From the NCBI GenBank assembly GCA_019912395.1, contig JAIOIH010000026.1, positions 20,812 to 84,811 on the forward strand: a DNA stretch of 64,000 bases, given 5' to 3'. Under the pieces are notes generated by a model, which made no database searches, had not been told where the DNA came from, and saw only the letters and a list, made by a program, of their open reading frames with translations. Shown here one piece after another: positions 1 through 64,000 of the stretch. The translations under genes and the position numbers were made by a program. The DNA comes from Flavobacteriales bacterium (GTDB taxonomy: Bacteria; Bacteroidota; Bacteroidia; Flavobacteriales_F; PHOS-HE28). Numbering within the stretch: the stretch's first letter is position 1; each line of letters begins with the position of its first letter.

Positions 1-592
1 GTAGACCTTGCTGTTCGCCCGCAGGGAATCCATCACCTGCGGGTCATCGGTGTCGGGAAGTGGTTTGCCGTTCGGATCGGTATACGGTTGGTTGAACGGA
101 TCGCCGCCTCCGATAAAGCCCTTGCGTTGTTCGATATTGATCTGGGTGCGCAGCAGCACTTCGCTCTTGCCGTTGGCCAGCATCTCCTTCAGCGAGGTGC
201 GGGAGCTGCCCTCCCCGCTGATGGTGACGAAGGATCGGAGCAGTTCCATCGTGGCGAGGTCCAGGCCGTCCACGGCCTGCAGTTCGTAGATGCTGATGAA
301 CTTGCCGAACCGTTGGATGTGGGCGAGGATGGCGTTGATCTGGATGTCGGTGAGCAGGTGTAGCGAACCCAGCTCCTCCGCATCGGTGCGGTTGAGGTTG
401 ATCGGATCGCCGAGCCGATCGGTGAGCTGGTCGGCCAGGGAGGAGAGGTCCAAGTCGCTCTCGTCGCCGAGCTGCTCCGCGATCACCACGATGCGTTGTT
501 CGATCAGGTCCCGCAGCTCCGGCGAGACCTCCTGCGCGCGCACGGTCATCGCGCCGATCAGCAGCGCAAGCACCAAACCCAGGCCCCGCATC
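1..592 (-). CDS. Helix-hairpin-helix (ComEA-like tandem HhH) domain protein. The 5' end is complete; the 3' end runs off the window.
   Basis: My own minus-strand translation from ATG at 592: MMRGLGLVLALLIGAMTVRAQEVSPELRDLIEQRIVVIAEQLGDESDLDLSSLADQLTDRLGDPINLNRTDAEELGSLHLLTDIQINAILAHIQRFGKFISIYELQAVDGLDLATMELL... It has a signal peptide followed by repeated HhH-like LxxxxGIxxxxAxxI motifs. It is not in the ORF track because it lacks a stop inside the window. Plus-strand ORFs 8..289, 88..363 and 290..769 are its antisense shadows. Confidence 0.45.
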
Positions 593-761
593 ATCCCGGA
601 ATATGCAATAGGATTTCCACTGTGGCCCGAAATCGCTGCGGCAGCATACGCTTCGCCCTCTTTTCCTTCGGCAGAATGGCTTGGGCTATTCCTTCTCAGT
701 GAAAGCGTCGCTGCCATTGCGATTCCGACCCTCGCGACGGATCCTACTGCATATTCCGGGG

Positions 762-1577
762 TCATTTGAAGCGGTAGTTCAGGTTCACCATCGGGGTGAG
801 GCCCAACTGGGATCGCATCACGGCGGCCAGGTCCAGGTCCAGCTGGCCCATGCGCACGCCCACGCCGAAATGGGCCTTGGTGGGGCCGGTGCTGATGCCC
901 GTGCGGAGGAAAAGTGCGGGGATCGGCCTGTATTCGATCCCCGCATGGTATTGCTCGGAGCGATCGATGTCCTTGGATACTTCGCCCGTCAGCACGACCT
1001 GATCGCTGAAGGTGTAGCCCAGCCCTGCACTGATCACCGTGGGTGCCTTCTCATCGTAAGGTCCGCCCAGGGTGGCGCGATTGGGGTTGTACAGGTGCGC
1101 GCCGATCCACAACCGTTCGGTGAGCTGTGCCTGCACGCCCAGTTCGGCGGTGATGGCACTGGTGCTGCCGTAGTCATCGCCGAGGCGGAGGTTGAGGTAG
1201 TCCAGTTGCACGCCCACGCGCAGGCCGTCGCTGAGCTTCATGGCGTATGCCAGCCCGAAGGTGCGTTGCGCGTAGAGGTCATTCCCGAAGGAATTGGCGC
1301 TGAGCGCGAAGGTGCCCTTGCCCACCGGCAACGCGAAGGCCAGACCCTGCATGGCGAGGTCCGGTGAAAGCCAATGCTGTTGGTAGTAGGCCCCGGCCAC
1401 CGCGTGTTCCAAACCGGCGAGTCCCGCTTGGTTGCCGCTCACGTTCCAGAGGTCGATCAGGGTGAGGCCCGCATTGCCCATGCCGGCGAAGCGGGCGCTC
1501 GTGGGGATATGCTCGCCCCCGGCGAGCGCAGCGGCAGGGGTCAGGGCCGCCGCCAGGAGGAAAGTGATCGTGCGCAT
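762..1577 (-). CDS. PorV/PorQ-family type IX secretion outer-membrane protein (PorQ-sized)
   Basis: Start was trimmed to the internal ATG at 1577, giving the signal peptide MRTITFLLAAALTPAAALA. The N-terminal motif SARFAGMGNAGLTL...WNVSGNQAGLAGL resembles the ARxxGMGxA...WNPAGLA signature of PorV/PorQ/UPF0164-type beta-barrels. It ends in aromatic-rich strands. Confidence 0.45.
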   Translation of the reverse strand: MRTITFLLAAALTPAAALAGGEHIPTSARFAGMGNAGLTLIDLWNVSGNQAGLAGLEHAVAGAYYQQHWLSPDLAMQGLAFALPVGKGTFALSANSFGNDLYAQRTFGLAYAMKLSDGLRVGVQLDYLNLRLGDDYGSTSAITAELGVQAQLTERLWIGAHLYNPNRATLGGPYDEKAPTVISAGLGYTFSDQVVLTGEVSKDIDRSEQYHAGIEYRPIPALFLRTGISTGPTKAHFGVGVRMGQLDLDLAAVMRSQLGLTPMVNLNYRFK

Positions 1578-1772
1578 CGGTCCGAAAGTAGGTATCCGGG
1601 GCGTTGGACGGGAAGAGCGCATGGATGTGTCAGCCGATCGGTCACCATTTCATCGGGCCCACAGCCAATGGTCGAGGGGCTTTCGTAAGGTGTGATGAAG
1701 TGACGGAGGCCAGGTTGGAGGTCCTCTTCATCATGGTCACCCGCCCCCGATCCCTACCTTCGGCCCCTGCCC

Positions 1773-2312
1773 ATGGACAAGGTCATCCTTCACGACAAGC
1801 AGTTCGAGCCCTTTATCGGTGTCGCCGAGCTGAACGCGGCCATTGAAAAGGTGGCCGAAAAGGTGGCCACCCGGTACGCGGATAGCGTGCCCTTGTTCAT
1901 GGGCGTGCTGAACGGCGGCTACTTCTTCGCCTCGGAACTGCTGAAGCGACTGCCGATCACCTGCGAGATCACCTTCGTGAAAGTGGCCAGCTACCATGGT
2001 ACCAAGAGTACGGGCACGGTAAGCCAGCTGATCGGTCTCAATGAGCGCATCACCGGTCGCCATGTGGTGGTGGTGGAGGACATCGTGGACACGGGCAACA
2101 CCATTGAGCATATCGTGGAATCGCTTCGGGAGAAGAACCCCGCCAGCATCGCCATTGCCAGCCTTTTGCTGAAGCCGGAGGTGTACAGGAAGAAGATCCC
2201 GATCGATTTCGTGGCCATGGAGATCCCCAACGTCTTCGTGGTCGGTTCGGGCCTGGACCATGACGGGCTGGGGCGGAACCTGCCGGGGATCTATCGGATC
2301 GTGAATAACTGA
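1773..2312 (+). CDS. hpt: Hypoxanthine phosphoribosyltransferase
   Basis: 179 aa. PRPP-binding motif VVVVEDIVDTGNT. The fold and length are typical of Hpt. Confidence 0.9.
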   Translation: MDKVILHDKQFEPFIGVAELNAAIEKVAEKVATRYADSVPLFMGVLNGGYFFASELLKRLPITCEITFVKVASYHGTKSTGTVSQLIGLNERITGRHVVVVEDIVDTGNTIEHIVESLREKNPASIAIASLLLKPEVYRKKIPIDFVAMEIPNVFVVGSGLDHDGLGRNLPGIYRIVNN

Positions 2313-2345
2313 ACCAATGCCAGCGCCGGGCCTCGGCGTGTACGG

Positions 2346-2921
2346 ATGAAGAAAACGAACATCGTGCTTTTCGGCCCTCCGGGGGCGGGCAAGGGCACGC
2401 AGAGCAAGTTCCTGACGGAACGCTACGGACTGGAACACCTGAGCACCGGTGACCTGCTGCGCGCGGAGATCCATGCGGAAACACCGCTGGGCCTGCAAGC
2501 GCGGGAGCTGATGAGCGCCGGCGAACTGGTGCCCGACGAGATCGTGGTGGGCATGATCAAGAACCTCCTGGAGGAAAGCCCCGATGCAAAGGGCTTCATC
2601 TTCGATGGCTTTCCGCGCACGCGCGCACAGGCCGAGGCATTGGACGCCACCTTGGAAAAGATCGGCAGCGACATCACCCTGATGCTCGCCCTGGAAGTGG
2701 AGGAGGAGGAGCTGGTGAAGCGCCTGCTGGGGCGCGGTGCCACCAGCGGCAGGCCGGACGACAAGAGCGAGGAGGTGGTGCGCAAGCGCATCCGCGAGTA
2801 CGAGGAGAAGACCGCGCCCTTGAAGGACTACTACAACGCCCAAGGGAAGTTGCGCAAGATCAATGGTGTCGGGAGCATTGCGGAGATCACTGCGCGGCTC
2901 ACCACCGCTATCGACGGGTAG
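2346..2921 (+). CDS. adk: Adenylate kinase
   Basis: 191 aa. P-loop GPPGAGKGTQ. Also GDLLRAE and GFIFDGFPRT motifs. Confidence 0.93.
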   Translation: MKKTNIVLFGPPGAGKGTQSKFLTERYGLEHLSTGDLLRAEIHAETPLGLQARELMSAGELVPDEIVVGMIKNLLEESPDAKGFIFDGFPRTRAQAEALDATLEKIGSDITLMLALEVEEEELVKRLLGRGATSGRPDDKSEEVVRKRIREYEEKTAPLKDYYNAQGKLRKINGVGSIAEITARLTTAIDG

Positions 2922-3047
2922 GCGCGATCGTCTCTTGCCCGGGTGCCCGTTTCCCCGGGAAAATAGCGCGTTGGATGGAACGCTTCATGGAAACCCCTGC
3001 ACCGGTCGCAAATCCATTCCTCGCGGTCATTCACCACCTTTGCGCCC

Positions 3048-4073
3048 ATGTCCTCCGCGAACTTCATCGACCAGATCCGCATCGAGTGCCGCTCGGGAAA
3101 GGGCGGTGCGGGCAGCCGCCACATGCGGCGCGAGAAGTACATTCCCAAGGGCGGCCCCGACGGTGGTGACGGCGGGCGCGGCGGGCATATCATCCTGCGG
3201 GCCAACCCGCAGCTTTGGACGCTGCTGCACCTGCGCTACACCAAGCATGTGATCGCCAAGGACGGTGAGAGCGGCAGCGGTAACCAGAGCAGCGGCCGCA
3301 TGGGGGAGGACCGCATCATCGAAGTGCCGCTGGGCACGGTGGCGAAGGACCCCGATACCGGCGAGATCTTCTGCGAGATCACCGAACCCGGCCAAGAGCT
3401 GATCTTGCTGGAAGGCGGGCGCGGCGGCTTGGGCAACCAGCATTTCCACAGCTCCACCTTCCAGACGCCCCGTTTCGCGCAGCCCGGTGAGCCGGGCTTG
3501 GAGAAATGGATCGTACTGGAATTGAAGATACTGGCCGATGTGGGCCTGGTGGGCTTCCCCAACGCGGGAAAGAGCACCCTGCTCTCGGTGGTAAGTGCGG
3601 CCAAGCCGAAGATCGCCGATTACCCGTTCACCACGTTGGTGCCCAATCTCGGCATCGTCCCATACCGGGACGGCAAGAGCTTTGTGATGGCGGACATTCC
3701 GGGGATCATCGAAGGCGCGCACGAGGGCAAGGGCATCGGTCTGCGCTTTCTGCGCCACATCGAGCGCAACAGTGTGCTGCTCTTCATGGTGCCTGCGGAC
3801 AGCCCGGACATCAAGGCCGAGTACCACGTGCTTTTGAACGAGCTGAGGCAGTACTCGCCGGAGCTACTGGACAAGGAACGCATCCTGGCGGTGACCAAGT
3901 GCGACATGCTTGACGATGAACTGGCAGCAGCCGTGCGCAAGGAACTGCCCAAGGGCATCGACCATGTGCTCATCAGCTCGGTGGCGAACCAGGGACTGGA
4001 CCGCTTGAAGGACATGATCTGGACAAAGATCCACACCACCCTGGAGCCGGAGCCACCACCCAGCCGCTTTTGA
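3048..4073 (+). CDS. obg: GTPase Obg
   Basis: 341 aa. Glycine-rich Obg fold N-terminus (GGDGGRGG). G-domain [22 protein letters not shown]. Confidence 0.93.
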
Positions 4074-4654
4074 TGGCGTGGACCGATGCCATACTTGCCG
4101 CCGACCGCACGGCCTTCCTGGCAGTGAACGGTGCGCATTCCGCCGTGGCCGATGTATGGATGAGCTACCTGAGCGAGCCCACGCTCTGGGTCCCGTTGTA
4201 CGTGCTCTTCCTGGTGCTGATCAAGCTGCGCTGGGGTTGGCGTGGCCTCTGGTGGTCCCTGCCCGTGGCGGCGTTGATGGTCTTCTGCAGCGATACCGGT
4301 TCTGTGGTGCTCTTCAAGAACACCGTGCAGCGGCTGCGCCCGTGCCATGCCGCGGACCTGCAAGGGCTGGTCCACCTGGTGAACGACCATTGCGGCGGGA
4401 AGTACGGCTTCATCTCCTCCCATGCGGCCAATCATTTCGCACTGGCCGTCTTCATGGCCGGGATGTTGCGCCGCGATCCCTGGTGGTCGCTGCCGTCCCT
4501 GCTGGTCTGGGCGGGACTGGTGGCGTACAGCCGCATCTATCTGGGAGCGCATTACCCCGGCGATGTGATCGTTGGGGCGCTCTACGGTTCGCTGATCGGG
4601 GGGCTGGCCTACGGGCTGTTCCGCACCATTCACCAACGCACCGGTGAGCGATGA
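4073..4654 (+). CDS. PAP2-family phosphatase (phosphatidic acid phosphatase type 2 / undecaprenyl-PP phosphatase-like)
   Basis: PAP2 motifs KxxxxxxRP (QRLRPCH), SSH (FISSHAAN) and SRxxxxxHxxxD (SRIYLGAHYPGDV). Several TM helices. The ATG at 4073 overlaps the obg stop (TGATG). The track starts it at a TTG at 4070. Confidence 0.8.
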   Translation: MAWTDAILAADRTAFLAVNGAHSAVADVWMSYLSEPTLWVPLYVLFLVLIKLRWGWRGLWWSLPVAALMVFCSDTGSVVLFKNTVQRLRPCHAADLQGLVHLVNDHCGGKYGFISSHAANHFALAVFMAGMLRRDPWWSLPSLLVWAGLVAYSRIYLGAHYPGDVIVGALYGSLIGGLAYGLFRTIHQRTGER

Positions 4655-5019
4655 ACGTTTGGGGCGCGGTATTCCTGGGCGGCGGCATCGGCAGCCTGAT
4701 GCGCTACGGTATCACACGGCTGTTGCTGGCGTTGGATCTGCGCGGGGCATTTCCGTGGGCCACCTTGTTGGCCAATGTCATCAGCGTGATCATCCTTTCC
4801 TGGATGATCCTGCGGATGTCCGGGCACTTTCAGCAACGCCCCGTGCTCAGCGCCTTCATCACCGTGGGCATCTGTGGTGGCTTCAGCACGTTCAGCACCT
4901 TCAGCTACGAGAATTTTCTCCTCTTCCGGGAGGGCATGCCCGGCATGGCCATTGCCAACATCCTGGTGAACGTGGTGGCCTGCCTGGCCATCTTTGTCCT
5001 GATCGCCCGGCACACATGA
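4651..5019 (+). CDS. crcB: Fluoride ion channel CrcB/FluC
   Basis: 122 aa with 4 TM helices. Typical CrcB GGxGSxxRY and GxxGGFSTFSTF motifs. The ATGA overlaps the PAP2 stop. Confidence 0.85.
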   Translation: MNVWGAVFLGGGIGSLMRYGITRLLLALDLRGAFPWATLLANVISVIILSWMILRMSGHFQQRPVLSAFITVGICGGFSTFSTFSYENFLLFREGMPGMAIANILVNVVACLAIFVLIARHT

Positions 5020-6629
5020 GAACCCTTCTTTCCACTGGCCTTGCTTTGTTGTCCCTTGCACTTATTGCCCAGGAACCACGCTGGGCCTCGCCGCCCAAGC
5101 TGGTGGTGGGCATCGTGGTGGACCAGATGCGCGTGGACAACATCTACCGCTATTGGGGCAACTTCGGTGACGGAGGTTTTCGGCGATTGGTGCGCGAGGG
5201 ATCCTTCCAGCGCGACGTCCATTTCAACTACGTGCCCACCCAGACCGGGCCCGGCCATGCCAGCATCTACACCGGCACCACCCCGGCGCGCCACGGCATT
5301 GTGGCGAACGATAGGTATGACCGCTCGACGAGGCGTACCATTTATTGCGCCCTGGACGCCTCGGTAACACCCGTGGGTACGGAGAGCAGCCGTGCGCAGC
5401 GATCTCCCGGGCAACTGCTTGCCACCACCTTGGCGGATGAACTGGAGCTGCGTACCGACCGCCGCTCGCGCACGGTGGGCATCGCGATGAAGGACCGGTC
5501 GGCCATCATGCCCATGGGGCGCATGGGGGATGCCGCCTACTGGTATGTCGGTGGCGATGAAGGGAAGTTCATCACGAGTTCCTGGTACATGAAGCAGTTG
5601 CCCAAGTGGGTGGAAACCTTCAATGAAAAACGGCTGGCCGCCAAGTACATGGACCAAACGTGGGACATGGCATTGCCCCGTGACCGCTATCACACGCCGC
5701 TGCCCGATGTCAATCCATACGAGGAGTCCTGGGGGAATGGCATCGCGCCTTCACTTCCCCTTGACATGGCCGCATTGAGCAAGGGAGGAACGAACCTGAG
5801 CCTGCTTCCCTACATCCCTTGGGGCAACACGCTCACCACCGACATGGCCATCGCCGCGATAGAGGGGGATTCCCTGGGCGCGGACCATGTGACGGACCTG
5901 TTGGCCGTGAGCTACGGCAGCATCGATGAGCTGCAGCATGCCATGGGGCAACGTTCCGTGGAAGGGGAGGATGCCTATGTCCGCTTGGATCGTGACCTGG
6001 ACCGTTTGCTGACCTTCCTGGACAAGCAGGTCGGTGCAGGCGAATACACGGTCTTCCTCACCGCTGACCATGGCGGGGCCGATGTCCCGGCCTATTTGCG
6101 CGACCTGAAGGGCAGTGCGGGATACACGTCCATGGTCGAACTCCGTTCGTGGCTGGGCGGGCGGGGCTTTGCGGCGGCGATCGATACGATCAAGAAGGAC
6201 CAGATCTACCTGGTGCCCAGTGCCGCGCCGGGTACGGCGGATGCCATGGCCAAGGTGTTGAACGAGCATCCGGCGATCGCCTATGCGGTAAGCGCGGACC
6301 GCTTGCTGGAAGCCCCTGAATTCTCCGGCTATGCCAAGGCGATCGCCAACGGCTTCATGCGGCAGCGTTGTGGTGATGTGGTTTTTGCGATGCAACCGGG
6401 CTTCCTGCGCAGTTATCCGGAATGGGACGGCAAGGGTTCGGACCATGGAACGGCCTGGAACTACGACACCCAGGTGCCCGTGATCTTCTTCGGCAAGGGC
6501 GTGGCCAAGGGGGAAGTGCTGCGCCGGACCTCCATCACGGACGTAGTTCCCACCGTGTGTGCGATCATCGGCATGGCGCTGCCGAACGCTGCGGACGGGC
6601 AGGCGGTGCCGGAGGCTGTACAGCACTGA
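5016..6629 (+). CDS. Alkaline-phosphatase-superfamily enzyme (nucleotide pyrophosphatase / phosphodiesterase-like, PafA-like)
   Basis: Start was trimmed to ATG 5016, which overlaps the crcB stop (ATGA) and gives the signal peptide MRTLLSTGLALLSLALIAQ. The NPP/AP core motif PTQTGPGHASIYTGTTP has a Thr nucleophile. Length is about 537 aa. The track ORF starting at 4644 is a GTG-extended artifact overlapping crcB. Confidence 0.8.
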   Translation: MRTLLSTGLALLSLALIAQEPRWASPPKLVVGIVVDQMRVDNIYRYWGNFGDGGFRRLVREGSFQRDVHFNYVPTQTGPGHASIYTGTTPARHGIVANDRYDRSTRRTIYCALDASVTPVGTESSRAQRSPGQLLATTLADELELRTDRRSRTVGIAMKDRSAIMPMGRMGDAAYWYVGGDEGKFITSSWYMKQLPKWVETFNEKRLAAKYMDQTWDMALPRDRYHTPLPDVNPYEESWGNGIAPSLPLDMAALSKGGTNLSLLPYIPWGNTLTTDMAIAAIEGDSLGADHVTDLLAVSYGSIDELQHAMGQRSVEGEDAYVRLDRDLDRLLTFLDKQVGAGEYTVFLTADHGGADVPAYLRDLKGSAGYTSMVELRSWLGGRGFAAAIDTIKKDQIYLVPSAAPGTADAMAKVLNEHPAIAYAVSADRLLEAPEFSGYAKAIANGFMRQRCGDVVFAMQPGFLRSYPEWDGKGSDHGTAWNYDTQVPVIFFGKGVAKGEVLRRTSITDVVPTVCAIIGMALPNAADGQAVPEAVQH

Positions 6630-6768
6630 TCCGCGTTATTCGGATATCGGGATGGTAAGCATGTTGCTCCAATGACCTCGTGTCAGTCGGGTAATGGTGC
6701 GTTCATCCGACTTTTCGGCACCGGGGGACTGGCGCGGCGTTGCGTGGTGATCTAAGTTAGCTCCGTCA

Positions 6769-8121
6769 ATGCCACCGCACCTTCTCCTCCGGGGGATCAC
6801 CTTCTTCCTGCTCATCGGCTCCTTTACCCTTCTGGAGGCCCAATCCACCTTGTCGCTCCTGGCGTTGGGGACATCGGATTCCATTGCCGTTACGGTCTAT
6901 GCGGGTGATCCGGAGGAGGGGGTCCCCGTGCTCCGCGCGGACTGGACTGGAATGGAGGGGAACACCCCGGGTTTCCGTCTTGATCGGCTGAAGAATTTCG
7001 GGACAGGACACGCCATCGCGCTGAGCGAATTGATCGTTGCCGGTGTGGAACAGTATCTCGATCAGCGGATCCACTTCACGCGCAACGGCGTGCGCACGGA
7101 CATCCCGGTGGCCGGGCTTATCCAGGGTATCGACAAGATGATCGCCTTGTCCGCGTCCCATGTCGGCGCACCTGCGGTGGGACTGTCCGAGGCCACGCAA
7201 AAGCAGCTGGCACGGGTTAGCGGCATTGATTGGAGCCAAGCCAGTTTCGGAGTGGATGGCGGGGAGGACCAGGAGAAGTACTTGGCCATCTCCTTCTATG
7301 TCCGCGCCCAGCGGCAGGAACTGGAGCGACAGTTGCGCAACGACCTGATCCCCTTGTCCGGCATTCGGCCCCTGCTTGCACAGGAGGGGTCCATCGGCAC
7401 GGTCGATAGGAGTGAGCAGGTGCCCACGGTGTGCAGCACGGTGTTCGACGACGACAATTTCCTCTGCGCCCTGGACCTGCGGGTGGACAGTGATGCGGCC
7501 ATGCCGGATGTACGGCTCACCGATGCGATGCTCACGGATATCGCCTCCAAGGCGGAAACCTTCCGGAGCACGGAGCCCGAACCCAAACTGCGCAAGCGGG
7601 ACCGCTGGTTGAAGGCGGAGCTGGACGCCATCAACCGCAGGATCGATCAGAGCGACCAGCGCAAGGAACTCTGGGTACTGCGTGATCGGATGGACGACAT
7701 GGAGGGGCGATTGGATGATATCGGCATGCAGGTGGACGAGCTGAACCGGGAACGCACCCTTTCCGGCACTACGGAAAACCCGGTGGCCAACCTGAGCGCA
7801 CTGGTGGGTCGGAACGTCACCGTTCATTTTGCCAGAGGCTCCTCGGAGCTGGGCACCACGGAGAAGGCCCTGCTCAATGAGGTGGTGCGGGCCATGGGGT
7901 TGGCCCCGGAAGGTCGGGTCCTGGTGACCGGTTACGCGGACCGCAGCGGATCGCCCGCCCTGAACCTGGCCCTCAGTGAGCGGCGGGCGAAAGCGGTACG
8001 GAACTATCTGCTCCTGCACGGCATTGGCGGTGAGCGCGTGCTGTTGAACTATTTCGGTGCCAGCCAAAGCTCCGGCACGGACCCTGCAGAGCGCCGGGTG
8101 GAGCTGGAGTGGGTCCGTTAG
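6769..8121 (+). CDS. OmpA-family protein (secreted, coiled-coil middle, C-terminal OmpA peptidoglycan-binding domain)
   Basis: Signal peptide. C-terminal OmpA_C motif VTGYADRSGSPALNLALSERRAKAVRNYL. Coiled-coil stretch RKELWVLRDRMDDMEGRLDDIGMQVDELNRER. Confidence 0.75.
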   Translation: MPPHLLLRGITFFLLIGSFTLLEAQSTLSLLALGTSDSIAVTVYAGDPEEGVPVLRADWTGMEGNTPGFRLDRLKNFGTGHAIALSELIVAGVEQYLDQRIHFTRNGVRTDIPVAGLIQGIDKMIALSASHVGAPAVGLSEATQKQLARVSGIDWSQASFGVDGGEDQEKYLAISFYVRAQRQELERQLRNDLIPLSGIRPLLAQEGSIGTVDRSEQVPTVCSTVFDDDNFLCALDLRVDSDAAMPDVRLTDAMLTDIASKAETFRSTEPEPKLRKRDRWLKAELDAINRRIDQSDQRKELWVLRDRMDDMEGRLDDIGMQVDELNRERTLSGTTENPVANLSALVGRNVTVHFARGSSELGTTEKALLNEVVRAMGLAPEGRVLVTGYADRSGSPALNLALSERRAKAVRNYLLLHGIGGERVLLNYFGASQSSGTDPAERRVELEWVR

Positions 8122-9824
8122 CGGGCGATCGTTCCGCTACCGTGACGGTTAGTGCGAAAGGTCACTTCCACAGCGGTGCCTCCATCGTTCAAAATGCGCA
8201 GTGTGCCATCCAATTGATCGGCCAGGGCCTCCACCACTTCCAGGCCGAGGTGCGTGTCCTTCACCGATCGCGGATCGAGGCCTTTGCCGTTGTCCTTCAC
8301 CATCAGGATGAAGGAGCCATCGTCGGCAGTTCGTACCGTGATGGATATGTGGCCGCCTGTGGAGGGGAACGCATGTTGATGGCAGTTGGCGAGCAGCTCG
8401 CACAGGATCATGCCCAGCTGGATGCTGGTATCGGCATCGCATCGGATGCCTGCCGCATCCACACTGTGGCTCACCGAGCGGCTCTCCGGTTCGAACATGG
8501 CGGCAAGGGCCTTGGCCAGATCGTCGAGGAAAACACCCAGGTCCACGGCGGAAAGGTCCTTCTGGCGGTAGAGCTTATGGTGTACCAGGGCCATGGAATC
8601 GATCCGCCTCTTGCCGCGCATGAACTCGCTCCGGGCCTCAGCGCCGGGCACCCGCTGGGCCTGTAGGTTGAGCAGGCTGCTCACCACCTGCAGATTGTTC
8701 TTCACCCGGTGATGGACCTCACGGTCCAGCACTTCCCGCTCACCGATCGCTTGGGCCAAATTGCGGGCTTGCAGGTGTGAGCGGCGCTCCTGGCGCAGCA
8801 CGCGCCTTTCCGCGCTGCGGCTCTGGATGAACACCAGTGCCAGCATCAGGCCCAGCAACAGGAGCAGCCCCAGCACGGCCAGTAGGCCGATGCGCCCCTC
8901 GCCGATCCAGCGTTCAATACCCTCAAAGCCGATCAAGATCCCGGTATGGAATCGTGTACCGTTCAATTGCACGGGAATGATCCGCCCCACCCAGCGCTGA
9001 TCGCCCAACGAGGTCCGGAAGATGTTCGTGGAGTGGTCGGCACGCCGGTCGTTCAACACCTGCGTCCACACCCGCCCGATGGTGGAAGTGTCGATGAGGC
9101 TCAGGGAGCGCCATTTCGAGTCCAACAGCACGGTCGCGATGTCCGGTGTCCATTGGTTCAGGTCCGCCAGCATGGCATCCCCGGCGATGTCGAAGTGGAG
9201 GATCCCGAACGCTCCGTTGTCGGAATTCCTGCGGATGAGCATGGAGAGATGCAGGATCAGGGTCTCTCCGGGATCCTCGCTCTCGGACCACACCGGCCCA
9301 TCCTTCCGGTTCTCCAGTGCATGGCTGAACCAGATCGCTCCCCGGGGATCCGTCCGTGCAGGAACGGTATCCGGCAATGGCGGTTCCACGCCGTTGATGG
9401 GCCACAGGGTCATCAGCGTGAGCGGTTCGTCCGTGCTCCGGTCGCTCTTGATGAAGCGCCACTTGCTGCCCGCACGCTGAAGAACCCGTTCGTTGCCCTG
9501 ATCGTCGGACAGGCCGATGGCGCGGATGGCATAGCGGTTGCGCATCAGGGGCAGCCATCGCCGGAGCAGGGCGGCATCATCGATCGTATCCTCTTGCCTG
9601 ATCCGGTCGGCCTGCTGTTCCATGTCCCACGTGTAGGTGCGGGTGATCAACTTCACGCGTTCCTCCTGGCTCTCCAATGCCCGGGCCAGCATCAGCATTC
9701 CCAAGCGCTCACCGCGCTCCTTGGTATTGGCCAGTACACGGGCCAGCATGGCCAAAGTGAGGACCATCAGTACGGAGATACCGATGATCAGCCATCGCTC
9801 GGAGATGAACCAGGGTTTCGCCAT
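8118..9824 (-). CDS. Sensor histidine kinase (HisKA_2/HWE-like) with periplasmic sensor domain
   Basis: Two TM segments flank a roughly 280-aa periplasmic region. H-box EVHHRVKNNLQVVSSLLNLQ. HATPase_c G-boxes (VKDNGKGL, GLGLEVVEALADQL). No adjacent response regulator. Confidence 0.8.
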   Translation of the reverse strand: MAKPWFISERWLIIGISVLMVLTLAMLARVLANTKERGERLGMLMLARALESQEERVKLITRTYTWDMEQQADRIRQEDTIDDAALLRRWLPLMRNRYAIRAIGLSDDQGNERVLQRAGSKWRFIKSDRSTDEPLTLMTLWPINGVEPPLPDTVPARTDPRGAIWFSHALENRKDGPVWSESEDPGETLILHLSMLIRRNSDNGAFGILHFDIAGDAMLADLNQWTPDIATVLLDSKWRSLSLIDTSTIGRVWTQVLNDRRADHSTNIFRTSLGDQRWVGRIIPVQLNGTRFHTGILIGFEGIERWIGEGRIGLLAVLGLLLLLGLMLALVFIQSRSAERRVLRQERRSHLQARNLAQAIGEREVLDREVHHRVKNNLQVVSSLLNLQAQRVPGAEARSEFMRGKRRIDSMALVHHKLYRQKDLSAVDLGVFLDDLAKALAAMFEPESRSVSHSVDAAGIRCDADTSIQLGMILCELLANCHQHAFPSTGGHISITVRTADDGSFILMVKDNGKGLDPRSVKDTHLGLEVVEALADQLDGTLRILNDGGTAVEVTFRTNRHGSGTIAR

Positions 9825-9841
9825 GGGGAAGCGGGCAGGGT

Positions 9842-10231
9842 TCAGGGGCAGGCCGGTTCCTGTTCCACGGTGAATTCAGTGAGCTGCACCTTGGTGTCGG
9901 GACTGGCCGCTTGCTCGGGGGTGATCTGGCGGGGGATGAAGTAGATGCCGTTCAGCTTTCCATTGAAGGTGCGGCCCGCCGGGATGCAGGTGTCCGCCGT
10001 GAACTCCTCCACCGTGAAGGCTTGGTAGTACAGGTCCAAGCCCAGGTGCAATCGCTGGGCGGACGGGCTTTCGTTCGCGATCTTCAATAGGAGTTCACTG
10101 GGCTTGCCCGGCTTGTGGTTCCAGCGGTAGCTCACCGCTACGCCATCCTTTTCACCCCCTTGAATGAATTGGGGGGCCTTGCAGGATGTAATGCCAAGGA
10201 GGAAGAGAAGAAGGGTTGGAATTGCTTTCAT
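9842..10231 (-). CDS. Hypothetical lipoprotein
   Basis: Signal peptide plus lipobox [17 protein letters not shown]. 129 aa. Same strand, between ltaE and the kinase. Confidence 0.5.
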
Positions 10232-11256
10232 TCGTATCCATGTTTCAGGGCCTCATCCACGTGCGCGATGGCCTTGTCGTCCACATCGAGGTGCGTGACG
10301 AAGCGCACCATTTGCGGGCCGAACTGCACGGCCAGGATGTTCCGTTCCTTCAGCTTTGGTAAAAAGGATGGTACGGTCATCCGCTGATCAAGCGTGACGA
10401 TCACGATGTTCGTTTCCACGGGCATCAATTGCTCCACGAACGGGCAGCGCTCCAGGATCGCGGCCAGCTGCTTGGCCCGCCGATGGTCATCCGCAAGGCG
10501 ATCGAGATGATGGTCCAGCGCGTAGAGGCCCGCTGCCGCCAGGATCCCCGCCTGCCGCATGCCCCCGCCGAAGCGCTTGCGCACGCGACGTGCTTGATCG
10601 ATGAAGGTGCTACCGCCCACCAACACGGAACCGACCGGAGCGCCCAGCCCTTTGCTGAGGCAGATGGAGACCGAATCGAACGGTGCGCCCCATTGGGCAG
10701 CGCTGTTCCCGTCCACGGCCATGGCATTGAAGATGCGTGCGCCGTCCAGATGTAGTTTCAAGCCGTGCCGATCACAGACTGTGCGGATGCGCTTTACCTC
10801 ATCGATGTCCCACACACTGCCGCCGCCACGATTGTTGCTGTTCTCAATGTTCACCAATCGTGTGCGGGCCAAGTACGTGGCCTCCGGGTCGTTTACCGCT
10901 GCTTCCACCTCCTCCGCCGTGAAGCGTCCTCGATCAGCGGGCACGAACTTCACACTGCATCCGCTGTTGGCCATGGTGCCACCACCTTCATACCGGTAGA
11001 TGTGCGCCCCTTCCTCACAGATCACCTCGTCACCGGGCCGGGTGTGTACGTTGATCGCGATCTGGTTGGCCATGGTGCCGCTGGGGCAGAACAGGCCGGC
11101 CTCGTGGCCGAAGAGCTGGGCCATGCGCGTTTCCAAGGCGTGTACTGTGGGGTCCTCGCCGAAGACGTCATCGCCCACTTCGGCGGTGAGCATGGCCGCT
11201 CGCATGGCGGGCGTGGGATGCGTTACCGTATCCGACCGGAGGTCTATGAATGACAT
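10228..11256 (-). CDS. ltaE: Low-specificity L-threonine aldolase
   Basis: Translation from the internal ATG 11256: [22 protein letters not shown]...[12 protein letters not shown]...[11 protein letters not shown] (PLP-lysine region). About 342 aa. The 723-aa track ORF is an upstream antisense extension with no start-like features. Confidence 0.88.
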
Positions 11257-11303
11257 GGCGACCAAGGTAAGTGGAGGGAGCAGGCGGAAAAAGTGACTGG
11301 TCT

Positions 11304-11690
11304 TCAATGAATGCGGCGGTCCAGTTCCGCGAGCATCCGCAGCTCCTTGGCATTGACCCCGTGGAAGGCATGTGCCACCACATCGGCCGCGCGCAGGACC
11401 AGCTTCTTCTGCGCGGGACTGAAGCGGTCCTTGTGCTGGGTGAGATACAGGATAAAGGATTCGAAGGCTACTTCCGGGGCTTCCCCGCGTTCCACTTGGA
11501 TGTCGAATTCGAACTCGGTGATATAGGCCCGGTCGGTGCCGAAATGGTCCACGGTCACTTCCTGCGGCACCAGTTGTTCCGTAACGACACGCCGCAAGGT
11601 GGCGGCCTCCTTCGCATGGATGCGACCGTCCACCGCGGCAATGGCATAGAGCAATCGTCCGAGTTCCGCATAGAATTTCCGCTGGTCCAT
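11304..11690 (-). CDS. TerB-like / DjlA-N-like small protein (tellurite-resistance TerB fold), hypothetical
   Basis: Trimmed to [36 protein letters not shown]... (128 aa). Amphipathic helical TerB-like pattern. Low certainty on family. Confidence 0.4.
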
Positions 11691-11892
11691 GCCGAAAGGT
11701 AAGCGTTCCGGGGAAGAGGATGTTAGTGGGACAGCGGCACATTCCGAGTGCTCCGGCCCTTCCGTGAAGGAGAGCGGGGAACGGGACCGCGCACGGATGA
11801 GGCGTGATGGCTGCACCGGTCACGCGAACGTAGGCACCCGCCGGGAACAATTGCGCCACAACGCCGTAACAGCGTCCACCAAATCGGATAAA

Positions 11893-13134
11893 ATGAAGCG
11901 TAACTATGCGATGTTCCTGACCTCCCTGCTTGCCTGCGGCGCAATGGCCCAATGGCAACACATGGGCTTGGAAGGGTACTCCTCCACTACCGGAGGAGTT
12001 CAAGTGCTGGACGGTTCGATCTACTTTCACTCGGCGGAGAACAGCGGTACGATCTACCGGTCCGATGACGAGGGGGCCACATGGAACCCGCTTCAGTTCG
12101 CCACGGATGGCCAGTCGTGGAAGTACCGTTCCTTTAAACGGTTCCAATACGTGAACCACGGAACCAGGGAGGCAGGGCCGCAGGGTATCTATCGGAAGGA
12201 TACGGTCACGGATGAAAAGGTGGACCTGAACTGGGTCATCACCAATTTCGAAATGATGGATGATGGGCGCCTTGTAGCCTCCACCGGGATCGGGGGAGCG
12301 AATTCCATCATCCTCAGCGATCAGAACGGCGATGCTTGGGTGCCCGGTTTCCCATCCGGCCCGGATGTCCACGCCCGATTGATCGGCCGCGATGGGCAAG
12401 GACGGTTGTTGGTCCAGGCTTTCGCGGAGAACGTCCAGAACGATCAGGATGTCGGGCTATTCCGGTCCTCCGACTCCGGGGACTCCTGGGAACGGATCAG
12501 TGACGTGAAGCACGACCTTGCGGGTGCCAGTTCCAACGGGGACCATTCCATCTATGCCACGAACGGGCTACGGATCCTCAAGAGCCCTGACGATGGAGAG
12601 AAATGGTCCGTTCTCTCCGTGGATTTCCCCTATCTGGGCCTCACCGGTTCAAGGATCTTCAACATGGGAGGCGGACACCTCTTTTTCATGTGCCATGAAG
12701 AGGGCGCTACCACCCAAGGCAATTTGTACCAGAGCTTGGACCACGGCACCAGTTGGTCACCGGTGGAAGAGGAGATCTCCCAGCACTTGATCTTCAACAT
12801 GGCGCGCGATGCATCCGGCCACGTGTACGCCGCCACGAACAATGGTGTTTATCGACTGAACTCCGTTGAAGCCGTCTCCATCAGGGACACCGCACCTGCG
12901 GTAACGATCCATGCCTACCCGGTACCCACCCCGGACAAGGTGGTGGTGAATGCCGGAGGGGCTATGATCACGGAGCTGCGCATGTATGATGCTTCCTCCC
13001 GCGAGGTGCTGTTCAAGCCCAACGTGGACAAGCCTGCGGAACTGCTTCGCGTGGGGCACTTATCCCCTGGGGTCTACATCGTGCGGGCGGTTACCGGCAA
13101 GGGTATTGCCACCACCAACGTGGTGGTGGAGTGA
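11893..13134 (+). CDS. BNR/Asp-box repeat protein with T9SS type A C-terminal sorting domain
   Basis: Trimmed to the signal peptide [20 protein letters not shown]. Four SxDxGxTW Asp-boxes ([32 protein letters not shown]). C-terminus ...[18 protein letters not shown]...[21 protein letters not shown] is typical of a T9SS CTD. Confidence 0.7.
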
Positions 13135-13213
13135 TCGTTGGCTTACTGGACGGCAAGGGGCCGATCGCACTGCAGCGGTCGGCCCCTTGTGGTTCAAGGT
13201 AGATGCAGGATGT

Positions 13214-13639
13214 TCATTCCATGGGCCGGAACAAATGGCCGCACAGGTTGCAGCGCATAGAGCGGTCCATGGCCAGCGGATAAACCGAGAAGAGCAAAGC
13301 CACCGCCCAATGCAGGATACCGCTTGTGGTCCGGGGCCTTGAAACACCGTTCGTCAACTCCTCCGATCCGCACTTCGGGCAGCCTATCGGTTGTTCTTCC
13401 TCGTCGAGGAAGGGGCGTTGTTCAGTCACGTTCAGGATACGTATCGCTTCCGCCTTCGATCCCTCCGGGACCTTGAGCTTAATGCCCCCGAGGGCATAAC
13501 TGAACATCCGGTTGAGGCCGATGATATGCTCATCGTGCACGAAGGCCTCTATCCCCTCGTTCTCAAGCAGGCAACGGGCCAAGTGCGCCTCCATCGGATC
13601 GTCATAAAAGCGGATCGGCACCAGGTCGTGATCGTTCAT
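13214..13639 (-). CDS. DUF2007-like small protein with C-terminal Cys4 zinc ribbon, hypothetical
   Basis: MNDHDLVPIRFYDDPMEAHLARCLLENEGIEAFVHDEHI... resembles the DUF2007 fold. CPKCGS...CNLCGH zinc ribbon. Confidence 0.45.
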   Translation of the reverse strand: MNDHDLVPIRFYDDPMEAHLARCLLENEGIEAFVHDEHIIGLNRMFSYALGGIKLKVPEGSKAEAIRILNVTEQRPFLDEEEQPIGCPKCGSEELTNGVSRPRTTSGILHWAVALLFSVYPLAMDRSMRCNLCGHLFRPME

Positions 13640-13643
13640 TCGC

Positions 13644-14285
13644 CTATTTCTTCCGGGCAACCATCAGTCCATCCCGCAGGGGGACCATCACGGCTTCCAC
13701 ACGTCCATCGCCATGCACGCGGCGCGCATATTCAACCAACGCTCGGGTCTGTTCGTCCTGTTCACTCGTGGGCTGCAGCACATTCCCGCTCCACAGCACA
13801 TTGTCCGCGATGATGAGACCTCCGGGGCGCATCCTGTCCACCACGGCATCGAAGTAGTTCGGGTAGTTCTGCTTGTCGGCATCGATGAAGACCAGGTCAA
13901 ACGGTGCGGGCAGTGAGGGGATCACCTCGAGCGCTGGGCGATGGTGCATGGTGATCCGGTCCTCCATACCGGCCTTCAGTACATGGCGCTTCACCATGTC
14001 CGGCAAGTTGGGGTCGATGTCGATGGTGTGCAGCATGCCGCCATCAGCCAAGCCTTCCACGAGGCACAGCGCGCTGTATCCGGTAAAGGTGCCGATCTCC
14101 ACAATGGTCTTCGGCTTCACCAGATGGCTGAGCATCGAGAGGAAGCGCCCTTGCAGATGGCCGCTCAACATCTGCGGCATCTCCACCTTCGCCTGGGTCT
14201 CCGCAGTAAGTTCCTTCAGGTAGGACGGCTCCCTGCCGCTATGTGATTCGCAATAGGCGTCAAGCGCGGGGTCGATGAAATGCAT
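13644..14285 (-). CDS. Class I SAM-dependent O-methyltransferase (caffeoyl-CoA O-methyltransferase family)
   Basis: VEIGTFTGYSALCL (motif I), FDLVFIDADKQNY, GGLIIADNVLWSG. 213 aa. Confidence 0.8.
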   Translation of the reverse strand: MHFIDPALDAYCESHSGREPSYLKELTAETQAKVEMPQMLSGHLQGRFLSMLSHLVKPKTIVEIGTFTGYSALCLVEGLADGGMLHTIDIDPNLPDMVKRHVLKAGMEDRITMHHRPALEVIPSLPAPFDLVFIDADKQNYPNYFDAVVDRMRPGGLIIADNVLWSGNVLQPTSEQDEQTRALVEYARRVHGDGRVEAVMVPLRDGLMVARKK

Positions 14286-15487
14286 CAGGGATGTTTGGTC
14301 AGTATGCCGCGAAGTTGCGTGGTTCCATGTTGGGCCTCCACTACATAACGGCCGGGAGACAAACGATTAACATCGATGGGCGAGCCGGTGTTCACCAACT
14401 CATCACGGACTGTGCGTCCCAACGCATCTATGATCCGGATGCGGGCAGCGGGCCATGTGGTGGGCCAGTTCGCCGTGATCGTGTGGGTTGCAGGATTCGG
14501 GTATACCTTGAGAGGAGCGCGCACCAGCTCTTCAATGCCGAAAACGAAGCCGTATGTGAACATTTCCGTACGCCTCACAAGGTCATTGTCGATCCCCGTA
14601 CCGATCACGTTGAAGTACCATCCTCCACCTCCTCCGGCGTAGGTCCCTGATGCGCCTCGCACGCCGTATGGCAGTGGGTCGATCATCTCGCTCCAAGAAT
14701 CTGCCACCGGGGCGTAGAAATATGCGTTCGCATGGAAAGTCGTGTCGTCCGATGCTCCCCCAACGATCCCAGTATCAATGTCCCTGAGAGGAGCAGCATC
14801 ATACCGAGGTTCGGGAAGTGGGGCCGCTGCTGTCCACTGGTCTGTGGTTGCATCGTACTTCCAAGTTTCAGCCAAAGCATTATATGCACTGTCCGCCCCA
14901 CCGATCACATACCCGAAAGATCCGGACTCGAAGCTTGTAGCACGATGACGAGCGACACCCGGCATGGCGGCCACTTGTGCCCACATGTCGGTCGCGGGAT
15001 CGTAGCTCCAGCACTCGTTGGTGGCCGTTCCTCCCGTGATGAGCCCTCCGACCACATAGGCTTTGTTCCCGATGGTGAATGCCGTGGAGGCATACCGTCC
15101 GGCAGCAGGCATCGAAGCGAGTTGCACCCAGTTATTGGTAGCCTCCGAGAAGGACCACAGTTCATCTAGCGGTCCGCTCGCGGAGAGCCCACCGAACAAA
15201 TATCCGTGGTCGCCAGAAGGAAAGTTGAAGCCAACGCAATACTGCCGGGGTTCCGCGGGCAGGTCGGGAACTGGGTACCATTGAGGGTTGCCGACGATAT
15301 CCAGCATCCACCAATCTGAAGTGAGTCCCCAGCCCGTTTCCATTCCCGTGCCGAAATACGCATGCGTCCCGATGGAGAAAGCGGCTGCGTCATCCCTTGC
15401 CGTTCCTGGGAAATCCGGCACTTGCAGCCAATATTGTGAATGGGCCTGGGAGGTGAACAGGAGAAGAAGGGGTAGGATGTGGCGCAT
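14285..15487 (-). CDS. Kelch / galactose-oxidase-like beta-propeller protein with T9SS C-terminal sorting domain
   Basis: Trimmed to the signal peptide MRHILPLLLLFTSQAHSQ. Repeated kelch-like blades (AYFGTG, GYLFGG, AYVVGG, GYVIGG). C-terminal KVYPNPATHTITANW...LSPGRYVVEA T9SS CTD. Confidence 0.7.
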   Translation of the reverse strand: MRHILPLLLLFTSQAHSQYWLQVPDFPGTARDDAAAFSIGTHAYFGTGMETGWGLTSDWWMLDIVGNPQWYPVPDLPAEPRQYCVGFNFPSGDHGYLFGGLSASGPLDELWSFSEATNNWVQLASMPAAGRYASTAFTIGNKAYVVGGLITGGTATNECWSYDPATDMWAQVAAMPGVARHRATSFESGSFGYVIGGADSAYNALAETWKYDATTDQWTAAAPLPEPRYDAAPLRDIDTGIVGGASDDTTFHANAYFYAPVADSWSEMIDPLPYGVRGASGTYAGGGGGWYFNVIGTGIDNDLVRRTEMFTYGFVFGIEELVRAPLKVYPNPATHTITANWPTTWPAARIRIIDALGRTVRDELVNTGSPIDVNRLSPGRYVVEAQHGTTQLRGILTKHP

Positions 15488-15567
15488 GCCCGAAGATTTC
15501 AAGTGTGATTCCTCCTCCATCGTGGTCCTGTATGCATGAGCTTCCCAGAGATGTGATGGCACGGCTA

Positions 15568-17814
15568 TTACAACTTCACAAAACGCGAAGTACGTGCACC
15601 TTCCGAACCAAAGGTGGTGATGGTGTAGGATCCGGCAGGAAGACCGGCGACATCCACGGCACCATCGTTTGGCATCCGCCCTTGTAGTACGCCTCGGCCA
15701 AAGAGGTCCTTGACCACATAGTTCACCGCATCGCTTCGCGTGATCATGTTGGTCCATAGCCGGTCCTGGGCTGGGTTGGGATAGACTCGCACCCCATGTT
15801 GGGATAACTCGGAAACCGCAGTCGCTAGCTGTACATGGAACACCGCTGGCGGAGTGGTGATCGGAGTATTGAAGTCGAAAACGATATGAGCCATGTTACT
15901 GATCGTCGTCCCGAGGGTCAGGTCGTCGTCGGGCAACAGGCTGAAGCTGACGAACCCTTGGCTATTCGCGGCATCACTGCTGCTGTCAGGCAAGTTGATG
16001 TTCTCAAGAAGGACGTAGAGCACTCCGTGATCAATGTACCAATGGTAGCTATGGCTGCCAGCGAGGAACCGGATGCTCTCTGCTCGCAGGCCGTCGGGCA
16101 GCGTATCTACGATGACCACACGTTCAGCCATATAGGTACCCGTGTTCTGGAAGCGCACCGTGTAGGTGATGGGCTTCTCGTTTGCCTGTACTTCGGATGG
16201 TGACATCACCGCAGGTGACAGGAGCTTGTCGTTCGGGTCGAAACTGCCCACCACAGTATCAGGGAACAGTATGAAATTGTTGGAAGGTGTTTCATCATCG
16301 GCATCGGGCAAGGCGCTCAGCATGTGGTCAATGGCTGTGCCCAAAGGCACGCTGGCCGCCGTGTTCAGGTCCACGGTCAGGCTTGCGGTGGCCCCTACGG
16401 CCATGGAGGGCAGGTTCCATACGGCGGTGTTGCCGGTCTGGGAGCTGGGGGCGATGGAACTGCCCACCCAAGTTTGGACCGCATCGTAGTTCAACACCAA
16501 CTGCGCATCCATGGGAACGGTGCCGAAATTGCGGCAGGAGAGATAGAGGCGATTGTCAAAGCCGGGCCGTGCGGGTTCAGCGTACAGGTGGGCTTGGAGG
16601 TCTTGGAGGCCGGAAATCAGCGTGACGGCGAAATCGTTCAGGGTGTCCGCATCACCCATTTCGGGCAAGCTCGCAGTATGCAGGGCGGGAGCTATGGCTT
16701 GGTAGTATGGATAGCTGGAGGCCGGAATGATGGTATAGTTGCCCGGTTGTACGCCCACAGTCCAACTCCCATCACTGTTGCATCCCACCATGTATCCGTT
16801 TGGATCCACCACTACGGATGCCCAGGGGAATGAAAGGTCATTTGGGCCGTACTGGCCATCGTTGTCCTGGTCGATAAATACGGTGCCTGATATGCCCGGC
16901 CCGATGCCGGGGCAATCCGTGTTCAGCACGGAACAGTAGGTAACCTCTTCGGGGCCGAAGTCCATGTATGAGATGGTACAGTATGGAAGGGATGCAGGCC
17001 AGTTGGGGATACAGGTCCATGCATCGATCCGCAAGGATGTCAACGTGTTGGGAAGCCATGGTAAACATAATTGAGGCGTATAGTTGGGCCAGATCCGGAG
17101 GTCAGTCATGCCTGTTGGCCAGGATAGATAGCTATACTCATTTCCACTCAAAAAGACCTTGCGGATCGATGCTGCGGACAGATCGACGGATACCGTGCCT
17201 CCGGTGGCGAGATACAGACTGTCGATAGTGGAAGGGGGCATCGTGAATGTGCTGTTGCTCCAGTTCGTGATGTAGAGATCTCCGATCTTGAAGAACCCTT
17301 CCCACTCCAACTGCCTGATGTACATAGCCCTCATGCTTTCAAGGCTGTCAGGCATGGTGGCGATATGGGCTGTAAGCCCCGGAGTTCCCAATCCTCCTAT
17401 CCAAAGCTCTTGCAGTCCAGCAGGCAAAGCATTCAGGTCTATCGACGTGAAGGAATAGACCAACAGTCTTTTCAGACCGGATGGCAAGCCGTTCAGGGAA
17501 AATGACACCGTGGTATCGAGGTATACGCTCATTGACAACGATTTCATCGCATGCAGGTACCTCAATCCGATGAATTCAATGGGCGCCGTATAATCATCGT
17601 ATGGAATGAAGAGGCTTACCGTATCCAGGGAAGCAATTCCCGAATTCAAGGTGTCCATGATCCCCACCCCGTCCACGATGCCGGGTATCAAGGTGTTTAG
17701 CATATGCCGTTCCACGGTGTCCGGAATGAAGACCTGAGCCTGGGCTTGTCCAAAAGCGGTAGCAAGCATCATGGTCAGAAAGGCGCGTGTGAGGAGGGTG
17801 TGGAGGTGCTTCAT
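15568..17814 (-). CDS. Large secreted leucine-rich-repeat-like protein with T9SS C-terminal sorting domain
   Basis: Signal peptide MKHLHTLLTRAFLTMMLATAFGQAQA. N-terminal repeats with LxxLxxLP patterns. C-terminal RVYPNPAQDRLWTNM...LPAGSYTITT CTD. 748 aa. Confidence 0.65.
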   Translation of the reverse strand: MKHLHTLLTRAFLTMMLATAFGQAQAQVFIPDTVERHMLNTLIPGIVDGVGIMDTLNSGIASLDTVSLFIPYDDYTAPIEFIGLRYLHAMKSLSMSVYLDTTVSFSLNGLPSGLKRLLVYSFTSIDLNALPAGLQELWIGGLGTPGLTAHIATMPDSLESMRAMYIRQLEWEGFFKIGDLYITNWSNSTFTMPPSTIDSLYLATGGTVSVDLSAASIRKVFLSGNEYSYLSWPTGMTDLRIWPNYTPQLCLPWLPNTLTSLRIDAWTCIPNWPASLPYCTISYMDFGPEEVTYCSVLNTDCPGIGPGISGTVFIDQDNDGQYGPNDLSFPWASVVVDPNGYMVGCNSDGSWTVGVQPGNYTIIPASSYPYYQAIAPALHTASLPEMGDADTLNDFAVTLISGLQDLQAHLYAEPARPGFDNRLYLSCRNFGTVPMDAQLVLNYDAVQTWVGSSIAPSSQTGNTAVWNLPSMAVGATASLTVDLNTAASVPLGTAIDHMLSALPDADDETPSNNFILFPDTVVGSFDPNDKLLSPAVMSPSEVQANEKPITYTVRFQNTGTYMAERVVIVDTLPDGLRAESIRFLAGSHSYHWYIDHGVLYVLLENINLPDSSSDAANSQGFVSFSLLPDDDLTLGTTISNMAHIVFDFNTPITTPPAVFHVQLATAVSELSQHGVRVYPNPAQDRLWTNMITRSDAVNYVVKDLFGRGVLQGRMPNDGAVDVAGLPAGSYTITTFGSEGARTSRFVKL

Positions 17815-17949
17815 GATATGTTAAAGTTAAATGCACAGGCGGCATTTGGCGGATACCTGTTCATCCACGATGCCCGGGTTCCGCCGTACAGGGCCCCCCC
17901 TACGAAAGCGCATTCCATTTTGTGGTTTTATGGCCGCCAAGTACCCCCG

Positions 17950-19677
17950 TCATTCCCGCTCGATCACGATCCGTTTTGAGAAAACACATCGATCCCTCTT
18001 CAAAAGCCTCAACACGTACAGGCCCTGGTTCAAGGAGGTCACATCCACAACCGGCCCCCACCGGGAGCGAAGGACCCTTCGTCCGACCACGTCGAAGATC
18101 TCGATCAGGCCCCCGTTCAGCTCCGGGCCCGCAGTGATCTCCAAACGGTCGCGGGCAGGATTGGGATGGACGGAAACGGGGAAAGCCGTCCGCTCCTCCA
18201 CGCCGACATCCAAATGGCCCAGCTTGGCGATGAAAATATCGCCCGTATAACCGCCATCAAAGGCATTGGTCAACGTGGTATTCCCCATTGCGATCTCGGG
18301 GCTGAAAAAGCTACCCCCTACGTACAGGTCCCCGTTCGGGGCGGCTGCCAGGGCCAGGGCCATGTCCGGCGCAAAGCCTCCGGCAGAATGTGCATAGTTG
18401 AATTCCCCTGCACTGTTCAGGTTCAGCACGTACATGTCCGTTCCACCGGCCGATGTCAGGTAGAACTCCGTTCCCGGGGCCGGGTCGAAATCAACCCTAT
18501 GGTTGAAGTAGGCGCAAGCGATCACATTGCCGCTGCCCGTGGGGTCCAGGACCAGCTTGCCACTGTATTCATCCCCGTGCGCGCCGAAACCTTTGGCCCA
18601 AATGGGTGCCCCGGAGCTATTGAGCTTTGCGATGAAGGCATCGAAGGCTCCTGCGGCGGTGAGCGTGGTGACGGCGGGGCTGGTATCAAAGTCCACCGTG
18701 TTCTGGAAGTTCCCTGCGAGGTATACATCATAGGGAGCCATTTGATCCACTACCACCGCCATCGCCATCTCGAACCCCATCCCTCCGAATTGCTTCGCCC
18801 ACACCAGGTCACCCTCGGCGCTCAACTTGTTCACGAACAGGTCGGTGCCGCCAACGGAAGTAAAGGTGTAGGTCGTGGCCAGGTCCGGGTCCATGTCAAT
18901 GGTCCCCTCGAAATAGCCAACGGTATACACACTGCCATCACCTGAGGGGCTGACCGCCATATCTCTCAGGGGGACTAAGTGAGCACTGGCCAGCGAACGT
19001 GCCCATACGAAGTGGCCGGCCGTATCCAGCTTCAGGATGAATGCGTCCGTGAGGCTATCGGGGTCCATCTCAAAAACACCGGGGCCGGGATCGAAATCGA
19101 GCGGGCCGGAGAAGCTGCCCGCGACGTAAACCGCCCCGTTCGCTGTATCGTCAATGGCCATGCTGGACCCGCCTTCATGGTCCGGCCCGCCAATAGCGAG
19201 GGCCCACACCAAGCTGCCTTGATCGGTGAACTTGGCAACAAAAATGTCATGCGAGCCAACGGAAGTTAGCTGGGTGATGCCGGGACCCGGGTCCATGTCG
19301 ATCGATCCGGTGAACAAGCCGGTCAAGTACACATGGCCATGGCTATCCGTCTTCACGGACGCCCCGGCCTTGTAGCCCGGACTTCCGAAGGATATCGCCC
19401 ACACCAGTTCCCCTACGCTGTTGAATTTCGACAGATAAATGCCCAGCCCCCCGTGTGAGCTCATGTTGTGCGCGGAAGGACCGGGGTCAAAGTCCACCGT
19501 TCCGATAAAATACCCGGTTGCATAGACGTTTCCCGAGGGATCGGTGGCAAGCGCGTAGCAATAGTCGGAATTGCTATCGCCCATGGAGACCGCCCAATCC
19601 CAGTTCGGCGCTTGTGCCTCGACCGATGCAGTGGAGAACAGGGCAACGCCGAGGGCTACTGGCAACGACCTGAACAT
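17950..19677 (-). CDS. SBBP (beta-propeller) repeat protein with T9SS C-terminal sorting domain
   Basis: Trimmed to the signal peptide MFRSLPVALGVALFSTASVEAQA. Many D-x-SGN-VY-xTGYF/SF SBBP-type repeats. C-terminal SVHPNPARDRLEIT...LNQGLYVLRL CTD. Confidence 0.7.
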   Translation of the reverse strand: MFRSLPVALGVALFSTASVEAQAPNWDWAVSMGDSNSDYCYALATDPSGNVYATGYFIGTVDFDPGPSAHNMSSHGGLGIYLSKFNSVGELVWAISFGSPGYKAGASVKTDSHGHVYLTGLFTGSIDMDPGPGITQLTSVGSHDIFVAKFTDQGSLVWALAIGGPDHEGGSSMAIDDTANGAVYVAGSFSGPLDFDPGPGVFEMDPDSLTDAFILKLDTAGHFVWARSLASAHLVPLRDMAVSPSGDGSVYTVGYFEGTIDMDPDLATTYTFTSVGGTDLFVNKLSAEGDLVWAKQFGGMGFEMAMAVVVDQMAPYDVYLAGNFQNTVDFDTSPAVTTLTAAGAFDAFIAKLNSSGAPIWAKGFGAHGDEYSGKLVLDPTGSGNVIACAYFNHRVDFDPAPGTEFYLTSAGGTDMYVLNLNSAGEFNYAHSAGGFAPDMALALAAAPNGDLYVGGSFFSPEIAMGNTTLTNAFDGGYTGDIFIAKLGHLDVGVEERTAFPVSVHPNPARDRLEITAGPELNGGLIEIFDVVGRRVLRSRWGPVVDVTSLNQGLYVLRLLKRDRCVFSKRIVIERE

Positions 19678-20189
19678 GGAGCTGGATATTGGCATGCGTG
19701 TTCGTTGTTGAGCCAATTGGAGGAACAAGGTAGGTCGTGGCAGCGCCGCGCCGAAGTTGATCGAATGCCAAGGGAAACGTTTCGTGAATCCGTGGACGCT
19801 TGTGTGCAGGAACAGACGTGTCGTGGATCACGAACGCTGCCCGGCCCCCTGATGCGGGAGCGATAAGGCAATGCCATGGCATATCAGGGGTATCGTCCAT
19901 TCCAGCCTTGGTGCCGCACCTTCGGTACTTTCAGGGGGTGCGGCTGTGTTGCGGGAGCAATTGGGAAGGACGGAAAGAACGGTGAGAATGGTCGGTATGC
20001 ATCGGTCCTTGCCGCCCGATATCTATCGCCCCTCACTTGTTCGCCATCCTTACCTACGCCCGTGATCATCAGTACGGCAAGTCCTTCGGCACTTGATTTT
20101 GAGAGGTTCCACGAGGCGATTGCGCTGCGATCAGGTCGCACGATCAGGATGGATCTTGCATATTCGTAGTCCACAAACTCCGATCCACT

Positions 20190-20630
20190 ATGCGAAATGT
20201 ACATACTTCCCTATTCTCAGCATCCTTGCTGACCGTCCTCATGGCATGCTCTTCCGGCCCCGGGCCGGAAAGCGGCTTGCCAGCCACAAGCGCCGAGGAA
20301 GAAGCTGCCGTTGCCTGCGATCCGATAGTGGAGGAATACCGCGACTTGATGGCGGACTACGAGGCTGGCCTGAAGGAAATGATCGCAGCGAAAAAGGTGG
20401 ATGCCGAACGGCAGGAGGAGTGGAGCAGGAAGGCACAGGCCCTGAGCGATAAGGTGAACGAACGCGGCGAGCGGGATCTGGGCTTGAAATGCTGGCAGGA
20501 GTTCAATACCATCGGGCAGACCTATGCTCCGCGCATCGCCACCCTCGGCATGGAGTTGGCCATGATCGAGGCAGGGGACAAAATGGACCCCGCCGCGCTG
20601 GAAGCGATGAAGAAGGCCATGGGCCAATAA
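20190..20630 (+). CDS. Hypothetical lipoprotein
   Basis: MRNVHTSLFSASLLTVLMACSS lipobox. Acidic, helical. 146 aa. Confidence 0.45.
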   Translation: MRNVHTSLFSASLLTVLMACSSGPGPESGLPATSAEEEAAVACDPIVEEYRDLMADYEAGLKEMIAAKKVDAERQEEWSRKAQALSDKVNERGERDLGLKCWQEFNTIGQTYAPRIATLGMELAMIEAGDKMDPAALEAMKKAMGQ

Positions 20631-20642
20631 GTTGATCGCGCG

Positions 20643-21644
20643 ATGACCGAAGAAGGCAAGTCCGCAAAGCTGCTGCCGGCGGTCGGGTTCGTGCTGTGCG
20701 CCCTGGTGGTCGGCCTGTTCGCAGGGGCTTTCATTGGAAGGCTTTCGGTCAGCAAGACCGATGGGATGGCCGGGGCCGCGATAGTACTGTACTATGGCCT
20801 TTTCGGCGGCGTGATCCTTGTTGTTGGAGCCATCCTTCTGGTGCGCCGTTTGGAACGCAGAGGGTTGCTTCGCGCTTTGATGATCATAGGGCCGCTTGCG
20901 GTGATCCTGCTTGCCGGGGCGACGTGGCGCTTCATGAAGCTCAAGGCCGAAAGTGACCGACGCTGGGAGATCGATCGGGAGCGCTACAAGCAGCTGAAAC
21001 CAACCGCACCGACAGCACCGGTCATGTTCGCGTCATTGAATACCGTCATGGGGAACGTTCCAACCACTGATGAAGCGCGTGACCCCGTGCTCGGCTTGGG
21101 CATGGCGGCACCGATCATGGAGCTCGGCACCTTCCACTTCCACGGCGCACCGGACCTGGACCAGCTACCGGGGCTATTTCGTGCAACGGACAGTCTCACT
21201 TTCGCGAAGGGCGAGCACTTCATCGACATCACATCCGCGCCACCCTGGTTCGTTCCGGCACACCTGAAGTTGGATTACGGCCTCCTGCTGTTGAAGGTGG
21301 TCACGCTTTCGCGCAACTGGGCGGAGGTGGAGGTGAACAGCATCGATGGCACCACGCGATGGGTGGACCGGGGAGAATTGCACTTCGAGACCTGGTCCGA
21401 GTTCATCATCAACGTGAATTCCGTGGAGATCATCGACACGGAAACGAACCCGGTACGTCTGAAGCCACTGGACCACGCCGCCATACTCGCGGAAGGCGCC
21501 AATGCCCTGCTCGTCCCACTTGCCGTGCGTGGGGATTGGCTCATGGTCTCCACCGATGGCTTGGCGGACCGTATCGTACCGACGGGTTGGATCCGTTGGC
21601 GGGACGGAGAACGGCTGCTGGTGCGCTACAACTTGTTGTGCTGA
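20643..21644 (+). CDS. Hypothetical membrane protein (3 N-terminal TM helices plus soluble domain)
   Basis: Hydrophobic N-terminal third (VGFVLCALVVGLFAGAFIG; GAAIVLYYGLFGGVILVVGAILLV; LMIIGPLAVILLAGA). 333 aa. Follows the lipoprotein gene after a 12-nt gap. Confidence 0.45.
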   Translation: MTEEGKSAKLLPAVGFVLCALVVGLFAGAFIGRLSVSKTDGMAGAAIVLYYGLFGGVILVVGAILLVRRLERRGLLRALMIIGPLAVILLAGATWRFMKLKAESDRRWEIDRERYKQLKPTAPTAPVMFASLNTVMGNVPTTDEARDPVLGLGMAAPIMELGTFHFHGAPDLDQLPGLFRATDSLTFAKGEHFIDITSAPPWFVPAHLKLDYGLLLLKVVTLSRNWAEVEVNSIDGTTRWVDRGELHFETWSEFIINVNSVEIIDTETNPVRLKPLDHAAILAEGANALLVPLAVRGDWLMVSTDGLADRIVPTGWIRWRDGERLLVRYNLLC

Positions 21645-21768
21645 GGAAACTCCGGACCTGAACGTGGATCGCCGGGTGGACGGGCCTTGGATCGCAAGTG
21701 ACGGTCTTGGTCCGGCACAGTGGTGTTTCCCCTGCAACTTCACGAGCGATTCGGCTGCCGCACTGCGT

Positions 21769-23589
21769 CTATTGCTTCACCCAAACCGCACGCAGCACGC
21801 TGCCGTCCGCGCCGGATGCCTCGATCAGGTAGGTGCCCACCGCGAGTTCACCCACATCGATGCCTTCAGCGCCTTTGCCGGAATGGCCTGTGAACGAACC
21901 TTGCATGGTCAGGATCCGCCAATCCGTGATCGTGCGCGATCCATCGGCCACAAGACGCAGTACGTTCCGGGCTGGATTCGGAACCACCCGGACCGGTGTG
22001 CGTTCTCTTTCCGCGAGCCCGTCCGCATTGTCCCGCACGAATTCCCAAAGCATCAACCGGCCATTGCCTTGATCGCTGGTGTAATTCACGGATCCCGTGT
22101 AGCTGCCGGAAGTGATCGTGCCGGAACCAACGAGCGTGAGCACCTCGTCGTTGTCATAGCCGGTCATGGTCAGTTCGTACCGGTCCACATGCCCTTCCGA
22201 CCAGGGCAGGCCCGAAACGTTCAGTTCCACCGTTCCCGTATCCGGCCCGGGGTCCGGGGCGGGAAGCACCACGTACACGGTATCCCCATTCGTGGTACGA
22301 CCGCCAAGTGCCATGTGCGGAGCATTGATCGCACATGCTATCCGGTCCGTGGCGGTCAACATGCGGTTCATCGCCATGTAGGCGAAGGCGGCGGGCTTGG
22401 GCGCGAAGGTCGGCTTGGAATAGAACATGCCCAGGCAACAGGTCGCTGCGGTGGTGTCGTTGTCCGTCATGCTCGCGGCGTGCGCCATGACAAAGCCGCG
22501 GTCGTTCATTTCAATGATGCCCCGTATCCGGTCCAAGCCATAGTCCAAGCTGTTCCATCCTGCCGAACCGAACGCAGGGTTGAGCACGCCCCACTCCGCA
22601 TTGATCAGGTTCGCATCCGGGAAGAAGGTGTTCCTCCAACCTTGTGCAATGCCCGCCTTCGTGCTGTCGTAGCCCCCAAAGGCATCCGCGGAATAGGGGT
22701 GAACACTGAGGAAGTCCATCCGCGTGGAACTGTCGCGTGCAATGGAAAGGAATTGGACGGGGAAGAGGTTCAGGAAGCTCTGCATCGCGAAACTGCAGCA
22801 ACCCAATTTGACGTGCGGCGAAAGCGCCGGGTCGGCTTCCACCTCATCGGCCAGCGCGGCCATCATGGCGTGCAATTGTGCAGCAGTGCCGTCCCAGAAA
22901 GGCGTTAGCCCGGGAAACTGGTCCGGCTCGTTCCACACCTCGAACCACTTGACATTCCGTGTGGTGTACAGGTGTTTCACGAGCTGATAGAACACCCGGC
23001 CGTAGACCAGGGGATCGATCGGCGGTGCTTGGCGGATCCCATTGTCCCAACCCAACAAGTGGCAAGGTGGGTTCCAATGGATGCACGGATAATAGGCCGG
23101 TGTATCCACGCTGGCCAGCGTGAAGGGCATCGCGGCCATGTCCAGGAACGGTTCGGCTCCCATGGCATGCACCACATCGATCAGTGAATCCACATAGCTG
23201 AGATCGTAGTTGCTGGGCTCGTTCGCACCGGCCATCGTGTTCGGTCCGCGATAGAACTCCGTCCATAAGTTCTTCAGCACCGTGGTGTCGGTGGAGTAGT
23301 GGTCCGCGCTGCCGGGGTCGTCGAAACGCGCCGTGGAAACGCGGACGAAGCGGGGCTTCAACCGGGCCATTTCACTCGCGAATCCCGGGTCGTCGATGAA
23401 CTGGACATGTGGTCCGACCACACTGGGGTTTCCGCCAGCCCCGGTGATCAAATGCATCTCGTAATGATCGCCCCACAACGGTGTGATCGTGCCGACCACG
23501 TTGGAGGCATCCACGCTGATGGTGATCTGCGCACCAGCGGAAAAGGGCAGAACGATCAACACGAAGTGCAGCCAACGGATTCCCATCAT
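21769..23589 (-). CDS. Clan GH-A (TIM-barrel) glycoside hydrolase with T9SS C-terminal sorting domain
   Basis: The track start at 23595 is a TTG; the ATG start at 23589 was used, giving the signal peptide MMGIRWLHFVLIVLPFSAGA. Catalytic acid/base-type motif WFEVWNEPD. C-terminal VRVVPNPARNVLRLV...LAVGTYLIEA CTD. Confidence 0.65.
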   Translation of the reverse strand: MMGIRWLHFVLIVLPFSAGAQITISVDASNVVGTITPLWGDHYEMHLITGAGGNPSVVGPHVQFIDDPGFASEMARLKPRFVRVSTARFDDPGSADHYSTDTTVLKNLWTEFYRGPNTMAGANEPSNYDLSYVDSLIDVVHAMGAEPFLDMAAMPFTLASVDTPAYYPCIHWNPPCHLLGWDNGIRQAPPIDPLVYGRVFYQLVKHLYTTRNVKWFEVWNEPDQFPGLTPFWDGTAAQLHAMMAALADEVEADPALSPHVKLGCCSFAMQSFLNLFPVQFLSIARDSSTRMDFLSVHPYSADAFGGYDSTKAGIAQGWRNTFFPDANLINAEWGVLNPAFGSAGWNSLDYGLDRIRGIIEMNDRGFVMAHAASMTDNDTTAATCCLGMFYSKPTFAPKPAAFAYMAMNRMLTATDRIACAINAPHMALGGRTTNGDTVYVVLPAPDPGPDTGTVELNVSGLPWSEGHVDRYELTMTGYDNDEVLTLVGSGTITSGSYTGSVNYTSDQGNGRLMLWEFVRDNADGLAERERTPVRVVPNPARNVLRLVADGSRTITDWRILTMQGSFTGHSGKGAEGIDVGELAVGTYLIEASGADGSVLRAVWVKQ

Positions 23590-23702
23590 CTTCAAAACGA
23601 AGGTAGTGAGGGATCAAGAGGGAGGCCCATACGCGAAGGCCGGCGCGGAATATTCCGCGCCGGCCTTCAATTGTCCAATTGTCTGATCGCCCGATCGTCC
23701 GA

Positions 23703-25514
23703 TCAATACGCATACTTTCCCTCCGCGATCAACTTCTTCGCGATCGCCTTCCGCAGCTCAGCGGTGTTCAGGTTCGTCGCTTTCGTGAAGCGCTTCGCAC
23801 CCATCAGCATCGCGCGCTGCTCATCGCCATCGGCGAAGTTGTTCACCGCCTCCTTCGCGTACTTGTGGATGCGGTCCGCCGCGTCGTGGATGTAGAGTTG
23901 GGTCATCGCCACCTGCTCCGCGATCGCAGCATCTCCCTTCATTCCTGCCAACTTCAAGGTGCGTAGCAAGGTGCTTTCCGCCAGGTAGGTGTCGATCACC
24001 ATGTCCGCGATGTGCATCAAGGTCTCCTGGTGCTTCGCCAGTTCAAGGCCCAGCTTCTGCGCGGCCCCACCGGCCACCATCAGCACGGCCTTCTTGAAGT
24101 TCGCCACCATGCGCTTCTCGTCGCCGAGGAGTGAATCATCCGGTTCCGGCATGTCGGGAATGCCCATCAGCTCCGCGGCCACGGCCTGCGCCGGACCCAT
24201 CAGGTCCAGTTGGCCCTTCATGGCGCGCTTCAGCAGCATGTCCACCGTGAGCATGCGGTTGATCTCGTTCGTGCCCTCGAAGATCCGGTTGATCCGGCTA
24301 TCGCGGTAGGCGCGCTCCACGGGGCTCTCGGCGCTATAGCCCATGCCGCCATAGATCTGCACGCCCTCGTCGCACACGTAGTCCAGGCACTCGCTCCCGG
24401 CCACTTTCAGGATGGCTGCTTCGGCCGCGTACTGCTCCACACCTTTCAGCAGGGCCTTCGCATGGTCCGCACCGCCGGCCTTCAGTTCCTCGATCGCGCG
24501 CTCCATGTCCTGGCTGCAGCGGTAGGTCGCGCTTTCCACCACATAGCAGTAGGTCGCTTGGTCGGCGAGCTTCTGGCGGATCGCACCGAACGAACTGATC
24601 GGACGCCCGAATTGCTGCCGCTCGTTGGCATATTTCACGCTCATGTCCACAACGGCCTTTGCCCCGCCCAGAGCGGCACCTGAAAGTTTGATTCGACCGA
24701 TGTTCAGGATGTTCACCGCGATCTTGAAACCGTTGCCGCGCTCGCTCAGCATATTCTCCACCGGCACCTTGCAATCGTTGAAGAACACCTGGCGCGTACT
24801 GCTGCCCTTGATCCCCATCTTCTTCTCCTCCGGGTTCAGCGTGATGCCACCGAAGTCCTTCTCCACAATGAAGGCGCTGAGGTTCTTGTCGGGCTCGCCG
24901 GTCTTGGGGTCCACCACCTTGGCGAACACCGTGAAGATGTCCGCAAAGCCACCGTTGGTGATCCACATCTTTTGGCCGTTCAGGAGGTAGTGCTTGCCGT
25001 CATCGCTCAGCACCGCCTTGGTCTTCCCGCTATTGGCATCGCTGCCGGCGCCGGGCTCGGTGAGGCAGTAGGCGGCCTTCCACTCGCCGGTGGCCAGCTT
25101 GGGGATGTACTTCTGCTTCTGTTCCCCGGTTCCGTAATAGAGGATCGGAAGCGTGCCGATGCCGGTATGTGCCGCGATGGCCACGCTGAAACTATGTCCG
25201 GCCCCGGTCACTTCCGTCAGCAACATGGTGGTCACGAAGTCCTTGCCGAAGCCGCCGAACTCTTCCGGCAAGGAGATGCCCAGCAGCCCGAGTTCACCGG
25301 CCTTTTCAAGCAAACTCTGCATGAGGCCCTCCTCCATGGAATCGATGCGGTCCAAATTGGGCCATACGTTCTGTTCCAGGAATTCACGGGCGCTCTGTGC
25401 GATCATGCGCTGCTCCTCATTGAATTCCTCGGGGATGAAAATCTCCTGCGGATCGCTTTCGCGTATCAGGAACTCACCACCTTGAAGAGCTTTGGTTCTG
25501 GTCTCGTTCGCCAT
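23703..25514 (-). CDS. Acyl-CoA dehydrogenase (long, about 600 aa FadE-like)
   Basis: 603 aa. ACAD N/M/C domains (YCLTEPGAGSD, GQKMWITNGGFAD). C-terminal extension typical of large ACADs. Confidence 0.9.
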   Translation of the reverse strand: MANETRTKALQGGEFLIRESDPQEIFIPEEFNEEQRMIAQSAREFLEQNVWPNLDRIDSMEEGLMQSLLEKAGELGLLGISLPEEFGGFGKDFVTTMLLTEVTGAGHSFSVAIAAHTGIGTLPILYYGTGEQKQKYIPKLATGEWKAAYCLTEPGAGSDANSGKTKAVLSDDGKHYLLNGQKMWITNGGFADIFTVFAKVVDPKTGEPDKNLSAFIVEKDFGGITLNPEEKKMGIKGSSTRQVFFNDCKVPVENMLSERGNGFKIAVNILNIGRIKLSGAALGGAKAVVDMSVKYANERQQFGRPISSFGAIRQKLADQATYCYVVESATYRCSQDMERAIEELKAGGADHAKALLKGVEQYAAEAAILKVAGSECLDYVCDEGVQIYGGMGYSAESPVERAYRDSRINRIFEGTNEINRMLTVDMLLKRAMKGQLDLMGPAQAVAAELMGIPDMPEPDDSLLGDEKRMVANFKKAVLMVAGGAAQKLGLELAKHQETLMHIADMVIDTYLAESTLLRTLKLAGMKGDAAIAEQVAMTQLYIHDAADRIHKYAKEAVNNFADGDEQRAMLMGAKRFTKATNLNTAELRKAIAKKLIAEGKYAY

Positions 25515-25631
25515 TGTTCAGTTCGGATGTTCAGGCTGCGGTGCCTGTGGGATGTCTTTAAGAAAGGTGGTTTGCGCTAGTTCGGATAAAGGTATGCACG
25601 CATACTATATCCTGCAAGTACCCTTGGCCGC

Positions 25632-26264
25632 TTATTCGGCATCAGGTTTCCGGAACGCACAAAAGAGGAAGTTTTGGATCTTATGGGTCGGTGTCTCGTG
25701 GTCCACCGTGATGCACTTGATCTTAGTGCAGACCTTCCCCAACCGAGCGGTCATTTCAGCTTCGCTATAGCGGTGGACGGGGATCCCGCTGCACTTCTCC
25801 GGTCCGTTCTCGCTGAAGGTCGCCAGGATCAACAGCCCACCGGGGGCCAAGTACTTCGACAATTTCCCCAAGTAGTCCTCCACCTCCTGATCCGTGGTCA
25901 GGAAGTGGAACACGGCGCGATCATGCCAGACATCGAAGGGAGCTGTGGCCTCGAAGTCCGTGGCGCTGGCCTCTATCCATTCCACCGCGTTGGCGCGGTC
26001 GCCCAGGCGGTTTTGCGCTTTCTCCATGGCCTTGCCGCTGATGTCCAGCACGGTGAGGTCCGTGAATCCCCGGTCCAGCAGATGGTCCACCAGCAGGCTA
26101 TCGCCACCGCCGATGTCGATGATCCGCGCATCGCTGCGTACCCCGTATTCAGCGAAGAGGTCCAACGAGACCTTGGGCATGGCCTGGAACCAGCTCACGT
26201 CCTGTGGGCCCTTCTTGGCGTAGAGGTCCTCCCAATGCGTCCTGGGGTCGAAGGTGGTGCTCAT
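25632..26264 (-). CDS. Class I SAM-dependent methyltransferase
   Basis: IIDIGGGDSLLVDHL (motif I), DLTVLDIS, FDVWHDRAVFHFL. 210 aa. Confidence 0.7.
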   Translation of the reverse strand: MSTTFDPRTHWEDLYAKKGPQDVSWFQAMPKVSLDLFAEYGVRSDARIIDIGGGDSLLVDHLLDRGFTDLTVLDISGKAMEKAQNRLGDRANAVEWIEASATDFEATAPFDVWHDRAVFHFLTTDQEVEDYLGKLSKYLAPGGLLILATFSENGPEKCSGIPVHRYSEAEMTARLGKVCTKIKCITVDHETPTHKIQNFLFCAFRKPDAE

Positions 26265-26410
26265 GGCTGCGATCAGACGATCGGAAAATTGGATGCTTCC
26301 GCCGAAGCTTTAGCGAAGGAGGATGATCAGACAATGGTGGCGCGTTCGAGCTGAATGAATGAAGAAGTTCCCAAGATATCCGCCATCGAACAATTCAGTC
26401 GGATCCAATT

Positions 26411-26492
26411 TGTAACCAACTGCTTCAACTGGTTACGATCTGTTACCAGTTGAGGTGACCGATCCAACCGGTTACGATCTGGATCCGGTTCG
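26411..26492. promoter_or_regulatory. Palindromic repeats in the promoter region of the methyltransferase / acyl-CoA dehydrogenase unit: a candidate operator
   Basis: GTAACCAACTG at 26411. Near-perfect inverted repeat AACTGGTTAC-gatct-GTTACCAGTT at 26427-26451. AACCGGTTACGATCTGGATCCGGTT at 26465-26489. The core GGTTACGATCTG occurs twice. Confidence 0.3.
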
Positions 26493-26510
26493 CTGCGATC
26501 CATGCTGTGC

Positions 26511-27686
26511 TCAATTCAACAACTCAAAAACACTCGCCGCTCCCTGCCCCGTCCCTACGCACATCGTCACCACGCCGTACTTCTGCTTGCGGCGCCGCAT
26601 CTCATTGAACAACTGCACGCTCAGCTTCGCCCCGGTACAACCCAACGGGTGTCCCATCGCAATGGCTCCACCATTCACATTGACTATTGCCGGGTCCAGG
26701 CCCAACTCGCGGATCACGGCGAGGCTCTGGCTCGCGAAGGCCTCGTTCAACTCGAACTGCTCGATGTCCTGCAGCTTCAGCCCGGCCTTTTCAATGGCCT
26801 TCGGCACGGCGGCCACCGGACCGATGCCCATGATGCGCGGCTCCACGCCGGCCACGTGGTAGGAGAGGAGGCGCGCGATCGGCTTCACGCCGAGTTCCTT
26901 CAGCATGCGCTCGCTCACCACCAGCACGAAGGCCGCGCCATCGCTGGTCTGGCTCGCGTTGCCCGCCGTCACCGTCCCCTTCGCATCGAACACCGGACGC
27001 AGTTTCGCCAGGCCCTCGATCGTGCTCGCGCGCGGACCTTCATCGGTATCCACGATGTACTTCTCCACCTGGCGCTTCTCCTTCGCATCCAGGAACACGC
27101 GCTCCACTTCGAAGGGCACGATGTCGTCCTTGAAACGCCCGGCGGCGATGGCGGCCAGCGCCTTCTCGTGGCTCTTCAGGCTAAAGGCATCCTGGTCCTC
27201 GCGGCTCACCTTGTAGTCGCGCGCCACGGCCTCGGCGGTAAGGCCCATGCCCCAGTACCACGTCGGGTGCTCCTTGCCCACCCTGGCGTTCGGCACAATG
27301 CGCCAGCCACCGAAGGGGATCGGGCTCATGCACTCCACGCCACCGGCCACAATGCAATCGGCTTGGCCGCTGTGGATCTTCGCACTCGCGATCGCGATGG
27401 TCTCGCTGCCGCTGCTGCAATAGCGGTTCACCGTCATGCCCGGCACCTTGTCCGTGTCCAGGCCCATCAGGCTGATCATGCGGCCGATGTTCAGGCCCTG
27501 CTCCGCCTCGGGCGTCGCGTTGCCCACGATCACATCGTCGATGCGCTCCTTGTCCAAGCCCGGGACGGAGTTCACGAGGTGTCTCACCACATGGGCTCCG
27601 AGGTCGTCGGGTCGTGTGAAGCGGAACTTTCCTCGGGGTGCCTTTCCGACGGCGCTTCTGTACGCGGCAATGATGTATGCATTCAT
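26511..27686 (-). CDS. Acetyl-CoA C-acyltransferase (thiolase)
   Basis: 391 aa. Thiolase active-site regions (NRYCSSGSETI, GGVECMS, CVGTGQGAA). Confidence 0.92.
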   Translation of the reverse strand: MNAYIIAAYRSAVGKAPRGKFRFTRPDDLGAHVVRHLVNSVPGLDKERIDDVIVGNATPEAEQGLNIGRMISLMGLDTDKVPGMTVNRYCSSGSETIAIASAKIHSGQADCIVAGGVECMSPIPFGGWRIVPNARVGKEHPTWYWGMGLTAEAVARDYKVSREDQDAFSLKSHEKALAAIAAGRFKDDIVPFEVERVFLDAKEKRQVEKYIVDTDEGPRASTIEGLAKLRPVFDAKGTVTAGNASQTSDGAAFVLVVSERMLKELGVKPIARLLSYHVAGVEPRIMGIGPVAAVPKAIEKAGLKLQDIEQFELNEAFASQSLAVIRELGLDPAIVNVNGGAIAMGHPLGCTGAKLSVQLFNEMRRRKQKYGVVTMCVGTGQGAASVFELLN

Positions 27687-28201
27687 GATGTTGTTACCGG
27701 ATCACCGGTGGAATTTCGTTTGTGTTCTTTGGGGCGTGCCCCTCGCAAAGCCTAGGGTCGCGCTCTCCGCTGTACTCCTCGGCCGGATTACCGGCCTGCG
27801 GGGTGCCGCTGCGATCGCTCACGCGGAATGCAGGTTGTTGTCGGCGGTGAGCACCGGTATGTTGTGTCGGTGGTGCGATATGGAGAACTGTGGTATGCAC
27901 CGCCGAAGAGGTAAACGATTGAGATTCAGGGAGTTTCAGAATGGTCCCTCCGGTTATGTCAAGATCTCTCCCTCGATATGGAGAGTTGAAAGAGGGGCGG
28001 GACGAGGTGTTTTGGGAGATCGAGGGGGGGATATGGAGAAGAGAGGACTTGGAGGTGTGTTCTTTAATGCTTTGATATTCAGTGAGATGTGCCGGGGGTG
28101 CCCGGAATATGTCAATTCTCGGCCCCTGATATGGTGAACAACATGTATGCACCGGTGCCGGTTGGTGCAATTCCCATCTGATAGGCATATGTTGGCACCG
28201 T

Positions 28202-29911
28202 TCATTCATGGGCGGCTCGTAGTTGAGCAAAGGCCTCATTCACCAACGCGCTACCTCGAAGGTTGGCCAATGTGGGCGACAGGGAATAGCGCGTACCCTT
28301 AAGCTTTCCACTGGAGGTCACAACGCGGTCTTCAATGAGGCGCTGGAGAACACTGCGCAACTGACTGCGTGAAAGCACTGCTTCCATGACCGGTGCTAGT
28401 TCTCCGATCTTCTTGTCCCCATCCTGTAAGGCAACGATGATCGGTTCGATCTCGTATGTGATGTACCGCTTGCCGATCCGCAAGCCATCGCTGACCATCT
28501 GATAGTACTCGTCGTGTAACTGGTATCGCTTCGCAGAGTGGTGCGGCTTGGTGACCAAGCCGATCGCCAGCAACTGGTCCACGATCGGTTGGTTCAAGCT
28601 TTGGAACATGCTGTTCCGGATCTTGCAGAGCGTGATGATCTGTTCCACTCCCAACTTCGGTTCCTTGTCGCTCAGCTGATAGCGATTGATGAACACATGA
28701 AAGGCTTTGTCTATGACTGTACAGGAGAGTGACAGGGTTACTTGAAACGGGTCCGAGGCGCTGTAGTCAGGCTCTGCCTTGCCTTCTGAAAGCGTGATTG
28801 AGAAAATCTTGTCCACACCTTGGCCGCTGCGCTCCACGAGACCGGTCTTCTCCATCACCTCGGTCATCAGGCGGCTACGCGGGGTGCTGCTGACGGTAAG
28901 CAGGTTCTCCAGCGTAACGCCCTTCGGGAATCCTCCTGGGTTGTTGACCACGATCCGCTCTGGATACTGCTTCACCACAACTTCGCTCTGAATGGTGTAG
29001 TCCCGGTGAGCCACAGCGTTCAACAGCGCCTCTCGGATTACCGATTCGTTCAGGCTGAAGATGTCGAAGATGTACGAGCCGAACTGAACCGGGGTTTTCC
29101 GATTCAGCCGTGGGTCATTGATGGCATCCCATACAAGATCGATCACCTTGTACACCGGACCTTCGAAGACATCACGAGAATCGTGATGGATCTGTGTGTC
29201 CTCATTGCGGAACTCACGGATGATCCTGCTCTGTGGAAGATGCTGCCCTATGGCTTCCACCTTGCCAAGCAGGATGAGTGCTGCATAAGTCAGCCCTTGT
29301 GCGGTCGAAAGTCCGAGGTCGCTCAGTATCTGCTCGAGGCTGAGCGTCGCAAAAGCCGGGTTCTTCTGCTTCTTTGCATAGGCGGCCTTCATGCGCTCCA
29401 CGGCTTCAAGGTCAAGGTCGCTGATGGTGAGGCCTCTGCAGATCTTTGCGGAGAAGTCTGGCTCTTGCTCAGATAATACGCTCAGCAGTTCGTCATCGGA
29501 CATCGGCCTTAGGCTATCGCCGGTCCGCATCAGAGCAACTCCCTCGAACTTCAAGGTCTTGCCTATTGGTCGGGGCGGTACCTTGAAGATCACTACACGG
29601 TTGACCCCTTCGAACAGCTCGCTTATGTGCACCCGCATCCGGTGGTGCTGGTAGATGGCATCTTCCATTTCGCCAACCTTCCTAAGACCGAACTCTGATC
29701 CAACGACTTCATGTGGCCATGCGTTGGTCATTCCCAGGACCAGCATTCCACCGCCTTCGTTCGCCAACGCTGCTACATAACCCAACACGCATTTACGTCG
29801 CTCACCGGGGTCAGCATGACTGCTGCCATTGAAGGGAAAGTTCCGCTTGGCCTCCTTAAACTCAACGCGGTCCTCTGACTCTTTCAGAAGCTTTAGCTGC
29901 TCAATGGTCAT
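28202..29911 (-). CDS. AlbA_2 (Schlafen-like) + HATPase_c_4 putative DNA-binding ATP-binding protein. This family is often mis-annotated as RecG-like.
   Basis: Trimmed to MTIEQLKLLKESEDRVEFKEAKRNFPF (AlbA_2 N-terminus). Central NAVAHRDYT motif of HATPase_c_4. C-terminal winged-helix-like region. Visibly lower GC and A/T-ending codons compared with flanking genes. Confidence 0.7.
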   Translation of the reverse strand: MTIEQLKLLKESEDRVEFKEAKRNFPFNGSSHADPGERRKCVLGYVAALANEGGGMLVLGMTNAWPHEVVGSEFGLRKVGEMEDAIYQHHRMRVHISELFEGVNRVVIFKVPPRPIGKTLKFEGVALMRTGDSLRPMSDDELLSVLSEQEPDFSAKICRGLTISDLDLEAVERMKAAYAKKQKNPAFATLSLEQILSDLGLSTAQGLTYAALILLGKVEAIGQHLPQSRIIREFRNEDTQIHHDSRDVFEGPVYKVIDLVWDAINDPRLNRKTPVQFGSYIFDIFSLNESVIREALLNAVAHRDYTIQSEVVVKQYPERIVVNNPGGFPKGVTLENLLTVSSTPRSRLMTEVMEKTGLVERSGQGVDKIFSITLSEGKAEPDYSASDPFQVTLSLSCTVIDKAFHVFINRYQLSDKEPKLGVEQIITLCKIRNSMFQSLNQPIVDQLLAIGLVTKPHHSAKRYQLHDEYYQMVSDGLRIGKRYITYEIEPIIVALQDGDKKIGELAPVMEAVLSRSQLRSVLQRLIEDRVVTSSGKLKGTRYSLSPTLANLRGSALVNEAFAQLRAAHE

Positions 29912-30050
29912 GCGCAATAGGTGTTTCGCGTGAGCGATTGAAGCGGAAAGCCCACAGCGAGGAACGAGCGAGGACTTGCAGCGGAAAGCGCGACGGCGAG
30001 TCTTCGAGCCGGCACGCCCAAACAACTAACGCTATGTTTCACCGCGTTCA

Positions 30051-32411
30051 TCAGTTGCGAAGCACCTTACCAGTTGTGATAATTGACTGAAGCCTTTCGA
30101 GCGTCTTGCGTTGCATACAGAGCTCCAGGAACGCCTTCCGCTCCAGATCCAACAAGTACTGCTCACTCACTTCCGTGATCTCGCTCAGGTCCCCACCGGC
30201 CAGCACGTAGCCCAGCTTCTGCGAGATCAGGGTGTCGTGTTCGCTGATGTAGTTGCCGCTCTGCATGCTGTTGGCGCCTACGTACACGATGCCCAGCGCT
30301 TCCTTGCCGAGCACCTTGATATTCTTGCGCATCGGTGGCTGGGTGTAGCCTTTGTTGGCCATGTCCAGCGCGCAGGCTTTGGCGTGGGCAAGCTGATGTT
30401 GGCGGCTCACGATCACTTCGTCCTGGCCTTCGCGCAGGTAGCCGAGTGCGAATGCCTCATGCCCGCTGGTGGCCACCTTGGCCTGACCGATGGTGAGGAA
30501 GCGATCGCGGAAACGGTTGATGCGCATGTCGCCCTCGTGCAGTTCGTCGCTGAGGCGCAGTGCGAATTCCTTGCTGCCGCCGCCGCCGGGGATCACGCCC
30601 ACACCGAATTCCACGAGACCCATGTAGGTCTCGGCGTGTGCTACCACCTTGTCGGCGTGCATGCTCAATTCGCATCCACCGCCTAGTGCGAGCTGGTGCG
30701 GCGCGGCCACCACGGGGATGGCGCTGTGCCGCATGCGCATCATGGTGTTCTGGAAGGTTCGGATGGCCATGTCCAGGTCGTCGTACTCCTGCTCCACGGC
30801 CATCATGAAGATCATGCCCACGTTGGCGCCCGCACTAAAGTTCGCGCCGTCGTTGTACACCACGAGGCCTTTGTAGCCGCCTTCCGCAAGGTCGATGGCC
30901 TTGTTGAGGCCTTGGATCACCTCCGCGCCGATGGTGTTCATCTTGCTCGTCCAGCTCACGCACAGGATGCCGTCGCCGAGATCGCGCACCACGGCCTGGC
31001 TGTTCTTCCAGACGATGCTGCTCTCGGGCAGATCCGACAGCACCAGCACGCCTTCTGCACGCGGGATCGCTTTGTAGCTCTTGCTCGCCGCATCATAGTA
31101 CATGCGCTTGCCGCCTTCGGTCTTGTAGAAGGACGTGTGGCCCGCAGCAAGCATTTCGGCTACCCATGGTGACACCCCAATGCCCGCAGCCTTCATGGCG
31201 TCCATTGCCTTCTTCACACCAACCGCGTCCCAGGTCTCGAACGGCCCCAACTCCCAGCCGAAGCCGGCGCGCAGGGCATCGTCGATCTTGTAGAGCTCGT
31301 CGGTGATCTCGGGGATCCGATGGCTCACGTACGCGAACAATCCGTGGAAGCTCTTGCGGTAGAACTCGCCGGCCTTGTCGCTGCCGTCGTAAAGGATCGT
31401 CATCCGCTTGCGCAGGTCGTCCTCCTTCTTTGCCGCGTCCATGGTGGCGAACTTGGGCTTCACTTGTGAGCGGTATTCCAGCGTCTTCAGGTCCAGCGCC
31501 ATGATCTCGCCCTTGTTCGCGCGGTCCTTGAAGAAGAAGCCCTTGCCGGTCTTGCTGCCGAGCATGTTCTTGTCGACCATCTGCTGCAAGTAGCCGGGGA
31601 TGGTGAAGAGCGCGTTCTGCTCGTCGGTCGGGCAGTTGTCCTTTACGCCCTGCGCGACTTTCACCAGCGTGTCCAGGCCGACAACGTCGGCTGTGCGGAA
31701 GGTGGCGCTTTTCGGGCGGCCCAATGCTGGACCGGTCAAACGATCGACCTCTTCCACGGTGAGGCCCATCTCTTCCACCAGGTGGAACAGGCCCATGATG
31801 CCGAACACGCCGATGCGGTTCGCGATGAAGGCGGGCGTATCCTTGCACAGCACGGTGACCTTGCCGAGCACGCGCTGGCCGTAGTCCTCCAGGAAGCTGA
31901 GCACCGCGGGATCCGTATCCGGACCGGGGATCAGCTCCAGCAAAGGCAGGTAGCGCGGCGGGTTGAAGAAGTGCGTGCCGCAGAAGTGCTTTCGGAAATC
32001 TTCACTACGTCCTTCGGCGATCGCGTGGATCGGAATGCCGCTTGTGTTCGTGGTGATCAGCGTGCCGGGCTTCCGGTGCTTCTCCACGTTCGCCAGCACC
32101 TGCTGCTTGATGTCCAGTCGCTCGATCACCACCTCGATGATCCAGTCGCAATCCTTGATCTTGGAGAGGTCGTCCTCGAAGTTGCCGGTTGTGATCCGGC
32201 TCGCAAAGGCCTTGTCGTAGATGGGGGAGGGGTTGCTCTTCAGCGCGAAGGCCAAGGCATCGTTGACGATCTTGTTCCTGTCGTCACCTTCCTTCGGGAC
32301 GATATCCAGTAGCAGCACTTCCGCGCCCACATTGGCGAAGTGGCAGGCGATGCGTGAGCCCATGACACCGGATCCGAGGACGGCCACTTTCTTGATATGT
32401 CTGTTTGGCAT
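30051..32411 (-). CDS. Bifunctional 3-hydroxyacyl-CoA dehydrogenase / enoyl-CoA hydratase (FadB/FadJ-like)
   Basis: 786 aa. Rossmann VAVLGSGVMGSRIA. C-terminal crotonase-fold region. Confidence 0.9.
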   Translation of the reverse strand: MPNRHIKKVAVLGSGVMGSRIACHFANVGAEVLLLDIVPKEGDDRNKIVNDALAFALKSNPSPIYDKAFASRITTGNFEDDLSKIKDCDWIIEVVIERLDIKQQVLANVEKHRKPGTLITTNTSGIPIHAIAEGRSEDFRKHFCGTHFFNPPRYLPLLELIPGPDTDPAVLSFLEDYGQRVLGKVTVLCKDTPAFIANRIGVFGIMGLFHLVEEMGLTVEEVDRLTGPALGRPKSATFRTADVVGLDTLVKVAQGVKDNCPTDEQNALFTIPGYLQQMVDKNMLGSKTGKGFFFKDRANKGEIMALDLKTLEYRSQVKPKFATMDAAKKEDDLRKRMTILYDGSDKAGEFYRKSFHGLFAYVSHRIPEITDELYKIDDALRAGFGWELGPFETWDAVGVKKAMDAMKAAGIGVSPWVAEMLAAGHTSFYKTEGGKRMYYDAASKSYKAIPRAEGVLVLSDLPESSIVWKNSQAVVRDLGDGILCVSWTSKMNTIGAEVIQGLNKAIDLAEGGYKGLVVYNDGANFSAGANVGMIFMMAVEQEYDDLDMAIRTFQNTMMRMRHSAIPVVAAPHQLALGGGCELSMHADKVVAHAETYMGLVEFGVGVIPGGGGSKEFALRLSDELHEGDMRINRFRDRFLTIGQAKVATSGHEAFALGYLREGQDEVIVSRQHQLAHAKACALDMANKGYTQPPMRKNIKVLGKEALGIVYVGANSMQSGNYISEHDTLISQKLGYVLAGGDLSEITEVSEQYLLDLERKAFLELCMQRKTLERLQSIITTGKVLRN

Positions 32412-32523
32412 TTTGGTTGGTTTTCTTCACCGCAACGGCGCTACGGCGCAACGGCTACGCAACGTACAGCGGTCTGAATTCTTTGGCGTTTACTTGGCGT
32501 TCGTTGCGACGTGGCGGTGAATT

Positions 32524-32958
32524 TCATTTGAAGAGTTCATCGTTGTCGAGCAACGTGTTGATCTTGTTCATCACGCTGTGGAAGGTCTGGAGCTGCGCCG
32601 CCGGGATGCTGGCGCGCACAGCCTCATTGAAGCGGATCACGGTATCCTTGCTCACGTCCCGCATCTGCTTGCCCTTGGCCGTGAGTTTCACCCGGCTCAT
32701 GCGTCCGTCGGAACTGTCGGGCACGCGCTTGATCAGCCCTTCCTTCTCCATGTTCTTCAGTGTCCGCGAGAGGCTGCGGGACTCCATGCCCATCTTGGGC
32801 CCCAGCTTGGTACTGGGCGTGCCTTCGGGATCGATGTTCAGCAGCACGTAGCCGATGCTCATGGAGCCGCCGTGCTCGGAGGCTTTCTCGTTGTAGCGCC
32901 GCATGATGCGATGCCAGGCCCAGCGGATCGGGTGGTCGATGGTGTCTTCGGGGCGCAT
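32524..32958 (-). CDS. MarR-family transcriptional regulator
   Basis: Trimmed to MRPEDTID. Winged-HTH ...LSRTLKNMEKEGLIKRVPDSSDGRMSRVKLTAKG. Divergent from or leading the fad genes. Confidence 0.75.
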   Translation of the reverse strand: MRPEDTIDHPIRWAWHRIMRRYNEKASEHGGSMSIGYVLLNIDPEGTPSTKLGPKMGMESRSLSRTLKNMEKEGLIKRVPDSSDGRMSRVKLTAKGKQMRDVSKDTVIRFNEAVRASIPAAQLQTFHSVMNKINTLLDNDELFK

Positions 32959-33083
32959 GGATGGCAAAGGTCCGAAGGTAATCAGGAAAAAGGTATGCAC
33001 GCATACCATGTGCGCGCTTCGGGGCGCTTTGGAAGTCTGTTCAGCAGCGTTCCAAGGCCAGGTGCGGAATGCAGCGCGATCGC

Positions 33084-35138
33084 CTATCGCATCAGGCTCA
33101 CATGCCCTTGGAAGGTCTCGTCGTTGACCTTCACCAGGTAGAAGTACACGCCGTCGCTGGCGGGCTCACCCTGTTCCGTCGTGCCGTTCCAGCCGTTGGA
33201 TCCACCATCGCTTTCATGGACCAGGTTGCCCCAGCGATCGAACACCTGCAGGTGAAAGCACGGGTCCAAGACCTGGGTGGTCTTCAATTTGAACCGGTCG
33301 TTCACATTGTCGCGGTTGGGCGTGAAGACATTGGGTAGCTCGAAATGGATGAGCTGGCTGTACGGAGCAACTGCTAGGGTCTGCTCTGTATAACCAACAC
33401 AGCCGGTGTTGGTGGTGGTCTGCAGGCCGATCACGGTGGCCGCATTGAAGGGGAGCAGGAACTCCGGGCCATTCTGTCCCACGGTGGTTTCCGTACCGTT
33501 CACCAGCCAAGTGGAACCCACGGTGTTCGGGCTTGTATCAAAAGCCCGTGCGCGGATGCCGAGACAGGTGGTGTCCGTGGTCACGGTGAATTCCGCCGGA
33601 GGGGTGGTGAGGATATTGACCGGCTGGATGGTCTCCATGGAGCATCCGTCCACGGAGCGCTCCACGGTGATCTGGCCGATGCCGGGTGCGCCCCATGCGA
33701 TGGTGATGCAGTTGCCGTCCGCATCGGATTCGATCGTTCCGCCGGTCACGGTCCACGTGTAGGTGGCGTTCTCCACCAGTTCCGTGCAATACTCCGTTGT
33801 GGTCTGCCCGGAGCACCCGATGCCGAGCCCGGAGATGCTGGGCGGTGCGAAACTGGGGACCACCTCAATGGAGATGGTGGCGCTGTACGTGCCGGGTGGG
33901 CAGGCATCGTCATACACCAGCACGGAGAAGTGGTAGGGATCGCTGCTGCCCTGATCACATGCGGTGGTCCAGCAGAATTGGGAGGTGAGCAGGCTGTCCC
34001 CGGTGCTTGGACCGGTGAGCGCTGCCGGCGGATCGGTGAGGGTGCTTTCGAAGATGCCACCGATGGCACTGATGGTCATCAGGTCCCCGTCAACGTCCAC
34101 GAAATCCAGCGGGAAACAGAGTTGCTCGCCGGCCACCACCTGATAGGAGGTAGTGAGCTCACCACTGAGCGGCATCGGGGCGGTGTTGGTTCCGCTGCAG
34201 GGTACACTGAGCAGTTGGAGGTCGCTGCGGATCACGCCGATCAATTGCCCGTTCCGGAATTCCTTCACTTCAACGGCCACCACCCAATTACCGATCAAGG
34301 TGGTCCCGTATTGCGTGGCACCGGTCACGGAGTTGATGCTGGCGAAACCGGATGCACCGAATGGCGCAATGGCGCTGTAGGTCGCGCCGAACTGCACGGG
34401 CGCCAGCGGCCAGAAGAGCGTGGTTGGCGGGGCGGCAATGCCCCCAACGTCATCCTGGGAGGCGTAGGGTGTCTCGAAGCTGAACACGAGGGAATCGCCA
34501 TCGCTATCCACCGCCGCATTGCTGAAGGCCGTGGTGTCGCTGATGCAGATGTACGGCACGGGCGTTCCGGTGAACACCGGTGAGGAGTTGACGATGGACG
34601 TGGGCGGTACATAGGAGTAAAAGCCCATACCGGTTCCCCCGGGATCGACAAGGTTATCGATGGCTTCGTTCCGGGCGAACAACTGCACGTACAGGTGGAA
34701 GCCGGTGGGGCTGCCCGAGAGCACCACTTCACCCTCCAATCGGCTTTCTTCCACGCATTGGCCATCACCCAGGCTGCATCCATCGGACAGGTCCGGCGTG
34801 ATCACCCCGTAGGAGGTCACATAGACCGGGGCCGTGGTGATCCGTACCTTGTTGGCGTTGGGCGCATTGGGGTCGTCCGCGTAAACCCCGACCGGCAAGC
34901 CGGTGGTGGGGGAACCCACGATATCGATCACGGAAGGAAAGCTGGATCCCGGTCCGCAGTTCACGAACAGGCGGAGGATCAGTTTGTAGCGGTACTCCCC
35001 GGTTCCGGGAGCGGTCTCGCCGAGGTAGCGGTACCCCAGATCCCCGCCCACGATGTGCGTGGCGCTCGCGGCCAAGGCGAGGGTGAAGGCAGGAATCAGG
35101 AGCAACAGGCGCATGAGCCTGGGGAGTAAAATGGCCAT
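33084..35138 (-). CDS. Large secreted protein with T9SS type B (gliding-motility-associated, CHU_C) C-terminal sorting domain
   Basis: Signal peptide MAILLPRLMRLLLLIPAFTLALAASA. C-terminus LPNVFTPNRDNVNDRFKLK...FDRWGNLVHESDGGSNGWNGT...GVYFYLVKV matches the type B sorting domain. 684 aa. Confidence 0.7.
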   Translation of the reverse strand: MAILLPRLMRLLLLIPAFTLALAASATHIVGGDLGYRYLGETAPGTGEYRYKLILRLFVNCGPGSSFPSVIDIVGSPTTGLPVGVYADDPNAPNANKVRITTAPVYVTSYGVITPDLSDGCSLGDGQCVEESRLEGEVVLSGSPTGFHLYVQLFARNEAIDNLVDPGGTGMGFYSYVPPTSIVNSSPVFTGTPVPYICISDTTAFSNAAVDSDGDSLVFSFETPYASQDDVGGIAAPPTTLFWPLAPVQFGATYSAIAPFGASGFASINSVTGATQYGTTLIGNWVVAVEVKEFRNGQLIGVIRSDLQLLSVPCSGTNTAPMPLSGELTTSYQVVAGEQLCFPLDFVDVDGDLMTISAIGGIFESTLTDPPAALTGPSTGDSLLTSQFCWTTACDQGSSDPYHFSVLVYDDACPPGTYSATISIEVVPSFAPPSISGLGIGCSGQTTTEYCTELVENATYTWTVTGGTIESDADGNCITIAWGAPGIGQITVERSVDGCSMETIQPVNILTTPPAEFTVTTDTTCLGIRARAFDTSPNTVGSTWLVNGTETTVGQNGPEFLLPFNAATVIGLQTTTNTGCVGYTEQTLAVAPYSQLIHFELPNVFTPNRDNVNDRFKLKTTQVLDPCFHLQVFDRWGNLVHESDGGSNGWNGTTEQGEPASDGVYFYLVKVNDETFQGHVSLMR

Positions 35139-35262
35139 TGGGGTCGGATTAAGGGGTCACCAAAGTAGTGGAATCGGTGGGAACGCAAGGGCATGAGCGG
35201 AAAATTAATTCGATGTTCCGCTTGCGGTTGGCGATCTTCGGCCCCTCAAATTGAGCTTCCTG

Positions 35263-36180
35263 ATGATCCGTGTACGACAGCTCCTGCCCCTGCTCGGCCT
35301 GTGCGCCGTTCTGGCCTGCAAGAAGGAACAACCCGCCCCGGTTCCATCCGCCCCTGCGGAGAACAGCCCCCGATTGATCATGAAGTTCAGGCTGGACAGT
35401 ACGCAGGTGCGCCTGGGCAACCTCGGGCAGCCCGTTGCGGTACCTGCGGGGCACGGTGCCCAAAGCCCGCGGTTCAATGCCATCAGTGCGCACTACGTGG
35501 AGTTCGCACCCTTGGCATTCACGGCACTCGGCACCGGAGCCGTGGTGTACCATGCCCCGGAGACCACCCTCGGCGGAAGCACAGCGATCGACTTCGCGCA
35601 GGAAGTGCATGCGGGGGATGGCGAAACCTTCCTGGACATCCCCCTGGCGTCCTTGCCGGTAGGGAGCTATGCGTGGTTGCGCGTTTCCCTGTCCTACCAG
35701 AACTACGATGTGGACTTCCGGTATACCGATACGGTCTTCGGCCTTGGTGCGCTTGACCTCACGGGTACCATTGCCTCGTTCATCGGTTTCAACACCTACA
35801 TCGGTTCCTTCAACGTGGGGCAGCAGCAGGTGGTGGTGAACGGCAACCGGACCCAGGGCTATTGGGCCTTCGAGGTGAACAACCCGCCGGTCCCGCTTGC
35901 TCCCATCACCGGCCAAGCGCCTGCAGGGGCCACCACGGTGGTGAACCCGTTGTTCAACTCTTCACCCATCCCCGCCGGGTCGTGCGTGGCCACAGGCGCA
36001 TTCGCCTCACCCTTGGTCATCACCGGGAATGAGACCCAGGACGTGACGATCACCGTAGCGCTCAGCACGAACAGGAGCTTCGAGTGGACGGACAGTTCGG
36101 GCGACGGGGTTTTTGAGCCGTTGGCCGGGGATACCGTGGTGGACATGGGCGTCCGCGGGCTGATCCCTATCGTGGAGTGA
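35263..36180 (+). CDS. Hypothetical lipoprotein
   Basis: The track start 35251 is a TTG; ATG 35263 gives MIRVRQLLPLLGLCAVLAC with a lipobox. About 305 aa, no recognisable family. Confidence 0.45.
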   Translation: MIRVRQLLPLLGLCAVLACKKEQPAPVPSAPAENSPRLIMKFRLDSTQVRLGNLGQPVAVPAGHGAQSPRFNAISAHYVEFAPLAFTALGTGAVVYHAPETTLGGSTAIDFAQEVHAGDGETFLDIPLASLPVGSYAWLRVSLSYQNYDVDFRYTDTVFGLGALDLTGTIASFIGFNTYIGSFNVGQQQVVVNGNRTQGYWAFEVNNPPVPLAPITGQAPAGATTVVNPLFNSSPIPAGSCVATGAFASPLVITGNETQDVTITVALSTNRSFEWTDSSGDGVFEPLAGDTVVDMGVRGLIPIVE

Positions 36181-36930
36181 TCAGAGCGGCTCCTTCGGGA
36201 AGCGGGGCAGGCCATCCACCAGCAGGATCATCCGCTTCCCGTCGTACCGGTACCTGATCCGGTCCGAGGCGAACATCGCTTCCAGATGGCCTTGCAGGTC
36301 ATCATAGAGCTGAACACTGTCCGTGGTGAAGCTGAACTCGAACTGACCATCGGCACCGCTCACCCATGTTTGGGGAGCGATATTGGTGCGCCATTGCTGC
36401 AGACTGTCCAAGCGTGTTCTCCAGCCGCGAGCGGCCACATCGAGCCAGCCCAGGTTGGTGAAGCGGTGATCCTTCAGCAGGAAGACATTCTGCCCCCAGC
36501 TCTGCAAGCCTCCGTAGTTGGCCAGGATGATGATGCCGTCCGCCGTGTCATCGGTGGTGAAAAACGTGGGCAGCATCACTTCGCTGTCATACGCGGGCTT
36601 GGAGACCGCTAGCACTTCGGCAGTGCTGTCCGACCGGGGGCGGTACTGGATCAAGCGGAGGCCCTCGCGGTTGTCCTCCATGTTCTTTCCGGCAAGCACG
36701 AAAGTGCCATCGCCCAGCCCATGGATGGTGTAGATCAGGAGCGTATCGTCGCGCACATTGTCCTCCAGGTTGGGCAGGTCCCGCAAGTGGAACGGCTTTG
36801 CGTTGGCGATCGGTGCGACCGTTCCGCGCAGTGTGGTGTCGTTCTTTTCGGCAACGTTCTCCGGCCTCCCCTCCGGGGACATGCAGGATGCCAGTGCCAG
36901 CACGGCGGTGATCAGGGTGATGTGCTTCAT
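36181..36930 (-). CDS. Hypothetical lipoprotein
   Basis: MKHITLITAVLALASC lipobox. 249 aa. Its start overlaps the stop of the upstream DUF2807 gene by 4 nt. Confidence 0.45.
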   Translation of the reverse strand: MKHITLITAVLALASCMSPEGRPENVAEKNDTTLRGTVAPIANAKPFHLRDLPNLEDNVRDDTLLIYTIHGLGDGTFVLAGKNMEDNREGLRLIQYRPRSDSTAEVLAVSKPAYDSEVMLPTFFTTDDTADGIIILANYGGLQSWGQNVFLLKDHRFTNLGWLDVAARGWRTRLDSLQQWRTNIAPQTWVSGADGQFEFSFTTDSVQLYDDLQGHLEAMFASDRIRYRYDGKRMILLVDGLPRFPKEPL

Positions 36931-37634
36931 TGCAGAGGGGATACCGAACCGCTGCCGGAGACCTTGGAGCTTACGTTCGGCATGCCACCGTAGCGTACGG
37001 TTCCGCTGCCGGAGACCTTCGCGTCCAACTTGCTGATGGCGGTGATGGTGGCGCTGCCGCTGCCGGAGACCTTGAGTACCGCTTCATTGGCGGTGAGTTC
37101 TTCCCCGATCAGGTCGCCACTGCCGGAAAGCGTGGCGCTCAATTCGCTGCACGTGCCGCGAACGGTGATGGCACCGCTGCCTGAGATGGACAGGTCCAAT
37201 TTCCTCTCATTGATCCCGGCAACGGTGATCGTGCCGCTTCCGGACGTGGACAACCGAGTATTCCCCGAGCCAAAGACGTCCGCCGTGCCCACATCCGCGC
37301 TTCCGTTGACTTCAATGGAATTGATCAGGGAAGGCGTGACGATATGCACGGTGAACTCCGAATCGGAGGACCAGCACTTCGAGGTCCGGATGCGCCATAC
37401 ATCACTTTTCACCTCCGTGTTCAACAGGTCGAGCAATACCGGCTGTGCGGTCACCGTGATCTTCTGCTCGGACCCCTTCTCCAAGGTCACCTGTATGGAG
37501 CCGCCCACTTCGATCCCGGAAAAAGAAGCGATCTCCAACGTTCGTTCCTCCACGGGCCCGCTGCCTTGGACGCAGTTCATGGTGCAGCCTGTGGTGAGCA
37601 GGGTGGTCAGGGCGAGAAGGGCAAGCGTTTTCAT
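36927..37634 (-). CDS. DUF2807 / head-GIN-domain (putative adhesin-like beta-helix) lipoprotein
   Basis: MKTLALLALTTLLTTGC lipobox. Repeated SGSG...I(T/S)(V/A) beta-helix-like units (SGSGTITVAG, SGSGAITVRG, SGSGSATITA, SGSGTVRYGG). Confidence 0.6.
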   Translation of the reverse strand: MKTLALLALTTLLTTGCTMNCVQGSGPVEERTLEIASFSGIEVGGSIQVTLEKGSEQKITVTAQPVLLDLLNTEVKSDVWRIRTSKCWSSDSEFTVHIVTPSLINSIEVNGSADVGTADVFGSGNTRLSTSGSGTITVAGINERKLDLSISGSGAITVRGTCSELSATLSGSGDLIGEELTANEAVLKVSGSGSATITAISKLDAKVSGSGTVRYGGMPNVSSKVSGSGSVSPLQ

Positions 37635-37881
37635 GGGTGCGAAGCGGATGGCTTATCGGTGTGGTCGGCCGTGTAAAGGAATAAAGGATCGGCGATCTGG
37701 CGATGGGGAGGTGCGGCGATGCGCGTTCTGAAGGGCCCGTACATGGCGTTTCACCCCGCAATGGCATGGGGGACAGTACACTTCGGAGCTGAAATGGGGG
37801 AACCTTGCATGGTCTGATGCGTATCAGGCCCATATTCCTGAAAGGTGGCCCCGCCGGGTTGCCGCAGCATTGAATTGAACC

Positions 37882-38478
37882 ATGGATCACGCCATTCCGC
37901 TTCCGGAAATGGGCCATCGTTGGCTGGACAGAACGAGAAGTCGCTTTCTGGCTGATCCCTCGGCCATCTTGATCTTTGAGCATTCGGGTTCAGTGCATCC
38001 GGAAACAGTACCCGAATTCCTGGAACTGGCGGAGCAGCACAGCCACGCCCACGGCGATCCGGTGCTGGTGCGCAAAAGGCTGATGCATGTGCTGGTGGAA
38101 GCGGTGGACAACCTGAGCCGCCACGCCTTGGGCATCCTGAACGACGCTTCATTCGCCTTGCTGGTGCGGGACCGTTCGGGCTACCGCTTGGCCACGGGCA
38201 ATGCGGTCCCCTATGCCACGGGCATGCTGCTTTCCCACCGGGTGGAGGTCCTGAACCTGATGGGGCAGGAGGACCTGAAGGAACATTACCTGAAGGTTCT
38301 GGCCGGCAATGCCCGCTCATCGAACGGTGGTGCTGGCCTGGGCCTGCTGACGCTGGCGAGGAAAAGCGCGGGTCCGCTCGTTACCTCCAGCGATCCACTG
38401 GGTCCCTTTACCTCGTATTTCACGTTCGAGATGAGAGTGGGCGGGAAGAACGAAGACCCCGACAGGCCAGCAGCTTGA
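37882..38478 (+). CDS. Small GHKL (histidine-kinase-like ATPase) fold protein, possible anti-sigma-factor / SiaB-like serine kinase. Orphan.
   Basis: 198 aa. G-box-like NGGAGLGLLTLARKS. No partner STAS/anti-anti-sigma gene nearby. Family assignment is tentative. Confidence 0.35.
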   Translation: MDHAIPLPEMGHRWLDRTRSRFLADPSAILIFEHSGSVHPETVPEFLELAEQHSHAHGDPVLVRKRLMHVLVEAVDNLSRHALGILNDASFALLVRDRSGYRLATGNAVPYATGMLLSHRVEVLNLMGQEDLKEHYLKVLAGNARSSNGGAGLGLLTLARKSAGPLVTSSDPLGPFTSYFTFEMRVGGKNEDPDRPAA

Positions 38479-38550
38479 TCGTAGGGAACCAGATGCCTTC
38501 GGCAGCGGGTACGCTACGGGCACTGCACCCTTCCCCAGGCCACCGACCTG

Positions 38551-39762
38551 TCAGACGCTGCCCCCCGCCGCGTAATCCGCGAGGTACTTGAAAGGTCCGG
38601 TGAGCTTACCCCCCTTGGCGATGGTGGCCCGGTCGATCATTCCCTCGCCATCATCCCCGGTGAGATGGGGCAGCACGAAGGTCATCAGGTCGCGCCCGAA
38701 CGATTTCGATGAATCACGCGGGAGCTCGCAAGGCAGGTTGTCCACGGACATCACCGTGATGCTTCCCGGCTTGCCCACCGGGCATTCCTTCTCCGTGGCG
38801 GGGTCATATCCGAAGAACGGGTCGGCGATGGTGCTGGCTCGCAACGTACTGTCGATCGGCCCGCCGATATCGCAACTTATGTCGGCAACCACGCGCAGCT
38901 TGATGTCGGGATCCCTCAGGTCTTCGGCGGAAAGGATCTTCGGCCCGCGGGCATCCCAGAAATGGCAGGCGATGTAGATCTGCGCACGCTTGATGAAGGG
39001 GAGGAATTCCGCTCGGTGCCCACGGGGGTCGGCATGGAAGGCGGCCCGGTCGAAGGGCTCTCCATCATCCCGGACGTAGAGGTCCGCGCTTCCGAGGATC
39101 GTATACACCGGATGGTCGAACGTGTGCTGAAGAAAGTCGTTCGGAGATACGTTGATCACACCGGCGCGGTCCAGGGTCTCCATGGCTCCATGGCCGACGC
39201 GCCCCGTCCCGGTGAGCACGATGCGAAGATCCTTCGGCAATTGGACCGCAGCCAAGTGCAGGTCCATCTCGGCGCGATCATGGCAGGCATTGGCGGACTT
39301 CAACAATGGACCTTCGGTGGTGACTTGCCAAGCGCGAACAGCGTTGTACGCACCCACCACGCCGGCCCATTTCCCGAAGGCCAGTACCCGTTGTCCCTTC
39401 GTGTTCGTGAGCAGTTCATGGTCGATCAACGTGATCCGTCGGTCCAGCACGGTATGGAGCAATTTGGCGTTGTGCGGCTGCTGCTTGATGGTATGGGAGA
39501 AGAAGAGGTAGGCCTTGTCCGCCATCAACATGTCCAACGGGACCTCCTTCACACCGATGATCAGGTCGCGGTCCGTGAGGTCCTCGGTGACACGCACGTT
39601 CTGTGCCGTGTACTCCGCATCGGTGTATGCGCGGACGGGACTGCGCTGCACGGCGATGTCGATACCTTGGAGCATGGCCTCATGGCACTGCTTGGGCGTA
39701 AGCGGAACGCGGCGATCGGGCGGTGCCTTGCCTTCACGGATGATGCCTATCTTCTTGAACAT
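38551..39762 (-). CDS. Alanine-dehydrogenase/PNT-fold NAD(P) oxidoreductase (saccharopine dehydrogenase-like)
   Basis: Trimmed to MFKKIGIIREGKAPPDRRVPLTPKQ (AlaDh/PNT N-terminal domain). Rossmann VLTGTGRVGHGAMETL. About 403 aa. Confidence 0.65.
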   Translation of the reverse strand: MFKKIGIIREGKAPPDRRVPLTPKQCHEAMLQGIDIAVQRSPVRAYTDAEYTAQNVRVTEDLTDRDLIIGVKEVPLDMLMADKAYLFFSHTIKQQPHNAKLLHTVLDRRITLIDHELLTNTKGQRVLAFGKWAGVVGAYNAVRAWQVTTEGPLLKSANACHDRAEMDLHLAAVQLPKDLRIVLTGTGRVGHGAMETLDRAGVINVSPNDFLQHTFDHPVYTILGSADLYVRDDGEPFDRAAFHADPRGHRAEFLPFIKRAQIYIACHFWDARGPKILSAEDLRDPDIKLRVVADISCDIGGPIDSTLRASTIADPFFGYDPATEKECPVGKPGSITVMSVDNLPCELPRDSSKSFGRDLMTFVLPHLTGDDGEGMIDRATIAKGGKLTGPFKYLADYAAGGSV

Positions 39763-39927
39763 GGAGTGAATAAGGGTGCGCGAATGTAGAATTTGCTGCC
39801 GAGGCGTTCTCAATTGAAAACGGCTGGTGGCAGGTGACCGGGGAAATGCTGCCGCCGGTCACCATTCACGGATCTGGCTCCGGATGCCGTATCTTTGCAG
39901 TGTTCCTTGAAAAGCACTGCCCACATT

Positions 39928-40322
39928 GGGGCCGACATGGTTTCGACAGCGGCTACGTAGTGCGTGTAAGCATGCAGAGCATTGAGGATGACGCTCTTTA
40001 AACTCGATCTTCAAGCCTTAACCGGCAACACTGAGTACGCACTTGCTGCCTAATAGCCCAAGGCTATGAAGCTTCACCCCGTGAACAACAGTAGCGGGGG
40101 CAAGTACCCCTCGGGGAGGCCCGCAACCCTCCTTCCCGGCCCAGGGGTATCATCATGGGAAGCTGGTCAGCGCGGTGGTCCGAAGCGCTGATGAGACAAC
40201 AGGACCTAAGTTGTCAGTAGGGTGTCCTTTCCCGGCTGGCTCTCGAAAACCAACGAAGGAAGAAGCATGTGGAAAGCTCGTGGTACGGTCGTTTGGACGA
40301 GGGTTCGAATCCCTCCGGCTCC
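39928..40322 (+). ncRNA. ssrA: tmRNA (ssrA)
   Basis: 5' end GGGGCCGACATGGTTTCGACAG. Tag reading frame GGC AAC ACT GAG TAC GCA CTT GCT GCC TAA TAG gives GNTEYALAA with double stop (about 40024-40056). 3' tRNA-like domain GGACGAGGGTTCGAATCCCTCCGGCTCCA. Acceptor pairing has a G3:U70 wobble, the Ala identity element. Confidence 0.9.
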
Positions 40323-40330
40323 ACTCGCCT

Positions 40331-40374
40331 CGCCTTCGCATCCCCAACCGCGCCAGCGGTTGGGGATGCGAAGG
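40331..40374 (+). terminator. Intrinsic terminator after ssrA
   Basis: Perfect 19-bp inverted repeat GCCTTCGCATCCCCAACCG / CGGTTGGGGATGCGAAGGC with a 6-nt loop, followed by a T-rich stretch (GGTATTTTCATTTTC). Confidence 0.7.
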
Positions 40375-40471
40375 CGGGCAGTGGTATTTTCATTTTCTAC
40401 GAAGCCTGAACGGAATGCGCATCTTTCGTTCCGCTTCGCCAACGTCTTACTGACAAACGCCATTTCCATCG

Positions 40472-40717
40472 ATGGACCTGCCGTACTATGTGTACATTCT
40501 CCTTTGTGCAGATCAGCGCTACTATGTGGGTTGCACGAGTGTTAGGTTGAAACGATTGGCACGACATGAGAAGGGCTTGGTTACCTCCACAATCGGAAGG
40601 CTTCCAGTTATCTGTGTGTCCACTATCGGCTTCATTGATAAGTCGAAGGCATTTGCATTTGAGAACTATTTGAAATCCGGATCAGGGCGCGCCTTCATGG
40701 GGCGTCACTTGATATAG
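40472..40717 (+). CDS. GIY-YIG nuclease family small protein
   Basis: 81 aa. N-terminus YYVYILLCADQRYYVGCTS...RLARHEKG fits the GIY-YIG core. Lower GC than its surroundings. Confidence 0.7.
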   Translation: MDLPYYVYILLCADQRYYVGCTSVRLKRLARHEKGLVTSTIGRLPVICVSTIGFIDKSKAFAFENYLKSGSGRAFMGRHLI

Positions 40718-40768
40718 ATCGGGATGCTCGCGCGGAAATCGCTTCCGCATACGCACAGTACTACGCCT

Positions 40769-41338
40769 TCAAAAGCCGATCCCAACGCCAGCACTGAAGA
40801 TGGGGCCCGTGGCGTAATAGATGCTGTTCGGATCCTGAAGCACCTCGAACAAAACTTGCAGATAAAAGGAACTGCTCGAACTGATCGGTTGCACATAGCC
40901 TGCACCCACCAGCAAGTGTGGTACCCAGATCCGTCCCAAGTCATTATTGAAGTTGTAGTAGGACTCGGTGTTCATATGCAGGAATTCCGCATGCAGAAAG
41001 GCCTGCTCGATCACCCGATATCGTGTGAAGACCCGGTAGCCGTACGAACTGAGCTCAAAAGGGGGTGAATAGCGGTTGTCCTGGTAATAGGTATAGCTGG
41101 GACCGAGACCGGCTGACACCTTGCGCGGCCGGTCCAAATAGATGCCCACCACCGGATCCAACTGAACGGCCGTGATGGTGCCGAAGCTCAATCCGATCCC
41201 TCCGCCGAACCACAGGCGGTCCTTGAAGGGAATGGGCTTCTCGGTCGGCTTATCCTGCACGTAGGCCGTACTGTCCTGCGCTTGTAGCAGTGGTGCCACC
41301 GAGAACAGAAACACAAGAGCGATCAAGTGTCGGATCAT
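40769..41338 (-). CDS. Secreted / outer-membrane protein (beta-barrel-like), hypothetical
   Basis: Trimmed to the signal peptide MIRHLIALVFLFSVAPLLQAQD. Alternating aromatic/glycine strands (WFGGGIGLSFG...GAGYVQP...ATGPIFSAGVGIGF). Confidence 0.4.
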   Translation of the reverse strand: MIRHLIALVFLFSVAPLLQAQDSTAYVQDKPTEKPIPFKDRLWFGGGIGLSFGTITAVQLDPVVGIYLDRPRKVSAGLGPSYTYYQDNRYSPPFELSSYGYRVFTRYRVIEQAFLHAEFLHMNTESYYNFNNDLGRIWVPHLLVGAGYVQPISSSSSFYLQVLFEVLQDPNSIYYATGPIFSAGVGIGF

Positions 41339-42822
41339 GGCGCCGAAGGTAAGCGGGACGTTCCCTGCGGACGACTTTCGTACAGCTTCCAGACCGGTTT
41401 GGCATCCTCCCAGGCGTACCATTCCAGTGCGATCTGCTTCCACCGGGGCAGTGCATTGCCCACCTCGGACCAGTACTGGCCTTCCATGCTTTCGCAGTTC
41501 GGCCTAGGCTGGTCGGTCACCAACAATTCGATAGTGCCGGGAGATCGGGACATCAGGTTGCACGGTGCGTCGATCAAGGTGTCGGAGGCGGTTGGGGACA
41601 GGTAGAAACGCGGGATCCGAATATCCCAAACGGTCGTGTTGTCCGCTACATAGTTCAGGCGAACGACCTCACCGGGGAAGTGGCTCCGGACCAGTTTCGC
41701 CAGGCGAGTGCGTCCGCTTCCGGCCGGAGCGAGGATCACCGCCACCAGCGCTGCCGAATTGATCACGATCACTATGGCGAGCAATGGTTTGAGCACACCC
41801 GCAGGTACGGCGCTCCACACCTTGCGTTCACGCCAAACGGCCCACGCTTGGATCAGCATCAGGGGCAGCAGGTCCGCAAGCGGATGGAGGAAGCGGAGGT
41901 CCTTGTGCGCCAAGGCCAAATGCAGCACCAGAAAGGGGACGGTCACCCAGACGAGGATGTGCTTCGGCCTGAACGCCAATAGCGTCGCGAATGCGGCGAG
42001 GATCGCGAGGCCGAATGGGGGGGTGGCGAACTTCACCACCCAAGCGGGATAGTACCACCAGGCATAGGAAATGAAGCGATGGTCGCCGGTACCTGCGATC
42101 CCTTGGCGGAGGTAATTCCATGCAGTGATCACGGGCTCGTTGTAGTACCAACTATCCAGGGCAATACCCGCCAACACCATCACGGCGATGCCGATGAGGA
42201 ACTGAAGGATGCTTTGGAGGTGTTCCCGCTTCACCACGGCCAACCAGAGCACGATGCCCAAGGCCATGGCCAAGGTGGGCGGGCGGCAGAGAAAGGCCAA
42301 GCCCAACCAGAGCCCGCAGCGCAGGTGCCGCCCAGCGCGGTCTTCCCCGGAAAGCAACGCGGCCAAGGCCAACAGCACGAAAAGCCCGGACCAGGTCTCG
42401 CCAGTGAAGCGCACATGGAGGAACGGCAGGAACCACAAAAGGAACGAGAGCAGCAGGAAGGGTGTCCAAAGGTTTTCCGGCACCCTGTGCCGCACGGCTT
42501 TCACGAACGTGTACACGGCCAACAGCGCTGCCAACGCCGTGATCAACCGCAACAGGAAGGCCAGCACGAACGGTGAGGTCACGCCCACCATTGCGGCCAT
42601 CTTGAAGATCACCAAGCAAGCCGATGGCAACAGCGCGGACCGGATGTGCGCCGCATATTCCCAAGGCAGCCCGCTCACCGGCTGGTGCCCGAGCCGGGCC
42701 TCCGCGAAGGCGATCACCTGGTAGTGCTCATCGGCGCTCTGGAAACCCGTGCTGAACCAAGCCGCAACAAGATGCACGACAAGGGCCGCAAGCAGGATCC
42801 AACGGGTGCGAGTGCTGAGCAT
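41335..42822 (-). CDS. Polytopic membrane GT-C-fold glycosyltransferase (mannosyltransferase-like, PIG-B/Alg9/GT22-type)
   Basis: 495 aa, about 11 TM helices. N-terminal SADEHYQVIAFAE loop motif. C-terminal soluble domain. The stop overlaps the downstream gene start by 4 nt. Confidence 0.55.
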   Translation of the reverse strand: MLSTRTRWILLAALVVHLVAAWFSTGFQSADEHYQVIAFAEARLGHQPVSGLPWEYAAHIRSALLPSACLVIFKMAAMVGVTSPFVLAFLLRLITALAALLAVYTFVKAVRHRVPENLWTPFLLLSFLLWFLPFLHVRFTGETWSGLFVLLALAALLSGEDRAGRHLRCGLWLGLAFLCRPPTLAMALGIVLWLAVVKREHLQSILQFLIGIAVMVLAGIALDSWYYNEPVITAWNYLRQGIAGTGDHRFISYAWWYYPAWVVKFATPPFGLAILAAFATLLAFRPKHILVWVTVPFLVLHLALAHKDLRFLHPLADLLPLMLIQAWAVWRERKVWSAVPAGVLKPLLAIVIVINSAALVAVILAPAGSGRTRLAKLVRSHFPGEVVRLNYVADNTTVWDIRIPRFYLSPTASDTLIDAPCNLMSRSPGTIELLVTDQPRPNCESMEGQYWSEVGNALPRWKQIALEWYAWEDAKPVWKLYESRPQGTSRLPSAP

Positions 42823-42853
42823 GCCCCGCGAAGATGCGGCGATCGCGCCACGC

Positions 42854-44077
42854 TCACTTCATCCCCTTCTCCAACCCTTCCCGCAGCGCGGCCATGAAGG
42901 CTTCGCTGGTGAGGTACTGGTCCGGGCCCACTTTGCTGCCGTGGATGCACACTGCGAGGTCCTTGGTCATCTTGCCGGCTTCCACGGTCCGGATGCAGAC
43001 GGCCTCCAACCTGTGGGCGAAGTCGATGAGTGCTTGGTTGCCGTCCAGCTTGCCCCGGAAGGCGAGGCCGCGCGTCCAGGCGAAGATGCTGGCGATGGGG
43101 TTGGTGCTGGTGGGCTTGCCCTGTTCGTGCTGGCGGAAGTGACGGGTCACGGTGCCGTGGGCGGCCTCCGCTTCCATGGTCTTGCCGTCGGGGGTGATCA
43201 GCACGCTGGTCATCAGGCCGAGTGAGCCGAAACCCTGTGCCACGATGTCGCTCTGCACATCGCCATCGTAGTTCTTGCAGGCCCATATGAAGCCGCCGCT
43301 CCACTTCATCGCCGCCGCTACCATATCGTCGATCAAGCGGTGCTCGTAGGTGATCCCGGCCTTATCGAAATCGGCCTTGTAGTGCTTCTGGAAAATCTCC
43401 TCGAAGATGTCCTTGAAACGGCCGTCGTATTGCTTCAGGATGGTGTTCTTGGTGCTCAGGTAGAGCGGCCATTTTTTCTCCAGCGCCAGATTGAAGCAGC
43501 TATGGGCGAAGCCATCGATGCTTTCGTCCGTGTTGTACATGCTCATCGCCACGCCGTCCCCCTTGAACTGGTAAACTTCCCAAGTGGTGGGGTCGCCTTC
43601 CTCCGGCGTGAAGGTCATGGTGAGCTTGCCCTTGCCCTTGATCACCACGTCGGTGGCCTTGTACTGATCGCCGAAGGCGTGGCGACCGATCACGATGGGC
43701 TTGGTCCAACCCGGAACCAGGCGCGGGATGTTGCTGATGACGATGGGCTCGCGGAACACGGTGCCGCCGAGGATGTTGCGGATGGTGCCGTTGGGGCTCT
43801 TCCACATCTGCTTCAGGCCGAACTCCTTCACCCGTGCCTCGTCCGGCGTGATGGTGGCGCACTTGATGCCCACATGATGCTTCTGGATCGCATGGGCGGC
43901 ATCCACGGTCACTTGGTCGTCGGTGGCATCGCGGTGTTGGATGCCGAGGTCGAAGTAGTCCAATGGTACGTCCACGTATGGCAGGATCAGTTGGTCCTTG
44001 ATCCACTTCCAGATGATGCGGGTCATCTCATCGCCATCGATCTCCACCATGGGGTTCGCCACCTTGATCTTCTGCAT
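42854..44077 (-). CDS. icd: NADP-dependent isocitrate dehydrogenase (dimeric IDH1-type)
   Basis: 407 aa. [23 protein letters not shown]. Substrate site [23 protein letters not shown]. Confidence 0.92.
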
Positions 44078-44247
44078 GCTATCGGATTGTCGTGTTTAAC
44101 GGGCCGCGAAGGTACCTCGCCGCGTTGAACAAGAAGTTGTGATCGGTGACCGGTGATCGGGTGAGTGGACTCCCGACCCGAAGCCCTCGGTGTTTCCCCG
44201 TGCCTCCGTGACCCTGTGGTCTTCAAGTCTCACGACTCTCCGCCCAT

Positions 44248-46008
44248 CTATCCCAGATCCAGATCAAGGTCCTCCCGCAACTTCAACAAGGCCGGGTTCT
44301 TCTCCGCCATGATCATGAAGCGGTCCCTCGGGGTATAGCGTGGGCGCATGTTGGCGACTTCCCGCTTGATCACATCGAGTTCCAGGTCGGGGATCTCCAT
44401 CTCGCGGCGAAGATGTCCCAGCAACATGGGTTTCTCCTCGCGCATGTAATTCTCCTGCACGCTGTTCACGATGGTGAAGGAGATGCTGTGCGGGCCGATG
44501 ATCACGGGCTTGTTGGCGATCAGCGTGGCGTGCATGCTGCTCTTTCCCTGTTGCTTCAGGCCCTTGGCGTATTCGCCCCAGGTCTTCATCAGCAGGGCTT
44601 GATTGAGCTCGCGGCCGGGCCGATGGGCAGCTTTTCCCGTCGGTTGTTCGCCGGGGTGGTCCGCCAGGCTGGTGGATGCCGTTTCCGGGGAGGGGGCCAA
44701 ATGCTGCCGGATGGAAACCGCGCCGGCCATGCGCTTTTGGGGAGGCGCGGGACGGGATGGTCCGGGCGGGGGGTCGGCAGGCCGCTGATTCGGCGTGGGC
44801 TTGGCACTATTGGCAGCCGCAACTGGTGCTGAAGGGAGCGGGTCGGCGGTCACATCAGGACTTTTTTTTTCCACTTGCGGAACGGGCCCGTTGCCGTTAT
44901 GGCCAGCGATCGCATGCTTGCTGGTCTGGGCCAATTGGATCAATGCCAGTTCCACCAGCAGGCGCGGTTCCTTGCTGTTCTTGTACTGGGAATCGACCTG
45001 CCCAAGCCGGTCCAAACCTTGCACAAGGAGGTCACGCGGAACCGCTTCAGCCTGTGCGCCATAGCGTTCGCCCAGTTCCTCGCTCACTTCCAGGAGCGGA
45101 ATGGTGCGCAGGTCCTGGCTCACAAGCAGGTCGCGGAAGTGCCGTGCGAGGCCGGCGACGAAGAGATGGCCGTCGAAGCCTTGGTACAGGATATCGTTGA
45201 ACACCACCAAGGCACCAGCGGCATCCCCTTGGAGCAGGCTGTCCGTAATGTTGAAATAGTGCTCGTGGTCCAGCACGTTCAAATTCATCAGGACATCCGC
45301 ATAGGTCAGGTTGTCCCCGCCGAAACTGACGAGCTGGTCGAAGATGCTGAGCGCATCGCGCAATCCGCCATCGGCCTTTTGGGCGATGGTGTGCAGGGCT
45401 TGGGCCTCGGCTGTGATGCCCTCCTTCTTGGCGATCAAGGCCAAGTGCTTGGCGATGTCCGAAACGGTGATGCGCCGGAAATCGAACACTTGGCAACGCG
45501 AAAGAATGGTGGGGATGATCTTGTGCTTCTCGGTGGTCGCCAGGATGAAGATGGCGTAGGAGGGAGGTTCCTCAAGCGTCTTCAGGAAGGCATTGAAGGC
45601 CGCGGAGCTCAGCATGTGTACCTCGTCGATGATGTACACCTTCTTGGTCCCGATCTGCGGAGCGATCTGCACCTGCTGGATCAAGTTCCGGATATCCTCC
45701 ACACTGTTATTGCTGGCGGCGTCCAGCTCGAATATGTTGAGCGAATGGCCCTCATCGAAGCCCTTGCAGGAGAGGCATTCACCACAGGTGGAGAGGTCCT
45801 CGTTGAGCTTCTCGCAGTTGATGGTCTTGGCCAGAATGCGGGCACAGGTGGTCTTGCCCACGCCTCGTGGGCCGGTAAAGAGGAAGGCCTGCGCCACGTG
45901 GTTGTTCCGGACGGCGTTCTTCAGGGTACCGGTAACATGCTCTTGCCCCACGACCGAATCGAAGGTGTCGGGGCGGTATTTGCGGGCACTGACGACGTAA
46001 CGTTCCAT
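44248..46008 (-). CDS. dnaX: DNA polymerase III subunits tau/gamma
   Basis: Trimmed to MERYVVSARKYRPDTFDSVVGQEHV. Walker A GPRGVGKTT. Zinc module CEKLNEDLSTCGECLSC. Pro-rich linker after about residue 381. 586 aa. Confidence 0.9.
   Translation of the reverse strand: MERYVVSARKYRPDTFDSVVGQEHVTGTLKNAVRNNHVAQAFLFTGPRGVGKTTCARILAKTINCEKLNEDLSTCGECLSCKGFDEGHSLNIFELDAASNNSVEDIRNLIQQVQIAPQIGTKKVYIIDEVHMLSSAAFNAFLKTLEEPPSYAIFILATTEKHKIIPTILSRCQVFDFRRITVSDIAKHLALIAKKEGITAEAQALHTIAQKADGGLRDALSIFDQLVSFGGDNLTYADVLMNLNVLDHEHYFNITDSLLQGDAAGALVVFNDILYQGFDGHLFVAGLARHFRDLLVSQDLRTIPLLEVSEELGERYGAQAEAVPRDLLVQGLDRLGQVDSQYKNSKEPRLLVELALIQLAQTSKHAIAGHNGNGPVPQVEKKSPDVTADPLPSAPVAAANSAKPTPNQRPADPPPGPSRPAPPQKRMAGAVSIRQHLAPSPETASTSLADHPGEQPTGKAAHRPGRELNQALLMKTWGEYAKGLKQQGKSSMHATLIANKPVIIGPHSISFTIVNSVQENYMREEKPMLLGHLRREMEIPDLELDVIKREVANMRPRYTPRDRFMIMAEKNPALLKLREDLDLDLG
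44862..44870 (-). other. A9 homopolymer (mRNA sense) inside dnaX: a candidate programmed -1 frameshift / transcriptional-slippage site for a gamma-length product
   Basis: The coding strand reads G GAA AAA AAA AGT CCT GAT GTG A (..VEKKSPDV..). The -1 frame, or +1A slippage, gives AAG TCC TGA (K-S-stop). The +1 frame, or -1A, gives GTC CTG ATG TGA (V-L-M-stop). The site is at about codon 380 of 586. Confidence 0.5.
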
Positions 46009-46348
46009 GGGCGGGGCTAAGATACGTGCGCTGCCGCGTTTGCCTACGTGCGAAACATGAAAGTGGAAGTGTGAAACGGTCCGGTGTACGGGCTCAGCGC
46101 AGGGTGGCAGCCCCCAACGATCGGCCGCGGTCCAATTCCCCACTGCCGTCCCCTGCCACGCAGGGTTGCGAGAGTCCAATAAAGTACCACTTAGGTGAAA
46201 GGCATTCCACAACCCCGATCGCCCGGACCTCACTTCATCATCTGCTTTTCGGCGTGATCCGCGTTCCATGTCGCCTCCTATTGAGCAAGGCAATCCGCTT
46301 TCGGAGCATCCGATTTTCCGAACTTCGGATCCGATCCCATAAAACTTC

Positions 46349-46356
46349 TACATTTG
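46349..46356 (+). promoter_or_regulatory. Bacteroidota-type -7 promoter element (TAnnTTTG) upstream of rpsF
   Basis: TACATTTG about 25 nt upstream of the rpsF ATG. No Shine-Dalgarno sequence, as is typical of the phylum. Confidence 0.25.
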
Positions 46357-46380
46357 CACCCCAAATTTACCAAGAGGCAC

Positions 46381-46758
46381 ATGACCAACCGGTACGAGAC
46401 CGTCTTCATTCTTACTCCCGTTTTGTCCGAGGACCAGACAAAGGAGGCGGTTACCAAATTCAAAGACCTTCTCAAAGAGGGCAATGGCACGGTCCGCCAT
46501 GAAGAGAACTGGGGGATGCGCAAGCTCGCCTATCCCATCCAGAAGAAGTCCTCGGGCTTCTACCACCTGATCGAGTTCGAGAGCGACCCGTCGCTCATCG
46601 CCAAGCTCGAGACCGAATACCGCCGCGACGAACGGGTGATCCGTTTCCTCACTGTGGCCATGGACAAGCACCATATCGCGTTCGCCGAAAGCCGCCCCGC
46701 CCGGGGTGGTGAGGGCGGCACCGGTCGTGCTCCGCGTAAAAAGAAGGATAACGCCTGA
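46381..46758 (+). CDS. rpsF: 30S ribosomal protein S6
   Basis: Trimmed to [20 protein letters not shown]-terminal acidic/glycine-rich tail. Confidence 0.92.
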
Positions 46759-46769
46759 ACACAACGGAA

Positions 46770-47099
46770 ATGAGCGAAGAAACGACCACTTCCGCCGCAC
46801 CGGCATCCACACCGGCACCCGCGAAAACGGGTGGAGGCGCCAGCAATGAGATCCGCTACCTCACGCCGATCTCCATCGAGACCAAGAAGGACAAGTACTG
46901 CCGCTTCAAGAAGCTCGGTATCACCTACATCGATTACAAGGACGCGGACTTTCTGCTGCGCTTGGTGAACGAACAGGGCAAGATCCTGCCCCGTCGCCTC
47001 ACCGGCACCAGCCAGAAGTACCAGAAGCGCGTGGCCCAAGCCGTGAAACGCAGCCGCCACCTCGCCCTGATGCCGTACGTGGCCGATATGCTCAAGTAA
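46770..47099 (+). CDS. rpsR: 30S ribosomal protein S18
   Basis: ...[61 protein letters not shown]. Confidence 0.92.
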
Positions 47100-47111
47100 G
47101 AACACACGACC

Positions 47112-47558
47112 ATGGAAGTGATCCTCAAACAAGACGTGGAGCATCTCGGTTTCGCCAATGACCTGGTGAAAGTGAAGGACGGCTACGCCCGAAATTTCCT
47201 GCTCCCCCGCAAGCTGGCCGTGGCCGCCACCCCCAGCGAGCGCAAGCAGCTCACCGAGACCCTCAAGCAGCGCGCCCACAAGGAGACCAAACTCCGCGAT
47301 GAGGCCGACAAGAACGCCGCCAAGCTCATCGACCAGACCATCAAGATCGGAGCAAAGGTGGGCGAGAAGGGCCGCATCTTCGGCAGCGTGAACACCATCA
47401 TGCTCAGCGATGCCTTCAAGCAGCTCGGCATCGACCTGGACCGCAAGTACATCAAGCTGAAAGGCGAGGCCATCAAGACCATCGGCACCTACGAGGCCGA
47501 AGTGACCTTCCACCGCGATGTGGTCAAGACCATTTCTTTCGAAGTGGTCGAAGAGTGA
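47112..47558 (+). CDS. rplI: 50S ribosomal protein L9
   Basis: MEVILKQDVEHLGFANDLVKVKDGYARNFLLPRKLA. 148 aa. Confidence 0.92.
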   Translation: MEVILKQDVEHLGFANDLVKVKDGYARNFLLPRKLAVAATPSERKQLTETLKQRAHKETKLRDEADKNAAKLIDQTIKIGAKVGEKGRIFGSVNTIMLSDAFKQLGIDLDRKYIKLKGEAIKTIGTYEAEVTFHRDVVKTISFEVVEE

Positions 47559-47580
47559 GCTTGTAGTCAATACCAATGAA

Positions 47581-47615
47581 AAGGGCCGTTTCGTGAAGAG
47601 GCGGCCCTTTTTTGA
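47581..47615 (+). terminator. Putative intrinsic terminator after rplI
   Basis: AAGGGCCG...CGGCCCTT 8-bp stem with a roughly 13-nt loop, followed by TTTTTT. Confidence 0.5.
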
Positions 47616-47628
47616 TGCCCGTCCCTCA

Positions 47629-48000
47629 AGTTGCATGGCCATGCAAGTGTCGATCTACAGGCCGATGAATGAGATTGTGTCACGCACGCATTTCCTTCCG
47701 AATGTGCCCCGACCTGCATCCGATCATGGAAAGCGTCCATGATGTGGGATGCTCCTGGCCCGGTGACCCAATGCCTCCTGCGGTGCGCTTTCTGACAGTT
47801 GCATGGCCATGCAAGTGTCGATCTACAGGCCGATGAACGAGATTGCGTCACGCATGCATTTCCTTCCGAATGTGCCCCGATCTGCATCCGGTCGTGGAAA
47901 GCCTCCATGGTGTGGATGCTCTTCGCACGGTTACCCCAATACCTCCTGCGGTGCGCTTCCTGACAGTTGCATGGCCATGCAACTGTCGTCCAACAATACC
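47629..48000. repeat. 168-bp tandem direct repeat, about 2.2 copies at roughly 90 % identity. Each unit begins with the perfect 16-bp palindrome TTGCATGGCCATGCAA.
   Basis: Unit starts (AGTTGCATGGCCATGCAA) at 47629, 47797 and 47965. The third copy is truncated after about 35 bp. Overlapping track ORFs (47518..47742, 47803..48165, 47567..48091) merely translate the repeat. Confidence 0.8.
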
Positions 48001-48061
48001 AAACCTCGAGCAGTCCGCGAAGCGTTTTCGCTTTTCCCGAACGCGTGTAGCTTTCGCCGCC

Positions 48062-49366
48062 ATGTCCGAAGCCGACCTCGAACAGCAACAATTGCTGAAA
48101 TTCCTATCCCGCTTGGGCCAGGCCGAACTCGCTGCAGGCAATGCCGTTGCGTTGGTAGAGCGTGACTTGGGCCAGATCGCCAGGCGCAATGGTCAGGAGA
48201 ACACGGTGGTCTTCGCGTTGCCCACCGTGCTGATCGTCCAATCCGCGGAAGGGCAGGAGCATCGCGTACACCTCACCCCCGGTCCATACCGCGTTGGGGA
48301 CCTGCGCTTCGATCAGATGGAAGGGGTGTTGGAGATTGCACGGGAAGCCCGGTCGGGTAGGATCACTCCGGCCCAAGGGCTGCGGAAATTGGATGCGGTC
48401 TGGCGCATGAAGCACCGCTATGGCGATGCGGGTTTTGTGCTGGGCTACCTCGTAACCACCATCGGCATTGCCCTGATCCTGCGGCCCACATGGACCGGCT
48501 TGGGCTATGTGGCCGGGCTGGGCCTGGCCTGTGCACTGTTGCTGGTGGCAGTGCGGAGGCAACCCGTATGGAATGCAGTGATGCCCGTAGTGGCGGCCTT
48601 CCTGCTCTCCGCCGCCGTTGCCGTGATGTACCGGTTCGGTGTGCGTGAACCGGCGTTGCAACTATTGATCCCGCCGTTGATCATTTTCCTGCCGGGCAAC
48701 ATGCTCACTGTGGCGGTGGTGGAACTGGCCTTTGCGAACATTGTTTCCGGCGCATCGCGCATGGTGGCCGGGTTCACCCAGCTGATCCTGCTGGCCTTTG
48801 GACTTTTGGGCGGCTTCAAGGCCTTCGGCGGTGAATTCCCCTCGGATCTTGGTAACACGGACCGGCTGGCTCCGTGGTTGGCTTGGGCCGGCGTGGTGCT
48901 GTTCGCCTTGGGCTTGCACCTGTTCAAGAGCAGCCGCAGGCGGTCACTCCTTTGGATGATGGCCACCATGTTGATGGCCTTCCTCGGACAGAACATCGCG
49001 GGAAGATTCCTCGACGGTTCCTCCACGGCATTCTTCGGCGCGGCGGTGATGACCATCACGGCCCTGGTGATCGAATACCGCTTGAAAGGCCCTCCGGCAT
49101 TGGTCTCCATCATCCCGGCCTTCTGGCTGCTGGCGCCCGGTTCCTTCGGCCTGGTCAGTGTCACCACCATGGCGATGGATGGCCAGGGCACGGCGGGAAG
49201 CATATTGCAGCTACTTTTCATTCTCACCGCGATCGCCACGGGTTGCTTGATCGGGGCCTTCGTGTATAGCGGCCTGCTCCATGTGCGCAAGGCGCGCTGG
49301 TGGCGCTCCGACCCGTTGCCGCCCGGAGGCATCACGGGAACCGGAGGGAACGGGGACCACCTTTGA
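48062..49366 (+). CDS. Threonine/serine exporter (ThrE) family membrane protein
   Basis: Trimmed to ATG 48062 ([19 protein letters not shown]). Soluble N-terminal region then about 10 TM helices (ThrE/DUF1212 + DUF3815-like organisation). The track start 47843 lies inside the tandem repeat. Confidence 0.6.
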
Positions 49367-49479
49367 AGGAATATGTTCACCCCGGGTCATCCGCCGCGCA
49401 GCGGTGGACCCTGGAAGCAAATGGAGCGCTCATCCTGCTTCGTACCTTTGCGGCCGTAAAACCTATCGCACAGTTCAGC

Positions 49480-51753
49480 ATGGCCCACATTTTCGATATC
49501 GACATGATCAAAGCGGTGTACGACCGCTATCCCGCACGCGTTGCCGCTGCCCGCAAGGCCCTCGGCAAGCCGCTCACCCTGACGGAGAAGATCCTGTATG
49601 CCCACCTCGAGGAAGGTGCGGCCACCAAAGCGCTGAATCGCGGCGAGGACTATGTCGATTTCGCACCGGACCGCGTGGCCATGCAGGATGCCACCGCGCA
49701 GATGGCGCTCCTGCAGTTCAAGACCACCGGGCGCGCCACCGTGGCCGTGCCCAGTACGGTGCATTGCGATCACCTGATCCAAGCGCGGGTGGGGGCGGAG
49801 AAGGACCTGCAGGAAGCCCTGCTGAAGAGCAACGAAGTATTCAACTTTTTGGAAAGCATCAGCAACAAGTACGGCATCGGCTTTTGGCGCCCCGGCGCGG
49901 GCATCATCCATCAGGTGGTGCTGGAGAACTACGCCTTCCCCGGCGGCATGATGATCGGTACCGACAGCCACACGCCCAACGCCGGCGGTTTGGGCATGCT
50001 GGCCATTGGCGTGGGTGGTGCCGATGCCTGCGATGTGATGAGCGGACTGCCATGGGAGCTGAAACAACCGAAGATCATCGGCGTGAAGCTCACCGGAAAG
50101 CTCAGCGGCTGGGCTTCCGCCAAGGATGTGATCCTGGTGGTGGCGGGCATCCTCACCGTGAAGGGCGGTACCGGAGCGATCGTGGAATACTTCGGTCCGG
50201 GTGCTGAAAGCCTGAGCTGCACCGGCAAGGGTACCATTTGCAACATGGGCGCGGAGATCGGTGCAACCACCAGTACCTTCGGTTACGACGACAGTATGCG
50301 TCGCTACCTCAACGGCACCGGTCGTGCGGATCTGGTGAAATTGGCGGACCAAGTGGCCGAGCACCTCACTGGCGACCCTGAGGTCTATGCCGATCCGGAG
50401 AAGTATTTCGATCGCGTCATCGAGATCGACCTCAACAAACTGGAGCCGCACATCAATGGCCCGTTCACACCGGACCTGGCTTGGCCGATCAGCAAATTCG
50501 CCGCCGCCGTGAAGGAGAACGGCTGGCCCGAAAAACTGGAAGTGGGCCTTATTGGCAGTTGCACCAACAGCAGTTACGAAGACCTTACCCGCAGTGCATC
50601 CATCGCGCAGCAGGCCGTGGACAAGAAGCTGAAGACCAAGAGCGATTTCACCGTGACACCGGGCAGCGAGCAAGTGCGCTTCACGGCGGAGCGCGATGGC
50701 TTGTTGACCACCTTCGAGAAGATGGGCGGTCTGGTGCTCGCCAATGCCTGCGGACCGTGCATCGGTCAATGGGCACGCCACAACAAGAACCCGGAGAAGA
50801 AGAACTCCATCCTCACCAGCTACAACCGGAACTTCGCCAAGCGGAACGACGGCAATGCCAACACGCACGCCTTCGTGGCCAGCCCCGAGCTGGTGACGGC
50901 CATGGCCATTTCCGGCAGCCTCAACTTCAACCCGCTCACCGATGAACTGGTGAACGAGGAAGGCAAAAAGGTAAAGCTGGACGAGCCGAAGGGCATGGAG
51001 ATGCCACCCAAGGGCTTCGATGTGAAGGATCCCGGCTACAAGGCACCCGCCAAGGATGGAAGCAGTGTGGAGGTGCTGGTGAAACCCGACAGCGACCGCA
51101 TACAATTGCTGGAACCCTTCCCTGCATGGGACGGTAAGAACATCACCGGGGCCGTCCTGTTGATCAAGGCGAAGGGCAAATGCACCACCGACCACATCAG
51201 CATGGCAGGTCCATGGTTGCGCTACCGCGGGCACTTGGACAACATCAGCAACAACACGCTCATTGGTGCCATCAACGCCTTCAATGGCGAAGCGAACAAG
51301 GTGATGAACCAACTGACCGGCGAATACGGTGAAGTCCCCGCTACGCAGCGTGCGTACAAGGCCGCCAAGCAGCCCAGCGTGGTGGTGGCAGACCACAACT
51401 ATGGGGAAGGCAGCAGCCGCGAGCATGCCGCCATGCAGCCGCGCCACTTGGGCGTTGGCGCCGTTCTGGTGAAGAGCTTCGCGCGCATCCACGAGACCAA
51501 CCTCAAGAAGCAAGGTCTACTCGGTGTCACCTTCGCCAACGAGGCGGATTACGACAAGATCCAGGAGGACGACCGCATCGATTTCACCGACCTCATGGAG
51601 TTCGCACCCGGCAAGCAATTGACGGTGGTGCTGAACCACAAGGACGGAACGAAGGACACGCTCAAGTGCAACCACACCTACAATGCGCCGCAGATCGAGT
51701 GGTTCAAGGCGGGCAGTGCGTTGAACCTGATCCGGGCACAACACGGGAAGTAA
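49480..51753 (+). CDS. acnA: Aconitate hydratase (monomeric mitochondrial-type AcnA)
   Basis: Trimmed to [18 protein letters not shown]. Fe-S ligand regions ([30 protein letters not shown]). SR active-site motif ([10 protein letters not shown]). 757 aa. Confidence 0.92.
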
Positions 51754-51778
51754 GGGTGGCACCATGGAAAATGTTTCG

Positions 51779-51812
51779 GAACCCCGCCGATCCGGCGGGG
51801 TTCCGTTATTTG
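51779..51812 (+). terminator. Putative intrinsic terminator after acnA
   Basis: Perfect 12-bp inverted repeat GGAACCCCGCCG-atc-CGGCGGGGTTCC followed by GTTATTT. Confidence 0.5.
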
Positions 51813-51895
51813 GGGGCAGGGATCCCGGCATCCCCCGAAATGGGGATTGTGTGGATTGGAGCAACCTCCTTAGGTTTGGGCCAAATCCGAACTGA

Positions 51896-52660
51896 ATGAA
51901 ACGGCTTGCCACCCTTCTTTTGACCTTTAGCGCATGCACCTTCTTTTACCACCAATCGTTCGCACAAGTTGGTTTTGGGGTAAAGGCCGGAGCCAATTAC
52001 TTGGCAGGTTCCCAGAAGATCCAGCCCGACCCTAAGGATCCACCCACCAATCCCAAGGGATTGGGCATGCAGTTCGGGGGCTATGTGGAGATTCCTTTCT
52101 CGGATCTGGTGGGCCTGCGACCGGAACTGGTCTTCTCATTCCGCCGGATGAAGACGGACAATACAAACACCACAACCTACACTCAAGCGGACAATGTCAC
52201 GCTCAATGGGATGCCGTTCACCGGCACGCAGACCATCCTTACCGAGACCGACCAACGGTTGACCTATTTTCAGATCAATGCACCATTGATGCTGAAGCCG
52301 ACGGAGGGACTGCGTGTCATGTTCGGTCCCGCGTTCAACTTCCTGATGGGCGGTAAGCAGAACACGGATGTAACCACGACCGTCAAGGGTACCGTGACGA
52401 ACCAGGGCCAGCAACAGAGCGTGGAGAGCGAGAGCTTTGAGGCCACCAAGAAAAAGGGCAGCACGGCTACGCGGAATTTCAAGAAAACGGACGTGGCCGC
52501 CTTTGCCGGGATCGGTTATACCCTGGAGGTGGGCTTGGACCTGGACCTGCGCTATTACCGCGGGTTGAGCACCACCTATGATGAATCAGCCGGGAGCAGC
52601 CGTTACCGTATATGGAGCAACCTGGTGGAGTTCTCGGTAGGGTGGACCTTTGGCGGATAG
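51896..52660 (+). CDS. Small outer-membrane beta-barrel protein (OmpA-N/porin-like), paralog 1
   Basis: Signal peptide MKRLATLLLTFSACTFFYHQSFAQ. Alternating amphipathic strands. 254 aa. Confidence 0.6.
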   Translation: MKRLATLLLTFSACTFFYHQSFAQVGFGVKAGANYLAGSQKIQPDPKDPPTNPKGLGMQFGGYVEIPFSDLVGLRPELVFSFRRMKTDNTNTTTYTQADNVTLNGMPFTGTQTILTETDQRLTYFQINAPLMLKPTEGLRVMFGPAFNFLMGGKQNTDVTTTVKGTVTNQGQQQSVESESFEATKKKGSTATRNFKKTDVAAFAGIGYTLEVGLDLDLRYYRGLSTTYDESAGSSRYRIWSNLVEFSVGWTFGG

Positions 52661-52806
52661 GCCTTGGTCGTGCGCTCATCCCCTGCGGCTGTGGTGAGTG
52701 CTTTCCCCATCCTCCATACGGACCGGTCGGGAACCGGGGAAAGGCATTTATCATTTGGAAGTTCCGATGATCTGATTAGGTTTGCCGGACACCAACATCA
52801 ACTCAA

Positions 52807-53430
52807 ATGAAGAAAATTGCACTGAGCGTGATTGCTTTGGCGATCGCAGGAAGCATGATGGCACAGGAGAACCGGTTCAGCCTCGGTGCGGAATTGGGAT
52901 TCCCAATGGGCGATTTTGGGGATGGCGTCGGCATTGGCATCGGAGGTACTCTGGGCTTCGAGTTGCCAGTCGGTGACAACCTGGGTCTCATGGCCCAAGC
53001 TGGATACATGAGTTTTGCCGGTAAGGATGTTTCGGTAACCGTACTTGGAGTCACTGCAACGTCCAAGACCGATGCAACCGGCATCATTCCCATTCAGGTG
53101 GGGGCCAAGTACTATGTCACCGATAACCAGGAGGGATTCTACGCGGGTCTGCTCACGGGTGTCCACATGACATCTGTCAAGGTTCCGGAGTACAACCTCA
53201 CTACGGGCGCAAGTACCGGAACCAAGACGGAAACCAACTCCAACTTCAGCTTGGCTCCGTTGGTGGGTTACATCATCGGGGAGAACATCGATATCGCATT
53301 GCGATACCAGATGATCTTCGCAAAGCAGGAGACCGCCGTAGTCTCTGGTCTCTCGGTCACCACGGAATCAAAGACCGTTACGAACAGTTATTTGGGATTG
53401 CGCTTGGCCTATATGTTCGGTGGGCGCTGA
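52807..53430 (+). CDS. Small outer-membrane beta-barrel protein, paralog 2
   Basis: Signal peptide MKKIALSVIALAIAGSMMAQ. Gly/aromatic-rich strands. 207 aa. Confidence 0.6.
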   Translation: MKKIALSVIALAIAGSMMAQENRFSLGAELGFPMGDFGDGVGIGIGGTLGFELPVGDNLGLMAQAGYMSFAGKDVSVTVLGVTATSKTDATGIIPIQVGAKYYVTDNQEGFYAGLLTGVHMTSVKVPEYNLTTGASTGTKTETNSNFSLAPLVGYIIGENIDIALRYQMIFAKQETAVVSGLSVTTESKTVTNSYLGLRLAYMFGGR

Positions 53431-53455
53431 ACCGGATAGACCTTCCGAATTATTG

Positions 53456-53492
53456 CAAAGGGGGCTGTCTCAAAAGGACAGCCCCTTTGCAT
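53456..53492 (+). terminator. Putative terminator hairpin after beta-barrel paralog 2
   Basis: AAAGGGGGCTGTC-tcaaaag-GACAGCCCCTTTG perfect 13-bp stem. The downstream T tract is weak. Confidence 0.45.
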
Positions 53493-53715
53493 TGTCACTT
53501 TCATCGCCATTTTCAGCTCGCTCAGGGTTTCCTGCTAGCGGACTTACAGTTCACTCATGGTCTCCGGCAATGGACCCTGAGGTCTGTTAATGTTGGCCAC
53601 AAGGCCTAATTCCTGTTACACCGGAACGTGGTGGATCGATACGGTCAACGCCGTATTGCACATATCGGTCATTTGGCTACTTTGCGCCAAATTCACCATA
53701 TAAAACGTCAAGAGA

Positions 53716-54279
53716 ATGAAGAAACTGTTCACCGCTGCGTTAGTGATCGGCTGCGTGTCAGCCGCGAACGCACAGTTCTTTGAGGAAGGAGCCAAATTCC
53801 TTCATGTAGGGGTCGGCATCGGTAGCCCGTATGCCTATTCGGGTTCGAAGATGGGGGTTCCGCCCGTCCACGCCTCCTTCGAGGCCGCCGTGTCCGATAA
53901 GATCGGCGTGGGTGCACTGGTGGGATACACCAGTTCAAAGTGGGATCAGAATTACTTTGGGTTGGGAGCAAGCAAATACAAGTACACGTGGAACTTCTCC
54001 TACCTGATCATTGGTGCACGCGGAGCTTACCACTTTGTGGACAATGACAAGTGGGATGCATACGCCGGCCTGATGTTGGGATACAACATCGCCAGTGCCA
54101 AGTTCGATACCGACGACCCCAGCTATGACAAAACGTTCTTTGTGGAACCCAAGGTGGGTGGGGTGGCCTTCGGGGCCTTCGCTGGTGCCCGTTATGGCTT
54201 CAGCCAGAGTTCCGCCGTCTTCGCCGAACTGGGCTATAATATCAGCTGGGTGAGCGTTGGCTATTGCGCCAAGTTCTGA
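53716..54279 (+). CDS. Small outer-membrane beta-barrel protein, paralog 3
   Basis: Signal peptide MKKLFTAALVIGCVSAANAQ. C-terminal ...VGYCAKF with a terminal Phe, typical of OM beta-barrels. 187 aa. Confidence 0.6.
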   Translation: MKKLFTAALVIGCVSAANAQFFEEGAKFLHVGVGIGSPYAYSGSKMGVPPVHASFEAAVSDKIGVGALVGYTSSKWDQNYFGLGASKYKYTWNFSYLIIGARGAYHFVDNDKWDAYAGLMLGYNIASAKFDTDDPSYDKTFFVEPKVGGVAFGAFAGARYGFSQSSAVFAELGYNISWVSVGYCAKF

Positions 54280-54470
54280 TATCAGAACGGCTTTATTGGA
54301 AGGGCCGTTCCGCATCGGCGGGACGACCCTTTTCACTGGCAGATGTGCGATCGGCATGAAGTTCGCAAGCGGCATGCGTCCAATGCGCACCAACACTGGG
54401 CGTATTGCGAGATGGTATAAATTGCCCCGCTTCCTTCGAAGCACGGTCGGAAACATCTGAAACCACACGC

Positions 54471-55637
54471 ATGAATCAGCGCCTGCCCTCCCTTGCTTTC
54501 ACCGCTCTTCTCGGTCTTTCCCTCACCGCCCAGCAAGTTCCTGACAGCTTGAACATGGTGCCCAACGGCAGCTTCGAGGAGTTGGAGGGCAAACTGCGAA
54601 GGCTCGGAGGGATAGAAGCTGCCATAGGATGGAGCAGTCCTACCGAGGCCAAGGCTGATCTGTACAGTGGGAGCATCGATAGCGGATCCCCGGCCTTCGC
54701 ACCCCAAAATGCATACGGCTTCCAAAGCCCGCTCAGCGGGACCAACTATGCCGGCGTATTGTGGTACAGCTACATGGACAAGGAGCCGCGCAGCTACTTG
54801 CAGGTGAAGTTCAAGAAGATGCTGAAGAAGGGCCAGAAGTACTGCGTCAGCTATTACGTGAGCCTTGGCGATCTCAGCAAGTACTCCAGTGATCATCTGG
54901 GTGCATACATCAGCCGCATCGTGGTGAACAGGAAAGGGGAGGCCAGCCTTACCTACGAGCCGCAGGTGCCCGCGCTACAGACCCAGGTGTACAACGACGT
55001 GAACGGTTGGCAAGGTGTGTGCGGGGTGTACGAGGCCAAGGGCGATGAACAGTACTTGATCATCGGCAATTTTGCGGCCACCGATAGAGTGAACACCGGG
55101 AAGATGCCCCGCCCCAAAGGCGAAGCACGTCCGCAGCGGCCCATCGCCTATTTCTACATTGACGATGTGAGCGTGAAGCCCGTAAAGCTGCTGAGCGAAT
55201 GCTCCTGTGAGCAGATCGACAAGGACGAGAGCGAGTTCATATACGGTCGCAAGGTCACGGTGAACCCGGGTCTTGCCCCTGCGCAACGCGTGGACCGCAG
55301 CGTGATCTATTTCAAGCGCTACACCAAGGATGTCGATCCATCCATGGGGCCGCTCATGGACACGCTGGTCTCCGTGCTCAAGGCCAACCCGGCGATCAAG
55401 GTGAAACTGACCGGACACACGGATGTGAAGGAGGTGGACCGCGTAAGCATGCGCCCTGACCTCAGGGATCTTGGTGAGGAGCGTGCCGGGATGGTGAAAA
55501 GCTACCTGGTGGACGCCGGTATAGCTGCCGACCGCATCAGCGTGGCCGATCGGAAAGGCAACGATCCTGCGGTGGAAGGCGACGACGAGGTCTCCACCAG
55601 CCAGAACCGACGGGTGGAAGTGGATCTGGTGAAGTAG
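54471..55637 (+). CDS. OmpA-family protein (C-terminal OmpA peptidoglycan-binding domain)
   Basis: Trimmed to the signal peptide MNQRLPSLAFTALLGLSLTAQQ. C-terminal LTGHTDVKEVDRVSMRPDLRDLGEERAGMVKSYLV...NRRVEVDLVK. Confidence 0.75.
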   Translation: MNQRLPSLAFTALLGLSLTAQQVPDSLNMVPNGSFEELEGKLRRLGGIEAAIGWSSPTEAKADLYSGSIDSGSPAFAPQNAYGFQSPLSGTNYAGVLWYSYMDKEPRSYLQVKFKKMLKKGQKYCVSYYVSLGDLSKYSSDHLGAYISRIVVNRKGEASLTYEPQVPALQTQVYNDVNGWQGVCGVYEAKGDEQYLIIGNFAATDRVNTGKMPRPKGEARPQRPIAYFYIDDVSVKPVKLLSECSCEQIDKDESEFIYGRKVTVNPGLAPAQRVDRSVIYFKRYTKDVDPSMGPLMDTLVSVLKANPAIKVKLTGHTDVKEVDRVSMRPDLRDLGEERAGMVKSYLVDAGIAADRISVADRKGNDPAVEGDDEVSTSQNRRVEVDLVK

Positions 55638-55796
55638 CGACGAGAGGGAAGGAGGAGGAAGCAAACCGCAGAAGCACCCTTCGACTTCGCTCAGGGCAGG
55701 CAGAGCCACGGAGAAGCACGGTAATTGGTTGAGAGTGCAAGGGTGCGATAGTCCGTCTCTCTCTCTCGGCACTCTCGCACCCCCTACCTTGGCCCG

Positions 55797-57119
55797 ATGC
55801 AAAAAGGGGATCCCCGCTTGATCCGCGCATGGACGATGTACGACTGGGCCAACTCGGCCTATTCGCTCACGATCACCTCCGCCATTTTCCCGATCTACTT
55901 CGCTGCCATCACCACGTTCGGGGGAGAAGATCACGTACTGCGGACGTACGGGCTTCCAGCGGCATCACTGCAATCCTATACGCTGTCGGCGGGCTTCCTG
56001 CTGGTGGCGGCGATCGCCCCGATCCTTTCCGGCATCGCCGACCATCGAGGCAACAAGAAGAACTATCTGAAATTTTTCTGCTACCTCGGCTCCATCAGCT
56101 GCGCCGGTCTTTTCTTCTTCACCTATGACAACCTCTGGCCGGGCCTGGTCCTGTTCATGTTGGCCAGCATCGGTTTTTCCGGAAGTCTCATCTTCTACGA
56201 TGCCTATCTGCCGGAGATCGCGGAGCCGAAGGACCACGACCGTGTCAGTGCGCGGGGCTATGCCATGGGCTACATCGGGAGTGTGATCCTCCTGGTGCTC
56301 AATCTGCTGATGGTGATGAAGCCCGCACTCTTTGGGATCCCGGACAGGGATGGCTTACCAGCACGTCTGTCCTTCCTTACGGTGGGTATCTGGTGGGCAG
56401 GATGGGCGCAGGTCACCTTTCGCAGCCTGCCGGACACCAAGGCACCAAAACAGGACAAGGTGAACGTGCTCACCGTGGGCTACCGCGAACTGCGCCGGGT
56501 GTGGTTCCAGATGCTCAGCCTCAAGCGGCTCCGTCGCTTTCTTACGGCGTTCTTCGTGTTCAACATGGGCGTGCAAACGGTGATGTACCTCGCTGTTACC
56601 TACGCGAAGCAGGAGATCAAGGAACCCGATGGCTCACCCATTGCGGACAGCGGATTGATCATCAGCATTCTCGTGATCCAATTGGTGGCGGCAGTGGGGG
56701 CGATGGCCTTTGTCCGGCTAAGCCGACGGTTCGGCAATATCGCCGCATTGGTCATCGGCATGGTGATCTGGATGGGCATCTGCCTGGCTGCGTGGCGCAT
56801 CCAAGCCACCAACGAATTCTACGTGCTCGCGGCATTCGTGGGCCTGGTGATGGGCGGCACGCAAGCGATCTCCCGCAGTACGTACGCAAAGCTTCTTCCC
56901 GAGACCCAGGACCATGCCTCGTTCTTTTCGTTCTATGACGTGAGCTTCTACCTCGCCACCGTGCTGGGCACATTGGCATTCGGCATGGTCAATCAGCTCA
57001 CCGGCGACATCCGCAACACCATCATTGTCATTGGTTCATTCTTCGTGCTGGGTGCCCTTCTTCTGATGCGGGTTCCCCGGGAGCAACGCATCGCACCGGT
57101 GGAGGGGCCGGCACGGTAA
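55797..57119 (+). CDS. MFS transporter (UMF1/Atg22-like family)
   Basis: 440 aa. 12 predicted TM helices. N-terminal WTMYDWANSAYSLTITSAIFPIYF is typical of this MFS subfamily. Confidence 0.75.
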   Translation: MQKGDPRLIRAWTMYDWANSAYSLTITSAIFPIYFAAITTFGGEDHVLRTYGLPAASLQSYTLSAGFLLVAAIAPILSGIADHRGNKKNYLKFFCYLGSISCAGLFFFTYDNLWPGLVLFMLASIGFSGSLIFYDAYLPEIAEPKDHDRVSARGYAMGYIGSVILLVLNLLMVMKPALFGIPDRDGLPARLSFLTVGIWWAGWAQVTFRSLPDTKAPKQDKVNVLTVGYRELRRVWFQMLSLKRLRRFLTAFFVFNMGVQTVMYLAVTYAKQEIKEPDGSPIADSGLIISILVIQLVAAVGAMAFVRLSRRFGNIAALVIGMVIWMGICLAAWRIQATNEFYVLAAFVGLVMGGTQAISRSTYAKLLPETQDHASFFSFYDVSFYLATVLGTLAFGMVNQLTGDIRNTIIVIGSFFVLGALLLMRVPREQRIAPVEGPAR

Positions 57120-57133
57120 CTTCGCCGCCATTC

Positions 57134-58366
57134 ATGGGCAATACCGACCTTACGGAAGAATGGGACGTGGTGATCGTCGGTGGCGGCATCGTCGGTGCAG
57201 CCACCTTGTACAAGCTGCAATCACGCTTTCCGGCAAAGCGGGTTCTCCTGCTGGAGAAAGAATCCCTGCTGAGCGACCATCAGACGGGCCATAACAGCGG
57301 CGTGATCCACAGTGGCATCTACTACGTTCCCGGCAGCAAGAAGGCGATCACCTGTGCCAAGGGCCGAAAGGAACTGGTCGCGTTCGCGAAGGAGCACGGG
57401 GTGAAGCATGACGTGTGCGGCAAGATCGTGGTGGCGATGGAGGAGGAGGAACTGCCCCGGTTGCAAAAGATCCACCAACGTGGCGTGGCCAACGGAATAG
57501 AGGACCTGCGGCTTATCACCGCGGAGGAGATCAAGGCCATCGAGCCCTACTGCAGCGGCATTGCCGGTCTTTGGGTGGGCTGCACCGGCATCATTGATTT
57601 CCGCGGGGCCACCAACAAGATGGCCGAACTGGCATTGGCGCTGAACCCCTCCTCCCAAGTGCGGACCGGGGAAGAGGTGTTGGGCACCGGGCAAGCGGAC
57701 GGGGCGAGCGCTGTGCGGACGAACAAGGGAGCCTACCGCGCGAAATGCGTGATCTTCTGCGCGGGGCTACAAAGCGATCGGTTGGCCCGTGCGGACGGAG
57801 TGCCCGTGAAGGAGCAGATCGTGGGCTTCCGCGGCGATTACTACGAATTGACGGAGAAGGGAAAGCACAAAGTGAGGAATCTGATCTACCCGGTGCCCGA
57901 TCCGCGCTTCCCCTTCCTGGGCGTCCACTTCACCCGCATGACCGATGGAAGCACGGAATGCGGGCCCAACGCGGTGTTCACGTTCAAGCGCGAAGGCTAC
58001 GGCAAAACGGACTTCAGCCTTCGCGACACCTGGGATGCGCTCACGTACGGCGGCACCTGGAAGCTCTTCTTCAAGAACATGTCCTATGGCATCGATGAAT
58101 ACCGGCGTGCATTCAGCAAGAAGCTTTTCCTGAAGACGCTGCGACGGCTCATCCCCACGCTTCAAATGGACGACATCAAGCCGGGCCGTGCCGGTGTGCG
58201 AGCCATGTTGCTCGGCGCGGACGGGGAGATGGTGGACGACTTCCGGATCGAGCGGAAAGGAGATCACATCCATGTGCTCAACGCACCTTCACCTGCAGCC
58301 ACGGCATGCCTGGCCATCGGGGAGCACATCGTGGAAATGGCGGTGGAGGAAGGGGTGCTGAGGTAG
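57134..58366 (+). CDS. lhgO: L-2-hydroxyglutarate oxidase / FAD-dependent oxidoreductase (LhgO-like)
   Basis: FAD-binding DVVIVGGGIVGAATL. HQTGHNSGVIHSGIYY. Length 410 aa. Confidence 0.8.
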   Translation: MGNTDLTEEWDVVIVGGGIVGAATLYKLQSRFPAKRVLLLEKESLLSDHQTGHNSGVIHSGIYYVPGSKKAITCAKGRKELVAFAKEHGVKHDVCGKIVVAMEEEELPRLQKIHQRGVANGIEDLRLITAEEIKAIEPYCSGIAGLWVGCTGIIDFRGATNKMAELALALNPSSQVRTGEEVLGTGQADGASAVRTNKGAYRAKCVIFCAGLQSDRLARADGVPVKEQIVGFRGDYYELTEKGKHKVRNLIYPVPDPRFPFLGVHFTRMTDGSTECGPNAVFTFKREGYGKTDFSLRDTWDALTYGGTWKLFFKNMSYGIDEYRRAFSKKLFLKTLRRLIPTLQMDDIKPGRAGVRAMLLGADGEMVDDFRIERKGDHIHVLNAPSPAATACLAIGEHIVEMAVEEGVLR

Positions 58367-58412
58367 GTCGGAATAGCTGAAAATTGAAACCGAGCACTTG
58401 GCGACGTCCTTT

Positions 58413-58466
58413 TTCAGCTTTCCCGTTTCAACCTTCAGCTTTCCAGTTTCAGCCTTCAGCTATAGC
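58413..58466. repeat. 21-bp tandem repeat, about 2.5 copies (TTCAGCTTTCCCGTTTCAACC / TTCAGCTTTCCAGTTTCAGCC / TTCAGCTATAGC)
   Basis: Directly visible between the convergent lhgO gene and the hypothetical gene ending at 58476. Confidence 0.5.
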
Positions 58467-58475
58467 ATAAAAACC

Positions 58476-59021
58476 TCAAGCTGTCACCCGCAGATCGTCC
58501 AGAAGGTCGGCCCAGTCCCAGAGGCAATACTGCATCAGCTTGTTGATGCGGCCCAGCACGATCGGGTTGGGGGCCTTCTGCTCGCGGAAATAGGCGTCCT
58601 GATGGCGGAACAGGTCGTACTTGTGGAAGATCGCCTTGCTCATCGCGTACACCGTGTTCTTGCTCGGGTGGTTGATGCGTGCCATGAAATGCTGCAATGC
58701 GATGGTCTCCGTTTCCAGCTCGGCGGCCGACGTGTCCATCAGCGGTGCAAACTTGGAGTAGGCGTGCTGGGCAAGCCGATGGTCCTGGCCGGGAGACAAG
58801 TGTTTGGGGGCCTCCATGAGGTTCCCCGCAAAAAGGATCAAGGCGAAGAGCTCGTCGTCACCCGGGCCGAAGATCGGTCGCGTCACGAATTCGCCGGCCT
58901 CCTCCAGCTCGGCCACCACGGTGGGGTAGCCCTGTTCGGTGAGGCGCAGCACGGCGTTCACGAACACGTTCGCTAGCTTGTCCTCACTGATCTTCTTCTT
59001 TCCGAAAATTGTTCCGATCAT
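58476..59021 (-). CDS. Hypothetical protein
   Basis: 181-aa ORF MIGTIFGKKKISEDKLANVF... with no recognisable family. The coordinates are the track's. My own line count places the ATG 1 nt higher, at 59022. Confidence 0.45.
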   Translation of the reverse strand: MIGTIFGKKKISEDKLANVFVNAVLRLTEQGYPTVVAELEEAGEFVTRPIFGPGDDELFALILFAGNLMEAPKHLSPGQDHRLAQHAYSKFAPLMDTSAAELETETIALQHFMARINHPSKNTVYAMSKAIFHKYDLFRHQDAYFREQKAPNPIVLGRINKLMQYCLWDWADLLDDLRVTA

Positions 59022-59119
59022 GGCGGTGCCGTTCTCGACGCGAACCTAATGGTTCCCTGGAGAGCCGGCATTCGGAATCCTTGCGTATTTTCAACACCGT
59101 TATCCACTCAACTCCTGCC

Positions 59120-59596
59120 ATGAAGGACCTTATCCATCAGTATGCCGCCTACGATCTTTGGGCGAACACCCGGGTCGTGGAGCGCCTGCAACGCGAAAAT
59201 GATGCAATGTCGGATCGCCATGTGAAAAGCAGCTTCCCCTCGCTACGCCTCAGTATTGCGCACATTCGCGATGCCGGGAATACGTGGTACGGACGCATCT
59301 TCGATGTGCCGAAGCTCGAGTTCGGCGGGGGCGTGGACAGCCTGCTGAAGATGAGCGTGGCGATGGCCGACAAGGTGCATGCATTGGATGAGGAAAACCT
59401 CCGGCATATCGTGAAATATGCGAATTCCAAGGGGGAGAAGTTCGCCCAACCGCGTTGGCAGTTGCTGATGCACTGCTTCAACCATGCCAGTTATCACCGC
59501 GGACAGGTGGTGACGATCATGCGTCAACTTGACCTTGGCGACATCCCGAGCACCGACCTGGTTGCCTATCAGCGCATGTTGATGGCCAGGAAGTGA
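59120..59596 (+). CDS. DinB/YfiT-like (DinB_2) metal-dependent hydrolase family protein
   Basis: Trimmed to MKDLIHQYAAYDLWANTRVVERL. Histidine triad spacing (H...H...H) across the four-helix bundle: HIRDAGNTW, NHASYHRGQ. Confidence 0.7.
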   Translation: MKDLIHQYAAYDLWANTRVVERLQRENDAMSDRHVKSSFPSLRLSIAHIRDAGNTWYGRIFDVPKLEFGGGVDSLLKMSVAMADKVHALDEENLRHIVKYANSKGEKFAQPRWQLLMHCFNHASYHRGQVVTIMRQLDLGDIPSTDLVAYQRMLMARK

Positions 59597-59616
59597 CTGG
59601 CAACTGACACGGACAA

Positions 59617-60978
59617 CTACGCTCCGCCCAATAAGTCCACCCCGAGATAATTCGAAGGCGTAAGCGCACGCAACCGGACCTTCACGCGCTCCTCCACGTC
59701 GAGCGCTTCGATGAACGCGGCAATGTCCGCTTGGCCTATCCTTTCCTTGCCACGGGTGAGCGCTTTCAGCAGTTCGTAGGGCTCCGCATGGCCTTCCCGG
59801 CGCAGGATGGTCTGGATTCCTTCGGCCACCACGGCCCACTGGGCGTCCAGGTCGCGGGCGATCGCATTCTCGTTCAGGAGCAATTTGTCCAATCCCTGCA
59901 TGATGGCCCCGATGGCGATCGCCGTATGGGCCATGGGCACACCGATGTTGCGGGTCACGGTGCTGTCGGTGAGGTCGCGCTGCAGCCGGCTGATCGGCAG
60001 CTTTTCGCTGAGGTGGTTGAAGAGCGCGTTGGCGATGCCGAGGTTGCCCTCCGCGTTCTCGAAATCGATCGGGTTCACCTTGTGCGGCATGGCGGAAGAG
60101 CCCACTTCCCCGGCCTTCACGCGCTGGCGGAACCAGTCCATGCTGATGTATGCCCAGAGGTCGCGGCACAGGTCCACCAGGATGGTGTTGATGCGGCGCA
60201 TGGCATCGAAGAGGGCCGCCATGGAATCGTAGTGCTCGATCTGCGTGGTGAAGCGTTGCCGCTGAAGCCCCAGTTTTTCCTGCGTGAAACGGTCCGCCAA
60301 GCCTACCCAGTCCAGTTCGGGATAGGCGGCCAGGTGCGCGTTGAAATTGCCCGTGGCTCCGCCGAACTTGCAGGAGAAGGGGACTTCCCGCAGCGATCGG
60401 ACCTGATTGTCCAGGCGTTCGGTGAATACCTCCAGTTCCTTGCCCAAGCGCGTAGGGGAGGCCGGTTGTCCGTGGGTGCGTGCAAGCATGGGTACCTGCG
60501 CCCAGTCCAACGCCAGCCCATGGATCCGGTCCCGCAATGCCATGATGGATGGCAGGTAATGGTCCGTGGTGAACTCCTTCAACAGCAGGGGCAGCGCCGT
60601 GTTATTGATGTCCTGCGAGGTAAGCCCGAAGTGGATGAACTCCTTGGATGCTCCGATGCCGAGCCCTTCCAATTGTTCCTTCAGCCAGTACTCCACGGCC
60701 TTCACGTCGTGATTGGTGGTGCGCTCGATCGCTTTCACGGCGTGGGCATCCGCTTCGCTGAATGCCGCGATGCGCTTGGCCAATCCACTCAAGCTGCTGA
60801 GATCCGTGCCTTTCAGTTCCGGAAGTGGCACTTCGCAGAGGAAGCGGAACCAATGCAATTCCACAATGAGGCGGTAGCGGATCAGCGCCAGCTCGGAGAA
60901 CCAGGCGGCCAAGGAAGCCGTCCGGACACGATAGCGCCCGTCGATGGGGGAGATGGCGGTGAGCGGGTCAAGTTCCAT
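59617..60978 (-). CDS. purB: Adenylosuccinate lyase
   Basis: Trimmed to MELDPLTAISPIDGRYRVRTASL. Fumarate-lyase signature GSSAMPHKVNP. 453 aa. The upstream portion of the 596-aa track ORF is not coding-like. Confidence 0.92.
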   Translation of the reverse strand: MELDPLTAISPIDGRYRVRTASLAAWFSELALIRYRLIVELHWFRFLCEVPLPELKGTDLSSLSGLAKRIAAFSEADAHAVKAIERTTNHDVKAVEYWLKEQLEGLGIGASKEFIHFGLTSQDINNTALPLLLKEFTTDHYLPSIMALRDRIHGLALDWAQVPMLARTHGQPASPTRLGKELEVFTERLDNQVRSLREVPFSCKFGGATGNFNAHLAAYPELDWVGLADRFTQEKLGLQRQRFTTQIEHYDSMAALFDAMRRINTILVDLCRDLWAYISMDWFRQRVKAGEVGSSAMPHKVNPIDFENAEGNLGIANALFNHLSEKLPISRLQRDLTDSTVTRNIGVPMAHTAIAIGAIMQGLDKLLLNENAIARDLDAQWAVVAEGIQTILRREGHAEPYELLKALTRGKERIGQADIAAFIEALDVEERVKVRLRALTPSNYLGVDLLGGA

Positions 60979-61071
60979 GGGCGGTAAAAGTAGCCCGCCG
61001 GGCGGACCGTAAGGCGCATGATCGGGATCGGCACGGTCTTCGCCACCAGCGGGTACGCCTAAATTCGCACC

Positions 61072-61653
61072 ATGCAGATACCCACAATTATCCTCACCGC
61101 CTTCCTGCTGGCATTCACCACCAGTTGCAAGAACAAGCAGGAGGTGGCCGCCACCCCCGTAAAGAACCCGACCACCCAAGTGGCGGAAACCGGCGATCCC
61201 GCACCGGCGGTTTCGGAGAACGCGCCGGACCAACCGATGGAACCGGTTACCCCGACCAAGCTGGGCGACGACAGCGTGTTCTTCTCCATCGAGCGGACCG
61301 CCTGCTTCGGCACCTGCCCCACCTACAAGCTCACCATCATGCAGGACGGTTCCGCGACGTACGTGGGACGAAGGTTCGCCGAGCGTGAAGGGCGCTACAC
61401 CGGGCATGTGGATGCGGCCACGATGAACGCATTAAAGGAGGAGGCGGAAGCGCGGGGCTTCTATGCCATGGACGATGTGTACGACCGGGCTGTTACGGAC
61501 CTGCCGAGCGTGATCATCCGTGTGCATGCGGACCACGGGGACAAGCAAGTGGTCGGTCGGGTGGGCACGCCGCAGGCCTTCAAGAATTTCACCGTGAGGG
61601 CGGAGGAGCTATTGTCCAAGGTGGAATGGACCAAGGTTGGTGACCTGCGCTAG
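61072..61653 (+). CDS. DUF6438-like lipoprotein, hypothetical
   Basis: MQIPTIILTAFLLAFTTSC lipobox. Low-complexity linker. ACFGTCPTYKL motif. Confidence 0.5.
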   Translation: MQIPTIILTAFLLAFTTSCKNKQEVAATPVKNPTTQVAETGDPAPAVSENAPDQPMEPVTPTKLGDDSVFFSIERTACFGTCPTYKLTIMQDGSATYVGRRFAEREGRYTGHVDAATMNALKEEAEARGFYAMDDVYDRAVTDLPSVIIRVHADHGDKQVVGRVGTPQAFKNFTVRAEELLSKVEWTKVGDLR

Positions 61654-61799
61654 TTCCCGTGTTCCCGTATCCGTTCGCCACGGCTCAGCACCGCCTTTCC
61701 CATGGATGGCCGGCAGTTGCGGTAAAGCACTATTTTCGCGGCCCTGAACGGAAGCCGTTCCTTTTCCCATTTCCCTTAATCGAACTCAGACCGATCGAT

Positions 61800-64000
61800 A
61801 TGAAGAAGATCTTTTCCGCGCTCCTCGTAACCATGCTTGCGATGGGCAGCGCCTTTGCCGGAGAGGGCATGTGGCTGCTGAACAAGTTGAAACAGGTGAA
61901 CGAAGCGCAGATGCGCGAGCTGGGCTTCAAGCTCACTGCGGAGGACATCTACAGCCTGAACAAGGCGAGCATGAAGGATGCGGTAGCGCGGCTGGGCGGT
62001 GGCTTCTGCACCGGTGAAGTGGTAAGCGCCGACGGCCTCATGCTCACCAATCACCATTGCGGTTACTCGGCCATCCAGAGCCTGAGCACCCTTGAGGATG
62101 ACATCCTCACTGATGGCTTTTGGGCCATGAAGCGCGACCAGGAACGCCCTGCCGACTTCTCGGTCAGCTTCCTGCAATACATCACCGATGTGAGCGATAC
62201 GGTCCTTTCCTCCCTGAACTCCGAAATGAGCGAGGCCGAGCGCGATTCGGTCCTCGGCGTGATGGCGCGCGCGCTTGAAGGCCAGGCCACGGAAGGACAA
62301 CCACACATCCAAGCGGATTTCAAGTCGATGTTCGAGGGGAACGAATTCTATCTCTTCGTGTACAAGACCTACCCCGACGTGCGCCTCGTGGGCACGCCAC
62401 CCAATGCCATCGGCAAGTTCGGCGGTGATACCGACAACTGGCAGTGGCCCCGCCACACCGGCGACTTCAGCATGTTCCGCATCTACACCGGACCGGACGG
62501 CGAGCCTGCGGAATATGCAGTGGAGAACGTTCCCTTCAAGCCCAAGTGGCACTTCCCGGTGAGCTTGGACGGTGTGAAGAAGGGCGACTTCAGCATGATC
62601 ATGGGCTTCCCCGGCAGCACGGACCGTTTCCTCAACAGTGACGGCGTGAAGCTGGCCTTGGACGTGGAGCAGCCCAGCCGGGTGAAGATCCGTGGGGAGA
62701 AGCTCGATATCATGAAGAAGCACATGAACGCCAACAATGCCGTGCGCCTGAAGTACGCCGCCAAGCATGCCCAGGTCGCCAACTACTGGAAATACTTCAT
62801 CGGTCAGCAGAAAGGGCTGAAGGCCCAGCGTGTGTTCGACCGGAAGAAAGCCCAGGAGGACGATCTGATGGCGTGGGTGGACGCGGACCCCGTGCGCGAG
62901 GCCAAGTATGGCGAAGTGCGGAAGGACCTGAGCGAGGGCTATGCGGAGCGGGCCCAGTTCGAGAAGGCCAGTACCTACATGCAGGAAGCGGCCTTCGGCA
63001 GTGAAATGGTCGTCTTCGGATTCCGGGTGTACGGACTGATGATGCAGTTGGAGAAGGACCCCAAGGATGCCACGCGCATCGCGGCGTTGACGGACCGCGT
63101 GAAGGGCAGCGCACGGGATTTCTGGAAGGACTACGATCCGGCCACGGACCAGGAGGTCACGGCGGCCATGTTCAAGATGATCCACGCGGACGTGGACCCT
63201 GCGCAACAACCGGATGTGATCAAAACGGTAACGAAGAAGTACAAGGGTGATTTCAGCAAGTGGGCCGCGGCCGTGTTCAAGACCAGCGTGCTTACCGACA
63301 GCACCCGACTGATGGCCTTCCTGGCGAACCCCAAGCTGAAAACCCTGCAGAAGGACATGGGGATGCAGACCATGGTGAGCTGCCTGGGCCTCTATCGGAA
63401 CGATCTCGGCCCGGGTATCCAGGAAGCGCAAGTAAAGATCGACAAGGGCTACCGCCTGATGGTGGCGGCCATGCGCGAGAAGGACCCGGAGAAGATGTGG
63501 TACTCCAACGCGAACAGCACGGAGCGCCTCACCTACGGCATCGTGAACGATTACAGCCCTGCGGATGCCGTGCATTATGATCTCTCCACCACGCATATCG
63601 GGATCCTGCAGAAGGAGGATCCCACGAGCGATGAGTTCACCGTGCCCACACGCCAGAAGGAACTGCTTCTGGCCAAGGATTTCGGGCGCTACGGGAACAA
63701 CGACGGGAACCTTCCCATCTGCTTCATCAGTGAGAACGACATCACCGGAGGGAACAGCGGTAGCCCCGTGATCAACGGGAGCGGTGAGCTGATCGGCATC
63801 GCGTTCGACGGTAACTGGGAGGCCATGAGCGGCGACATCTCCTACGAGCCGGAACTGCAGCGCACCATCAGTGTGGATATCCGCTACGTGCTGTGGGTCA
63901 TCGATAAGTTCGCTGGGGCGAAGCACTTGGTGGACGAAATGACCGTGGTGAAGGCGCCCAAAGCGGTGGAACCCGCAGTGGAAACGGCCCCTGCCAAGCC
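61800..64000 (+). CDS. S46-family serine peptidase (dipeptidyl-peptidase 7/11-like). The 3' end runs off the window.
   Basis: My own translation from ATG 61800: MKKIFSALLVTMLAMGSAFAGEGMWLLNKL... (signal peptide then the GMW motif). HHC in LMLTNHHCGY. Catalytic-Ser motif GGNSGSPV near 63750. Not in the track because there is no stop in the window. The 716-aa minus ORF 61776..63926 is its antisense shadow. Confidence 0.85.
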   Translation, partial: MKKIFSALLVTMLAMGSAFAGEGMWLLNKLKQVNEAQMRELGFKLTAEDIYSLNKASMKDAVARLGGGFCTGEVVSADGLMLTNHHCGYSAIQSLSTLEDDILTDGFWAMKRDQERPADFSVSFLQYITDVSDTVLSSLNSEMSEAERDSVLGVMARALEGQATEGQPHIQADFKSMFEGNEFYLFVYKTYPDVRLVGTPPNAIGKFGGDTDNWQWPRHTGDFSMFRIYTGPDGEPAEYAVENVPFKPKWHFPVSLDGVKKGDFSMIMGFPGSTDRFLNSDGVKLALDVEQPSRVKIRGEKLDIMKKHMNANNAVRLKYAAKHAQVANYWKYFIGQQKGLKAQRVFDRKKAQEDDLMAWVDADPVREAKYGEVRKDLSEGYAERAQFEKASTYMQEAAFGSEMVVFGFRVYGLMMQLEKDPKDATRIAALTDRVKGSARDFWKDYDPATDQEVTAAMFKMIHADVDPAQQPDVIKTVTKKYKGDFSKWAAAVFKTSVLTDSTRLMAFLANPKLKTLQKDMGMQTMVSCLGLYRNDLGPGIQEAQVKIDKGYRLMVAAMREKDPEKMWYSNANSTERLTYGIVNDYSPADAVHYDLSTTHIGILQKEDPTSDEFTVPTRQKELLLAKDFGRYGNNDGNLPICFISENDITGGNSGSPVINGSGELIGIAFDGNWEAMSGDISYEPELQRTISVDIRYVLWVIDKFAGAKHLVDEMTVVKAPKAVEPAVETAPAK

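Follow-up and report, generated by a model that had tools for sequence, protein, structure and literature searches.

An old AlbA_2/HATPase_c_4 cassette with a conserved motif array in the fadB–thiolase slot of a Flavobacteriales genome

In the fad cluster of a Flavobacteriales bacterium, the fadB-type and thiolase genes are separated by an insertion that is old and occupies a replaceable slot (positions 27696-30050 of the window, by which we mean the whole 64,000-nt stretch of DNA that was analyzed). The insertion carries an AlbA_2/HATPase_c_4 gene, an array of short motifs and a pair of structured repeats, all of which have been kept under purifying selection. Elsewhere in the Bacteroidota, the ortholog and its array together come last before hsdR in type I restriction–modification (R–M) operons; the lineage found in the fad locus has lost this R–M partner. 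We read the cassette as a nuclease-inactive, putatively nucleic-acid-binding module that has been co-opted, or is tolerated, in the operon. Taken whole, the account that we prefer—an insertion slot, occupied by a two-part module whose nuclease-dead protein would bind the array and so regulate the genes downstream—is tentative, and we hold it with somewhat less than even confidence.

The AlbA_2/HATPase_c_4 family is very large, linked to defense and, apart from TrlG, functionally uncharacterized. The locus offers three testable handles on it that a literature search did not return: a cognate motif array, a fixed position before hsdR, and a lineage under strong selection in which the predicted catalytic Asp is replaced. 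For Flavo-1, an orphan motif of Rfam, it adds a concrete genomic behavior, that of inverted pairs enclosing a slot for cassettes, and it illustrates that a core metabolic operon can carry a long-lived, defense-type hot spot while its downstream genes are kept.

The fad cluster and the limits of the insertion

All six genes of the fad cluster lie on the minus strand:

32524-33009, minus: MarR gene
30051..32411, minus: fadB-type 3HCDH+ECH gene (Pfam 3HCDH_N, 3HCDH and ECH_1; NCBIfam FadB), the upstream border of the slot, with its stop codon at 30051-30053
28202..29911, minus: AlbA_2/HATPase_c_4 gene (product of 569 aa)
26511..27686, minus: thiolase (acetyl-CoA C-acyltransferase) gene (Pfam Thiolase_N and Thiolase_C; NCBIfam), the downstream border of the slot
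25632-26264, minus: SAM methyltransferase gene
23703-25514, minus: acyl-CoA dehydrogenase gene

The gap between fadB and thiolase is 2364 nt long and holds, as the initial annotation had described, one gene and a stretch of about 0.5 kb (515 nt, untranslated-looking). That annotation took the segment for an insertion splitting a normally tight junction, and comparison with relatives bears this out. In one of them (L065) the site is empty: the two genes are only 8 nt apart, and the equivalent of window position 30051 is joined directly to that of 27695, which fixes the insertion at 27696-30050, or 2355 bp. Among 74 Bacteroidota loci, fadB and thiolase are no more than 150 nt apart in 41 and 151-700 nt apart in 25; the gap exceeds 700 nt in only eight, seven of which come from the high-GC clade that includes the window. 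Many of the intermediate gaps contain a small 23S_rRNA_IVP (four-helix-bundle) gene, detected by tblastn in the fadB–thiolase gap of ~27 loci. The AlbA_2 gene is missing from 10 close-clade loci and from every one of the 60+ loci in more distant Bacteroidota, and relatives hold AbiE and KilA-N genes in the same slot. The junction, in short, is a defense-type hot spot. A search for Flavo-1 near the IVP genes that low-GC relatives carry gave a single, unrelated match in 147 kb, so the repeat-bounded form of the slot is specific to the high-GC clade.

The Bacteroidota -7 promoter motif (TAnnTTTG) does not occur in the region, and scans of it for sigma-70 promoters and terminators returned nothing above chance; the three consensus matches of the scan all fall on the plus strand. 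With no promoter- or terminator-like signal there on the operon (minus) strand, we assume co-transcription across the fad cluster. At the gathering score, Rfam models match only a tmRNA in the window. The methyltransferase of the cluster was compared with that of another locus (L089), and the two are unrelated.

Composition, age and selection

The lower GC content and A/T-biased codon use that were first noted for the segment hold up against its flanks. Its GC content is 0.550, compared with a window mean of 0.598 (sd 0.021, in windows of 2355 bp), which places it among the lowest 3.7% of such windows, and the GC3 of the AlbA_2 gene is 0.68 compared with 0.82-0.85 in five operon genes. Two further stretches of the window, encoding T9SS surface proteins and outer-membrane proteins, are equally GC-poor, so low GC by itself is no proof of transfer. 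The insertion originally proposed stands, and it is not a recent acquisition. The AlbA_2 gene occupies the slot in seven lineages (the window, L012, where it is frameshifted, L014, L084, L085, L094 and L095/96). These copies are 76-91% identical in amino acid sequence, a divergence that parallels that of FadB and thiolase, with dS ranging from 0.9 to saturation. Across the gene, dN/dS is ~0.05, and it is so in all three domain blocks.

The protein and its relatives

Both domains named in the initial annotation are present. An N-terminal Schlafen/AlbA_2 domain (SLFN_AlbA_2, PF04326; 30.5 bits against a gathering cut-off of 25.3, residues 15-137) is followed by a GHKL ATPase-like domain (HATPase_c_4, PF13749; 57.5 bits, cut-off 26), and then by tandem winged helices at the C-terminus. 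The AlbA_2 fold resembles the N-domains of SLFN13, 5, 11 and 14 and the DNA-binding domain of SAMD9. Besides its HMM score, the GHKL assignment is supported by a Bergerat fold, an N-box Asn and Gly-rich boxes. The architecture is widespread: 8426 clusters (at 50% identity) match at E <= 0.001. PADLOC-DB 2.0 yielded no full-length system model, only partial matches to pAgo/Aga fusions (E 1e-11 to 6e-7). A metagenome scan with the protein returned 6 loci, too small a number for a census, and collections of plasmids and phages contain distant homologs only (23-49% identity), none with informative annotation. The metagenome-assembled genome of the window is carried in the activated-sludge samples 3300048591, 3300048592 and 3300048839.

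Among proteins of this architecture, TrlG, from the temperature-restricting locus of Photorhabdus laumondii, is the only one with a phenotype (PMC7554251). The likeness considered here is one of domain content and order: the two Pfam domains are shared, with AlbA_2 N-terminal and HATPase_c_4 in the middle. TrlG belongs to a three-gene operon (TrlF-TrlG-TrlR), where its partners are a PHP phosphatase and a small regulator, and it brings growth to a halt at 36 C; these partners do not occur in the slot here, where the neighbors are fadB and thiolase, and a motif array is not described for the Trl system. A TrlG relative on plasmid pYR3 also adjoins type I R–M fragments. As the only characterized relative, TrlG is a growth-arrest factor and not a regulator (PMC7554251), a counterpoint to the regulatory model preferred here. 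DIP2311 of Corynebacterium diphtheriae (PDB 3LMM), an uncharacterized structural-genomics target, is 19-20% identical and keeps the Asp discussed below ('GIED'). The Schlafen, SAMD9 and Avs9 proteins (SLFN11/13/14; PMC12680541) differ in carrying a C-terminal helicase or STAND NTPase, where the present protein has its GHKL domain and winged helices.

One residue sets the copies of the fad locus apart. Its codon can be read directly in the window:

29723..29725, minus: codon AAC, Asn63, at the conserved acidic 'GVxD' position, the predicted catalytic Asp

N63 aligns with D249 of SLFN14 ('GVDD'), in register with the E211-F-K motif, and likewise with the 'GVDD' of SLFN13. Of 41 other family members, 39 have D or E there; all fad-locus copies have N, and copies at other loci invariably have D. 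E11, E17 and K19 are invariant and E83 is also present, the 20-residue spacing of N63 and E83 being that of D45 and E65 in Avs9. A Schlafen-type acidic site comprises Glu, Glu/Asp, Asp and often a fourth Glu; here it is incomplete, with Asn replacing the third acidic residue of the Schlafen, SAMD9 and Avs9 nucleases. In Avs9, the D45N mutant loses toxicity (PMC12680541). Judged by alignment and residue spacing, the nuclease site of the fad-locus copies thus looks inactive, although Asn at position 63 might still allow some activity. The initial annotation had weighed an abortive-infection or nucleic-acid-sensing role against that of a regulator. Loss of the Asp in all fad-locus copies speaks against the protein being simply a nuclease or an abortive-infection effector, and favors the regulatory alternative.

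The motif array

The initial annotation described the 0.5-kb stretch as a non-coding spacer. Far from being filler, it is a functional array of conserved motifs that accompanies the gene and lies directly downstream of it:

27839..28201, minus: conserved spacer, 363 nt, C-rich on the sense strand, with the motif array and further conserved blocks (TTGACATA, twice)
28128..28138, minus: motif copy 1, TTCACCATATC, with a degenerate partner, TTGACATAT, 23 nt downstream
28030..28040, minus: motif copy 2, TTCTCCATATC
27975..27985, minus: motif copy 3, CTCTCCATATC, with a partner, TTGACATAA, 23 nt downstream
27877..27887, minus: motif copy 4, TTCTCCATATC

The four copies, of consensus (A/T)TTCTC(C/T)RTAT, lie within 260 nt, compared with 0.72 copies expected in the whole 64 kb. 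Between fad-locus copies the spacer is 357-367 nt long and 69-82% identical, while the 4-fold sites of the adjoining gene are 41-57% identical; the spacer changes more slowly than synonymous sites do. RNAalifold found no covariation support in it (covariation term +1.12).

Orthologs in type I R–M operons

All eight of the orthologs examined at 60-63% identity reside in type I R–M operons, seven of them directly upstream of hsdR, and TIR, Pycsar-like, Abi_C and Fic genes are among their neighbors. This supports the defense association that had been proposed for the family. Nine of nine R–M-linked spacers contain 4-10 copies of the motif, after the stop codon of the ortholog, at a density of 12-27 per kb, where the background is 0.4-1.3. 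Almost all copies are in the sense orientation (none antisense in eight spacers, two in L092). The window presents the same picture, with sense-strand TTCTCY-type motifs at 27877-28138, and the spacings correspond: 97/56 nt in R–M spacers and 98/55/98 nt in the window, together with 21-nt pairs. In two loci, L092 and L099, the motifs are set in true tandem repeats (~65 and ~137 nt, respectively); in most, conservation is limited to the ~11-nt motif, and the intervening spacers vary. Variants of the motif in the orthologous group include CCATAT, CTGTAT and CCAGAA.

The fad-locus gene does not share the R–M position, which is just upstream of hsdR in an hsdM-hsdS-...-hsdR operon. Searches (tblastn) of the window and the spacers for hsdR, hsdM, hsdS and YgjP found nothing, so the spacer is not a decayed hsdR. 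A third type of locus, rbfA-MT-AlbA_2-FtsX, carries homologs of 72-77% identity that keep the Asp and have no array, from which it follows that the array is not obligatory for the family. Genes linked to restriction are known inside type I R–M operons, an example being that of the anticodon nuclease PrrC, located between hsdS and hsdR of EcoprrI. PrrC belongs to an unrelated protein family, and the window copy has no R–M genes around it; the R–M orthologs nevertheless resemble PrrC in their position, inside the operon and beside hsdR, which suggests functional coupling to restriction.

The flanking repeats

Missing from the earlier picture, besides the hot-spot nature of the junction, were two inverted repeats at the ends of the insertion:

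29917..30036, no strand assigned: left Flavo-1-like structured repeat, ~120 nt, an inverted copy of 27717-27838
27717..27838, no strand assigned: right Flavo-1-like structured repeat, inverted relative to the left

The left repeat (nhmmer E 2e-31) takes up the 139 nt that separate the fadB stop from the AlbA_2 start. Against the Flavo-1 model (Rfam RF01705) it scores 33.3 bits (E 1.4e-4), the right repeat 30.5 bits (E 8e-4) and those of relatives 31-39 bits. Neither window repeat reaches the gathering score of 42 bits, and the link to RF01705 is visible only at the E-value threshold. Their core spans the whole 76-nt model, with the same nested helices (Weinberg 2010, PMC2864571); they differ in being longer, having an outer GCGTG/CACGC stem and a variable hairpin in addition, and in occurring as inverted pairs around cassettes. 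The function of Flavo-1 itself is not known. It is plausible that the window repeats are a high-GC variant of it.

The helices are well supported. Nineteen pairs, nine with compensatory changes on both sides, are paired in 97.9% of cells, and the covariation score is 0.259, compared with 0.056 in shuffles (0 of 500 reach it) and 0.006-0.031 in slid controls. Inverted pairs also enclose other cargo—AbiE or ORFs of unknown nature—in L004, L009, L010, L013 and L016. The right repeat remains contiguous with thiolase even where the cargo of relatives differs: window 27831-26511 aligns as one block to L010 13115-14445, although the L010 cargo is AbiE. The repeat core has no match among viral contigs.

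Mechanism and alternative explanations

According to the account that we prefer, the protein would not cleave nucleic acids, and would instead bind the motif array beside its own gene in an ATP-dependent manner, by way of the winged helices, the AlbA_2 domain or both. In R–M operons, the effect of binding would be to gate hsdR, the gene that follows. At the fad locus, where the array lies between the AlbA_2 gene and thiolase, the module would most likely modulate read-through expression of thiolase and of the acyl-CoA dehydrogenase downstream, or at the least have to allow it. Cargo in the slot would be gained and lost by recombination in or beside the flanking repeats and genes. That the array has been kept although the catalytic residue is gone favors a binding role over a toxin-neutralizing one. 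A doubtful further reading joins two ideas: that AlbA_2-GHKL-wHTH protein plus array is a portable 'gate', and that Flavo-1 is a DNA-level boundary of operon cassette slots. On this reading, the gate would be a controller of the restriction subunit in the type I R–M operons of Bacteroidota, transplanted nuclease-dead before thiolase, and the abundant Flavo-1 motif would be not an sRNA but a structured DNA marker of exchangeable cassette slots.

Foremost among the rivals, though on the unlikely side, is that the gene encodes an active, stand-alone defense or abortive-infection effector, which, in the manner of TrlG or Avs9, would detect infection and halt growth by means of its ATPase or of a nuclease site that still works; that the gene lies in the fad cluster would be incidental. 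Bacterial AlbA_2 clades are all enriched near defense systems and the AlbA_2 domain of Avs9 is toxic (PMC12680541), TrlG, with both Pfam domains, causes growth arrest (PMC7554251), orthologs keep company with TIR, Pycsar-like and Abi_C genes in R–M operons, relatives carry AbiE and KilA-N genes in this very slot, and the gene is under strong purifying selection. Yet every fad-locus copy has the change of Asp to Asn that inactivates Avs9, the R–M partner is absent from the window, PADLOC offers no model beyond the partial pAgo/Aga fusion matches, and residence in one slot over many species is unusually stable for a defense gene. We consider it improbable that the unit is instead a selfish, non-autonomous mobile cassette, with the Flavo-1-like repeats as terminal inverted repeats mobilized in trans and the gene as cargo without a role in the host operon. 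The imperfect, inverted repeats of ~120 nt do reach both ends of the insertion, as terminal inverted repeats should, and comparable pairs surround other cargos; G-U pairs are nearly absent (1 of 472 cells), which points to a DNA-level hairpin of the kind seen in REP or attC-type elements, and Flavo-1 matches are found both sense and antisense to transcripts (PMC9723704). But there is no target-site duplication relative to the empty site, the right repeat stays with thiolase under different cargo, and repeat subtypes are specific to position. The unit, moreover, is seen in one slot only, the rbfA/FtsX copy lacking repeats, there is no transposase inside, and the 64-kb window holds only two copies of the repeat.

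Sense-only motif repeats beside a putative RNase gene, with true tandem repeats in L092 and L099 (~65 and ~137 nt), recall a type III toxin–antitoxin pair, in which a repetitive RNA from the array would sequester, or be processed by, the Schlafen-like RNase. This is very improbable: the array is downstream of the gene rather than upstream, most loci keep only the ~11-nt motif between variable spacers, covariation is lacking in the spacer, and the array is retained in the lineage without the catalytic Asp. It is scarcely credible, finally, that the gene belonged to the fad operon ancestrally and was lost in other lineages. Its divergence does parallel that of the flanking genes, but the synteny survey contradicts this origin, the gene being absent from the 60+ distant and 10 close-clade loci; the empty site has a mere 8-nt intergenic gap, GC3 is 0.68 against 0.84, and the nearest outgroup orthologs sit in R–M operons.

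A second open frame

27694..28239, minus: open frame of 181 codons, its ATG overlapping the AlbA_2 stop (ATGAATGA) and its end 7 nt before the thiolase ATG

This frame has no Pfam match and is not consistently open in the R–M loci. Its identity is flat across codon positions, and dN/dS is 0.46-0.89. It is open in six of six fad-locus copies, in which the other frames have 3-11 stops, and it may be a translated 'bridge' between the two genes.

The fad cluster and the limits of the insertion

The fadB–thiolase junction of the window holds an old cassette in a repeat-bounded slot: a module of gene plus motif array, whose relatives in other genomes sit before hsdR. The cluster reads as follows, in minus-strand order.

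Genes of the fad cluster and repeats at the ends of the insertion (window positions)
32524–33009, minus strand: MarR
30051–32411, minus strand: FadB-type dehydrogenase/hydratase
29917–30036: left repeat, ~120 nt, imperfect inverted copy of the right repeat, at insertion end
28202–29911, minus strand: gene for the 569-aa AlbA_2/HATPase_c_4 protein
27717–27838: right repeat, ~120 nt, imperfect inverted copy of the left repeat, at insertion end
26511–27686, minus strand: thiolase
25632–26264, minus strand: SAM methyltransferase
23703–25514, minus strand: acyl-CoA dehydrogenase

The window sequence matches metagenome contigs of a high-GC Flavobacteriales bacterium. With FadB as query, 80 related loci (designated ‘L’) were fetched, and both gene ends needed to score the fadB–thiolase distance were present in 74. 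The gap is at most 150 nt in 41 of these, 151–700 nt in 25, and larger in eight, seven of which belong to the window's own clade. Many of the intermediate gaps are explained by a small 23S_rRNA_IVP four-helix-bundle gene, which tblastn places between fadB and thiolase in ~27 of the 80 Bacteroidota loci (among L018–L082; e.g. L026, 10439–10807); this small gene family has thus long used the junction as a landing site. The IVP gene also occurs between thiolase and acyl-CoA dehydrogenase in seven loci.

One close relative, L065, retains the empty site: fadB TGA, 8 nt, thiolase ATG. BLASTN against L065 joins window 30051 to 27695, and so the insertion is 27696–30050, 2355 bp. No target-site duplication is visible at its ends by comparison with this site. 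The initial annotation had proposed an insertion that splits fadB from thiolase, and the empty site and the 41 tight gaps bear this out.

The SAM methyltransferase gene occupies a second variable slot. Among relatives it is found there only in L013 and L014; others carry 1–4 kb of different material between thiolase and acyl-CoA dehydrogenase, or nothing (the two genes are adjacent in L009). MarR identity to the window splits the clade (57–60% in L004–L010, 83–88% in L012–L014 and L065), and FadB shows the opposite trend (84–87% and 80–81%, respectively), which suggests recombination inside the locus. A tmRNA gene (39928–40326, plus strand; tag peptide GNTEYALAA) lies in the window, and L009 and L010 likewise have one close to their fad cluster.

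Composition, age and selection

The lower GC and biased codon usage attributed to the segment are real: its GC is 0.550 versus 0.598 for the window, within the lowest 3.7% of equal-sized windows, and GC3 is 0.68 in the AlbA_2 gene versus 0.82–0.85 in five neighboring operon genes. As a sign of transfer this is suggestive, but not decisive alone, because two other stretches (15200–18000 and 51300–55400) are equally low in GC; these encode T9SS-sorted surface proteins (Kelch, DUF7619, Por_Secre_tail) and outer-membrane beta-barrel proteins.

The AlbA_2 gene occupies the identical slot in L012, L014, L084, L085, L094 and L095/96, whereas ten other clade loci lack it. Amino acid identity to the window copy (76–91%) parallels that of FadB and thiolase, and among intact copies dN/dS is ~0.05, AlbA_2 domain included, with dS from 0.9 to saturation. 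By these measures the insertion is old, and the gene is functional and under strong purifying selection, which contradicts both a recent acquisition and decay. The L012 copy (10277–11997) is frameshifted after approximately codon 60.

Boundary repeats

Only these two copies of the repeat occur in the 64-kb window. By search with an iterated nhmmer profile, every close relative carries the element, mostly as an inverted pair in the fadB–thiolase gap with differing cargo between: a 238-aa ORF in L009, AbiEi and AbiEii in L010, and unknown ORFs in L004, L013 and L016. The pairs do not enclose KilA-N, IVP and other small genes, which are located outside them. Between the window and L010, the right repeat and thiolase form a single continuous homologous block despite the different cargo, and repeat subtypes are tied to position; the repeats are thus part of the slot, not of any given cargo. 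The junction, then, is a hot spot, its slot bounded by structured repeats.

The repeats match Rfam RF01705 (Flavo-1) across the whole model, but do not reach its gathering score (33.3 and 30.5 bits in the window, 31–39 bits in relatives). Flavo-1 is a computationally defined motif with no known function, and matches occur on both strands relative to transcripts (PMC9723704). Among 25 copies, 97.9% of cells in the nested helices are paired, compensatory changes are seen at 9 of 19 pairs, and covariation scores 0.259, versus 0.056 for shuffles (none of 500 reaches 0.259) and 0.006–0.031 for slid controls. Just one of 472 cells is a G-U pair, which suggests that the fold is important in both strands and would thus act at the DNA level.

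Directly before a Flavo-1-like repeat, L094 (989–1183) has a duplicate of the fadB 3' end (aa 722–786), and L010 (14885–14964) one of the final 80 nt of thiolase. Both look like footprints of an insertion in which recombination was anchored at the ends of the flanking genes. Further cargo is nested into the left repeat in L012 (a 330-aa ORF and a partial repeat) and L095/96.

Protein family and predicted active site

The 569-aa protein scores above both Pfam cut-offs (HATPase_c_4, 57.5 bits; SLFN_AlbA_2, 30.5 bits), as the domains first assigned to it would require. In its AlphaFold model (pLDDT 88.9), the predicted N-terminus resembles Schlafen N-domains and the SAMD9 DNA-binding domain, and the predicted C-terminus ArsR/MarR/Z-alpha winged helices. 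The family is large, with matches to 8426 clusters (50% identity) at E ≤ 0.001, and E11, E17, K19, N51, R129, D152, E294, N298, H302, R303, G326, R345 and G365 are invariant among 44 diverse members. The ‘GVxD’ Asp aligns to D249 of SLFN14 and to the SLFN13 ‘GVDD’ motif, in register with the E-F-K glutamate (SLFN14 E211, the residue mutated in PDB 9UIE).

The Avs9 site consists of E14, D19, D45 and E65, and D45N abolishes toxicity (PMC12680541). The window protein shares its 20-residue spacing (N63–E83; D45–E65 in Avs9), with Asn where Avs9 has D45. At position 63, 39 of 41 other family members have D or E, and all copies linked to restriction–modification (R–M) genes or to rbfA have D; every fad-locus copy has Asn (codon AAC, 29723–29725, in the window). 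This lineage has thus lost the predicted catalytic Asp and carries a natural counterpart of the engineered change that inactivates Avs9. The ATPase motifs, the winged helices and the array of the lineage are all still conserved.

Orthologs in R–M operons and the motif array

All eight orthologs at 60–63% identity with readable contigs belong to type I R–M operons, seven of them directly before hsdR. The order is hsdM, (Fic in some), hsdS, variable cargo, AlbA_2 gene, hsdR and a YgjP-like gene, the cargo including TIR, cyclase (guanylate-cyclase-like) with PycTM, Abi_C, protein kinase with DUF3010, DUF3800 and DUF4917. No hsd genes occur in the 64-kb window. Homologs at 72–77% identity occupy a third type of locus, flanked by rbfA/methyltransferase and by an FtsX permease. 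Across the R–M operons of L090–L093 and L100–L103, the defense-type cargo is strain-variable and includes Fic and a second, 584-aa AlbA_2 paralog; the YgjP-like metallopeptidase gene always comes after hsdR.

Between the AlbA_2 stop codon and the right repeat of the window lie 363 nt, with four copies of TTCTCCATATC (at most one mismatch) inside 260 nt; 0.72 one-mismatch matches are expected in the whole window. Motifs of the family (A/T)TTCTC(C/T)RTAT occur in 4–10 copies right after the stop codon in all nine R–M-linked orthologs, at 12–27 per kb versus a background of 0.4–1.3. Antisense copies are absent from eight of these nine spacers; L092 has two. What is conserved is the arrangement of the motifs (pairs at a distance of 21 nt; spacings of ~97 and ~56 nt, and 98/55/98 nt in the window), not the sequence between them. 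In L100, a TTCTCY array lies on both sides of the AlbA_2 gene (6685–6896 and 8720–8952), and a duplicated pair of DUF3800 and a small ORF flanks the gene likewise.

Within the fad-locus clade, the spacer (357–367 nt) is 69–82% identical versus 41–57% at 4-fold sites of the adjoining gene, and so is under selection. The initial annotation had treated it as a 0.5-kb non-coding spacer; the conserved array and the selection make it part of the gene unit instead.

Possible function

The protein family, its association with defense, and the Flavo-1 motif are known already. In the literature searched, we found no description of the conserved array, of a constant location before hsdR, of a lineage with Asp replaced by Asn, or of a metabolic operon with a cassette slot bounded by Flavo-1-like pairs. 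The AlbA_2–GHKL–winged-helix protein would act, we infer, by ATP-dependent binding to the adjacent array, and in R–M operons such binding would gate hsdR. At the fad locus, because the array stands in front of thiolase, the module probably modulates, or at least must permit, expression of thiolase and acyl-CoA dehydrogenase.

That the array has persisted after loss of the catalytic residue argues against both a toxin-neutralizing role for it, as in type III TA systems, and a role of the protein as a pure nuclease effector. The chief alternative to array-mediated regulation is a still-active growth-arrest or defense factor of the kind represented by TrlG (PMC7554251). The insertion could also be a selfish mobile cassette, which is less likely because the target duplication is missing, the repeats are bound to the slot, and no copies were found elsewhere.

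In RNAalifold, covariation lends no support to a structured spacer RNA. A 181-codon sense frame (27694–28239, minus strand) begins at an ATG that overlaps the stop codon of the AlbA_2 gene and ends 7 nt short of the thiolase ATG. All six fad-locus copies keep the frame open, and R–M loci do not do so consistently. It has a non-coding-like substitution pattern, unlike that of a normal protein gene; it is possibly a translated bridge. Its sense strand is rich in C and poor in G (C 0.33, G 0.22), as would be expected of a Rho loading site if the stretch were untranslated.

Follow-up and report, generated by a model that had tools for sequence, protein, structure and literature searches.

The closest described relatives of the protein presented here are the UPF0213/YhbQ-type proteins, which we take to be COG2827; two of their structures (1zg2, BH0048; 1ywl, EF2693) are structural-genomics entries solved in 2005, and their titles name no function. 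A second described system is represented by the GIY-YIG homing endonucleases of phage T4 (Seg, I-TevI), which possess a DNA-binding domain exceeding 100 amino acids and whose genes lie between host genes, are patchily distributed and feature a lower GC content. Translation of I-TevI is held back by a hairpin sequestering its ribosome-binding site. Among functionally characterised proteins, the nearest fold neighbour is the nuclease domain of Slx1, a eukaryotic protein with an additional RING/zinc-finger domain that needs Slx4 and shows no link to tRNA genes. Furthermore, REP elements and their RAYT (Y1 transposase) genes combine GC-rich hairpin repeats with a small nuclease-type gene, are chromosomal and also occur as gene-less copies. 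Finally, tmRNA genes are known integration sites.

The window, i.e., the whole stretch of 64 kb analysed in this study, contains a tmRNA gene (ssrA) followed by hairpins and a small nuclease gene. The following features were assigned:

39890..39897, + strand: Bacteroidota-type -7 promoter box TATCTTTG (TAnnTTTG), putative promoter element of ssrA (motif search)
39928..40324, + strand: ssrA, the tmRNA gene (ARAGORN; Rfam RF00023)
40024..40056, + strand: tag reading frame GNTEYALAA, followed by TAA TAG (ARAGORN coding part, gene positions 97-129)
40322..40383, + strand: hairpin A, extended, with two bulges (folding)
40385..40397, + strand: terminator-like T-rich tract TATTTTCATTTTC 3' of hairpin A (sequence)
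40400..40438, + strand: second hairpin CGAAGCC...CGCTTCG, at the hairpin B position of relatives (minimum-free-energy fold)
40472..40717, + strand: 81-aa stand-alone GIY-YIG nuclease gene (Pfam PF01541)

The initial annotation had recognised a tmRNA gene encoding the tag GNTEYALAA, and ARAGORN, the covariance model, the G3:U pair and the T-arm all agree on this identity. RF00023 matched over the full model (positions 1-374) with 135.6 bits (gathering score 47, E 6.6e-53). The gene starts with GGGGCCGACATGGTTTCGACAG, possesses the tRNA-Ala-like acceptor stem GGGGCCG/CGGCTCC, from which the G3:U pair results, carries its T-arm GGTTCGAATCC at 40302 and ends with ...GGCTCCAC without an encoded CCA. 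The tag is encoded by the codons GGC AAC ACT GAG TAC GCA CTT GCT GCC TAA TAG, while tmRNAs of relatives specify GEADYALAA, GDNSYALAA and other tags.

A consensus promoter and terminator scan of positions 39500-41200 returned no sites. Because its sigma-70 pattern is unsuited to Bacteroidota, the motif TAnnTTTG was searched instead, and it was found only once in the unit extending from ssrA to the GIY-YIG gene of the window, namely upstream of ssrA. The same motif was present in 13 of 16 loci with ssrA and GIY-YIG genes, mostly 21-39 nt 5' of ssrA, and in none of the 16 was it located between the two genes.

The open reading frame at 40472 starts 147 nt after the end of ssrA (40324) on the same strand. 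Its assignment to the GIY-YIG family, made from the letters alone in the initial annotation, is borne out by a PF01541 match above the curated cut-off (37.8 versus 22.6 bits, E 2.4e-9, residues 5-72). In an alignment of 60 subfamily sequences, the catalytic-type residues Y8, Y18, G20, R28, H32 and E64 were invariant, of which Y8, Y18, R28, H32 and E64 presumably correspond to the catalytic residues of I-TevI and UvrC. AlphaFold2 predicted a beta-beta-alpha-beta-alpha fold (E5-11, E17-22, H25-33, E47-54, H57-68, H70-80) with a pLDDT of 96.1. Structure comparison with Foldseek placed the UPF0213 entries 1zg2 and 1ywl on ranks 1-2, followed by Slx1, and also retrieved UvrC-N; UPF0213 proteins also gave the best sequence matches (profile E 1e-13 and 3e-8). 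Like these, the protein is a single-domain GIY-YIG protein in the range of 80-100 aa, sharing the catalytic-type Tyr, Tyr, Arg, His and Glu, but the subfamily differs from them by a C-terminal signature of its own (FEKYLKSGSGRAF; in the window AFAFENYLKSGSGRAFMGRHLI), by its linkage to tRNA/tmRNA 3' ends and by a structured leader. Slx1 aligned with a TM-score of 0.65-0.70 on the query at 24-28% identity. According to AlphaFold2 and Foldseek, the 81 amino acids are wholly occupied by the catalytic domain and a separate DNA-binding domain is absent, in contrast to the homing endonucleases. No informative match was obtained with NCBIfam, where the subfamily is unnamed, and in PHROGs only one relative was weakly matched, the window protein not at all. 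The dN/dS values of 0.03-0.16, with saturated synonymous sites, indicate strong purifying selection; judged by these values, the invariant catalytic-type residues and the predicted fold, the GIY-YIG protein is functional. It is approximately 60% identical to members of the type found in candidate-phyla-radiation (CPR) bacteria and 49% identical to a Flavobacteriaceae copy (L090, Spongiimicrobium sp.).

Small GIY-YIG genes had been stated to sit frequently beside tRNA or tmRNA genes, and the association turned out to be stricter than this implied. From 80 metagenome loci of the subfamily, 65 were informative, and in 58 of these a tRNA or tmRNA gene was located at most 500 nt upstream on the same strand, with a median gap of 102 nt. 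An RNA gene on the opposite strand was found upstream in one of the 65 loci and downstream in none. The upstream genes included 42 tRNA-Ser and 8 tmRNA genes, and seven kinds of RNA genes were linked in total (tRNA-Ser, Trp, Asp, Tyr, Ala and Glu, plus tmRNA). Most exceptions to the adjacency featured fragments of tRNA or tmRNA 3' ends at the junction. The junction itself (...CC|TTCGC) was constant, the cassette beginning exactly at the position of A76, while about half of the other tRNA genes at the same loci encode the full CCA. In the tmRNA loci, the junction sequence CCGCC+TTCGC is also the exact complement of the 3' strand of stem P1 in the leader described below.

Cassettes of roughly 300-400 bp were carried by Bacteroidota, a metagenome-assembled genome labelled Chlorobi and CPR bacteria. 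Phages, plasmids and viral contigs hardly ever carry the family: the phage search gave one weak match, the plasmid search none, and IMG/VR one locus, without a tRNA. In this respect it differs from the T4 homing endonucleases. A literature search on GIY-YIG or UPF0213 genes linked to tRNA or tmRNA genes returned no report of the arrangement. The tRNA/tmRNA-linked GIY-YIG cassette is widespread in several phyla and seemingly undescribed. One study predicts that GIY-YIG proteins were transferred horizontally from Patescibacteria to other bacteria (PMC12455944).

The spacer between the RNA gene and the GIY-YIG gene was found to consist of a conserved hairpin with a GAA/GAA internal loop, the nucleotides of which are near-invariant. 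Within the leader alignment, 97.9% of the cells were paired, compensatory changes occurred in 6 of 13 pairs, 18 cells were G-U, and the covariation score was reached by none of 500 shuffles. Searches of the window and 20 loci against Rfam, at gathering and at E-value thresholds, revealed no leader family; what matched was tRNA, tmRNA or generic noise from hairpins. Among possible identities of the leader, self-cleaving ribozymes (hammerhead, hatchet, pistol, twister-sister) were rejected, as Rfam gave them no support. In compact forms, such as those of L144 and L158, the hairpin takes up the whole spacer of 60-80 nt. GAAGGAG is the sequence of the P1 3' strand in 13 of the 21 loci with at most 16 nt between this strand and the start codon, and in none of the 13 loci with a distance of at least 20 nt (Fisher p = 2e-4). 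Close to the start codon, this strand reads like a ribosome-binding site, a finding paralleled by the hairpin control of I-TevI.

For the window, a 19-bp perfect hairpin acting as a strong terminator had been reported immediately after ssrA. The perfect hairpin exists, but its arms comprise 21 nt (40331-40351 / 40356-40376) around the loop GCCA, and the core is extended by GCC/GGC and CACU/AGUG pairs. It folds with -61.7 kcal/mol (z = -9.5), a value equalled by none of 200 shuffles. The terminator label, in turn, agrees with the T-rich tract that follows, but the consensus scan was silent, and the label is an interpretation. Compared to a Rho-independent terminator, hairpin A is likewise a GC-rich hairpin directly behind an RNA gene and, in the window, followed by a T-rich tract; however, its stem contains 21-28 instead of the usual 5-12 pairs, the T-run is missing in most relatives, and the structure has a homologue in the internal-loop element.

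This homology was deduced from direct comparison with the hairpins of L008 and L011, to which hairpin A corresponds except for a GAA to TTC replacement and changes in the apical stem. R1, the model of the leader, scored the window hairpin at only 14.7 bits (E 0.23), and its putative membership in the class runs through intermediates in relatives, namely L008 and L011 (22-24 bits) and L013, L091 and L009 (36-44 bits). The window junction reads CTCCAC|TCGCCTCGCCTTCGC, with the internal loop paired away. On the basis of this comparison, hairpin A appears to be derived from the conserved hairpin with the GAA/GAA loop, its 5' GAA having been replaced by TTC. As a variant of an element that accompanies the GIY-YIG gene, it would be more than a terminator. 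A genome-wide REP-like repeat was ruled out for the window, since the 12-mer GCGAAGGCGGGC occurs once in the 64 kb and R1, run with filters off, finds no significant copy.

Taken by itself, the window would be compatible with a chance neighbourhood of an ordinary small gene and an ordinary terminator hairpin after ssrA, all the more as the R1 match to its hairpin is not significant. This explanation is hardly credible, since the same oriented adjacency recurs across the informative loci, junction and leader are conserved across phyla, and relatives lacking the GIY-YIG gene possess ordinary, plain terminators after ssrA that are unrelated to hairpin A.

The stretch carrying the GIY-YIG gene had also been described as AT-richer, which windowed GC values verified: the GC content is 0.480 for the open reading frame and 0.490 for positions 40385-40770, compared to 0.598 for the window (300-bp windows, sd 0.035). 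GC3 amounts to 0.573, versus 0.70-0.87 in six neighbouring genes. In 66 of 69 loci of the subfamily, the open reading frame had a lower GC content than the rest of its own locus. The remaining low-GC patches in the window (at approximately 17.2, 25.4, 26.3, 27.9 and 53.4 kb) represent intergenic regions or gene ends without a GIY-YIG gene.

Together with the role of tmRNA genes as integration sites, the lower GC content across 40385-40770 could point to a classical genomic island, or the remnant of one, integrated at the ssrA 3' end, as had been implied. Elsewhere, L019 and L024 indeed contain a duplicated tmRNA 3' end, and in L177 an integrase lies beside a tRNA-type 3' fragment. A duplicated ssrA 3' end in the sense of attL/attR was, however, missing from the 64 kb: the last 23 nt (GGTTCGAATCCCTCCGGCTCCAC) occur as a single copy with up to three mismatches allowed, and blastn-short with the last 190 nt of ssrA gave no second copy. 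Among the neighbouring genes, which encode an AlaDH-like protein, a 189-aa hypothetical protein, GT22, IDH and DnaX, no tyrosine or serine integrase was found beside ssrA, and both flanks consist of housekeeping genes in conserved synteny. The insert has a length of only about 390 bp and has been conserved at the same site across the clade, with the low dN/dS reported above, and in L177 and L019 the true islands are separate from the cassette, which stays with the old 3' end. An island is therefore very improbable at this locus. As to the outcome that had been named as speaking against an island, the gene is conserved and without island boundaries, but its GC content is not native and it is not present in all relatives. 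Compared to integrase-borne islands, the cassette uses the same target genes and the same gene end, but it is only about 0.4 kb long, carries no integrase and joins at the CCA end rather than in the T-arm/acceptor core.

Variable presence in relatives, the comparison that had been suggested, was found between species rather than strains: anchored on the neighbouring AlaDH-like gene, 4 of 18 informative ssrA loci of related Flavobacteriales carry the GIY-YIG gene. A remnant was detected in L019 and a possible one in L012, hairpins without the gene in L021, L156, L127 and L132, and decayed copies in L127 and L164. Presence/absence polymorphism, as expected of a free-standing homing endonuclease gene, exists at a fixed ssrA site. 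Furthermore, two tandem units were found in L013 and three in L172, and several divergent copies and pseudogenes occur per locus. The gene lies between direct repeats in L018, L115 and L162, and in L162 and L115 the cassette is bordered by short repeats of the RNA-gene 3' end. Tandem arrays of 3-5 hairpins are present in L139, L167, L162 and L109, while most loci contain one hairpin. A conserved right end was not recognisable within 140 nt past the stop codons or in the alignment of five clade members, and to the right of the window cassette a repeat is missing. Near-identical genomes that differ by an empty versus a filled site were not found.

Within the clade of the window, the gene is kept at the same ssrA site in relatives down to 49-59% protein identity, and its divergence follows that of the AlaDH-like neighbour and the tmRNA, which indicates vertical inheritance. 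The window copy represents an old, fixed, vertically inherited and single copy that is probably immobile.

Considering these results, we propose that positions 39890-40717 constitute one unit, with ssrA and its promoter followed by a structured leader and a minimal GIY-YIG gene, in which a nuclease cassette would be transcribed with the RNA gene and gained, lost and amplified by hairpin recombination, a proposal with about an even chance of being correct. The nuclease gene would lack a promoter of its own and be covered by transcripts of the highly expressed RNA gene that continue past its 3' end; the nuclease mRNA would be released by 3' processing of the tRNA type. The GC-rich leader hairpin would then form the 5' end of this mRNA and limit translation, with compact leaders possibly sequestering a Shine-Dalgarno-like AAGGAG. 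The protein would be a structure-specific DNA nuclease like Slx1 and the UPF0213 proteins, acting on the hairpin repeats and stimulating recombination at these sites; by analogy, the activity of Slx1 on branched and stem-loop DNA suggests that a minimal GIY-YIG protein could act on hairpin repeats. Such recombination may account for gain, loss, gene-less hairpins, direct repeats, tandem arrays and occasional transfer between lineages. In the window, the first hairpin would have become a perfect palindrome of 21 bp, which now resembles an ssrA terminator. A catalytic domain of 80 aa predicted to lack an obvious DNA-binding module argues against this mechanism, as do the missing right end and empty/filled pair, the near-absence from phages, plasmids and viral contigs, and the weak R1 score of the window hairpin.

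Extending this proposal, the cassettes may represent a distinct minimal element, made up of the 80-aa nuclease and its structured leader and residing at the CCA end of tRNA-Ser and tmRNA genes, which would ride on the tRNA precursor for its expression and would spread, multiply and be lost by nuclease-stimulated hairpin recombination without an integrase, a transposase or a phage or plasmid vehicle; this interpretation is tentative. REP/RAYT systems resemble the cassettes in their hairpin repeats, the one small nuclease-type gene, the gene-less copies and the chromosomal location. They differ in the enzyme (HUH/Y1 versus GIY-YIG) and in that REPs are scattered over the genome, whereas the cassette repeats are located at tRNA/tmRNA 3' ends in one orientation. 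Long vertical persistence with housekeeping-like divergence would be unusual for a purely selfish nuclease gene and speaks against the selfish reading; persistence under purifying selection fits a host-beneficial or an addictive role equally well.

According to the host-beneficial explanation, which is possible though rather doubtful, the accessory nuclease would serve the upstream RNA gene by processing its 3' trailer or by clearing DNA secondary structures or R-loops where tRNA/tmRNA genes are heavily transcribed. One operon would couple its expression to tRNA/tmRNA transcription, and the leader would be a regulatory 5' UTR. Vertical inheritance at one site with a divergence equal to that of the AlaDH-like neighbour, low dN/dS at saturated synonymous sites with intact catalytic-type residues, and near-absence from phages, plasmids and viral contigs are all in line with such a role, and sense-strand structure, G-U pairs and compensatory changes are expected of an RNA element. 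However, the gene is dispensable, being missing from 14 of the 18 informative ssrA loci, some of which hold remnants of the element, and multiple divergent copies, pseudogenes, tandem arrays and an open reading frame persistently below the GC content of the host fit poorly with a host function. Moreover, for a protein acting in trans, neither such an exact junction with the CCA end nor an association with seven kinds of RNA genes would be required.

Retention without host benefit could also result from an addiction module resembling type III toxin-antitoxin systems, in which the hairpin RNA would neutralise the downstream nuclease and make the cassette hard to lose. The layout of repeat(s), hairpin and small nuclease gene, including the arrays of 3-5 units, the internal loop that is near-invariant as for a protein-binding site, and the long-term purifying selection resemble such modules. 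This explanation is nevertheless unlikely, since most loci hold a single hairpin, gene-less hairpins and lost genes are common, and the internal loop was lost in L018 (TCC/GGA) and in the window (TTC) while the gene stayed intact in both. Furthermore, PADLOC gave no match, and the characterised enzymes of the GIY-YIG superfamily are, to our knowledge, DNases.

For genome annotation, the arrangement implies that gene callers often run the open reading frame through the GC-rich leader, resulting in spurious N-terminal extensions, that cassette-bearing tRNA genes lack an encoded A76, and that a low-GC patch after ssrA is not automatically an island. For the GIY-YIG family, the subfamily now has a defined genomic location at the CCA end of tRNA-Ser and tmRNA genes, and a conserved structured partner sequence as a candidate for binding or cleavage, and gene-less hairpins, arrays and loop-paired hairpins provide natural variants that can be compared. 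Should the cassette prove mobile, it would rank among the smallest self-propagating bacterial units and exploit tRNA genes in a new way, as landing sites that are safe and highly transcribed; should it serve the host, an unrecognised maintenance activity at tRNA/tmRNA loci would be indicated.

In the window, the region behind ssrA comprises the following features:

39890-39897, -7 box TAnnTTTG, upstream of ssrA
39928-40324, + strand, ssrA (tmRNA) predicted by ARAGORN, tag GNTEYALAA followed by two stops
40024-40056, + strand, tag frame followed by TAA TAG, read in the sequence
40302, tmRNA T-arm GGTTCGAATCC
40322-40383, extended stem of hairpin A (the first leader hairpin), with two bulges
40331-40351 / 40356-40376, perfect core of hairpin A, 21 pairs, loop GCCA
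40472-40717, + strand, GIY-YIG ORF of 81 aa, Pfam match above the curated cut-off

The tmRNA and its tag, as proposed in the initial annotation, were recovered by ARAGORN and, over the whole model, by Rfam RF00023 (39928-40326, 135.6 bits, E 6.6e-53); the 5' end GGGGCCGACATGG, the acceptor-stem G3:U pair, the T-arm and the tag frame with TAA TAG are all present, and ARAGORN found no other RNA gene over the 64-kb window. The perfect hairpin reported after ssrA exists, its length being 21 perfect pairs and not 19 bp (folding energy -61.7 kcal/mol, z = -9.5). The GIY-YIG assignment was likewise confirmed by the Pfam match, as was the lower GC of the ORF (0.48 versus 0.598 for the window). Its GC3 is 0.57, compared with 0.70-0.87 in six neighbouring genes. 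Of the 69 distinct loci of the subfamily, 66 have an ORF with lower GC than the remainder of the locus (mean difference -6.3 points, p = 9e-13).

The AlphaFold2 model of the protein (pLDDT 96) represents a bare GIY-YIG domain. Among solved structures, it comes nearest to two UPF0213 proteins, BH0048 and EF2693, neither of which is given a function in its entry title; the nuclease domain of the structure-specific endonuclease Slx1 and the UvrC N-terminal domain follow. Y8, Y18, R28, H32, and E64 are invariant in the alignment of the subfamily, which has FEKYLKSGSGRAF as its signature. When 1.84 billion cluster representatives were searched exhaustively, 1316 clusters reached E <= 1e-3 and 67 reached E <= 1e-10. 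The protein family search gave one weak match in 50,697 phage records and none in 72,556 plasmid records; IMG/VR contained a single locus of the subfamily, and PADLOC none. Gene callers often carry subfamily ORFs upstream through the stop-free, GC-rich leader, which accounts for spurious N-terminal extensions (e.g., ...LRFAVAFGEGELRL...KLRRDKS) in the proteins P0002 (107 aa), P0019, P0021, and P0029 and in many cluster representatives.

Scanning JGI metagenomes with a 60-sequence subfamily alignment yielded 80 loci, many of them low in GC and resembling the candidate phyla radiation (CPR). Of the 65 with enough upstream sequence, 58 have a co-oriented tRNA or tmRNA gene no more than 500 nt upstream (median gap 102 nt), in line with the earlier remark that small GIY-YIG genes sit beside such genes; on the opposite strand, an RNA gene was found upstream in only one locus and downstream in none. 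These RNA genes encode tRNA-Ser (42, all anticodons), tmRNA (8), and tRNA-Trp (3), -Asp (2), -Tyr (1), -Ala (1), and -Glu (1). Most of the seven exceptions still show a tRNA/tmRNA 3'-end fragment at the junction. Beside these counts, adjacency of the GIY-YIG gene and ssrA by mere chance is hardly credible. The same arrangement is seen in a WWE3 bacterium, with tRNA-Ser(GCU), 69 nt, and then the GIY-YIG gene, and in a Chlorobi MAG, with ssrA followed by three tandem cassettes, each cassette being leader plus gene. In the WWE3 bacterium, a restriction-modification pair (N6_N4 methyltransferase and HinfI-family enzyme; L173-L175:2831-5216) directly follows the cassette.

The junction is constant: discriminator base, CC, then TTCGC. 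Judging from this CC/TTCGC join, and from the full CCA encoded by about half of the other tRNA genes in the same loci, the cassette begins where A76 of the RNA gene would be. CCGCC+TTCGC at the junction is the exact complement of the 3' strand of P1, the outer leader stem. In several CPR-like loci, ARAGORN and sequence inspection revealed a tRNA-Ser with the anticodon loop TT-ACT-AA (L158:240-328, L160:1242-1327, L126:2729-2816, L140:3396-3483, L127:5213-5297, and L132:207-299); this ACU anticodon with A34 is unusual among bacterial tRNA-Ser. In a Bacteroidota MAG, tRNA-Met is immediately followed, on its own strand, by a more typical UPF0213-like GIY-YIG gene (L087:7327-7672, minus strand), and the linkage to tRNA genes may therefore extend beyond the FEKYLKSGSGRAF subfamily.

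The compact leader, about 60 nt long, reads TTCGCY-CGCC-GAA-GC ... GCTWCG-GCGGAC-NNN-GTCCGC ... GC-GAA-GGMG-RGC and folds into P1 with a 3x3 GAA/GAA internal loop around a tri-loop hairpin; in the extended form, hairpins A and B stand side by side. RNAalifold recovers this structure, and in most loci R1, the covariance model of the leader, has a co-oriented match at the RNA gene's 3' end. In 29 full-length matches, an alignment fitted to R1 that includes 16 sequences used for its training, 97.9% of cells are paired and compensatory changes affect 6 of 13 pairs (27 cells). The covariation score was reached by 0 of 500 shuffles, and slid controls collapse. The GAA/GAA loop is near-invariant, and no Rfam family matches the leader. 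The presence of 18 G-U cells, with few non-standard cells outside the typing, suggests selection of the structure on the transcribed strand.

For the window hairpin, R1 gave no more than 14.7 bits (E 0.23), owing to a change in the internal loop, and the assignment of this hairpin to the conserved element depends on intermediates that score 22-24 bits (L008 and L011) or 36-44 bits (others). The window hairpin differs from those of L008 and L011, its two closest relatives, chiefly in the 5' side of the loop, where TTC replaces GAA and is exactly complementary to the GAA on the 3' side, thereby producing the perfect 21-bp stem. L018 represents a parallel case, with TCC/GGA in the hairpin A adjoining ssrA and GAA/GGA in the distal copy; the loop has thus become Watson-Crick paired in two lineages, independently of each other, as hairpin-templated correction of a quasi-palindrome would explain.

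Of 21 loci with the P1 3' strand 8-16 nt before the start codon, 13 have GAAGGAG, which puts a G-A mismatch into P1, whereas at a distance of at least 20 nt GAAGGCG occurs in 13 of 13 (Fisher p = 2e-4). In compact forms, P1 thus appears to contain the ribosome-binding site. Such compact hairpins span the entire spacer, so that a promoter would have no space there; moreover, in 16 Bacteroidota loci, the -7 box TAnnTTTG was found once, upstream of ssrA, in 13 and never between ssrA and the nuclease gene. Co-transcription of the nuclease gene with the RNA gene would be the economical explanation.

The proposal of an island inserted at the ssrA 3' end did not hold. A second copy of this end was sought across the 64-kb window and not found, no integrase gene lies beside ssrA, and the flanking genes (AlaDH-like, 189-aa hypothetical, GT22, isocitrate dehydrogenase, and dnaX) keep their order in metagenome contigs of the source species and in relatives; a classical island is accordingly considered very improbable. 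True integrase-borne islands do occur at such RNA genes, separate from the cassette. In L177:940-2400, the 3' fragment of a tRNA/tmRNA-type gene has a tyrosine integrase immediately beside it and retains the GIY-YIG cassette; downstream of the tmRNA of L019 (c4486-4882), the tmRNA 3' end is duplicated (CCCCTCCGGCTCCAC twice, about 100 nt apart), and in L024 (downstream of c3715-4110) it is repeated together with its terminator.

Several further observations concern this neighbourhood. The mechanical 224-aa ORF at 40769-41443 (minus strand) overlaps the upstream GT22 gene (41335-42822), and metagenome calls give 189 aa; its protein, ending in ...GVGIGF, has no Pfam or NCBIfam match and is kept beside the cassette in L008, L009, and L011. 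Other 300-bp windows with GC <= 0.51 (about 17.2, 25.4, 26.3, 27.9, and 53.4 kb) are intergenic regions or gene ends, and these patches contain neither a GIY-YIG gene nor a tRNA. The 607-aa ORF at 28202-30025 (minus strand) has a GC3 of 0.67, below most genes. In L012, L014, L017, L018, L019, and L094, a motif resembling an ECF-sigma promoter, GGGCAAC-N16/17-CGTCAAT, lies 100-600 nt downstream of ssrA before a conserved TPR-like ORF; the window, in which the following gene is convergent, lacks this motif.

Close GIY-YIG homologues (85, 63, and 59% identity) have an identical position, immediately behind ssrA and the AlaDH-like gene. Anchoring on the AlaDH-like protein, with one genome per species, gave 18 informative loci with ssrA nearby, of which four carry the gene (L011, L013 with two tandem copies, L018, and L090, a Spongiimicrobium with an AlaDH-like protein only 46% identical), which bears out a variable presence. 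The nine closest species fall into three equal groups: with the gene; without it and with part of the hairpin retained (two hairpins in L021, a remnant in L019, and a possible one in L012); and with an unrelated plain terminator. GIY-YIG and AlaDH identities to the window run in parallel (L008 85/84, L011 79/76, L007 63/64, and L090 49/46%), and across 12 carriers GIY-YIG identity tracks that of its neighbours (Spearman 0.48 with AlaDH, 0.68 with tmRNA). Synonymous sites are saturated, with pN about 0.1 and dN/dS 0.03-0.16. From this tracking, the dN/dS values, and the patchy presence with hairpin remnants, the gene is judged to be old, vertically inherited, functional, and repeatedly lost in this lineage; its low GC3 persists although it was inherited vertically. 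That the gene has been passed on vertically for so long under purifying selection argues more than anything else for an accessory nuclease that benefits the host and is expressed together with the RNA gene. Against this explanation, the gene is often lost, occurs in several and in decayed copies, and is strictly linked in cis; we regard it as possible, yet rather unlikely.

Elsewhere, the cassette shows turnover. The hairpin stands behind tRNA-Ser genes without any nuclease gene in L156, L127, and L132, and in L127 and L164 other tRNA-Ser genes of the same locus have GIY-YIG copies behind them that are truncated or frameshifted. Hairpin A forms tandem arrays of 3-5 units in L139, L167, L162, and L109; whole units also recur in tandem, with a 379-nt period in L013 and three times over in L172, hairpin A restarting 2-7 nt past each stop codon. 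Direct repeats surround the gene in L018 (about 90 nt), L115 (degenerate tmRNA 3' end plus hairpin A), and L162 (21 nt of tmRNA 3' end). No conserved right end of the cassette was found. In the window, neither a repeat to the right of the GIY-YIG gene nor a further copy was detected, and this copy looks fixed.

Neither the protein superfamily nor free-standing GIY-YIG genes are new, and mobile DNA is known to target tRNA genes. The combination of a precise CCA-end join, a conserved structured leader, and a minimal nuclease was found neither in Rfam nor in four protein-family libraries, and no report of it was found in full-text literature searches outside most subscription journals, so that absence is not proof. 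An addiction module resembling a type III toxin-antitoxin system is deemed improbable, and explanations beyond those discussed here share a similarly small probability. The reading we favour, at roughly even chances, is that the cassette rides on the RNA gene, whose transcription would also drive it, and that recombination at the cassette's hairpins, which its nuclease may stimulate, would reshuffle it.

Follow-up and report, generated by a model that had tools for sequence, protein, structure and literature searches.

An A9 run in dnaX of a Flavobacteriales bacterium as a probable transcriptional-slippage site for a gamma-like product

The window analyzed here is a stretch of 64,000 nucleotides from an uncultured Flavobacteriales bacterium (GenBank assembly GCA_019912395.1, contig JAIOIH010000026.1, positions 20,812 to 84,811), whose minus strand carries dnaX. 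The gene was identified by NCBIfam NF011531 (DNA polymerase III subunit gamma/tau; 728 bits, cut-off 685) and by TIGR02397 (dnaX_nterm; 420 bits, cut-off 250; residues 4–359), and its product shares 99% identity with MCB0758641.1, a protein of a Flavobacteriales MAG. Pfam assigned DNA_pol3_delta2, DNAX_ATPase_lid and DNA_pol3_gamma3, i.e., the AAA+ clamp-loader domains I–III, with domain III at residues 238–363. The protein extends for 223 residues beyond domain III, and the last ~130 of these are conserved in the family. This C-terminal tau-specific domain has a precomputed Pfam assignment (DUF8439) and, by analogy with tau, may bind the polymerase alpha subunit. Tau domains IV/V had been proposed at this place in a sequence-only reading of the window; a conserved C-terminal region is indeed there, but the Pfam scan of the window DnaX gave no match to the E. 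coli tau domain IV/V family. A promoter and terminator scan of dnaX returned nothing relevant, the one terminator-like match lying on the opposite strand and below shuffle expectation. The features of the locus are as follows.

44248–46008, minus strand: dnaX (tau) coding sequence, 586 aa plus stop; ATG at 46008–46006, stop at 44248–44250.
44860–46008, minus strand: part common to tau and the predicted gamma-like product, codons 1–383; domains I–III end at residue 363.
44862–44870, minus strand: A9 run (T9 in the template), the candidate slippery sequence; last two bases of GAA 380, AAA AAA 381–382 and first base of AGT 383.
44855–44859, minus strand: conserved CCTGA holding the −1-frame TGA (44855–44857), reached via gain of one A or a −1 ribosomal shift.
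44850–44852, minus strand: +1-frame TGA, reached via loss of one A or gain of two A’s.
44644–44859, minus strand: Pro/Ala-rich hypervariable linker, tau-specific, approximately residues 384–455 (from the translation; no conserved alignment columns).
44251–44643, minus strand: conserved C-terminal tau-specific domain, approximately residues 456–586 (invariant columns 472–583 in the family alignment).

Around the run, the minus strand reads ...CCG CAA GTG GAA AAA AAA AGT CCT GAT GTG ACC..., placing A9 17 codons beyond the end of domain III, and the tau ORF passes through it uninterrupted, continuing for 207 codons from the run start. After A9, the −1 frame reads AAG TCC TGA and ends two codons downstream, while the +1 frame reads GTC CTG ATG TGA and ends three codons downstream. 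The sequence-only reading had reported exactly this arrangement, an A9 near dnaX codon 380 with both alternative frames stopped, and every detail of it was correct when read directly. Its estimate of a truncated product of about 382–384 aa was also essentially right: besides tau (586 aa), simulated transcripts encode 384 aa with one A gained (...EKKKS), 385 aa with one lost (...EKKVLM), 386 aa with two gained and 383 aa with two lost. Likewise, the run does follow domain III and precede the Pro/Ala-rich linker, and it is a conserved signal of the recoding type.

In dnaX genes of the close clade, just 0.7% of codon positions have stops this near in both alternative frames. Homopolymeric A/T runs of at least five in the 64 kb window comprise 27 of length five, two of six, none of seven or eight, and this one of nine. 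An A9 arose somewhere in the window in 11 of 100 dinucleotide-preserving shuffles (p about 0.11), so that its occurrence alone is not significant; what makes it so is where it lies, which codons it uses and how well it is conserved. Within the window, AAA accounts for 19% of Lys codons (AAG for 81%), CCT for 10% of Pro codons and AGT for 11% of Ser codons.

Ten related lineages (64–82% protein identity, GC 0.54–0.61), fetched singly and read at the DNA level, served as the close clade. When 10 clade members were aligned across the hypervariable linker, the A-run (A9–A11) and CCTGA were the only invariant columns among 135. Lys codons within the run are always AAA and the Pro codon is always CCT in this clade; in the tau frame, CCTGA imposes CCT, which is rare for Pro, followed by a codon for Asp or Glu. 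The +1-frame stop is retained as GAT GTG A or GAC CTG A in seven of the 10 sequences, and one member without a near +1-frame stop, L171, reaches it only 84 codons after the run start.

The wider survey comprised 166 dnaX loci, mostly from Bacteroidota, and drew on the genome and metagenome contig matches listed, which were relatives of 35–52% overall identity. Among the matches listed, 116 of the 166 loci carry A9–A12 at the same domain III/linker boundary, distributed as A9 in 18, A10 in 82, A11 in 15 and A12 in one locus; A7 was found three times and A6 four times, and an A8 run at this boundary in none of the 166. Each of the three codon phases is represented at the run start (68/36/13), and 21 different tetrapeptides result among the matches listed. 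Most run-bearing loci listed (99 of 116) have the single-ORF form, as the window does; Mucilaginibacter psychrotolerans, Dyadobacter and Tenacibaculum (L005, L010 and L034) are cultivable examples. Again among the matches listed, the stop of the frame entered by gain of one A lies at most six codons from the run end in 100 of 100 single-ORF loci (median one codon), and 95 of 99 single-ORF loci, the window left out, have a stop no more than 15 codons away in each of the other two frames. Comparison with relatives, which the sequence-only reading had suggested as a check, was therefore strongly positive for the A-run together with out-of-frame stops, both in the clade alignment and in the survey of 166 loci among the matches listed.

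A two-ORF layout, in which the full-length protein needs slippage, was present in 14 loci among the matches listed. The 0 frame ends right after the run in 13 of these (L046, L058, L078, L080, L110, L120, L122, L130, L131, L135, L138, L147 and L151, among the matches listed), and tau needs the gain of one A; L080 is an isolate genome. The remaining one, L137, has the opposite direction, with tau needing the loss of one or the gain of two A’s. The window dnaX is not of this kind, as no 0-frame stop directly follows the run and tau is in frame. About 30% of the sampled dnaX genes among the matches listed, mainly from gut Bacteroidales, have no run, so that it would be dispensable there or replaced by something undetected; alternative slippery heptamers were essentially absent from the 43 listed loci without even A6. 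Two Pontibacter loci have A7 only, followed by a −1 stop. Mean locus GC differs by run length among the matches listed (A9 0.48, A10 0.41, A11 0.36). The genes without a run and the distant +1-frame stop of L171 count against a slippage site, as does the expectation of near out-of-frame stops in AT-rich genomes anyway.

The invariance of the run and CCTGA, the exclusive use of AAA and CCT, the three codon phases and the 21 tetrapeptides together argue that selection on the run acts at the nucleotide rather than the protein level. The opposite view would be that no recoding takes place and that a Lys-Lys(-Lys) patch is kept for a protein reason (a hinge, an interaction or a protease site), with run and stops as by-products. 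A peptide similar to EKKSPD is indeed found in 120 of 120 of the best protein homologs ([E/Q]KK[S/K/N]P[D/E], the P[D/E] part in nearly all), and a cleavage-site motif here is conceivable, given that gamma arises by proteolysis in Caulobacter (PMC5009743). However, a protein motif does not account for the use of AAA alone where AAG makes up 81% of Lys codons, nor for the rare CCT being chosen for Pro every time. Across the phylum, phase and peptide change (21 peptides among the matches listed) while the nucleotides remain A9–A12, and the two-ORF variants are inexplicable by a protein motif. We regard this explanation as very improbable.

Homopolymers are hot spots of replication slippage and sequencing errors, and run length differs by one base between some related species; a hypermutable tract serving phase variation, an assembly error or pure chance might therefore be invoked, and the shuffle result given above would also permit the latter. 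Against error and instability, the same in-frame A9 is found in three independent assemblies of the organism in all, including L161 and L162. None of the short proteins predicted for gain or loss of one A in five lineages had an exact match among ~15 billion predicted proteins, which gives no hint of length polymorphism inside a lineage, although this is weak evidence and says nothing about RNA. Short members of 10 protein clusters were fragments truncated at contig ends or N-terminally, none of them at the run. Further, dnaX is essential and thus an unlikely target for on/off switching. A chance origin was rejected on conservation, which is specific to this position in 116 of 166 loci among the matches listed, isolate genomes included; the window statistics alone are weak in this respect. 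Taken as one, hypermutability, error and chance form the least credible account of the run.

A more serious competitor is programmed −1 ribosomal frameshifting, in which ribosomes slip or slide on A_AAA_AAA into AAG TCC TGA and produce the 384-aa protein from unedited mRNA, the route used by E. coli dnaX (PMC5009743). Such a translational mechanism would predict much of the same pattern, since the run always contains this heptamer in frame, in the window too, and since the best-kept stop can be used by a −1 shift: the −1 stop is the most strictly conserved feature, with CCTGA invariant and a distance of at most six codons in 100 single-ORF loci. The A7 and −1 stop of the two Pontibacter loci would also be enough for a ribosomal route.

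The remaining elements of the E. coli cassette, however, were sought in vain. In E. coli dnaX, A_AAA_AAG is flanked by a Shine-Dalgarno-like stimulator upstream and a stem-loop downstream, and none of these three is present or conserved in the window. An in-frame A_AAA_AAG does not occur in the window dnaX, whose A_AAA_AAA is followed by the codon AGT and is not the efficient heptamer. No AGGAGG-like motif exists in the 30 nt upstream (GGCAACGGGCCCGTTCCGCAAGTGG), a region which is unconserved among clade members. The downstream RNA folds no more stably than shuffled sequences (z = +0.85 for 82 nt downstream, and +0.44), RNAalifold gave 0 consensus pairs across 10 clade members, and Rfam returned no dnaX frameshift element at E ≤ 10, its only hit being a chance SCARNA23 match. 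An E. coli-type cassette was rejected on these single-sequence folds, the clade consensus fold and Rfam. Bacteroidota make little use of Shine-Dalgarno pairing, so that the E. coli solution would not be easily usable by their ribosomes. Further, seven A’s would suffice for a ribosome, yet 116 loci among the matches listed have 9–12 and none has eight; a −1 shift does not call for the +1-frame stop that is retained across most of the high-GC clade; and the two-ORF relative L137 requires a shift in the opposite direction. Ribosomal frameshifting as the main mechanism is therefore considered unlikely, but −1 slippage on A_AAA_AAA may make a minor contribution to the same 384-aa product.

Our preferred reading is that A9 is probably a site of programmed transcriptional slippage like that of Thermus thermophilus dnaX. 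RNA polymerase on the T9 template would form an RNA:DNA hybrid consisting entirely of A:T pairs and able to realign, resulting in dnaX mRNAs with 9, 10, 11 or more A’s and some with eight. Transcripts with nine A’s would be translated into tau (586 aa), and those with 12 into a 587-aa form with one extra Lys. Ten A’s would lead into the frame ending at TGA 44855–44857 (384 aa, ...EKKKS), and eight or 11 A’s to the stop at TGA 44850–44852 (385 or 386 aa, respectively). The short products would comprise domains I–III without the linker and the C-terminal domain, making them a gamma-like subunit. The best explanation of the locus is, hence, that the gene yields tau (586 aa) together with a predicted gamma-like product of 383–386 aa. 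For the living cell, polymerase slippage at A9 is inferred, as are the proportion of tau to gamma and what gamma does there.

The sequence-only reading had left −1 frameshifting and polymerase slippage on an equal footing. The site itself was confirmed, but not the parity of the two routes: the comparative evidence favors polymerase slippage, because runs are always of at least nine with none at eight, occupy three phases, lack stimulators and include two-ORF variants in both directions. The distribution of run lengths fits a polymerase threshold rather than a ribosomal heptamer, and the coexistence of both two-ORF directions would be possible only with heterogeneous transcript lengths. Since tau is essential in E. 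coli, two-ORF organisms would, by analogy, have to shift frame efficiently at the run.

Transcriptional slippage is established for Thermus thermophilus dnaX (Larsen et al., 2000; Yurieva et al., 1997, as recounted in PMC1088944 and PMC5009743), and the resemblance noted by the sequence-only reading was borne out. According to those accounts, the Thermus gene shares with the window an A9 after the clamp-loader domains, a single tau ORF and near stops in both other frames, and neither gene would need stimulators in RNA structure. Even the local motif is nearly identical, with A9 G CCTGA in Thermus (GAGAAAAAAAAAGCCTGA) and A9 GT CCTGA in the window (GTGGAAAAAAAAAGTCCTGA). Thermus belongs to the Deinococcota and the window to the Bacteroidota, so that the site would be either very old or convergent. 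The same accounts describe experimentally demonstrated slippage with products at roughly 1:1 in Thermus, whereas the window dnaX is known from sequence alone.

The likeness to E. coli dnaX, also suggested earlier, is partial. Both are the same gene, with gamma lacking the tau C-terminus, a slippery sequence of the poly-A type and an immediate −1 stop; beyond that stop, the correspondence failed for the heptamer, the Shine-Dalgarno-like element, the stem-loop and the Rfam match, and E. coli has no need for a +1-frame stop. Caulobacter crescentus likewise obtains a shortened gamma-like form from a tau-length gene, by ClpXP. This route is post-translational and requires neither a slippery sequence nor out-of-frame stops, and nothing in the window argues for such processing.

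Within the phylum, Antonov et al. (2013; PMC3711429) described two-ORF poly-A dnaX genes in Bacteroidetes, Chlorobi and Coraliomargarita and predicted transcriptional realignment. Their Suppl. Fig. S3 aligns motifs from Flavobacterium johnsoniae, F. psychrophilum, Cytophaga hutchinsonii and Capnocytophaga ochracea (A9–A10) with Thermus, the text adds A7–A8 in two further Chlorobium genes, and the complete F. johnsoniae and C. hutchinsonii genomes have the two-ORF layout. These genes and the window share an A-run at the homologous site, the phylum and the predicted mechanism (PMC3711429), but in the two-ORF genes gamma is standard and tau would need slippage, whereas in the window it is tau that lies in frame and gamma that would be made by slippage. 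Our survey adds 14 further two-ORF loci among the matches listed. Frameshift finders such as GeneTack are unable to pick up the single-ORF form, which was deliberately excluded by Baranov (2005; PMC1088944); no description of it in Bacteroidota was found in the literature. The supposition that the site was undocumented in this lineage hence holds for the single-ORF form and fails for the two-ORF form. For this organism or any Bacteroidota, the literature on dnaX slippage was found to consist of predictions only.

On balance, we lean towards viewing A9–A12 slippage as the ancestral and general route to tau plus gamma in Bacteroidota, and probably in the wider Bacteroidota/Chlorobi group. The single-ORF, Thermus-like form may then be the majority state, which has escaped notice because frameshift finders are blind to it. 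One-base indels in the run may repeatedly switch lineages from having tau in frame to having gamma in frame and back, run length may be tuned to genome composition, and the system may have been lost in gut Bacteroidales. If this is true, no other cellular gene that relies on RNA-polymerase slippage for its normal expression would be as widespread as dnaX. It would also add a third large lineage with two-product output by a non-ribosomal route, with a swappable default product. That both products are kept, although the default one can be swapped, argues strongly on comparative grounds for selection of the short form.

The mechanism class is textbook knowledge, proven in Thermus, and the Bacteroidetes motif has been in the literature since 2013; the window dnaX is a good new example, not a new principle, at which specialists are expected to be interested rather than surprised. 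Regarding annotation, just one protein is annotated for the window dnaX, as for about 100 of the 166 dnaX loci sampled among the matches listed, and a second subunit of an essential complex, of ~42 kDa, is probably missed. Truncating slippage sites have been considered hard to validate comparatively (Baranov, 2005; PMC1088944). The present case indicates that comparative validation is feasible, via an invariant A-run and CCTGA within a hypervariable linker of high GC. Flavobacterium johnsoniae, Mucilaginibacter and Dyadobacter are genetically tractable organisms for testing.

The product of the gene examined here matches NCBIfam NF011531 at 728 bits (cut-off 685), is covered over residues 4-359 by TIGR02397 (dnaX N-terminal region), contains DnaX domains I-III at residues 22-363 (Pfam) and is 99% identical to 'DNA polymerase III subunit gamma/tau' from Flavobacteriales metagenome-assembled genomes. 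The gene and its site comprise:

44248-46008, minus strand: dnaX, a single ORF of 586 codons, starting MERYVVSARKYRP
44870-44862, minus strand (sense): run of nine A's (A9), codons 380-383, in GTG GAA AAA AAA AGT CCT GAT GTG ACC
44855-44857, minus strand: TGA of the -1 frame (AAG TCC TGA), by direct reading
44850-44852, minus strand: TGA of the +1 frame (GTC CTG ATG TGA), by direct reading

When the number of A's was varied in simulated transcripts, the templated length gave 586 aa (tau), one or two additional A's gave 384 and 386 aa, and one or two fewer gave 385 and 383 aa. The sequence-only reading had placed an A9 tract here, with stops in both other frames and a short product; direct reading and simulation therefore bear it out in every element. 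The neighbourhood of dnaX is kept across the clade of related uncultured Flavobacteriales lineages (window 42854-44077, minus strand, and 46354-47099, plus strand; dnaX loci L161-L171), with divergent rpsF-rpsR(-rplI) upstream and a gene for NADP isocitrate dehydrogenase (PF00180, 406-408 aa) downstream, except in L171, where the downstream gene has no recorded Pfam match.

The G+C content of the window is 59%, and it contains 27 A/T runs of five bases, two of six bases and, as the sole longer one, the run of nine. An A9 appeared somewhere in 11 of 100 dinucleotide-preserving shuffles of the window, and the case against chance is weak when built on the window alone. It is strengthened by codon usage: in the 36 long ORFs of the window AAA makes up 19% of Lys, CCT 10% of Pro and AGT 11% of Ser codons, and the site reads AAA AAA AGT CCT despite these low shares. 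Across the clade's dnaX genes, 0.7% of codon positions have stops as near as these in the two other frames. Decisive are the sequences of the relatives, judged by which the A9 site is not a product of chance.

Among the 120 best protein homologs (64-99% identity, all uncultured Flavobacteriales), every one carries [E/Q]KK[S/K/N]P[D/E] at residues 371-412, within a linker that is otherwise unalignable. At the DNA level, a run of A9, A10 or A11 begins with the second base of a GAA/CAA codon and precedes CCTGA in all ten clade lineages compared (GC 0.54-0.61), as well as in two more assemblies of the window's organism. Thus, the retention of the A-run and an out-of-frame stop in relatives, which had been proposed as a check, was confirmed. 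Only the nine A's and CCTGA are invariant when the site is aligned with its flanks (135 columns). The 'P-D/E' kept in the protein thus reflects the out-of-frame TGA, in which the T of CCT joins the GA of GAN. In protein cluster 4 (90% identity), most members read SLEKKKPD and one SLKKKKPD (homologs P0280 versus P0074); if the codons are AAA, a G-to-A change would have lengthened the run by about three bases with the frame unchanged, and substitutions, besides indels, would therefore be able to extend the tract.

Two collection scans added at least 160 more distant dnaX loci (35-52% overall identity); named organisms among the matches listed were mostly Bacteroidota, including several isolate genomes. 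For each locus the frame was anchored by tblastn and the longest A-run was sought near the end of domain III. A run of A9-A12 was present in 116 of 166 assessable loci among the matches listed.

Longest A-run at the site (166 assessable loci, among the matches listed)
A12: 1 locus
A11: 15 loci
A10: 82 loci
A9: 18 loci
A8: 0 loci
A7: 3 loci
A6: 4 loci
No A6 or longer: 43 loci

Among these matches, the run occurs in Sphingobacteriales, Cytophagales, Chitinophagales, Flavobacteriales, Saprospiraceae and many Bacteroidales, and in 17 of 26 loci with a GC of at least 0.53; its start falls in each of the three codon phases (68/36/13), and it specifies 21 distinct tetrapeptides. Mean locus GC falls from 0.48 (A9) through 0.41 (A10) and 0.36 (A11) to 0.25 (the single A12), taking loci as independent points. 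KK or KKK stands at the same boundary in 102 of 147 full-length representatives (50%-identity level). Loci lacking the run among the matches listed are mostly gut Bacteroidales such as Phocaeicola, Prevotella and Bacteroidaceae (L020, L022, L025, L048, L050, L051, L065, L069, L071, L077, L079), besides many gut-metagenome loci (L087-L103). In the run-less gut Bacteroidales loci, a search around the end of domain III for a replacement X_XXY_YYZ heptamer in frame gave essentially none; these lineages either form no gamma or use another route such as proteolysis. Pontibacter (L035, L041) has only A7 at codon 375 (TC AAA AAA AGC TAA) with a -1 frame stop two codons on, whereas Hymenobacter (L075) has A10; Pontibacter may now rely on the ribosome alone, shifting at A_AAA_AAA, or may be losing the signal.

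A single ORF, as in the window, was found in 99 of the loci listed. Including the window, the frame entered with one extra A stops within six codons of the run's end in 100 of 100 (median one codon; TGA in 61), and in 95 of the 99 neither alternative frame stays open beyond 15 codons. In 13 other listed loci a stop closes the 0 frame directly behind the run, and one extra A leads into the frame that encodes the tau C-terminus; in L137 (metagenome contig Ga0255758_10005490, codon 354) the C-terminus lies in the opposite direction, in the -1A/+2A frame. Within Flavobacteriaceae, a difference of one A (GGAG-A10-GTTGA versus GGAG-A11-GCA...) toggles between the two architectures. A lysine motif selected at the protein level was rejected, as it fails to explain the exclusive use of AAA and CCT, the phase shifts and the two-ORF forms. 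Variation of the run in the DNA itself, by phase variation or assembly error, is unlikely, given that its length is the same in three assemblies of the window's organism, that ten predicted truncated products from five lineages were absent among about 15 billion predicted proteins, and that short cluster members, considered as truncated alleles, are fragments without relation to the run. On this comparative evidence, the A9 site is a real and strongly conserved recoding signal, and we are highly confident that it functions in making two products, by polymerase or ribosome.

Short DnaX is known to arise by -1 ribosomal frameshifting in E. coli and by RNA-polymerase slippage in Thermus (PMC1088944, PMC5009743). 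Polymerase slippage appears the likely main route at the A9 site. Runs of at least nine A's are kept though a heptamer is enough for the ribosome, and the eight-A class is empty among the matches listed; such lengths, in any codon phase, favor slippage, which becomes efficient at nine, a length many genomes avoid (Baranov 2005, PMC1088944). Slippage is also favored because most of the high-GC clade has stops in the two other frames, an arrangement of consequence only where +1 and +2 (or -1) A transcripts arise, and because two-ORF relatives occur in both directions, the criterion of Antonov et al. for transcriptional realignment (PMC3711429). Tau is essential in E. coli; by analogy, two-ORF species would have to shift frame efficiently at the run, and the same behavior is very probable for its homolog in the window. 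A ribosomal shift on the run may contribute, since A_AAA_AAA is always in frame and the -1 stop is the best-conserved feature, but it is improbable as the main route. Slippage is favored, too, by the lack of the stimulators known from E. coli: the 82 nt that follow fold no more stably than shuffles (z = +0.85; +0.44 for 131 nt spanning the site), no pairs form in the consensus fold of ten clade members, no sequence upstream of the run is conserved among them, and an Rfam scan of the site at E <= 10 returned nothing relevant. Across the whole window only RF00023 reaches its gathering threshold, at a tmRNA gene (39928-40326, plus strand; 135.6 bits; ARAGORN tag peptide GNTEYALAA).

The proposed likeness to E. 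coli dnaX thus extends to the gene, the outcome and the -1 stop, but not to a stem-loop, Rfam element or conserved upstream element. The likeness to Thermus thermophilus goes further: its dnaX, the closest match, has A9, a single tau ORF and stops in both other frames, and its motif A9-G-CCTGA resembles the site as well (PMC3711429). The best reading of the A9 site is Thermus-type programmed transcriptional slippage, in which a T9 template copied with slippage would yield tau together with a gamma-like product of about 42 kDa.

The sequence-only reading knew of no documentation in this lineage. However, Suppl. Figure S3 of Antonov et al. (PMC3711429) includes Flavobacterium johnsoniae, F. psychrophilum, Cytophaga hutchinsonii and Capnocytophaga ochracea, several Chlorobi and Coraliomargarita; the poly-A motif is therefore already documented for the phylum, only where the DNA shows a frameshift. 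What stands is the single-ORF form, which frameshift detectors cannot find and which Baranov et al. (2005, PMC1088944) excluded as hard to assess; our literature search returned no description of it in Bacteroidota and no experimental test in the phylum. The survey extends the known picture modestly: among the matches listed, the single-ORF form prevails in Bacteroidota, the run shortens with higher GC, and it is lost in gut Bacteroidales. While its mechanism class is not surprising, the site is useful in annotation and in asking why gamma is retained by bacteria. What follows the run (44855-44861 in the window, and the homologous sites) is alike across phyla, A9-10 being followed by G(N)CCTGA in Thermus, Chlorobium, Prosthecochloris (PMC3711429) and the window's clade; the likeness may stem from common descent, from convergence or from an influence of the context on slippage or termination.

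Follow-up and report, generated by a model that had tools for sequence, protein, structure and literature searches.

A probable NIME/BIME-like mosaic array of palindromes between rplI and a ThrE-family gene in Flavobacteriales

Palindrome-bounded mosaic arrays are known mainly from the Proteobacteria, where they include the REP/BIME and the NIME/NTS elements. In Neisseria, the 20-bp dRS3 inverted repeats of NIMEs flank more than 100 families of filler, 19-214 bp long and of lower GC, and both the number and the length of NIME arrays vary between strains (PMC1797815). Some dRS3 copies are hairpin repeats with an orientation, and these are cut by the single-strand nuclease Ssn (PMC11893778). In E. 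coli, BIME-2 elements form tandem arrays whose copy number and linkers vary and on which a Y1 transposase acts (PMC3333891). These proteobacterial arrays led to the discovery of the RAYT domesticated transposases and, in 2025, of the Ssn site-specific single-strand nucleases.

Here we analyze an array of palindromes in the window, by which we mean the whole 64-kb stretch of DNA under analysis, taken from a Flavobacteriales MAG. ThrE homologues place the source in an uncultured Flavobacteriales lineage. The occurrence of a formally similar, unrelated element in uncultured, activated-sludge Flavobacteriales, with a 16-mer kept across lineages, a one-sided tag and strain-level cassette turnover, suggests that a matching hairpin- or site-specific DNA enzyme may await discovery in the Bacteroidota.

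Layout of the array

Tandem Repeats Finder reports a repeat at 47629-47988 with a period of 168, 2.1 copies, 91% matches, 1% indels and a score of 599. The 16-bp palindrome TTGCATGGCCATGCAA occurs with 0 mismatches at three positions in the window (Table 1), and no further site is found in the 64 kb with up to 3 mismatches allowed. In the shuffle control the mean number of sites was 0.51, and 3 sites were seen in 1 of 100 shuffles. A lone perfect palindrome of 16 bp is ordinary, shuffled windows giving 12-20 bp; three identical copies in register are unusual. The segments between them, A1 and A2, are distinguished by 14 substitutions and by two 1-nt indels that compensate each other. Folded as DNA, the palindromes give hairpins of -4.6 to -11.6 kcal/mol, with a z-score down to -5.7.

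The preliminary description of this DNA reported a spacing of 168 bp, three exact palindromes and about 90% identity between copies, all of which are confirmed by Tandem Repeats Finder and exact matching. The coordinates likewise support its placement of the repeat between the rplI terminator and the ThrE-family gene, although the start of that gene, given as 48064, has to be corrected to 48062. Its count of 2.2 copies of a 168-bp unit captures a real repeat, but the structure is best described as three palindromes bounding two 152-bp cassettes. P1 has host sequence on its left, outer side and the tag GTGTCG on its right, P2 forms with its flanks a 26-nt palindrome with one mismatch (47794-47819), and P3 closes the array. 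The 26-nt palindrome falls outside every called gene and has the size and hairpin form of REP-type elements (20-40 nt, extragenic).

Table 1. Features at the array locus (window coordinates).
Feature	Position	Strand	Basis or property
rplI (ribosomal protein L9)	47112..47558	+	ORF; Pfam Ribosomal_L9_N/C on identical protein
rplI intrinsic terminator, GGGCCG...CGGCCC stem then TTTTTT	47583..47613	+	sequence; fold
Palindrome P1, 16-bp core TTGCATGGCCATGCAA	47631..47646	no strand	DNA hairpin -4.6 kcal/mol
Cassette A1, 152 bp, apparently non-coding filler, GC 0.57	47647..47798	+	
Palindrome P2, core	47799..47814	no strand	DNA hairpin -9.2 kcal/mol
Cassette A2, 152 bp, 90% identical to A1	47815..47966	+	
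Palindrome P3, perfect 26-mer GACAGTTGCATGGCCATGCAACTGTC, core 47967-47982	47962..47987	no strand	hairpin -11.6 kcal/mol
Native spacer 5' of the ThrE gene, holds conserved GTAGCTTTCGCCGCC box	47983..48061	+	box kept in array-free relatives
ThrE-family gene (threonine/serine exporter, PF06738), downstream neighbor	48062..49366	+	

The upstream neighbor, rplI, is the final gene of rpsF-rpsR-rplI. Its terminator has a stem at 47583-47607 and a T-run that extends to 47613, and 18 nt separate it from the start of the array. A further 79 nt separate the end of the array from the ThrE start codon, and here TAGCTTTC at 48048-48055 departs from the Bacteroidetes -7 motif TAnnTTTG at one position. The array thus appears to sit between the old rplI terminator and the old ThrE promoter as part of neither, and to have left the native ThrE upstream region intact. 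Since that promoter region is intact, the array is probably neutral for ThrE. Among 46 ORFs across the window, Pfam searches at E<=1e-5 found no integrase/recombinase, transposase, GIY-YIG or cas family. A dif site or replication terminus was also considered and rejected, as the GC skew keeps its sign at the array.

Strain variation, array-free relatives and other loci

Contigs of the same species were found in ENA, JGI, NCBI and Logan assemblies through exact RplI and RpsR proteins. At least 6 contigs, drawn from separate assemblies in ENA, JGI and NCBI, carry the three-palindrome array, P-A-P-A-P, with a few SNPs, and two more contigs (L013 and L015) have a five-palindrome form, P-A-P-B-P-A-P-A-P, with spacings of 167, 132, 167 and 167-168 bp. 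The preliminary description had allowed that the repeat might be an assembly artefact; it is not, as at least 8 contigs of separate assemblies contain it. Cassette B is 116 bp long with 45% GC and has no similarity to A, while the A-type cassettes are 83-99% identical to each other and mosaic in look. Both flanks of the array in L013 are 99-100% identical to the window, so the difference between the arrays is strain-level turnover. Near-identical strains therefore carry either 2 or 4 segments, and each gain or loss begins and ends exactly at a palindrome. Short-read Logan contigs all end about 30 nt into the first cassette; the array would explain why short-read assemblies break right after rplI, and as a hypervariable locus it could be useful for strain typing.

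Sequence divergence also changes at the arrays. In L015 the left side is 100% identical to the window and the right side 88-94%, and in L050, L051 and L052, at mlaF-gcvP, the left side is 100% identical and the right side 92-99%. These jumps fit a recombination hot spot, a weaker hint given that strain-chimeric metagenome assembly at the repeat could produce them as well.

Eight relative lineages, with ThrE proteins 78-86% identical, keep the dnaX / rpsF-rpsR-rplI-ThrE order. Their rplI-ThrE spacers are only 87-174 bp long and contain no palindrome, even at 3 or fewer mismatches. They do contain a terminator hairpin equivalent to that of rplI (spacers L021-L041) and, right before the ATG, a conserved box, GTAGCTT(T)CGCC, that resembles the Bacteroidetes -7 promoter motif. 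Since syntenic relatives have short spacers free of the palindrome, the array is a recent insertion into a short ancestral spacer, specific to one species-level lineage. Inspection of the sequence found no target-site duplication at its ends.

A search for the palindrome in relatives and elsewhere, suggested in the preliminary description, was informative on both counts: it is absent from the rplI-ThrE spacers of the eight syntenic lineages, and in pattern scans it forms arrays at three further loci in other Flavobacteriales. The scans covered public genomes and metagenomes, and both large ones fixed bases beside the palindrome, so that the true spread of the family is underestimated. The further arrays lie between rsmA and mgtE in Flavobacteriales MAG JAHBUL01 (2 palindromes, 244 bp apart), between kdtA and mazG on contig Ga0209170_1000014 (3 palindromes, 101 bp apart), and between mlaF and gcvP in an activated-sludge Flavobacteriales species (GCA_023957375.1; 5 or 8 palindromes with 4 or 7 cassettes). 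Complete mlaF-gcvP arrays with 5 palindromes hold four mutually unrelated cassettes, S1-S4, of 78-86 nt (L050), and those with 8 palindromes carry a 299-bp block duplication of S2-S3-S4. A relative with 86% MlaF identity has an mlaF-gcvP spacer of 64 bp and no palindrome. An unrelated IS has inserted into one array. The GTDB representative of L001 has one locus under a restrictive pattern, and the 64-kb window likewise has one.

Cassette families so far are A, B and S1-S4, plus one each at L001 and L006. Their cassettes measure 78-228 bp and are mutually unrelated across families, with a GC of 0.45-0.62 against 0.60 for the window. Between loci they are similar only at the level of shuffled sequences and have no common motif; motifs suspected by eye (ATGAACGAGAT, CCTTCCGAAT and CAACC..TGATG) did not rise above the shuffled null. 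What all loci share is the 16-mer with a short one-sided flank (nTGTC/CTGTGG). The tag on the right side occurs as GTGTCG, CTGTCG, ATGTCG, TTGACG or CTGTGG, and the left flank reads (g)ACAn. The apparent invariance of the 16-mer is in part ascertainment, since all four independent loci sampled were found by an exact-palindrome search with constrained flanks. The conserved unit is the palindrome rather than the 168-bp segment, which is interchangeable filler. Of the candidates in the preliminary description, a satellite-like element therefore comes closest; it is the palindrome, though, that is the unit of a dispersed family, with the 168-bp segment as its filler.

Within each array the tag strand is constant, placing the palindromes in direct orientation. 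All four arrays start 37-75 nt past the stop codon of an upstream gene and are directed away from it; the flanking genes are co-directional in two cases, convergent in two and divergent in none. Read in the tag orientation, all four loci have a weakly positive GC skew, another of the weaker hints. Neither excised circles nor inversions were seen among these arrays, nor was an empty site with a single palindrome. Palindromes that occur singly, in two Acidobacteriota MAGs and at a LysR start codon (L002/L003, L005/L009), are probably chance or unrelated biology. A literature search on the palindrome string found no paper, and palindrome-encoded peptide words in the protein database gave no candidate for further arrays. 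The palindrome arrays are apparently an undescribed family of non-coding arrays in uncultured Flavobacteriales.

Cassette content and candidate explanations

The cassettes do not look coding, in agreement with the preliminary description. All frames are broken across units in sister strains, where the units measure 167 and 132 bp, and for this reason the period of 168, a multiple of 3, is a coincidence. A 35-aa ORF (MAMQ...) starts within every palindrome. It was rejected as a gene on the basis of its variable sites, which number 7, 9 and 9 by codon position, of dN/dS values of 0.16-2.3, and of a stop codon lost in 4 of 9 variants. ORFs of the array have no Pfam match, gene callers annotate nothing in the region, and no protein among 5.8 billion has the palindrome-encoded words.

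An RNA signal is similarly absent from the searches. With permissive E-values nothing in the repeat reaches an Rfam gathering score; the weak matches, ceN33 inside the repeat (20.9 bits, gathering 75) and Thr_leader on the rplI terminator (26.8 bits, gathering 55), are both at chance level. The four other arrays gave nothing at the gathering threshold. On nine cassette variants RNAalifold detected no compensatory pair and gave a covariation term of +0.83, and an apparent AT-to-GC double change in a 3-bp stem is too small to count. The whole spacer folds with z = -4.5 and -3.2 because the palindromes and the terminator fold, while the cassette interiors fold like dinucleotide shuffles on both strands, with z mostly near 0 (-2.3 to +1.3). 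The cassettes contain neither a Bacteroidetes-type promoter nor a sigma-70-type site, they have no matches in phages, viral contigs or plasmids, and no source for them was found within about 0.5 Mb of related DNA.

Several explanations of these observations can be weighed against each other. That the array is a protein-coding repeat or an artefact of assembly could be argued from a 174-aa minus-strand ORF that spans it and from the divisibility of its period by 3. The unit lengths of the sister strains, the lack of third-position bias and of homologues, and the recurrence of the array in separate assemblies refute this as far as sequence data allow, and we consider it next to impossible; the expressed repetitive gene that the preliminary description had held in reserve finds no kept frame, no sign of purifying selection and no homologue. 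Another explanation is that the region is transcribed, for example by rplI read-through, and is cut or terminated at the palindrome hairpins to give tandem sRNAs or a CRISPR-like transcript. Hairpin repeats alternating with spacers that are unrelated but, within one array, close in length (78-86 nt in L050), a single repeat orientation that is co-directional with the upstream gene, and better folding of the whole region than of its shuffles would be expected from such an RNA array. However, the fold signal resides in the palindromes and the terminator, a canonical terminator precedes the array with no promoter in or just upstream of it, and no cas or other effector family was matched in 64 kb. 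The spacers here are paralogous and without phage matches, and they vary by block duplication rather than by addition at one end. Together with the Rfam and covariation results, this makes a processed transcript very unlikely, and the same results speak against the duplicated small RNA of the preliminary description. That description also raised a duplicated cis-regulatory module with a transcription factor site. In its broader form, this explanation has the palindrome bind a dimeric transcription factor or a centromere- or nucleoid-type protein, as a platform for the neighboring genes. A perfect palindrome of 8+8 is what a dimer typically binds, a spacing of 168 bp amounts to 16 turns of the helix, and palindrome arrays occur in plasmid centromeres such as sopC of F. 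Yet the palindrome is missing from all syntenic relatives and so would not be part of a conserved ThrE control, the conserved promoter-like box of ThrE lies downstream of the array, and elsewhere the neighboring genes differ from locus to locus and in two cases are convergent. Moreover, the 64 kb contain no single site upstream of another gene, helical phase is not kept at spacings of 94-104, 132 and 244 bp, and a conserved tag on one side misfits a symmetric dimer site. We regard an operator or binding platform as most improbable.

Two further explanations concern how the units multiply. The array could be a minisatellite or VNTR, a 168-bp unit duplicated by slippage or unequal crossing-over in which the palindrome is merely a part and has no machinery of its own. 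Palindromes promote slippage, A1 and A2 are 90% identical paralogues, and the lineage with the mlaF-gcvP array shows a simple duplication of a 299-bp block. This would leave unexplained an unrelated 116-bp cassette B between the same palindromes, four mutually unrelated cassettes at mlaF-gcvP, an identical 16-mer with its tag at four unrelated loci in different lineages, and the absence of the palindrome from syntenic relatives. Plain tandem duplication is largely refuted by cassette B and the other loci, and we consider it unlikely. Alternatively, the units could be tandem MITEs moved by a DDE transposase, with 13-bp terminal inverted repeats (CCATGCAAsTGTC ... GACAGTTGCATGG) that abut to form the palindrome. 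Units of 94-244 bp without coding capacity, whose unrelated interiors share their ends, are features typical of MITE families (PMC3184786), and an unrelated IS did insert into one array. However, target-site duplications are missing both between units and at the ends of arrays, the arrays are bounded on the outside by full 16-bp palindromes rather than half sites, and the right flank is conserved independently of the left, so that the ends are not symmetric inverted repeats. No isolated single unit was seen either, and membership of a MITE family was rejected on these grounds; as an explanation, tandem MITEs are very improbable.

On balance, we think it somewhat more likely than not that the locus is an intergenic mosaic array like NIMEs and BIMEs, in which the palindrome is the site of a candidate enzyme or protein encoded elsewhere. 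At the level of sequence, the comparisons establish insertion, the gain, loss and exchange of whole cassettes at palindromes, a dispersed family, and the lack of a coding or RNA signal. A conserved palindrome with free filler, a lineage-specific insertion free of target-site duplication, turnover at the palindromes, their orientation and the position of the arrays after genes together match how the proteobacterial palindrome-based mosaic elements behave, and on this ground we read the palindrome as the putative site of an enzyme. The conserved element would be a hairpin-forming palindrome with the 16-bp core, extending to about 26 bp, to which the one-sided tag gives an orientation, and it would be repeated head-to-tail with interchangeable, non-coding and unstructured filler in between. 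We infer that it is recognized by a DNA enzyme or protein encoded elsewhere, for which a hairpin- or site-specific recombinase, transposase or nuclease, or a tyrosine recombinase, would be candidates. Models for such an enzyme are the Y1 RAYT acting on REP/BIME, and the Piv-type recombinase and Ssn nuclease acting on Neisseria dRS3/NTS. The enzyme would seed the element at new sites without target duplication, and the array would then be amplified and reshuffled as palindromes, or paralogous cassettes, undergo ordinary recombination or slippage with each other. Effects on the host, such as hairpins that insulate ThrE from rplI read-through or a recombination hot spot, would be secondary. Against a site for a dedicated enzyme we count that array expansion (A-A and the S2-S3-S4 block) is explicable without a special enzyme, that palindrome density looks low, with one locus in 64 kb, and that the 64 kb contain no recombinase-type Pfam match. 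A bolder version is a long shot: an undescribed Flavobacteriales enzyme specific for the tagged palindrome might capture arbitrary short DNA, making the array an acquisitive, integron- or CRISPR-like non-coding store, possibly read as RNA, and not a passive selfish repeat.

Comparison with described systems

Several known systems resemble the array in part. Mycobacterial MIRU-type VNTRs are also tandem units of 40-170 bp in short co-directional spacers with strain-variable copy number. MIRU units, however, are homologous across loci and can be translationally coupled, whereas only the palindrome is shared here. In CRISPR arrays, as at mlaF-gcvP, direct repeats that are partly palindromic recur at regular intervals, and the spacers between them are unrelated but alike in length. 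CRISPR arrays differ in having repeats of 23-47 nt with unique spacers of 21-72 nt, while the spacers here are 78-228 bp and often paralogous, in their addition of spacers at the leader end, where block duplication is seen here, and in their cas genes and phage, viral-contig or plasmid matches, neither of which was found for this array (cas being searched in the 64 kb).

The attC sites of integrons and CALINs offer a likeness in that cassettes are bounded by an inverted repeat resembling a recombination site and are gained and lost exactly at the sites. The half sites ATGCAAC and GTTGCAT match RYYYAAC and GTTRRRY at 6 of 7 positions each. The sites here are, however, identical and perfectly palindromic, where attC sites are structure-defined and have extrahelical bases; the DNA between half sites does not form a single long hairpin (z near 0), and no intI is found in the 64 kb. 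The cassettes, at 78-228 bp, are ORF-free, with none under selection. Membership of attC/CALIN was therefore rejected on the 6/7 heptamers, the missing whole-site hairpin and the ORF-free cassettes.

With the NTS and Ssn-related motifs the array shares a hairpin repeat that is oriented by a conserved one-sided flank, conserved in sequence as well as in structure, and dispersed near genes (PMC11893778). Neither strand fits the published SRM consensus HGTCWY...RNCYNB; the pattern HGTCWYN(0-2)YYVSBRHN(0-5)WNVSBRGN(0-2)RNCYNB gave 0 matches on both strands of five arrays and the whole window. The ssn gene (GIY-YIG, cd10448) is often flanked by the motif, but there is no GIY-YIG gene in the window, and NTS repeats are not described as bounding cassette arrays this regular.

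The likeness to REP and BIME-2 with their RAYTs lies in an extragenic hairpin palindrome of 20-40 nt that has an orienting flanking tag and lies after gene ends (PMC3333891; PMC3733652), and in tandem arrays with strain-variable copy number, variable linkers and IS insertions. The GTAG/CGTC foot tag of REPs (PMC3333891, PMC3733652) is, however, adjacent in 0 of 20 sites here. The palindromes are in direct orientation instead of alternating as REP/iREP do in BIMEs, their stem is perfect where that of REPs is imperfect, and the linkers are much longer (78-228 bp). REPs typically number hundreds per genome and are accompanied by a RAYT gene; the counts here are one locus in the 64-kb window and one in the GTDB representative of L001 under a restrictive pattern, and the window gave no Pfam match to a transposase.

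[quoted passage not shown] The same architecture is seen here in unrelated filler and in cassette counts that differ between strains (2 versus 4 and 4 versus 7). The repeat itself differs: dRS3 is ATTCCC-N8-GGGAAT in Neisseria, with two 6-bp arms and a variable center, whereas TTGCATGGCCATGCAA in Bacteroidota is invariant over the whole 16-mer. Density is apparently far lower here, and no associated phage recombinase or Ssn nuclease is seen in the 64-kb window. The array belongs to no named family but is NIME/BIME-like in architecture and dynamics, and the locus resembles the mosaic arrays of Neisseria and E. coli more than it does a gene switch, a small RNA or a gene.

Nucleotide identity across the arrays

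Nucleotide identity changes abruptly at the arrays, both between the window and L015, a contig of the same species with a five-palindrome version of the rplI-ThrE array, and among L050, L051, and L052, which carry the mlaF-gcvP array of a second Flavobacteriales lineage. Left of the array, L015 matches the window at 100%, and on the right, in ThrE, identity falls to 88-94%. In the second lineage, identity is 100% on the mlaF side of the array and 92-99% on the gcvP side. Two explanations fit such a jump: recombination with a breakpoint here, or a chimera created by assembly at the repeat.

In L007, another contig of the second lineage, the mlaF-gcvP array has an insertion sequence within its cassette S2. 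The element has terminal repeats GGACAAAACGAATGGTC and a 270-aa ORF without a Pfam hit at 1e-5, and an additional two-copy repeat lies just outside its left end.

Different small repeats are present in the rplI-ThrE spacer of relatives that keep this gene order without the palindrome array, and the spacer seems prone to repeat accumulation. In one population (L011 and L043, a single contig), gene calling divides ThrE into two ORFs of 240 and 216 aa, suggesting that the gene is frameshifted or a pseudogene.

Coordinates of repeats, palindromes, and associated genes
Feature	Location	Strand	Context
Inverted repeat	window 590-614 and 741-765		junction of two ORFs
GH39-like gene	window 21769-23595	minus	neighbour of GAAGGCCGGCGCGGAATATTCCGCGCCGGCCTTC
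34-bp palindrome GAAGGCCGGCGCGGAATATTCCGCGCCGGCCTTC	window 23635-23668
Acyl-CoA dehydrogenase gene	window 23703-25514	minus	neighbour of GAAGGCCGGCGCGGAATATTCCGCGCCGGCCTTC
21-bp tandem repeat TTCAGCTTTCCAGTTTCAACC	window 58413-58461		within ORF 58398-58976
Two-copy repeat cattgcgag..cctgtgcattcaaca	L007 5815-5880
Insertion sequence	L007 about 5906-7125		cassette S2
Insertion-sequence ORF	L007 6113-6925
GTGAAGGGGTGAAGAAGTGAAG... repeat	L035-L038 2839-3000		rplI-ThrE spacer
GATCATCTGATC-type repeat	L040 667-825		rplI-ThrE spacer
GATCATCTGATC-type repeat	L041 379-552		rplI-ThrE spacer
ThrE gene called as two ORFs	L011 4951-6254
16-bp palindrome	L005 2000; L009 2268		LysR-type start codon
Stretch with 16-bp palindrome	L002 3324; L003 1198

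Single palindromes outside the arrays

Two Acidobacteriota MAGs from different orders (L002 and L003) share an identical stretch of >70 nt containing the same 16-bp palindrome, located in L002 immediately upstream of an NYN-domain gene. A mobile element and a conserved RNA are both candidates for this common stretch, which looks unrelated to the arrays. In marine metagenome contigs (L005 and L009), the palindrome overlaps the start codon of a LysR-type regulator (MAMQLDL...), where it could be the operator of that regulator itself or a chance occurrence.

Other repeats in the window

The 21-bp repeat (2.3 copies, 92% matches) falls within an ORF with no Pfam match, and neither ORF at the junction that holds the 25-nt inverted repeat (88% complementary, 126 nt between arms) has one. 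The longest palindrome in the window is perfect over its 34 bp and probably forms a terminator hairpin; the genes on either side of it are both on the minus strand.
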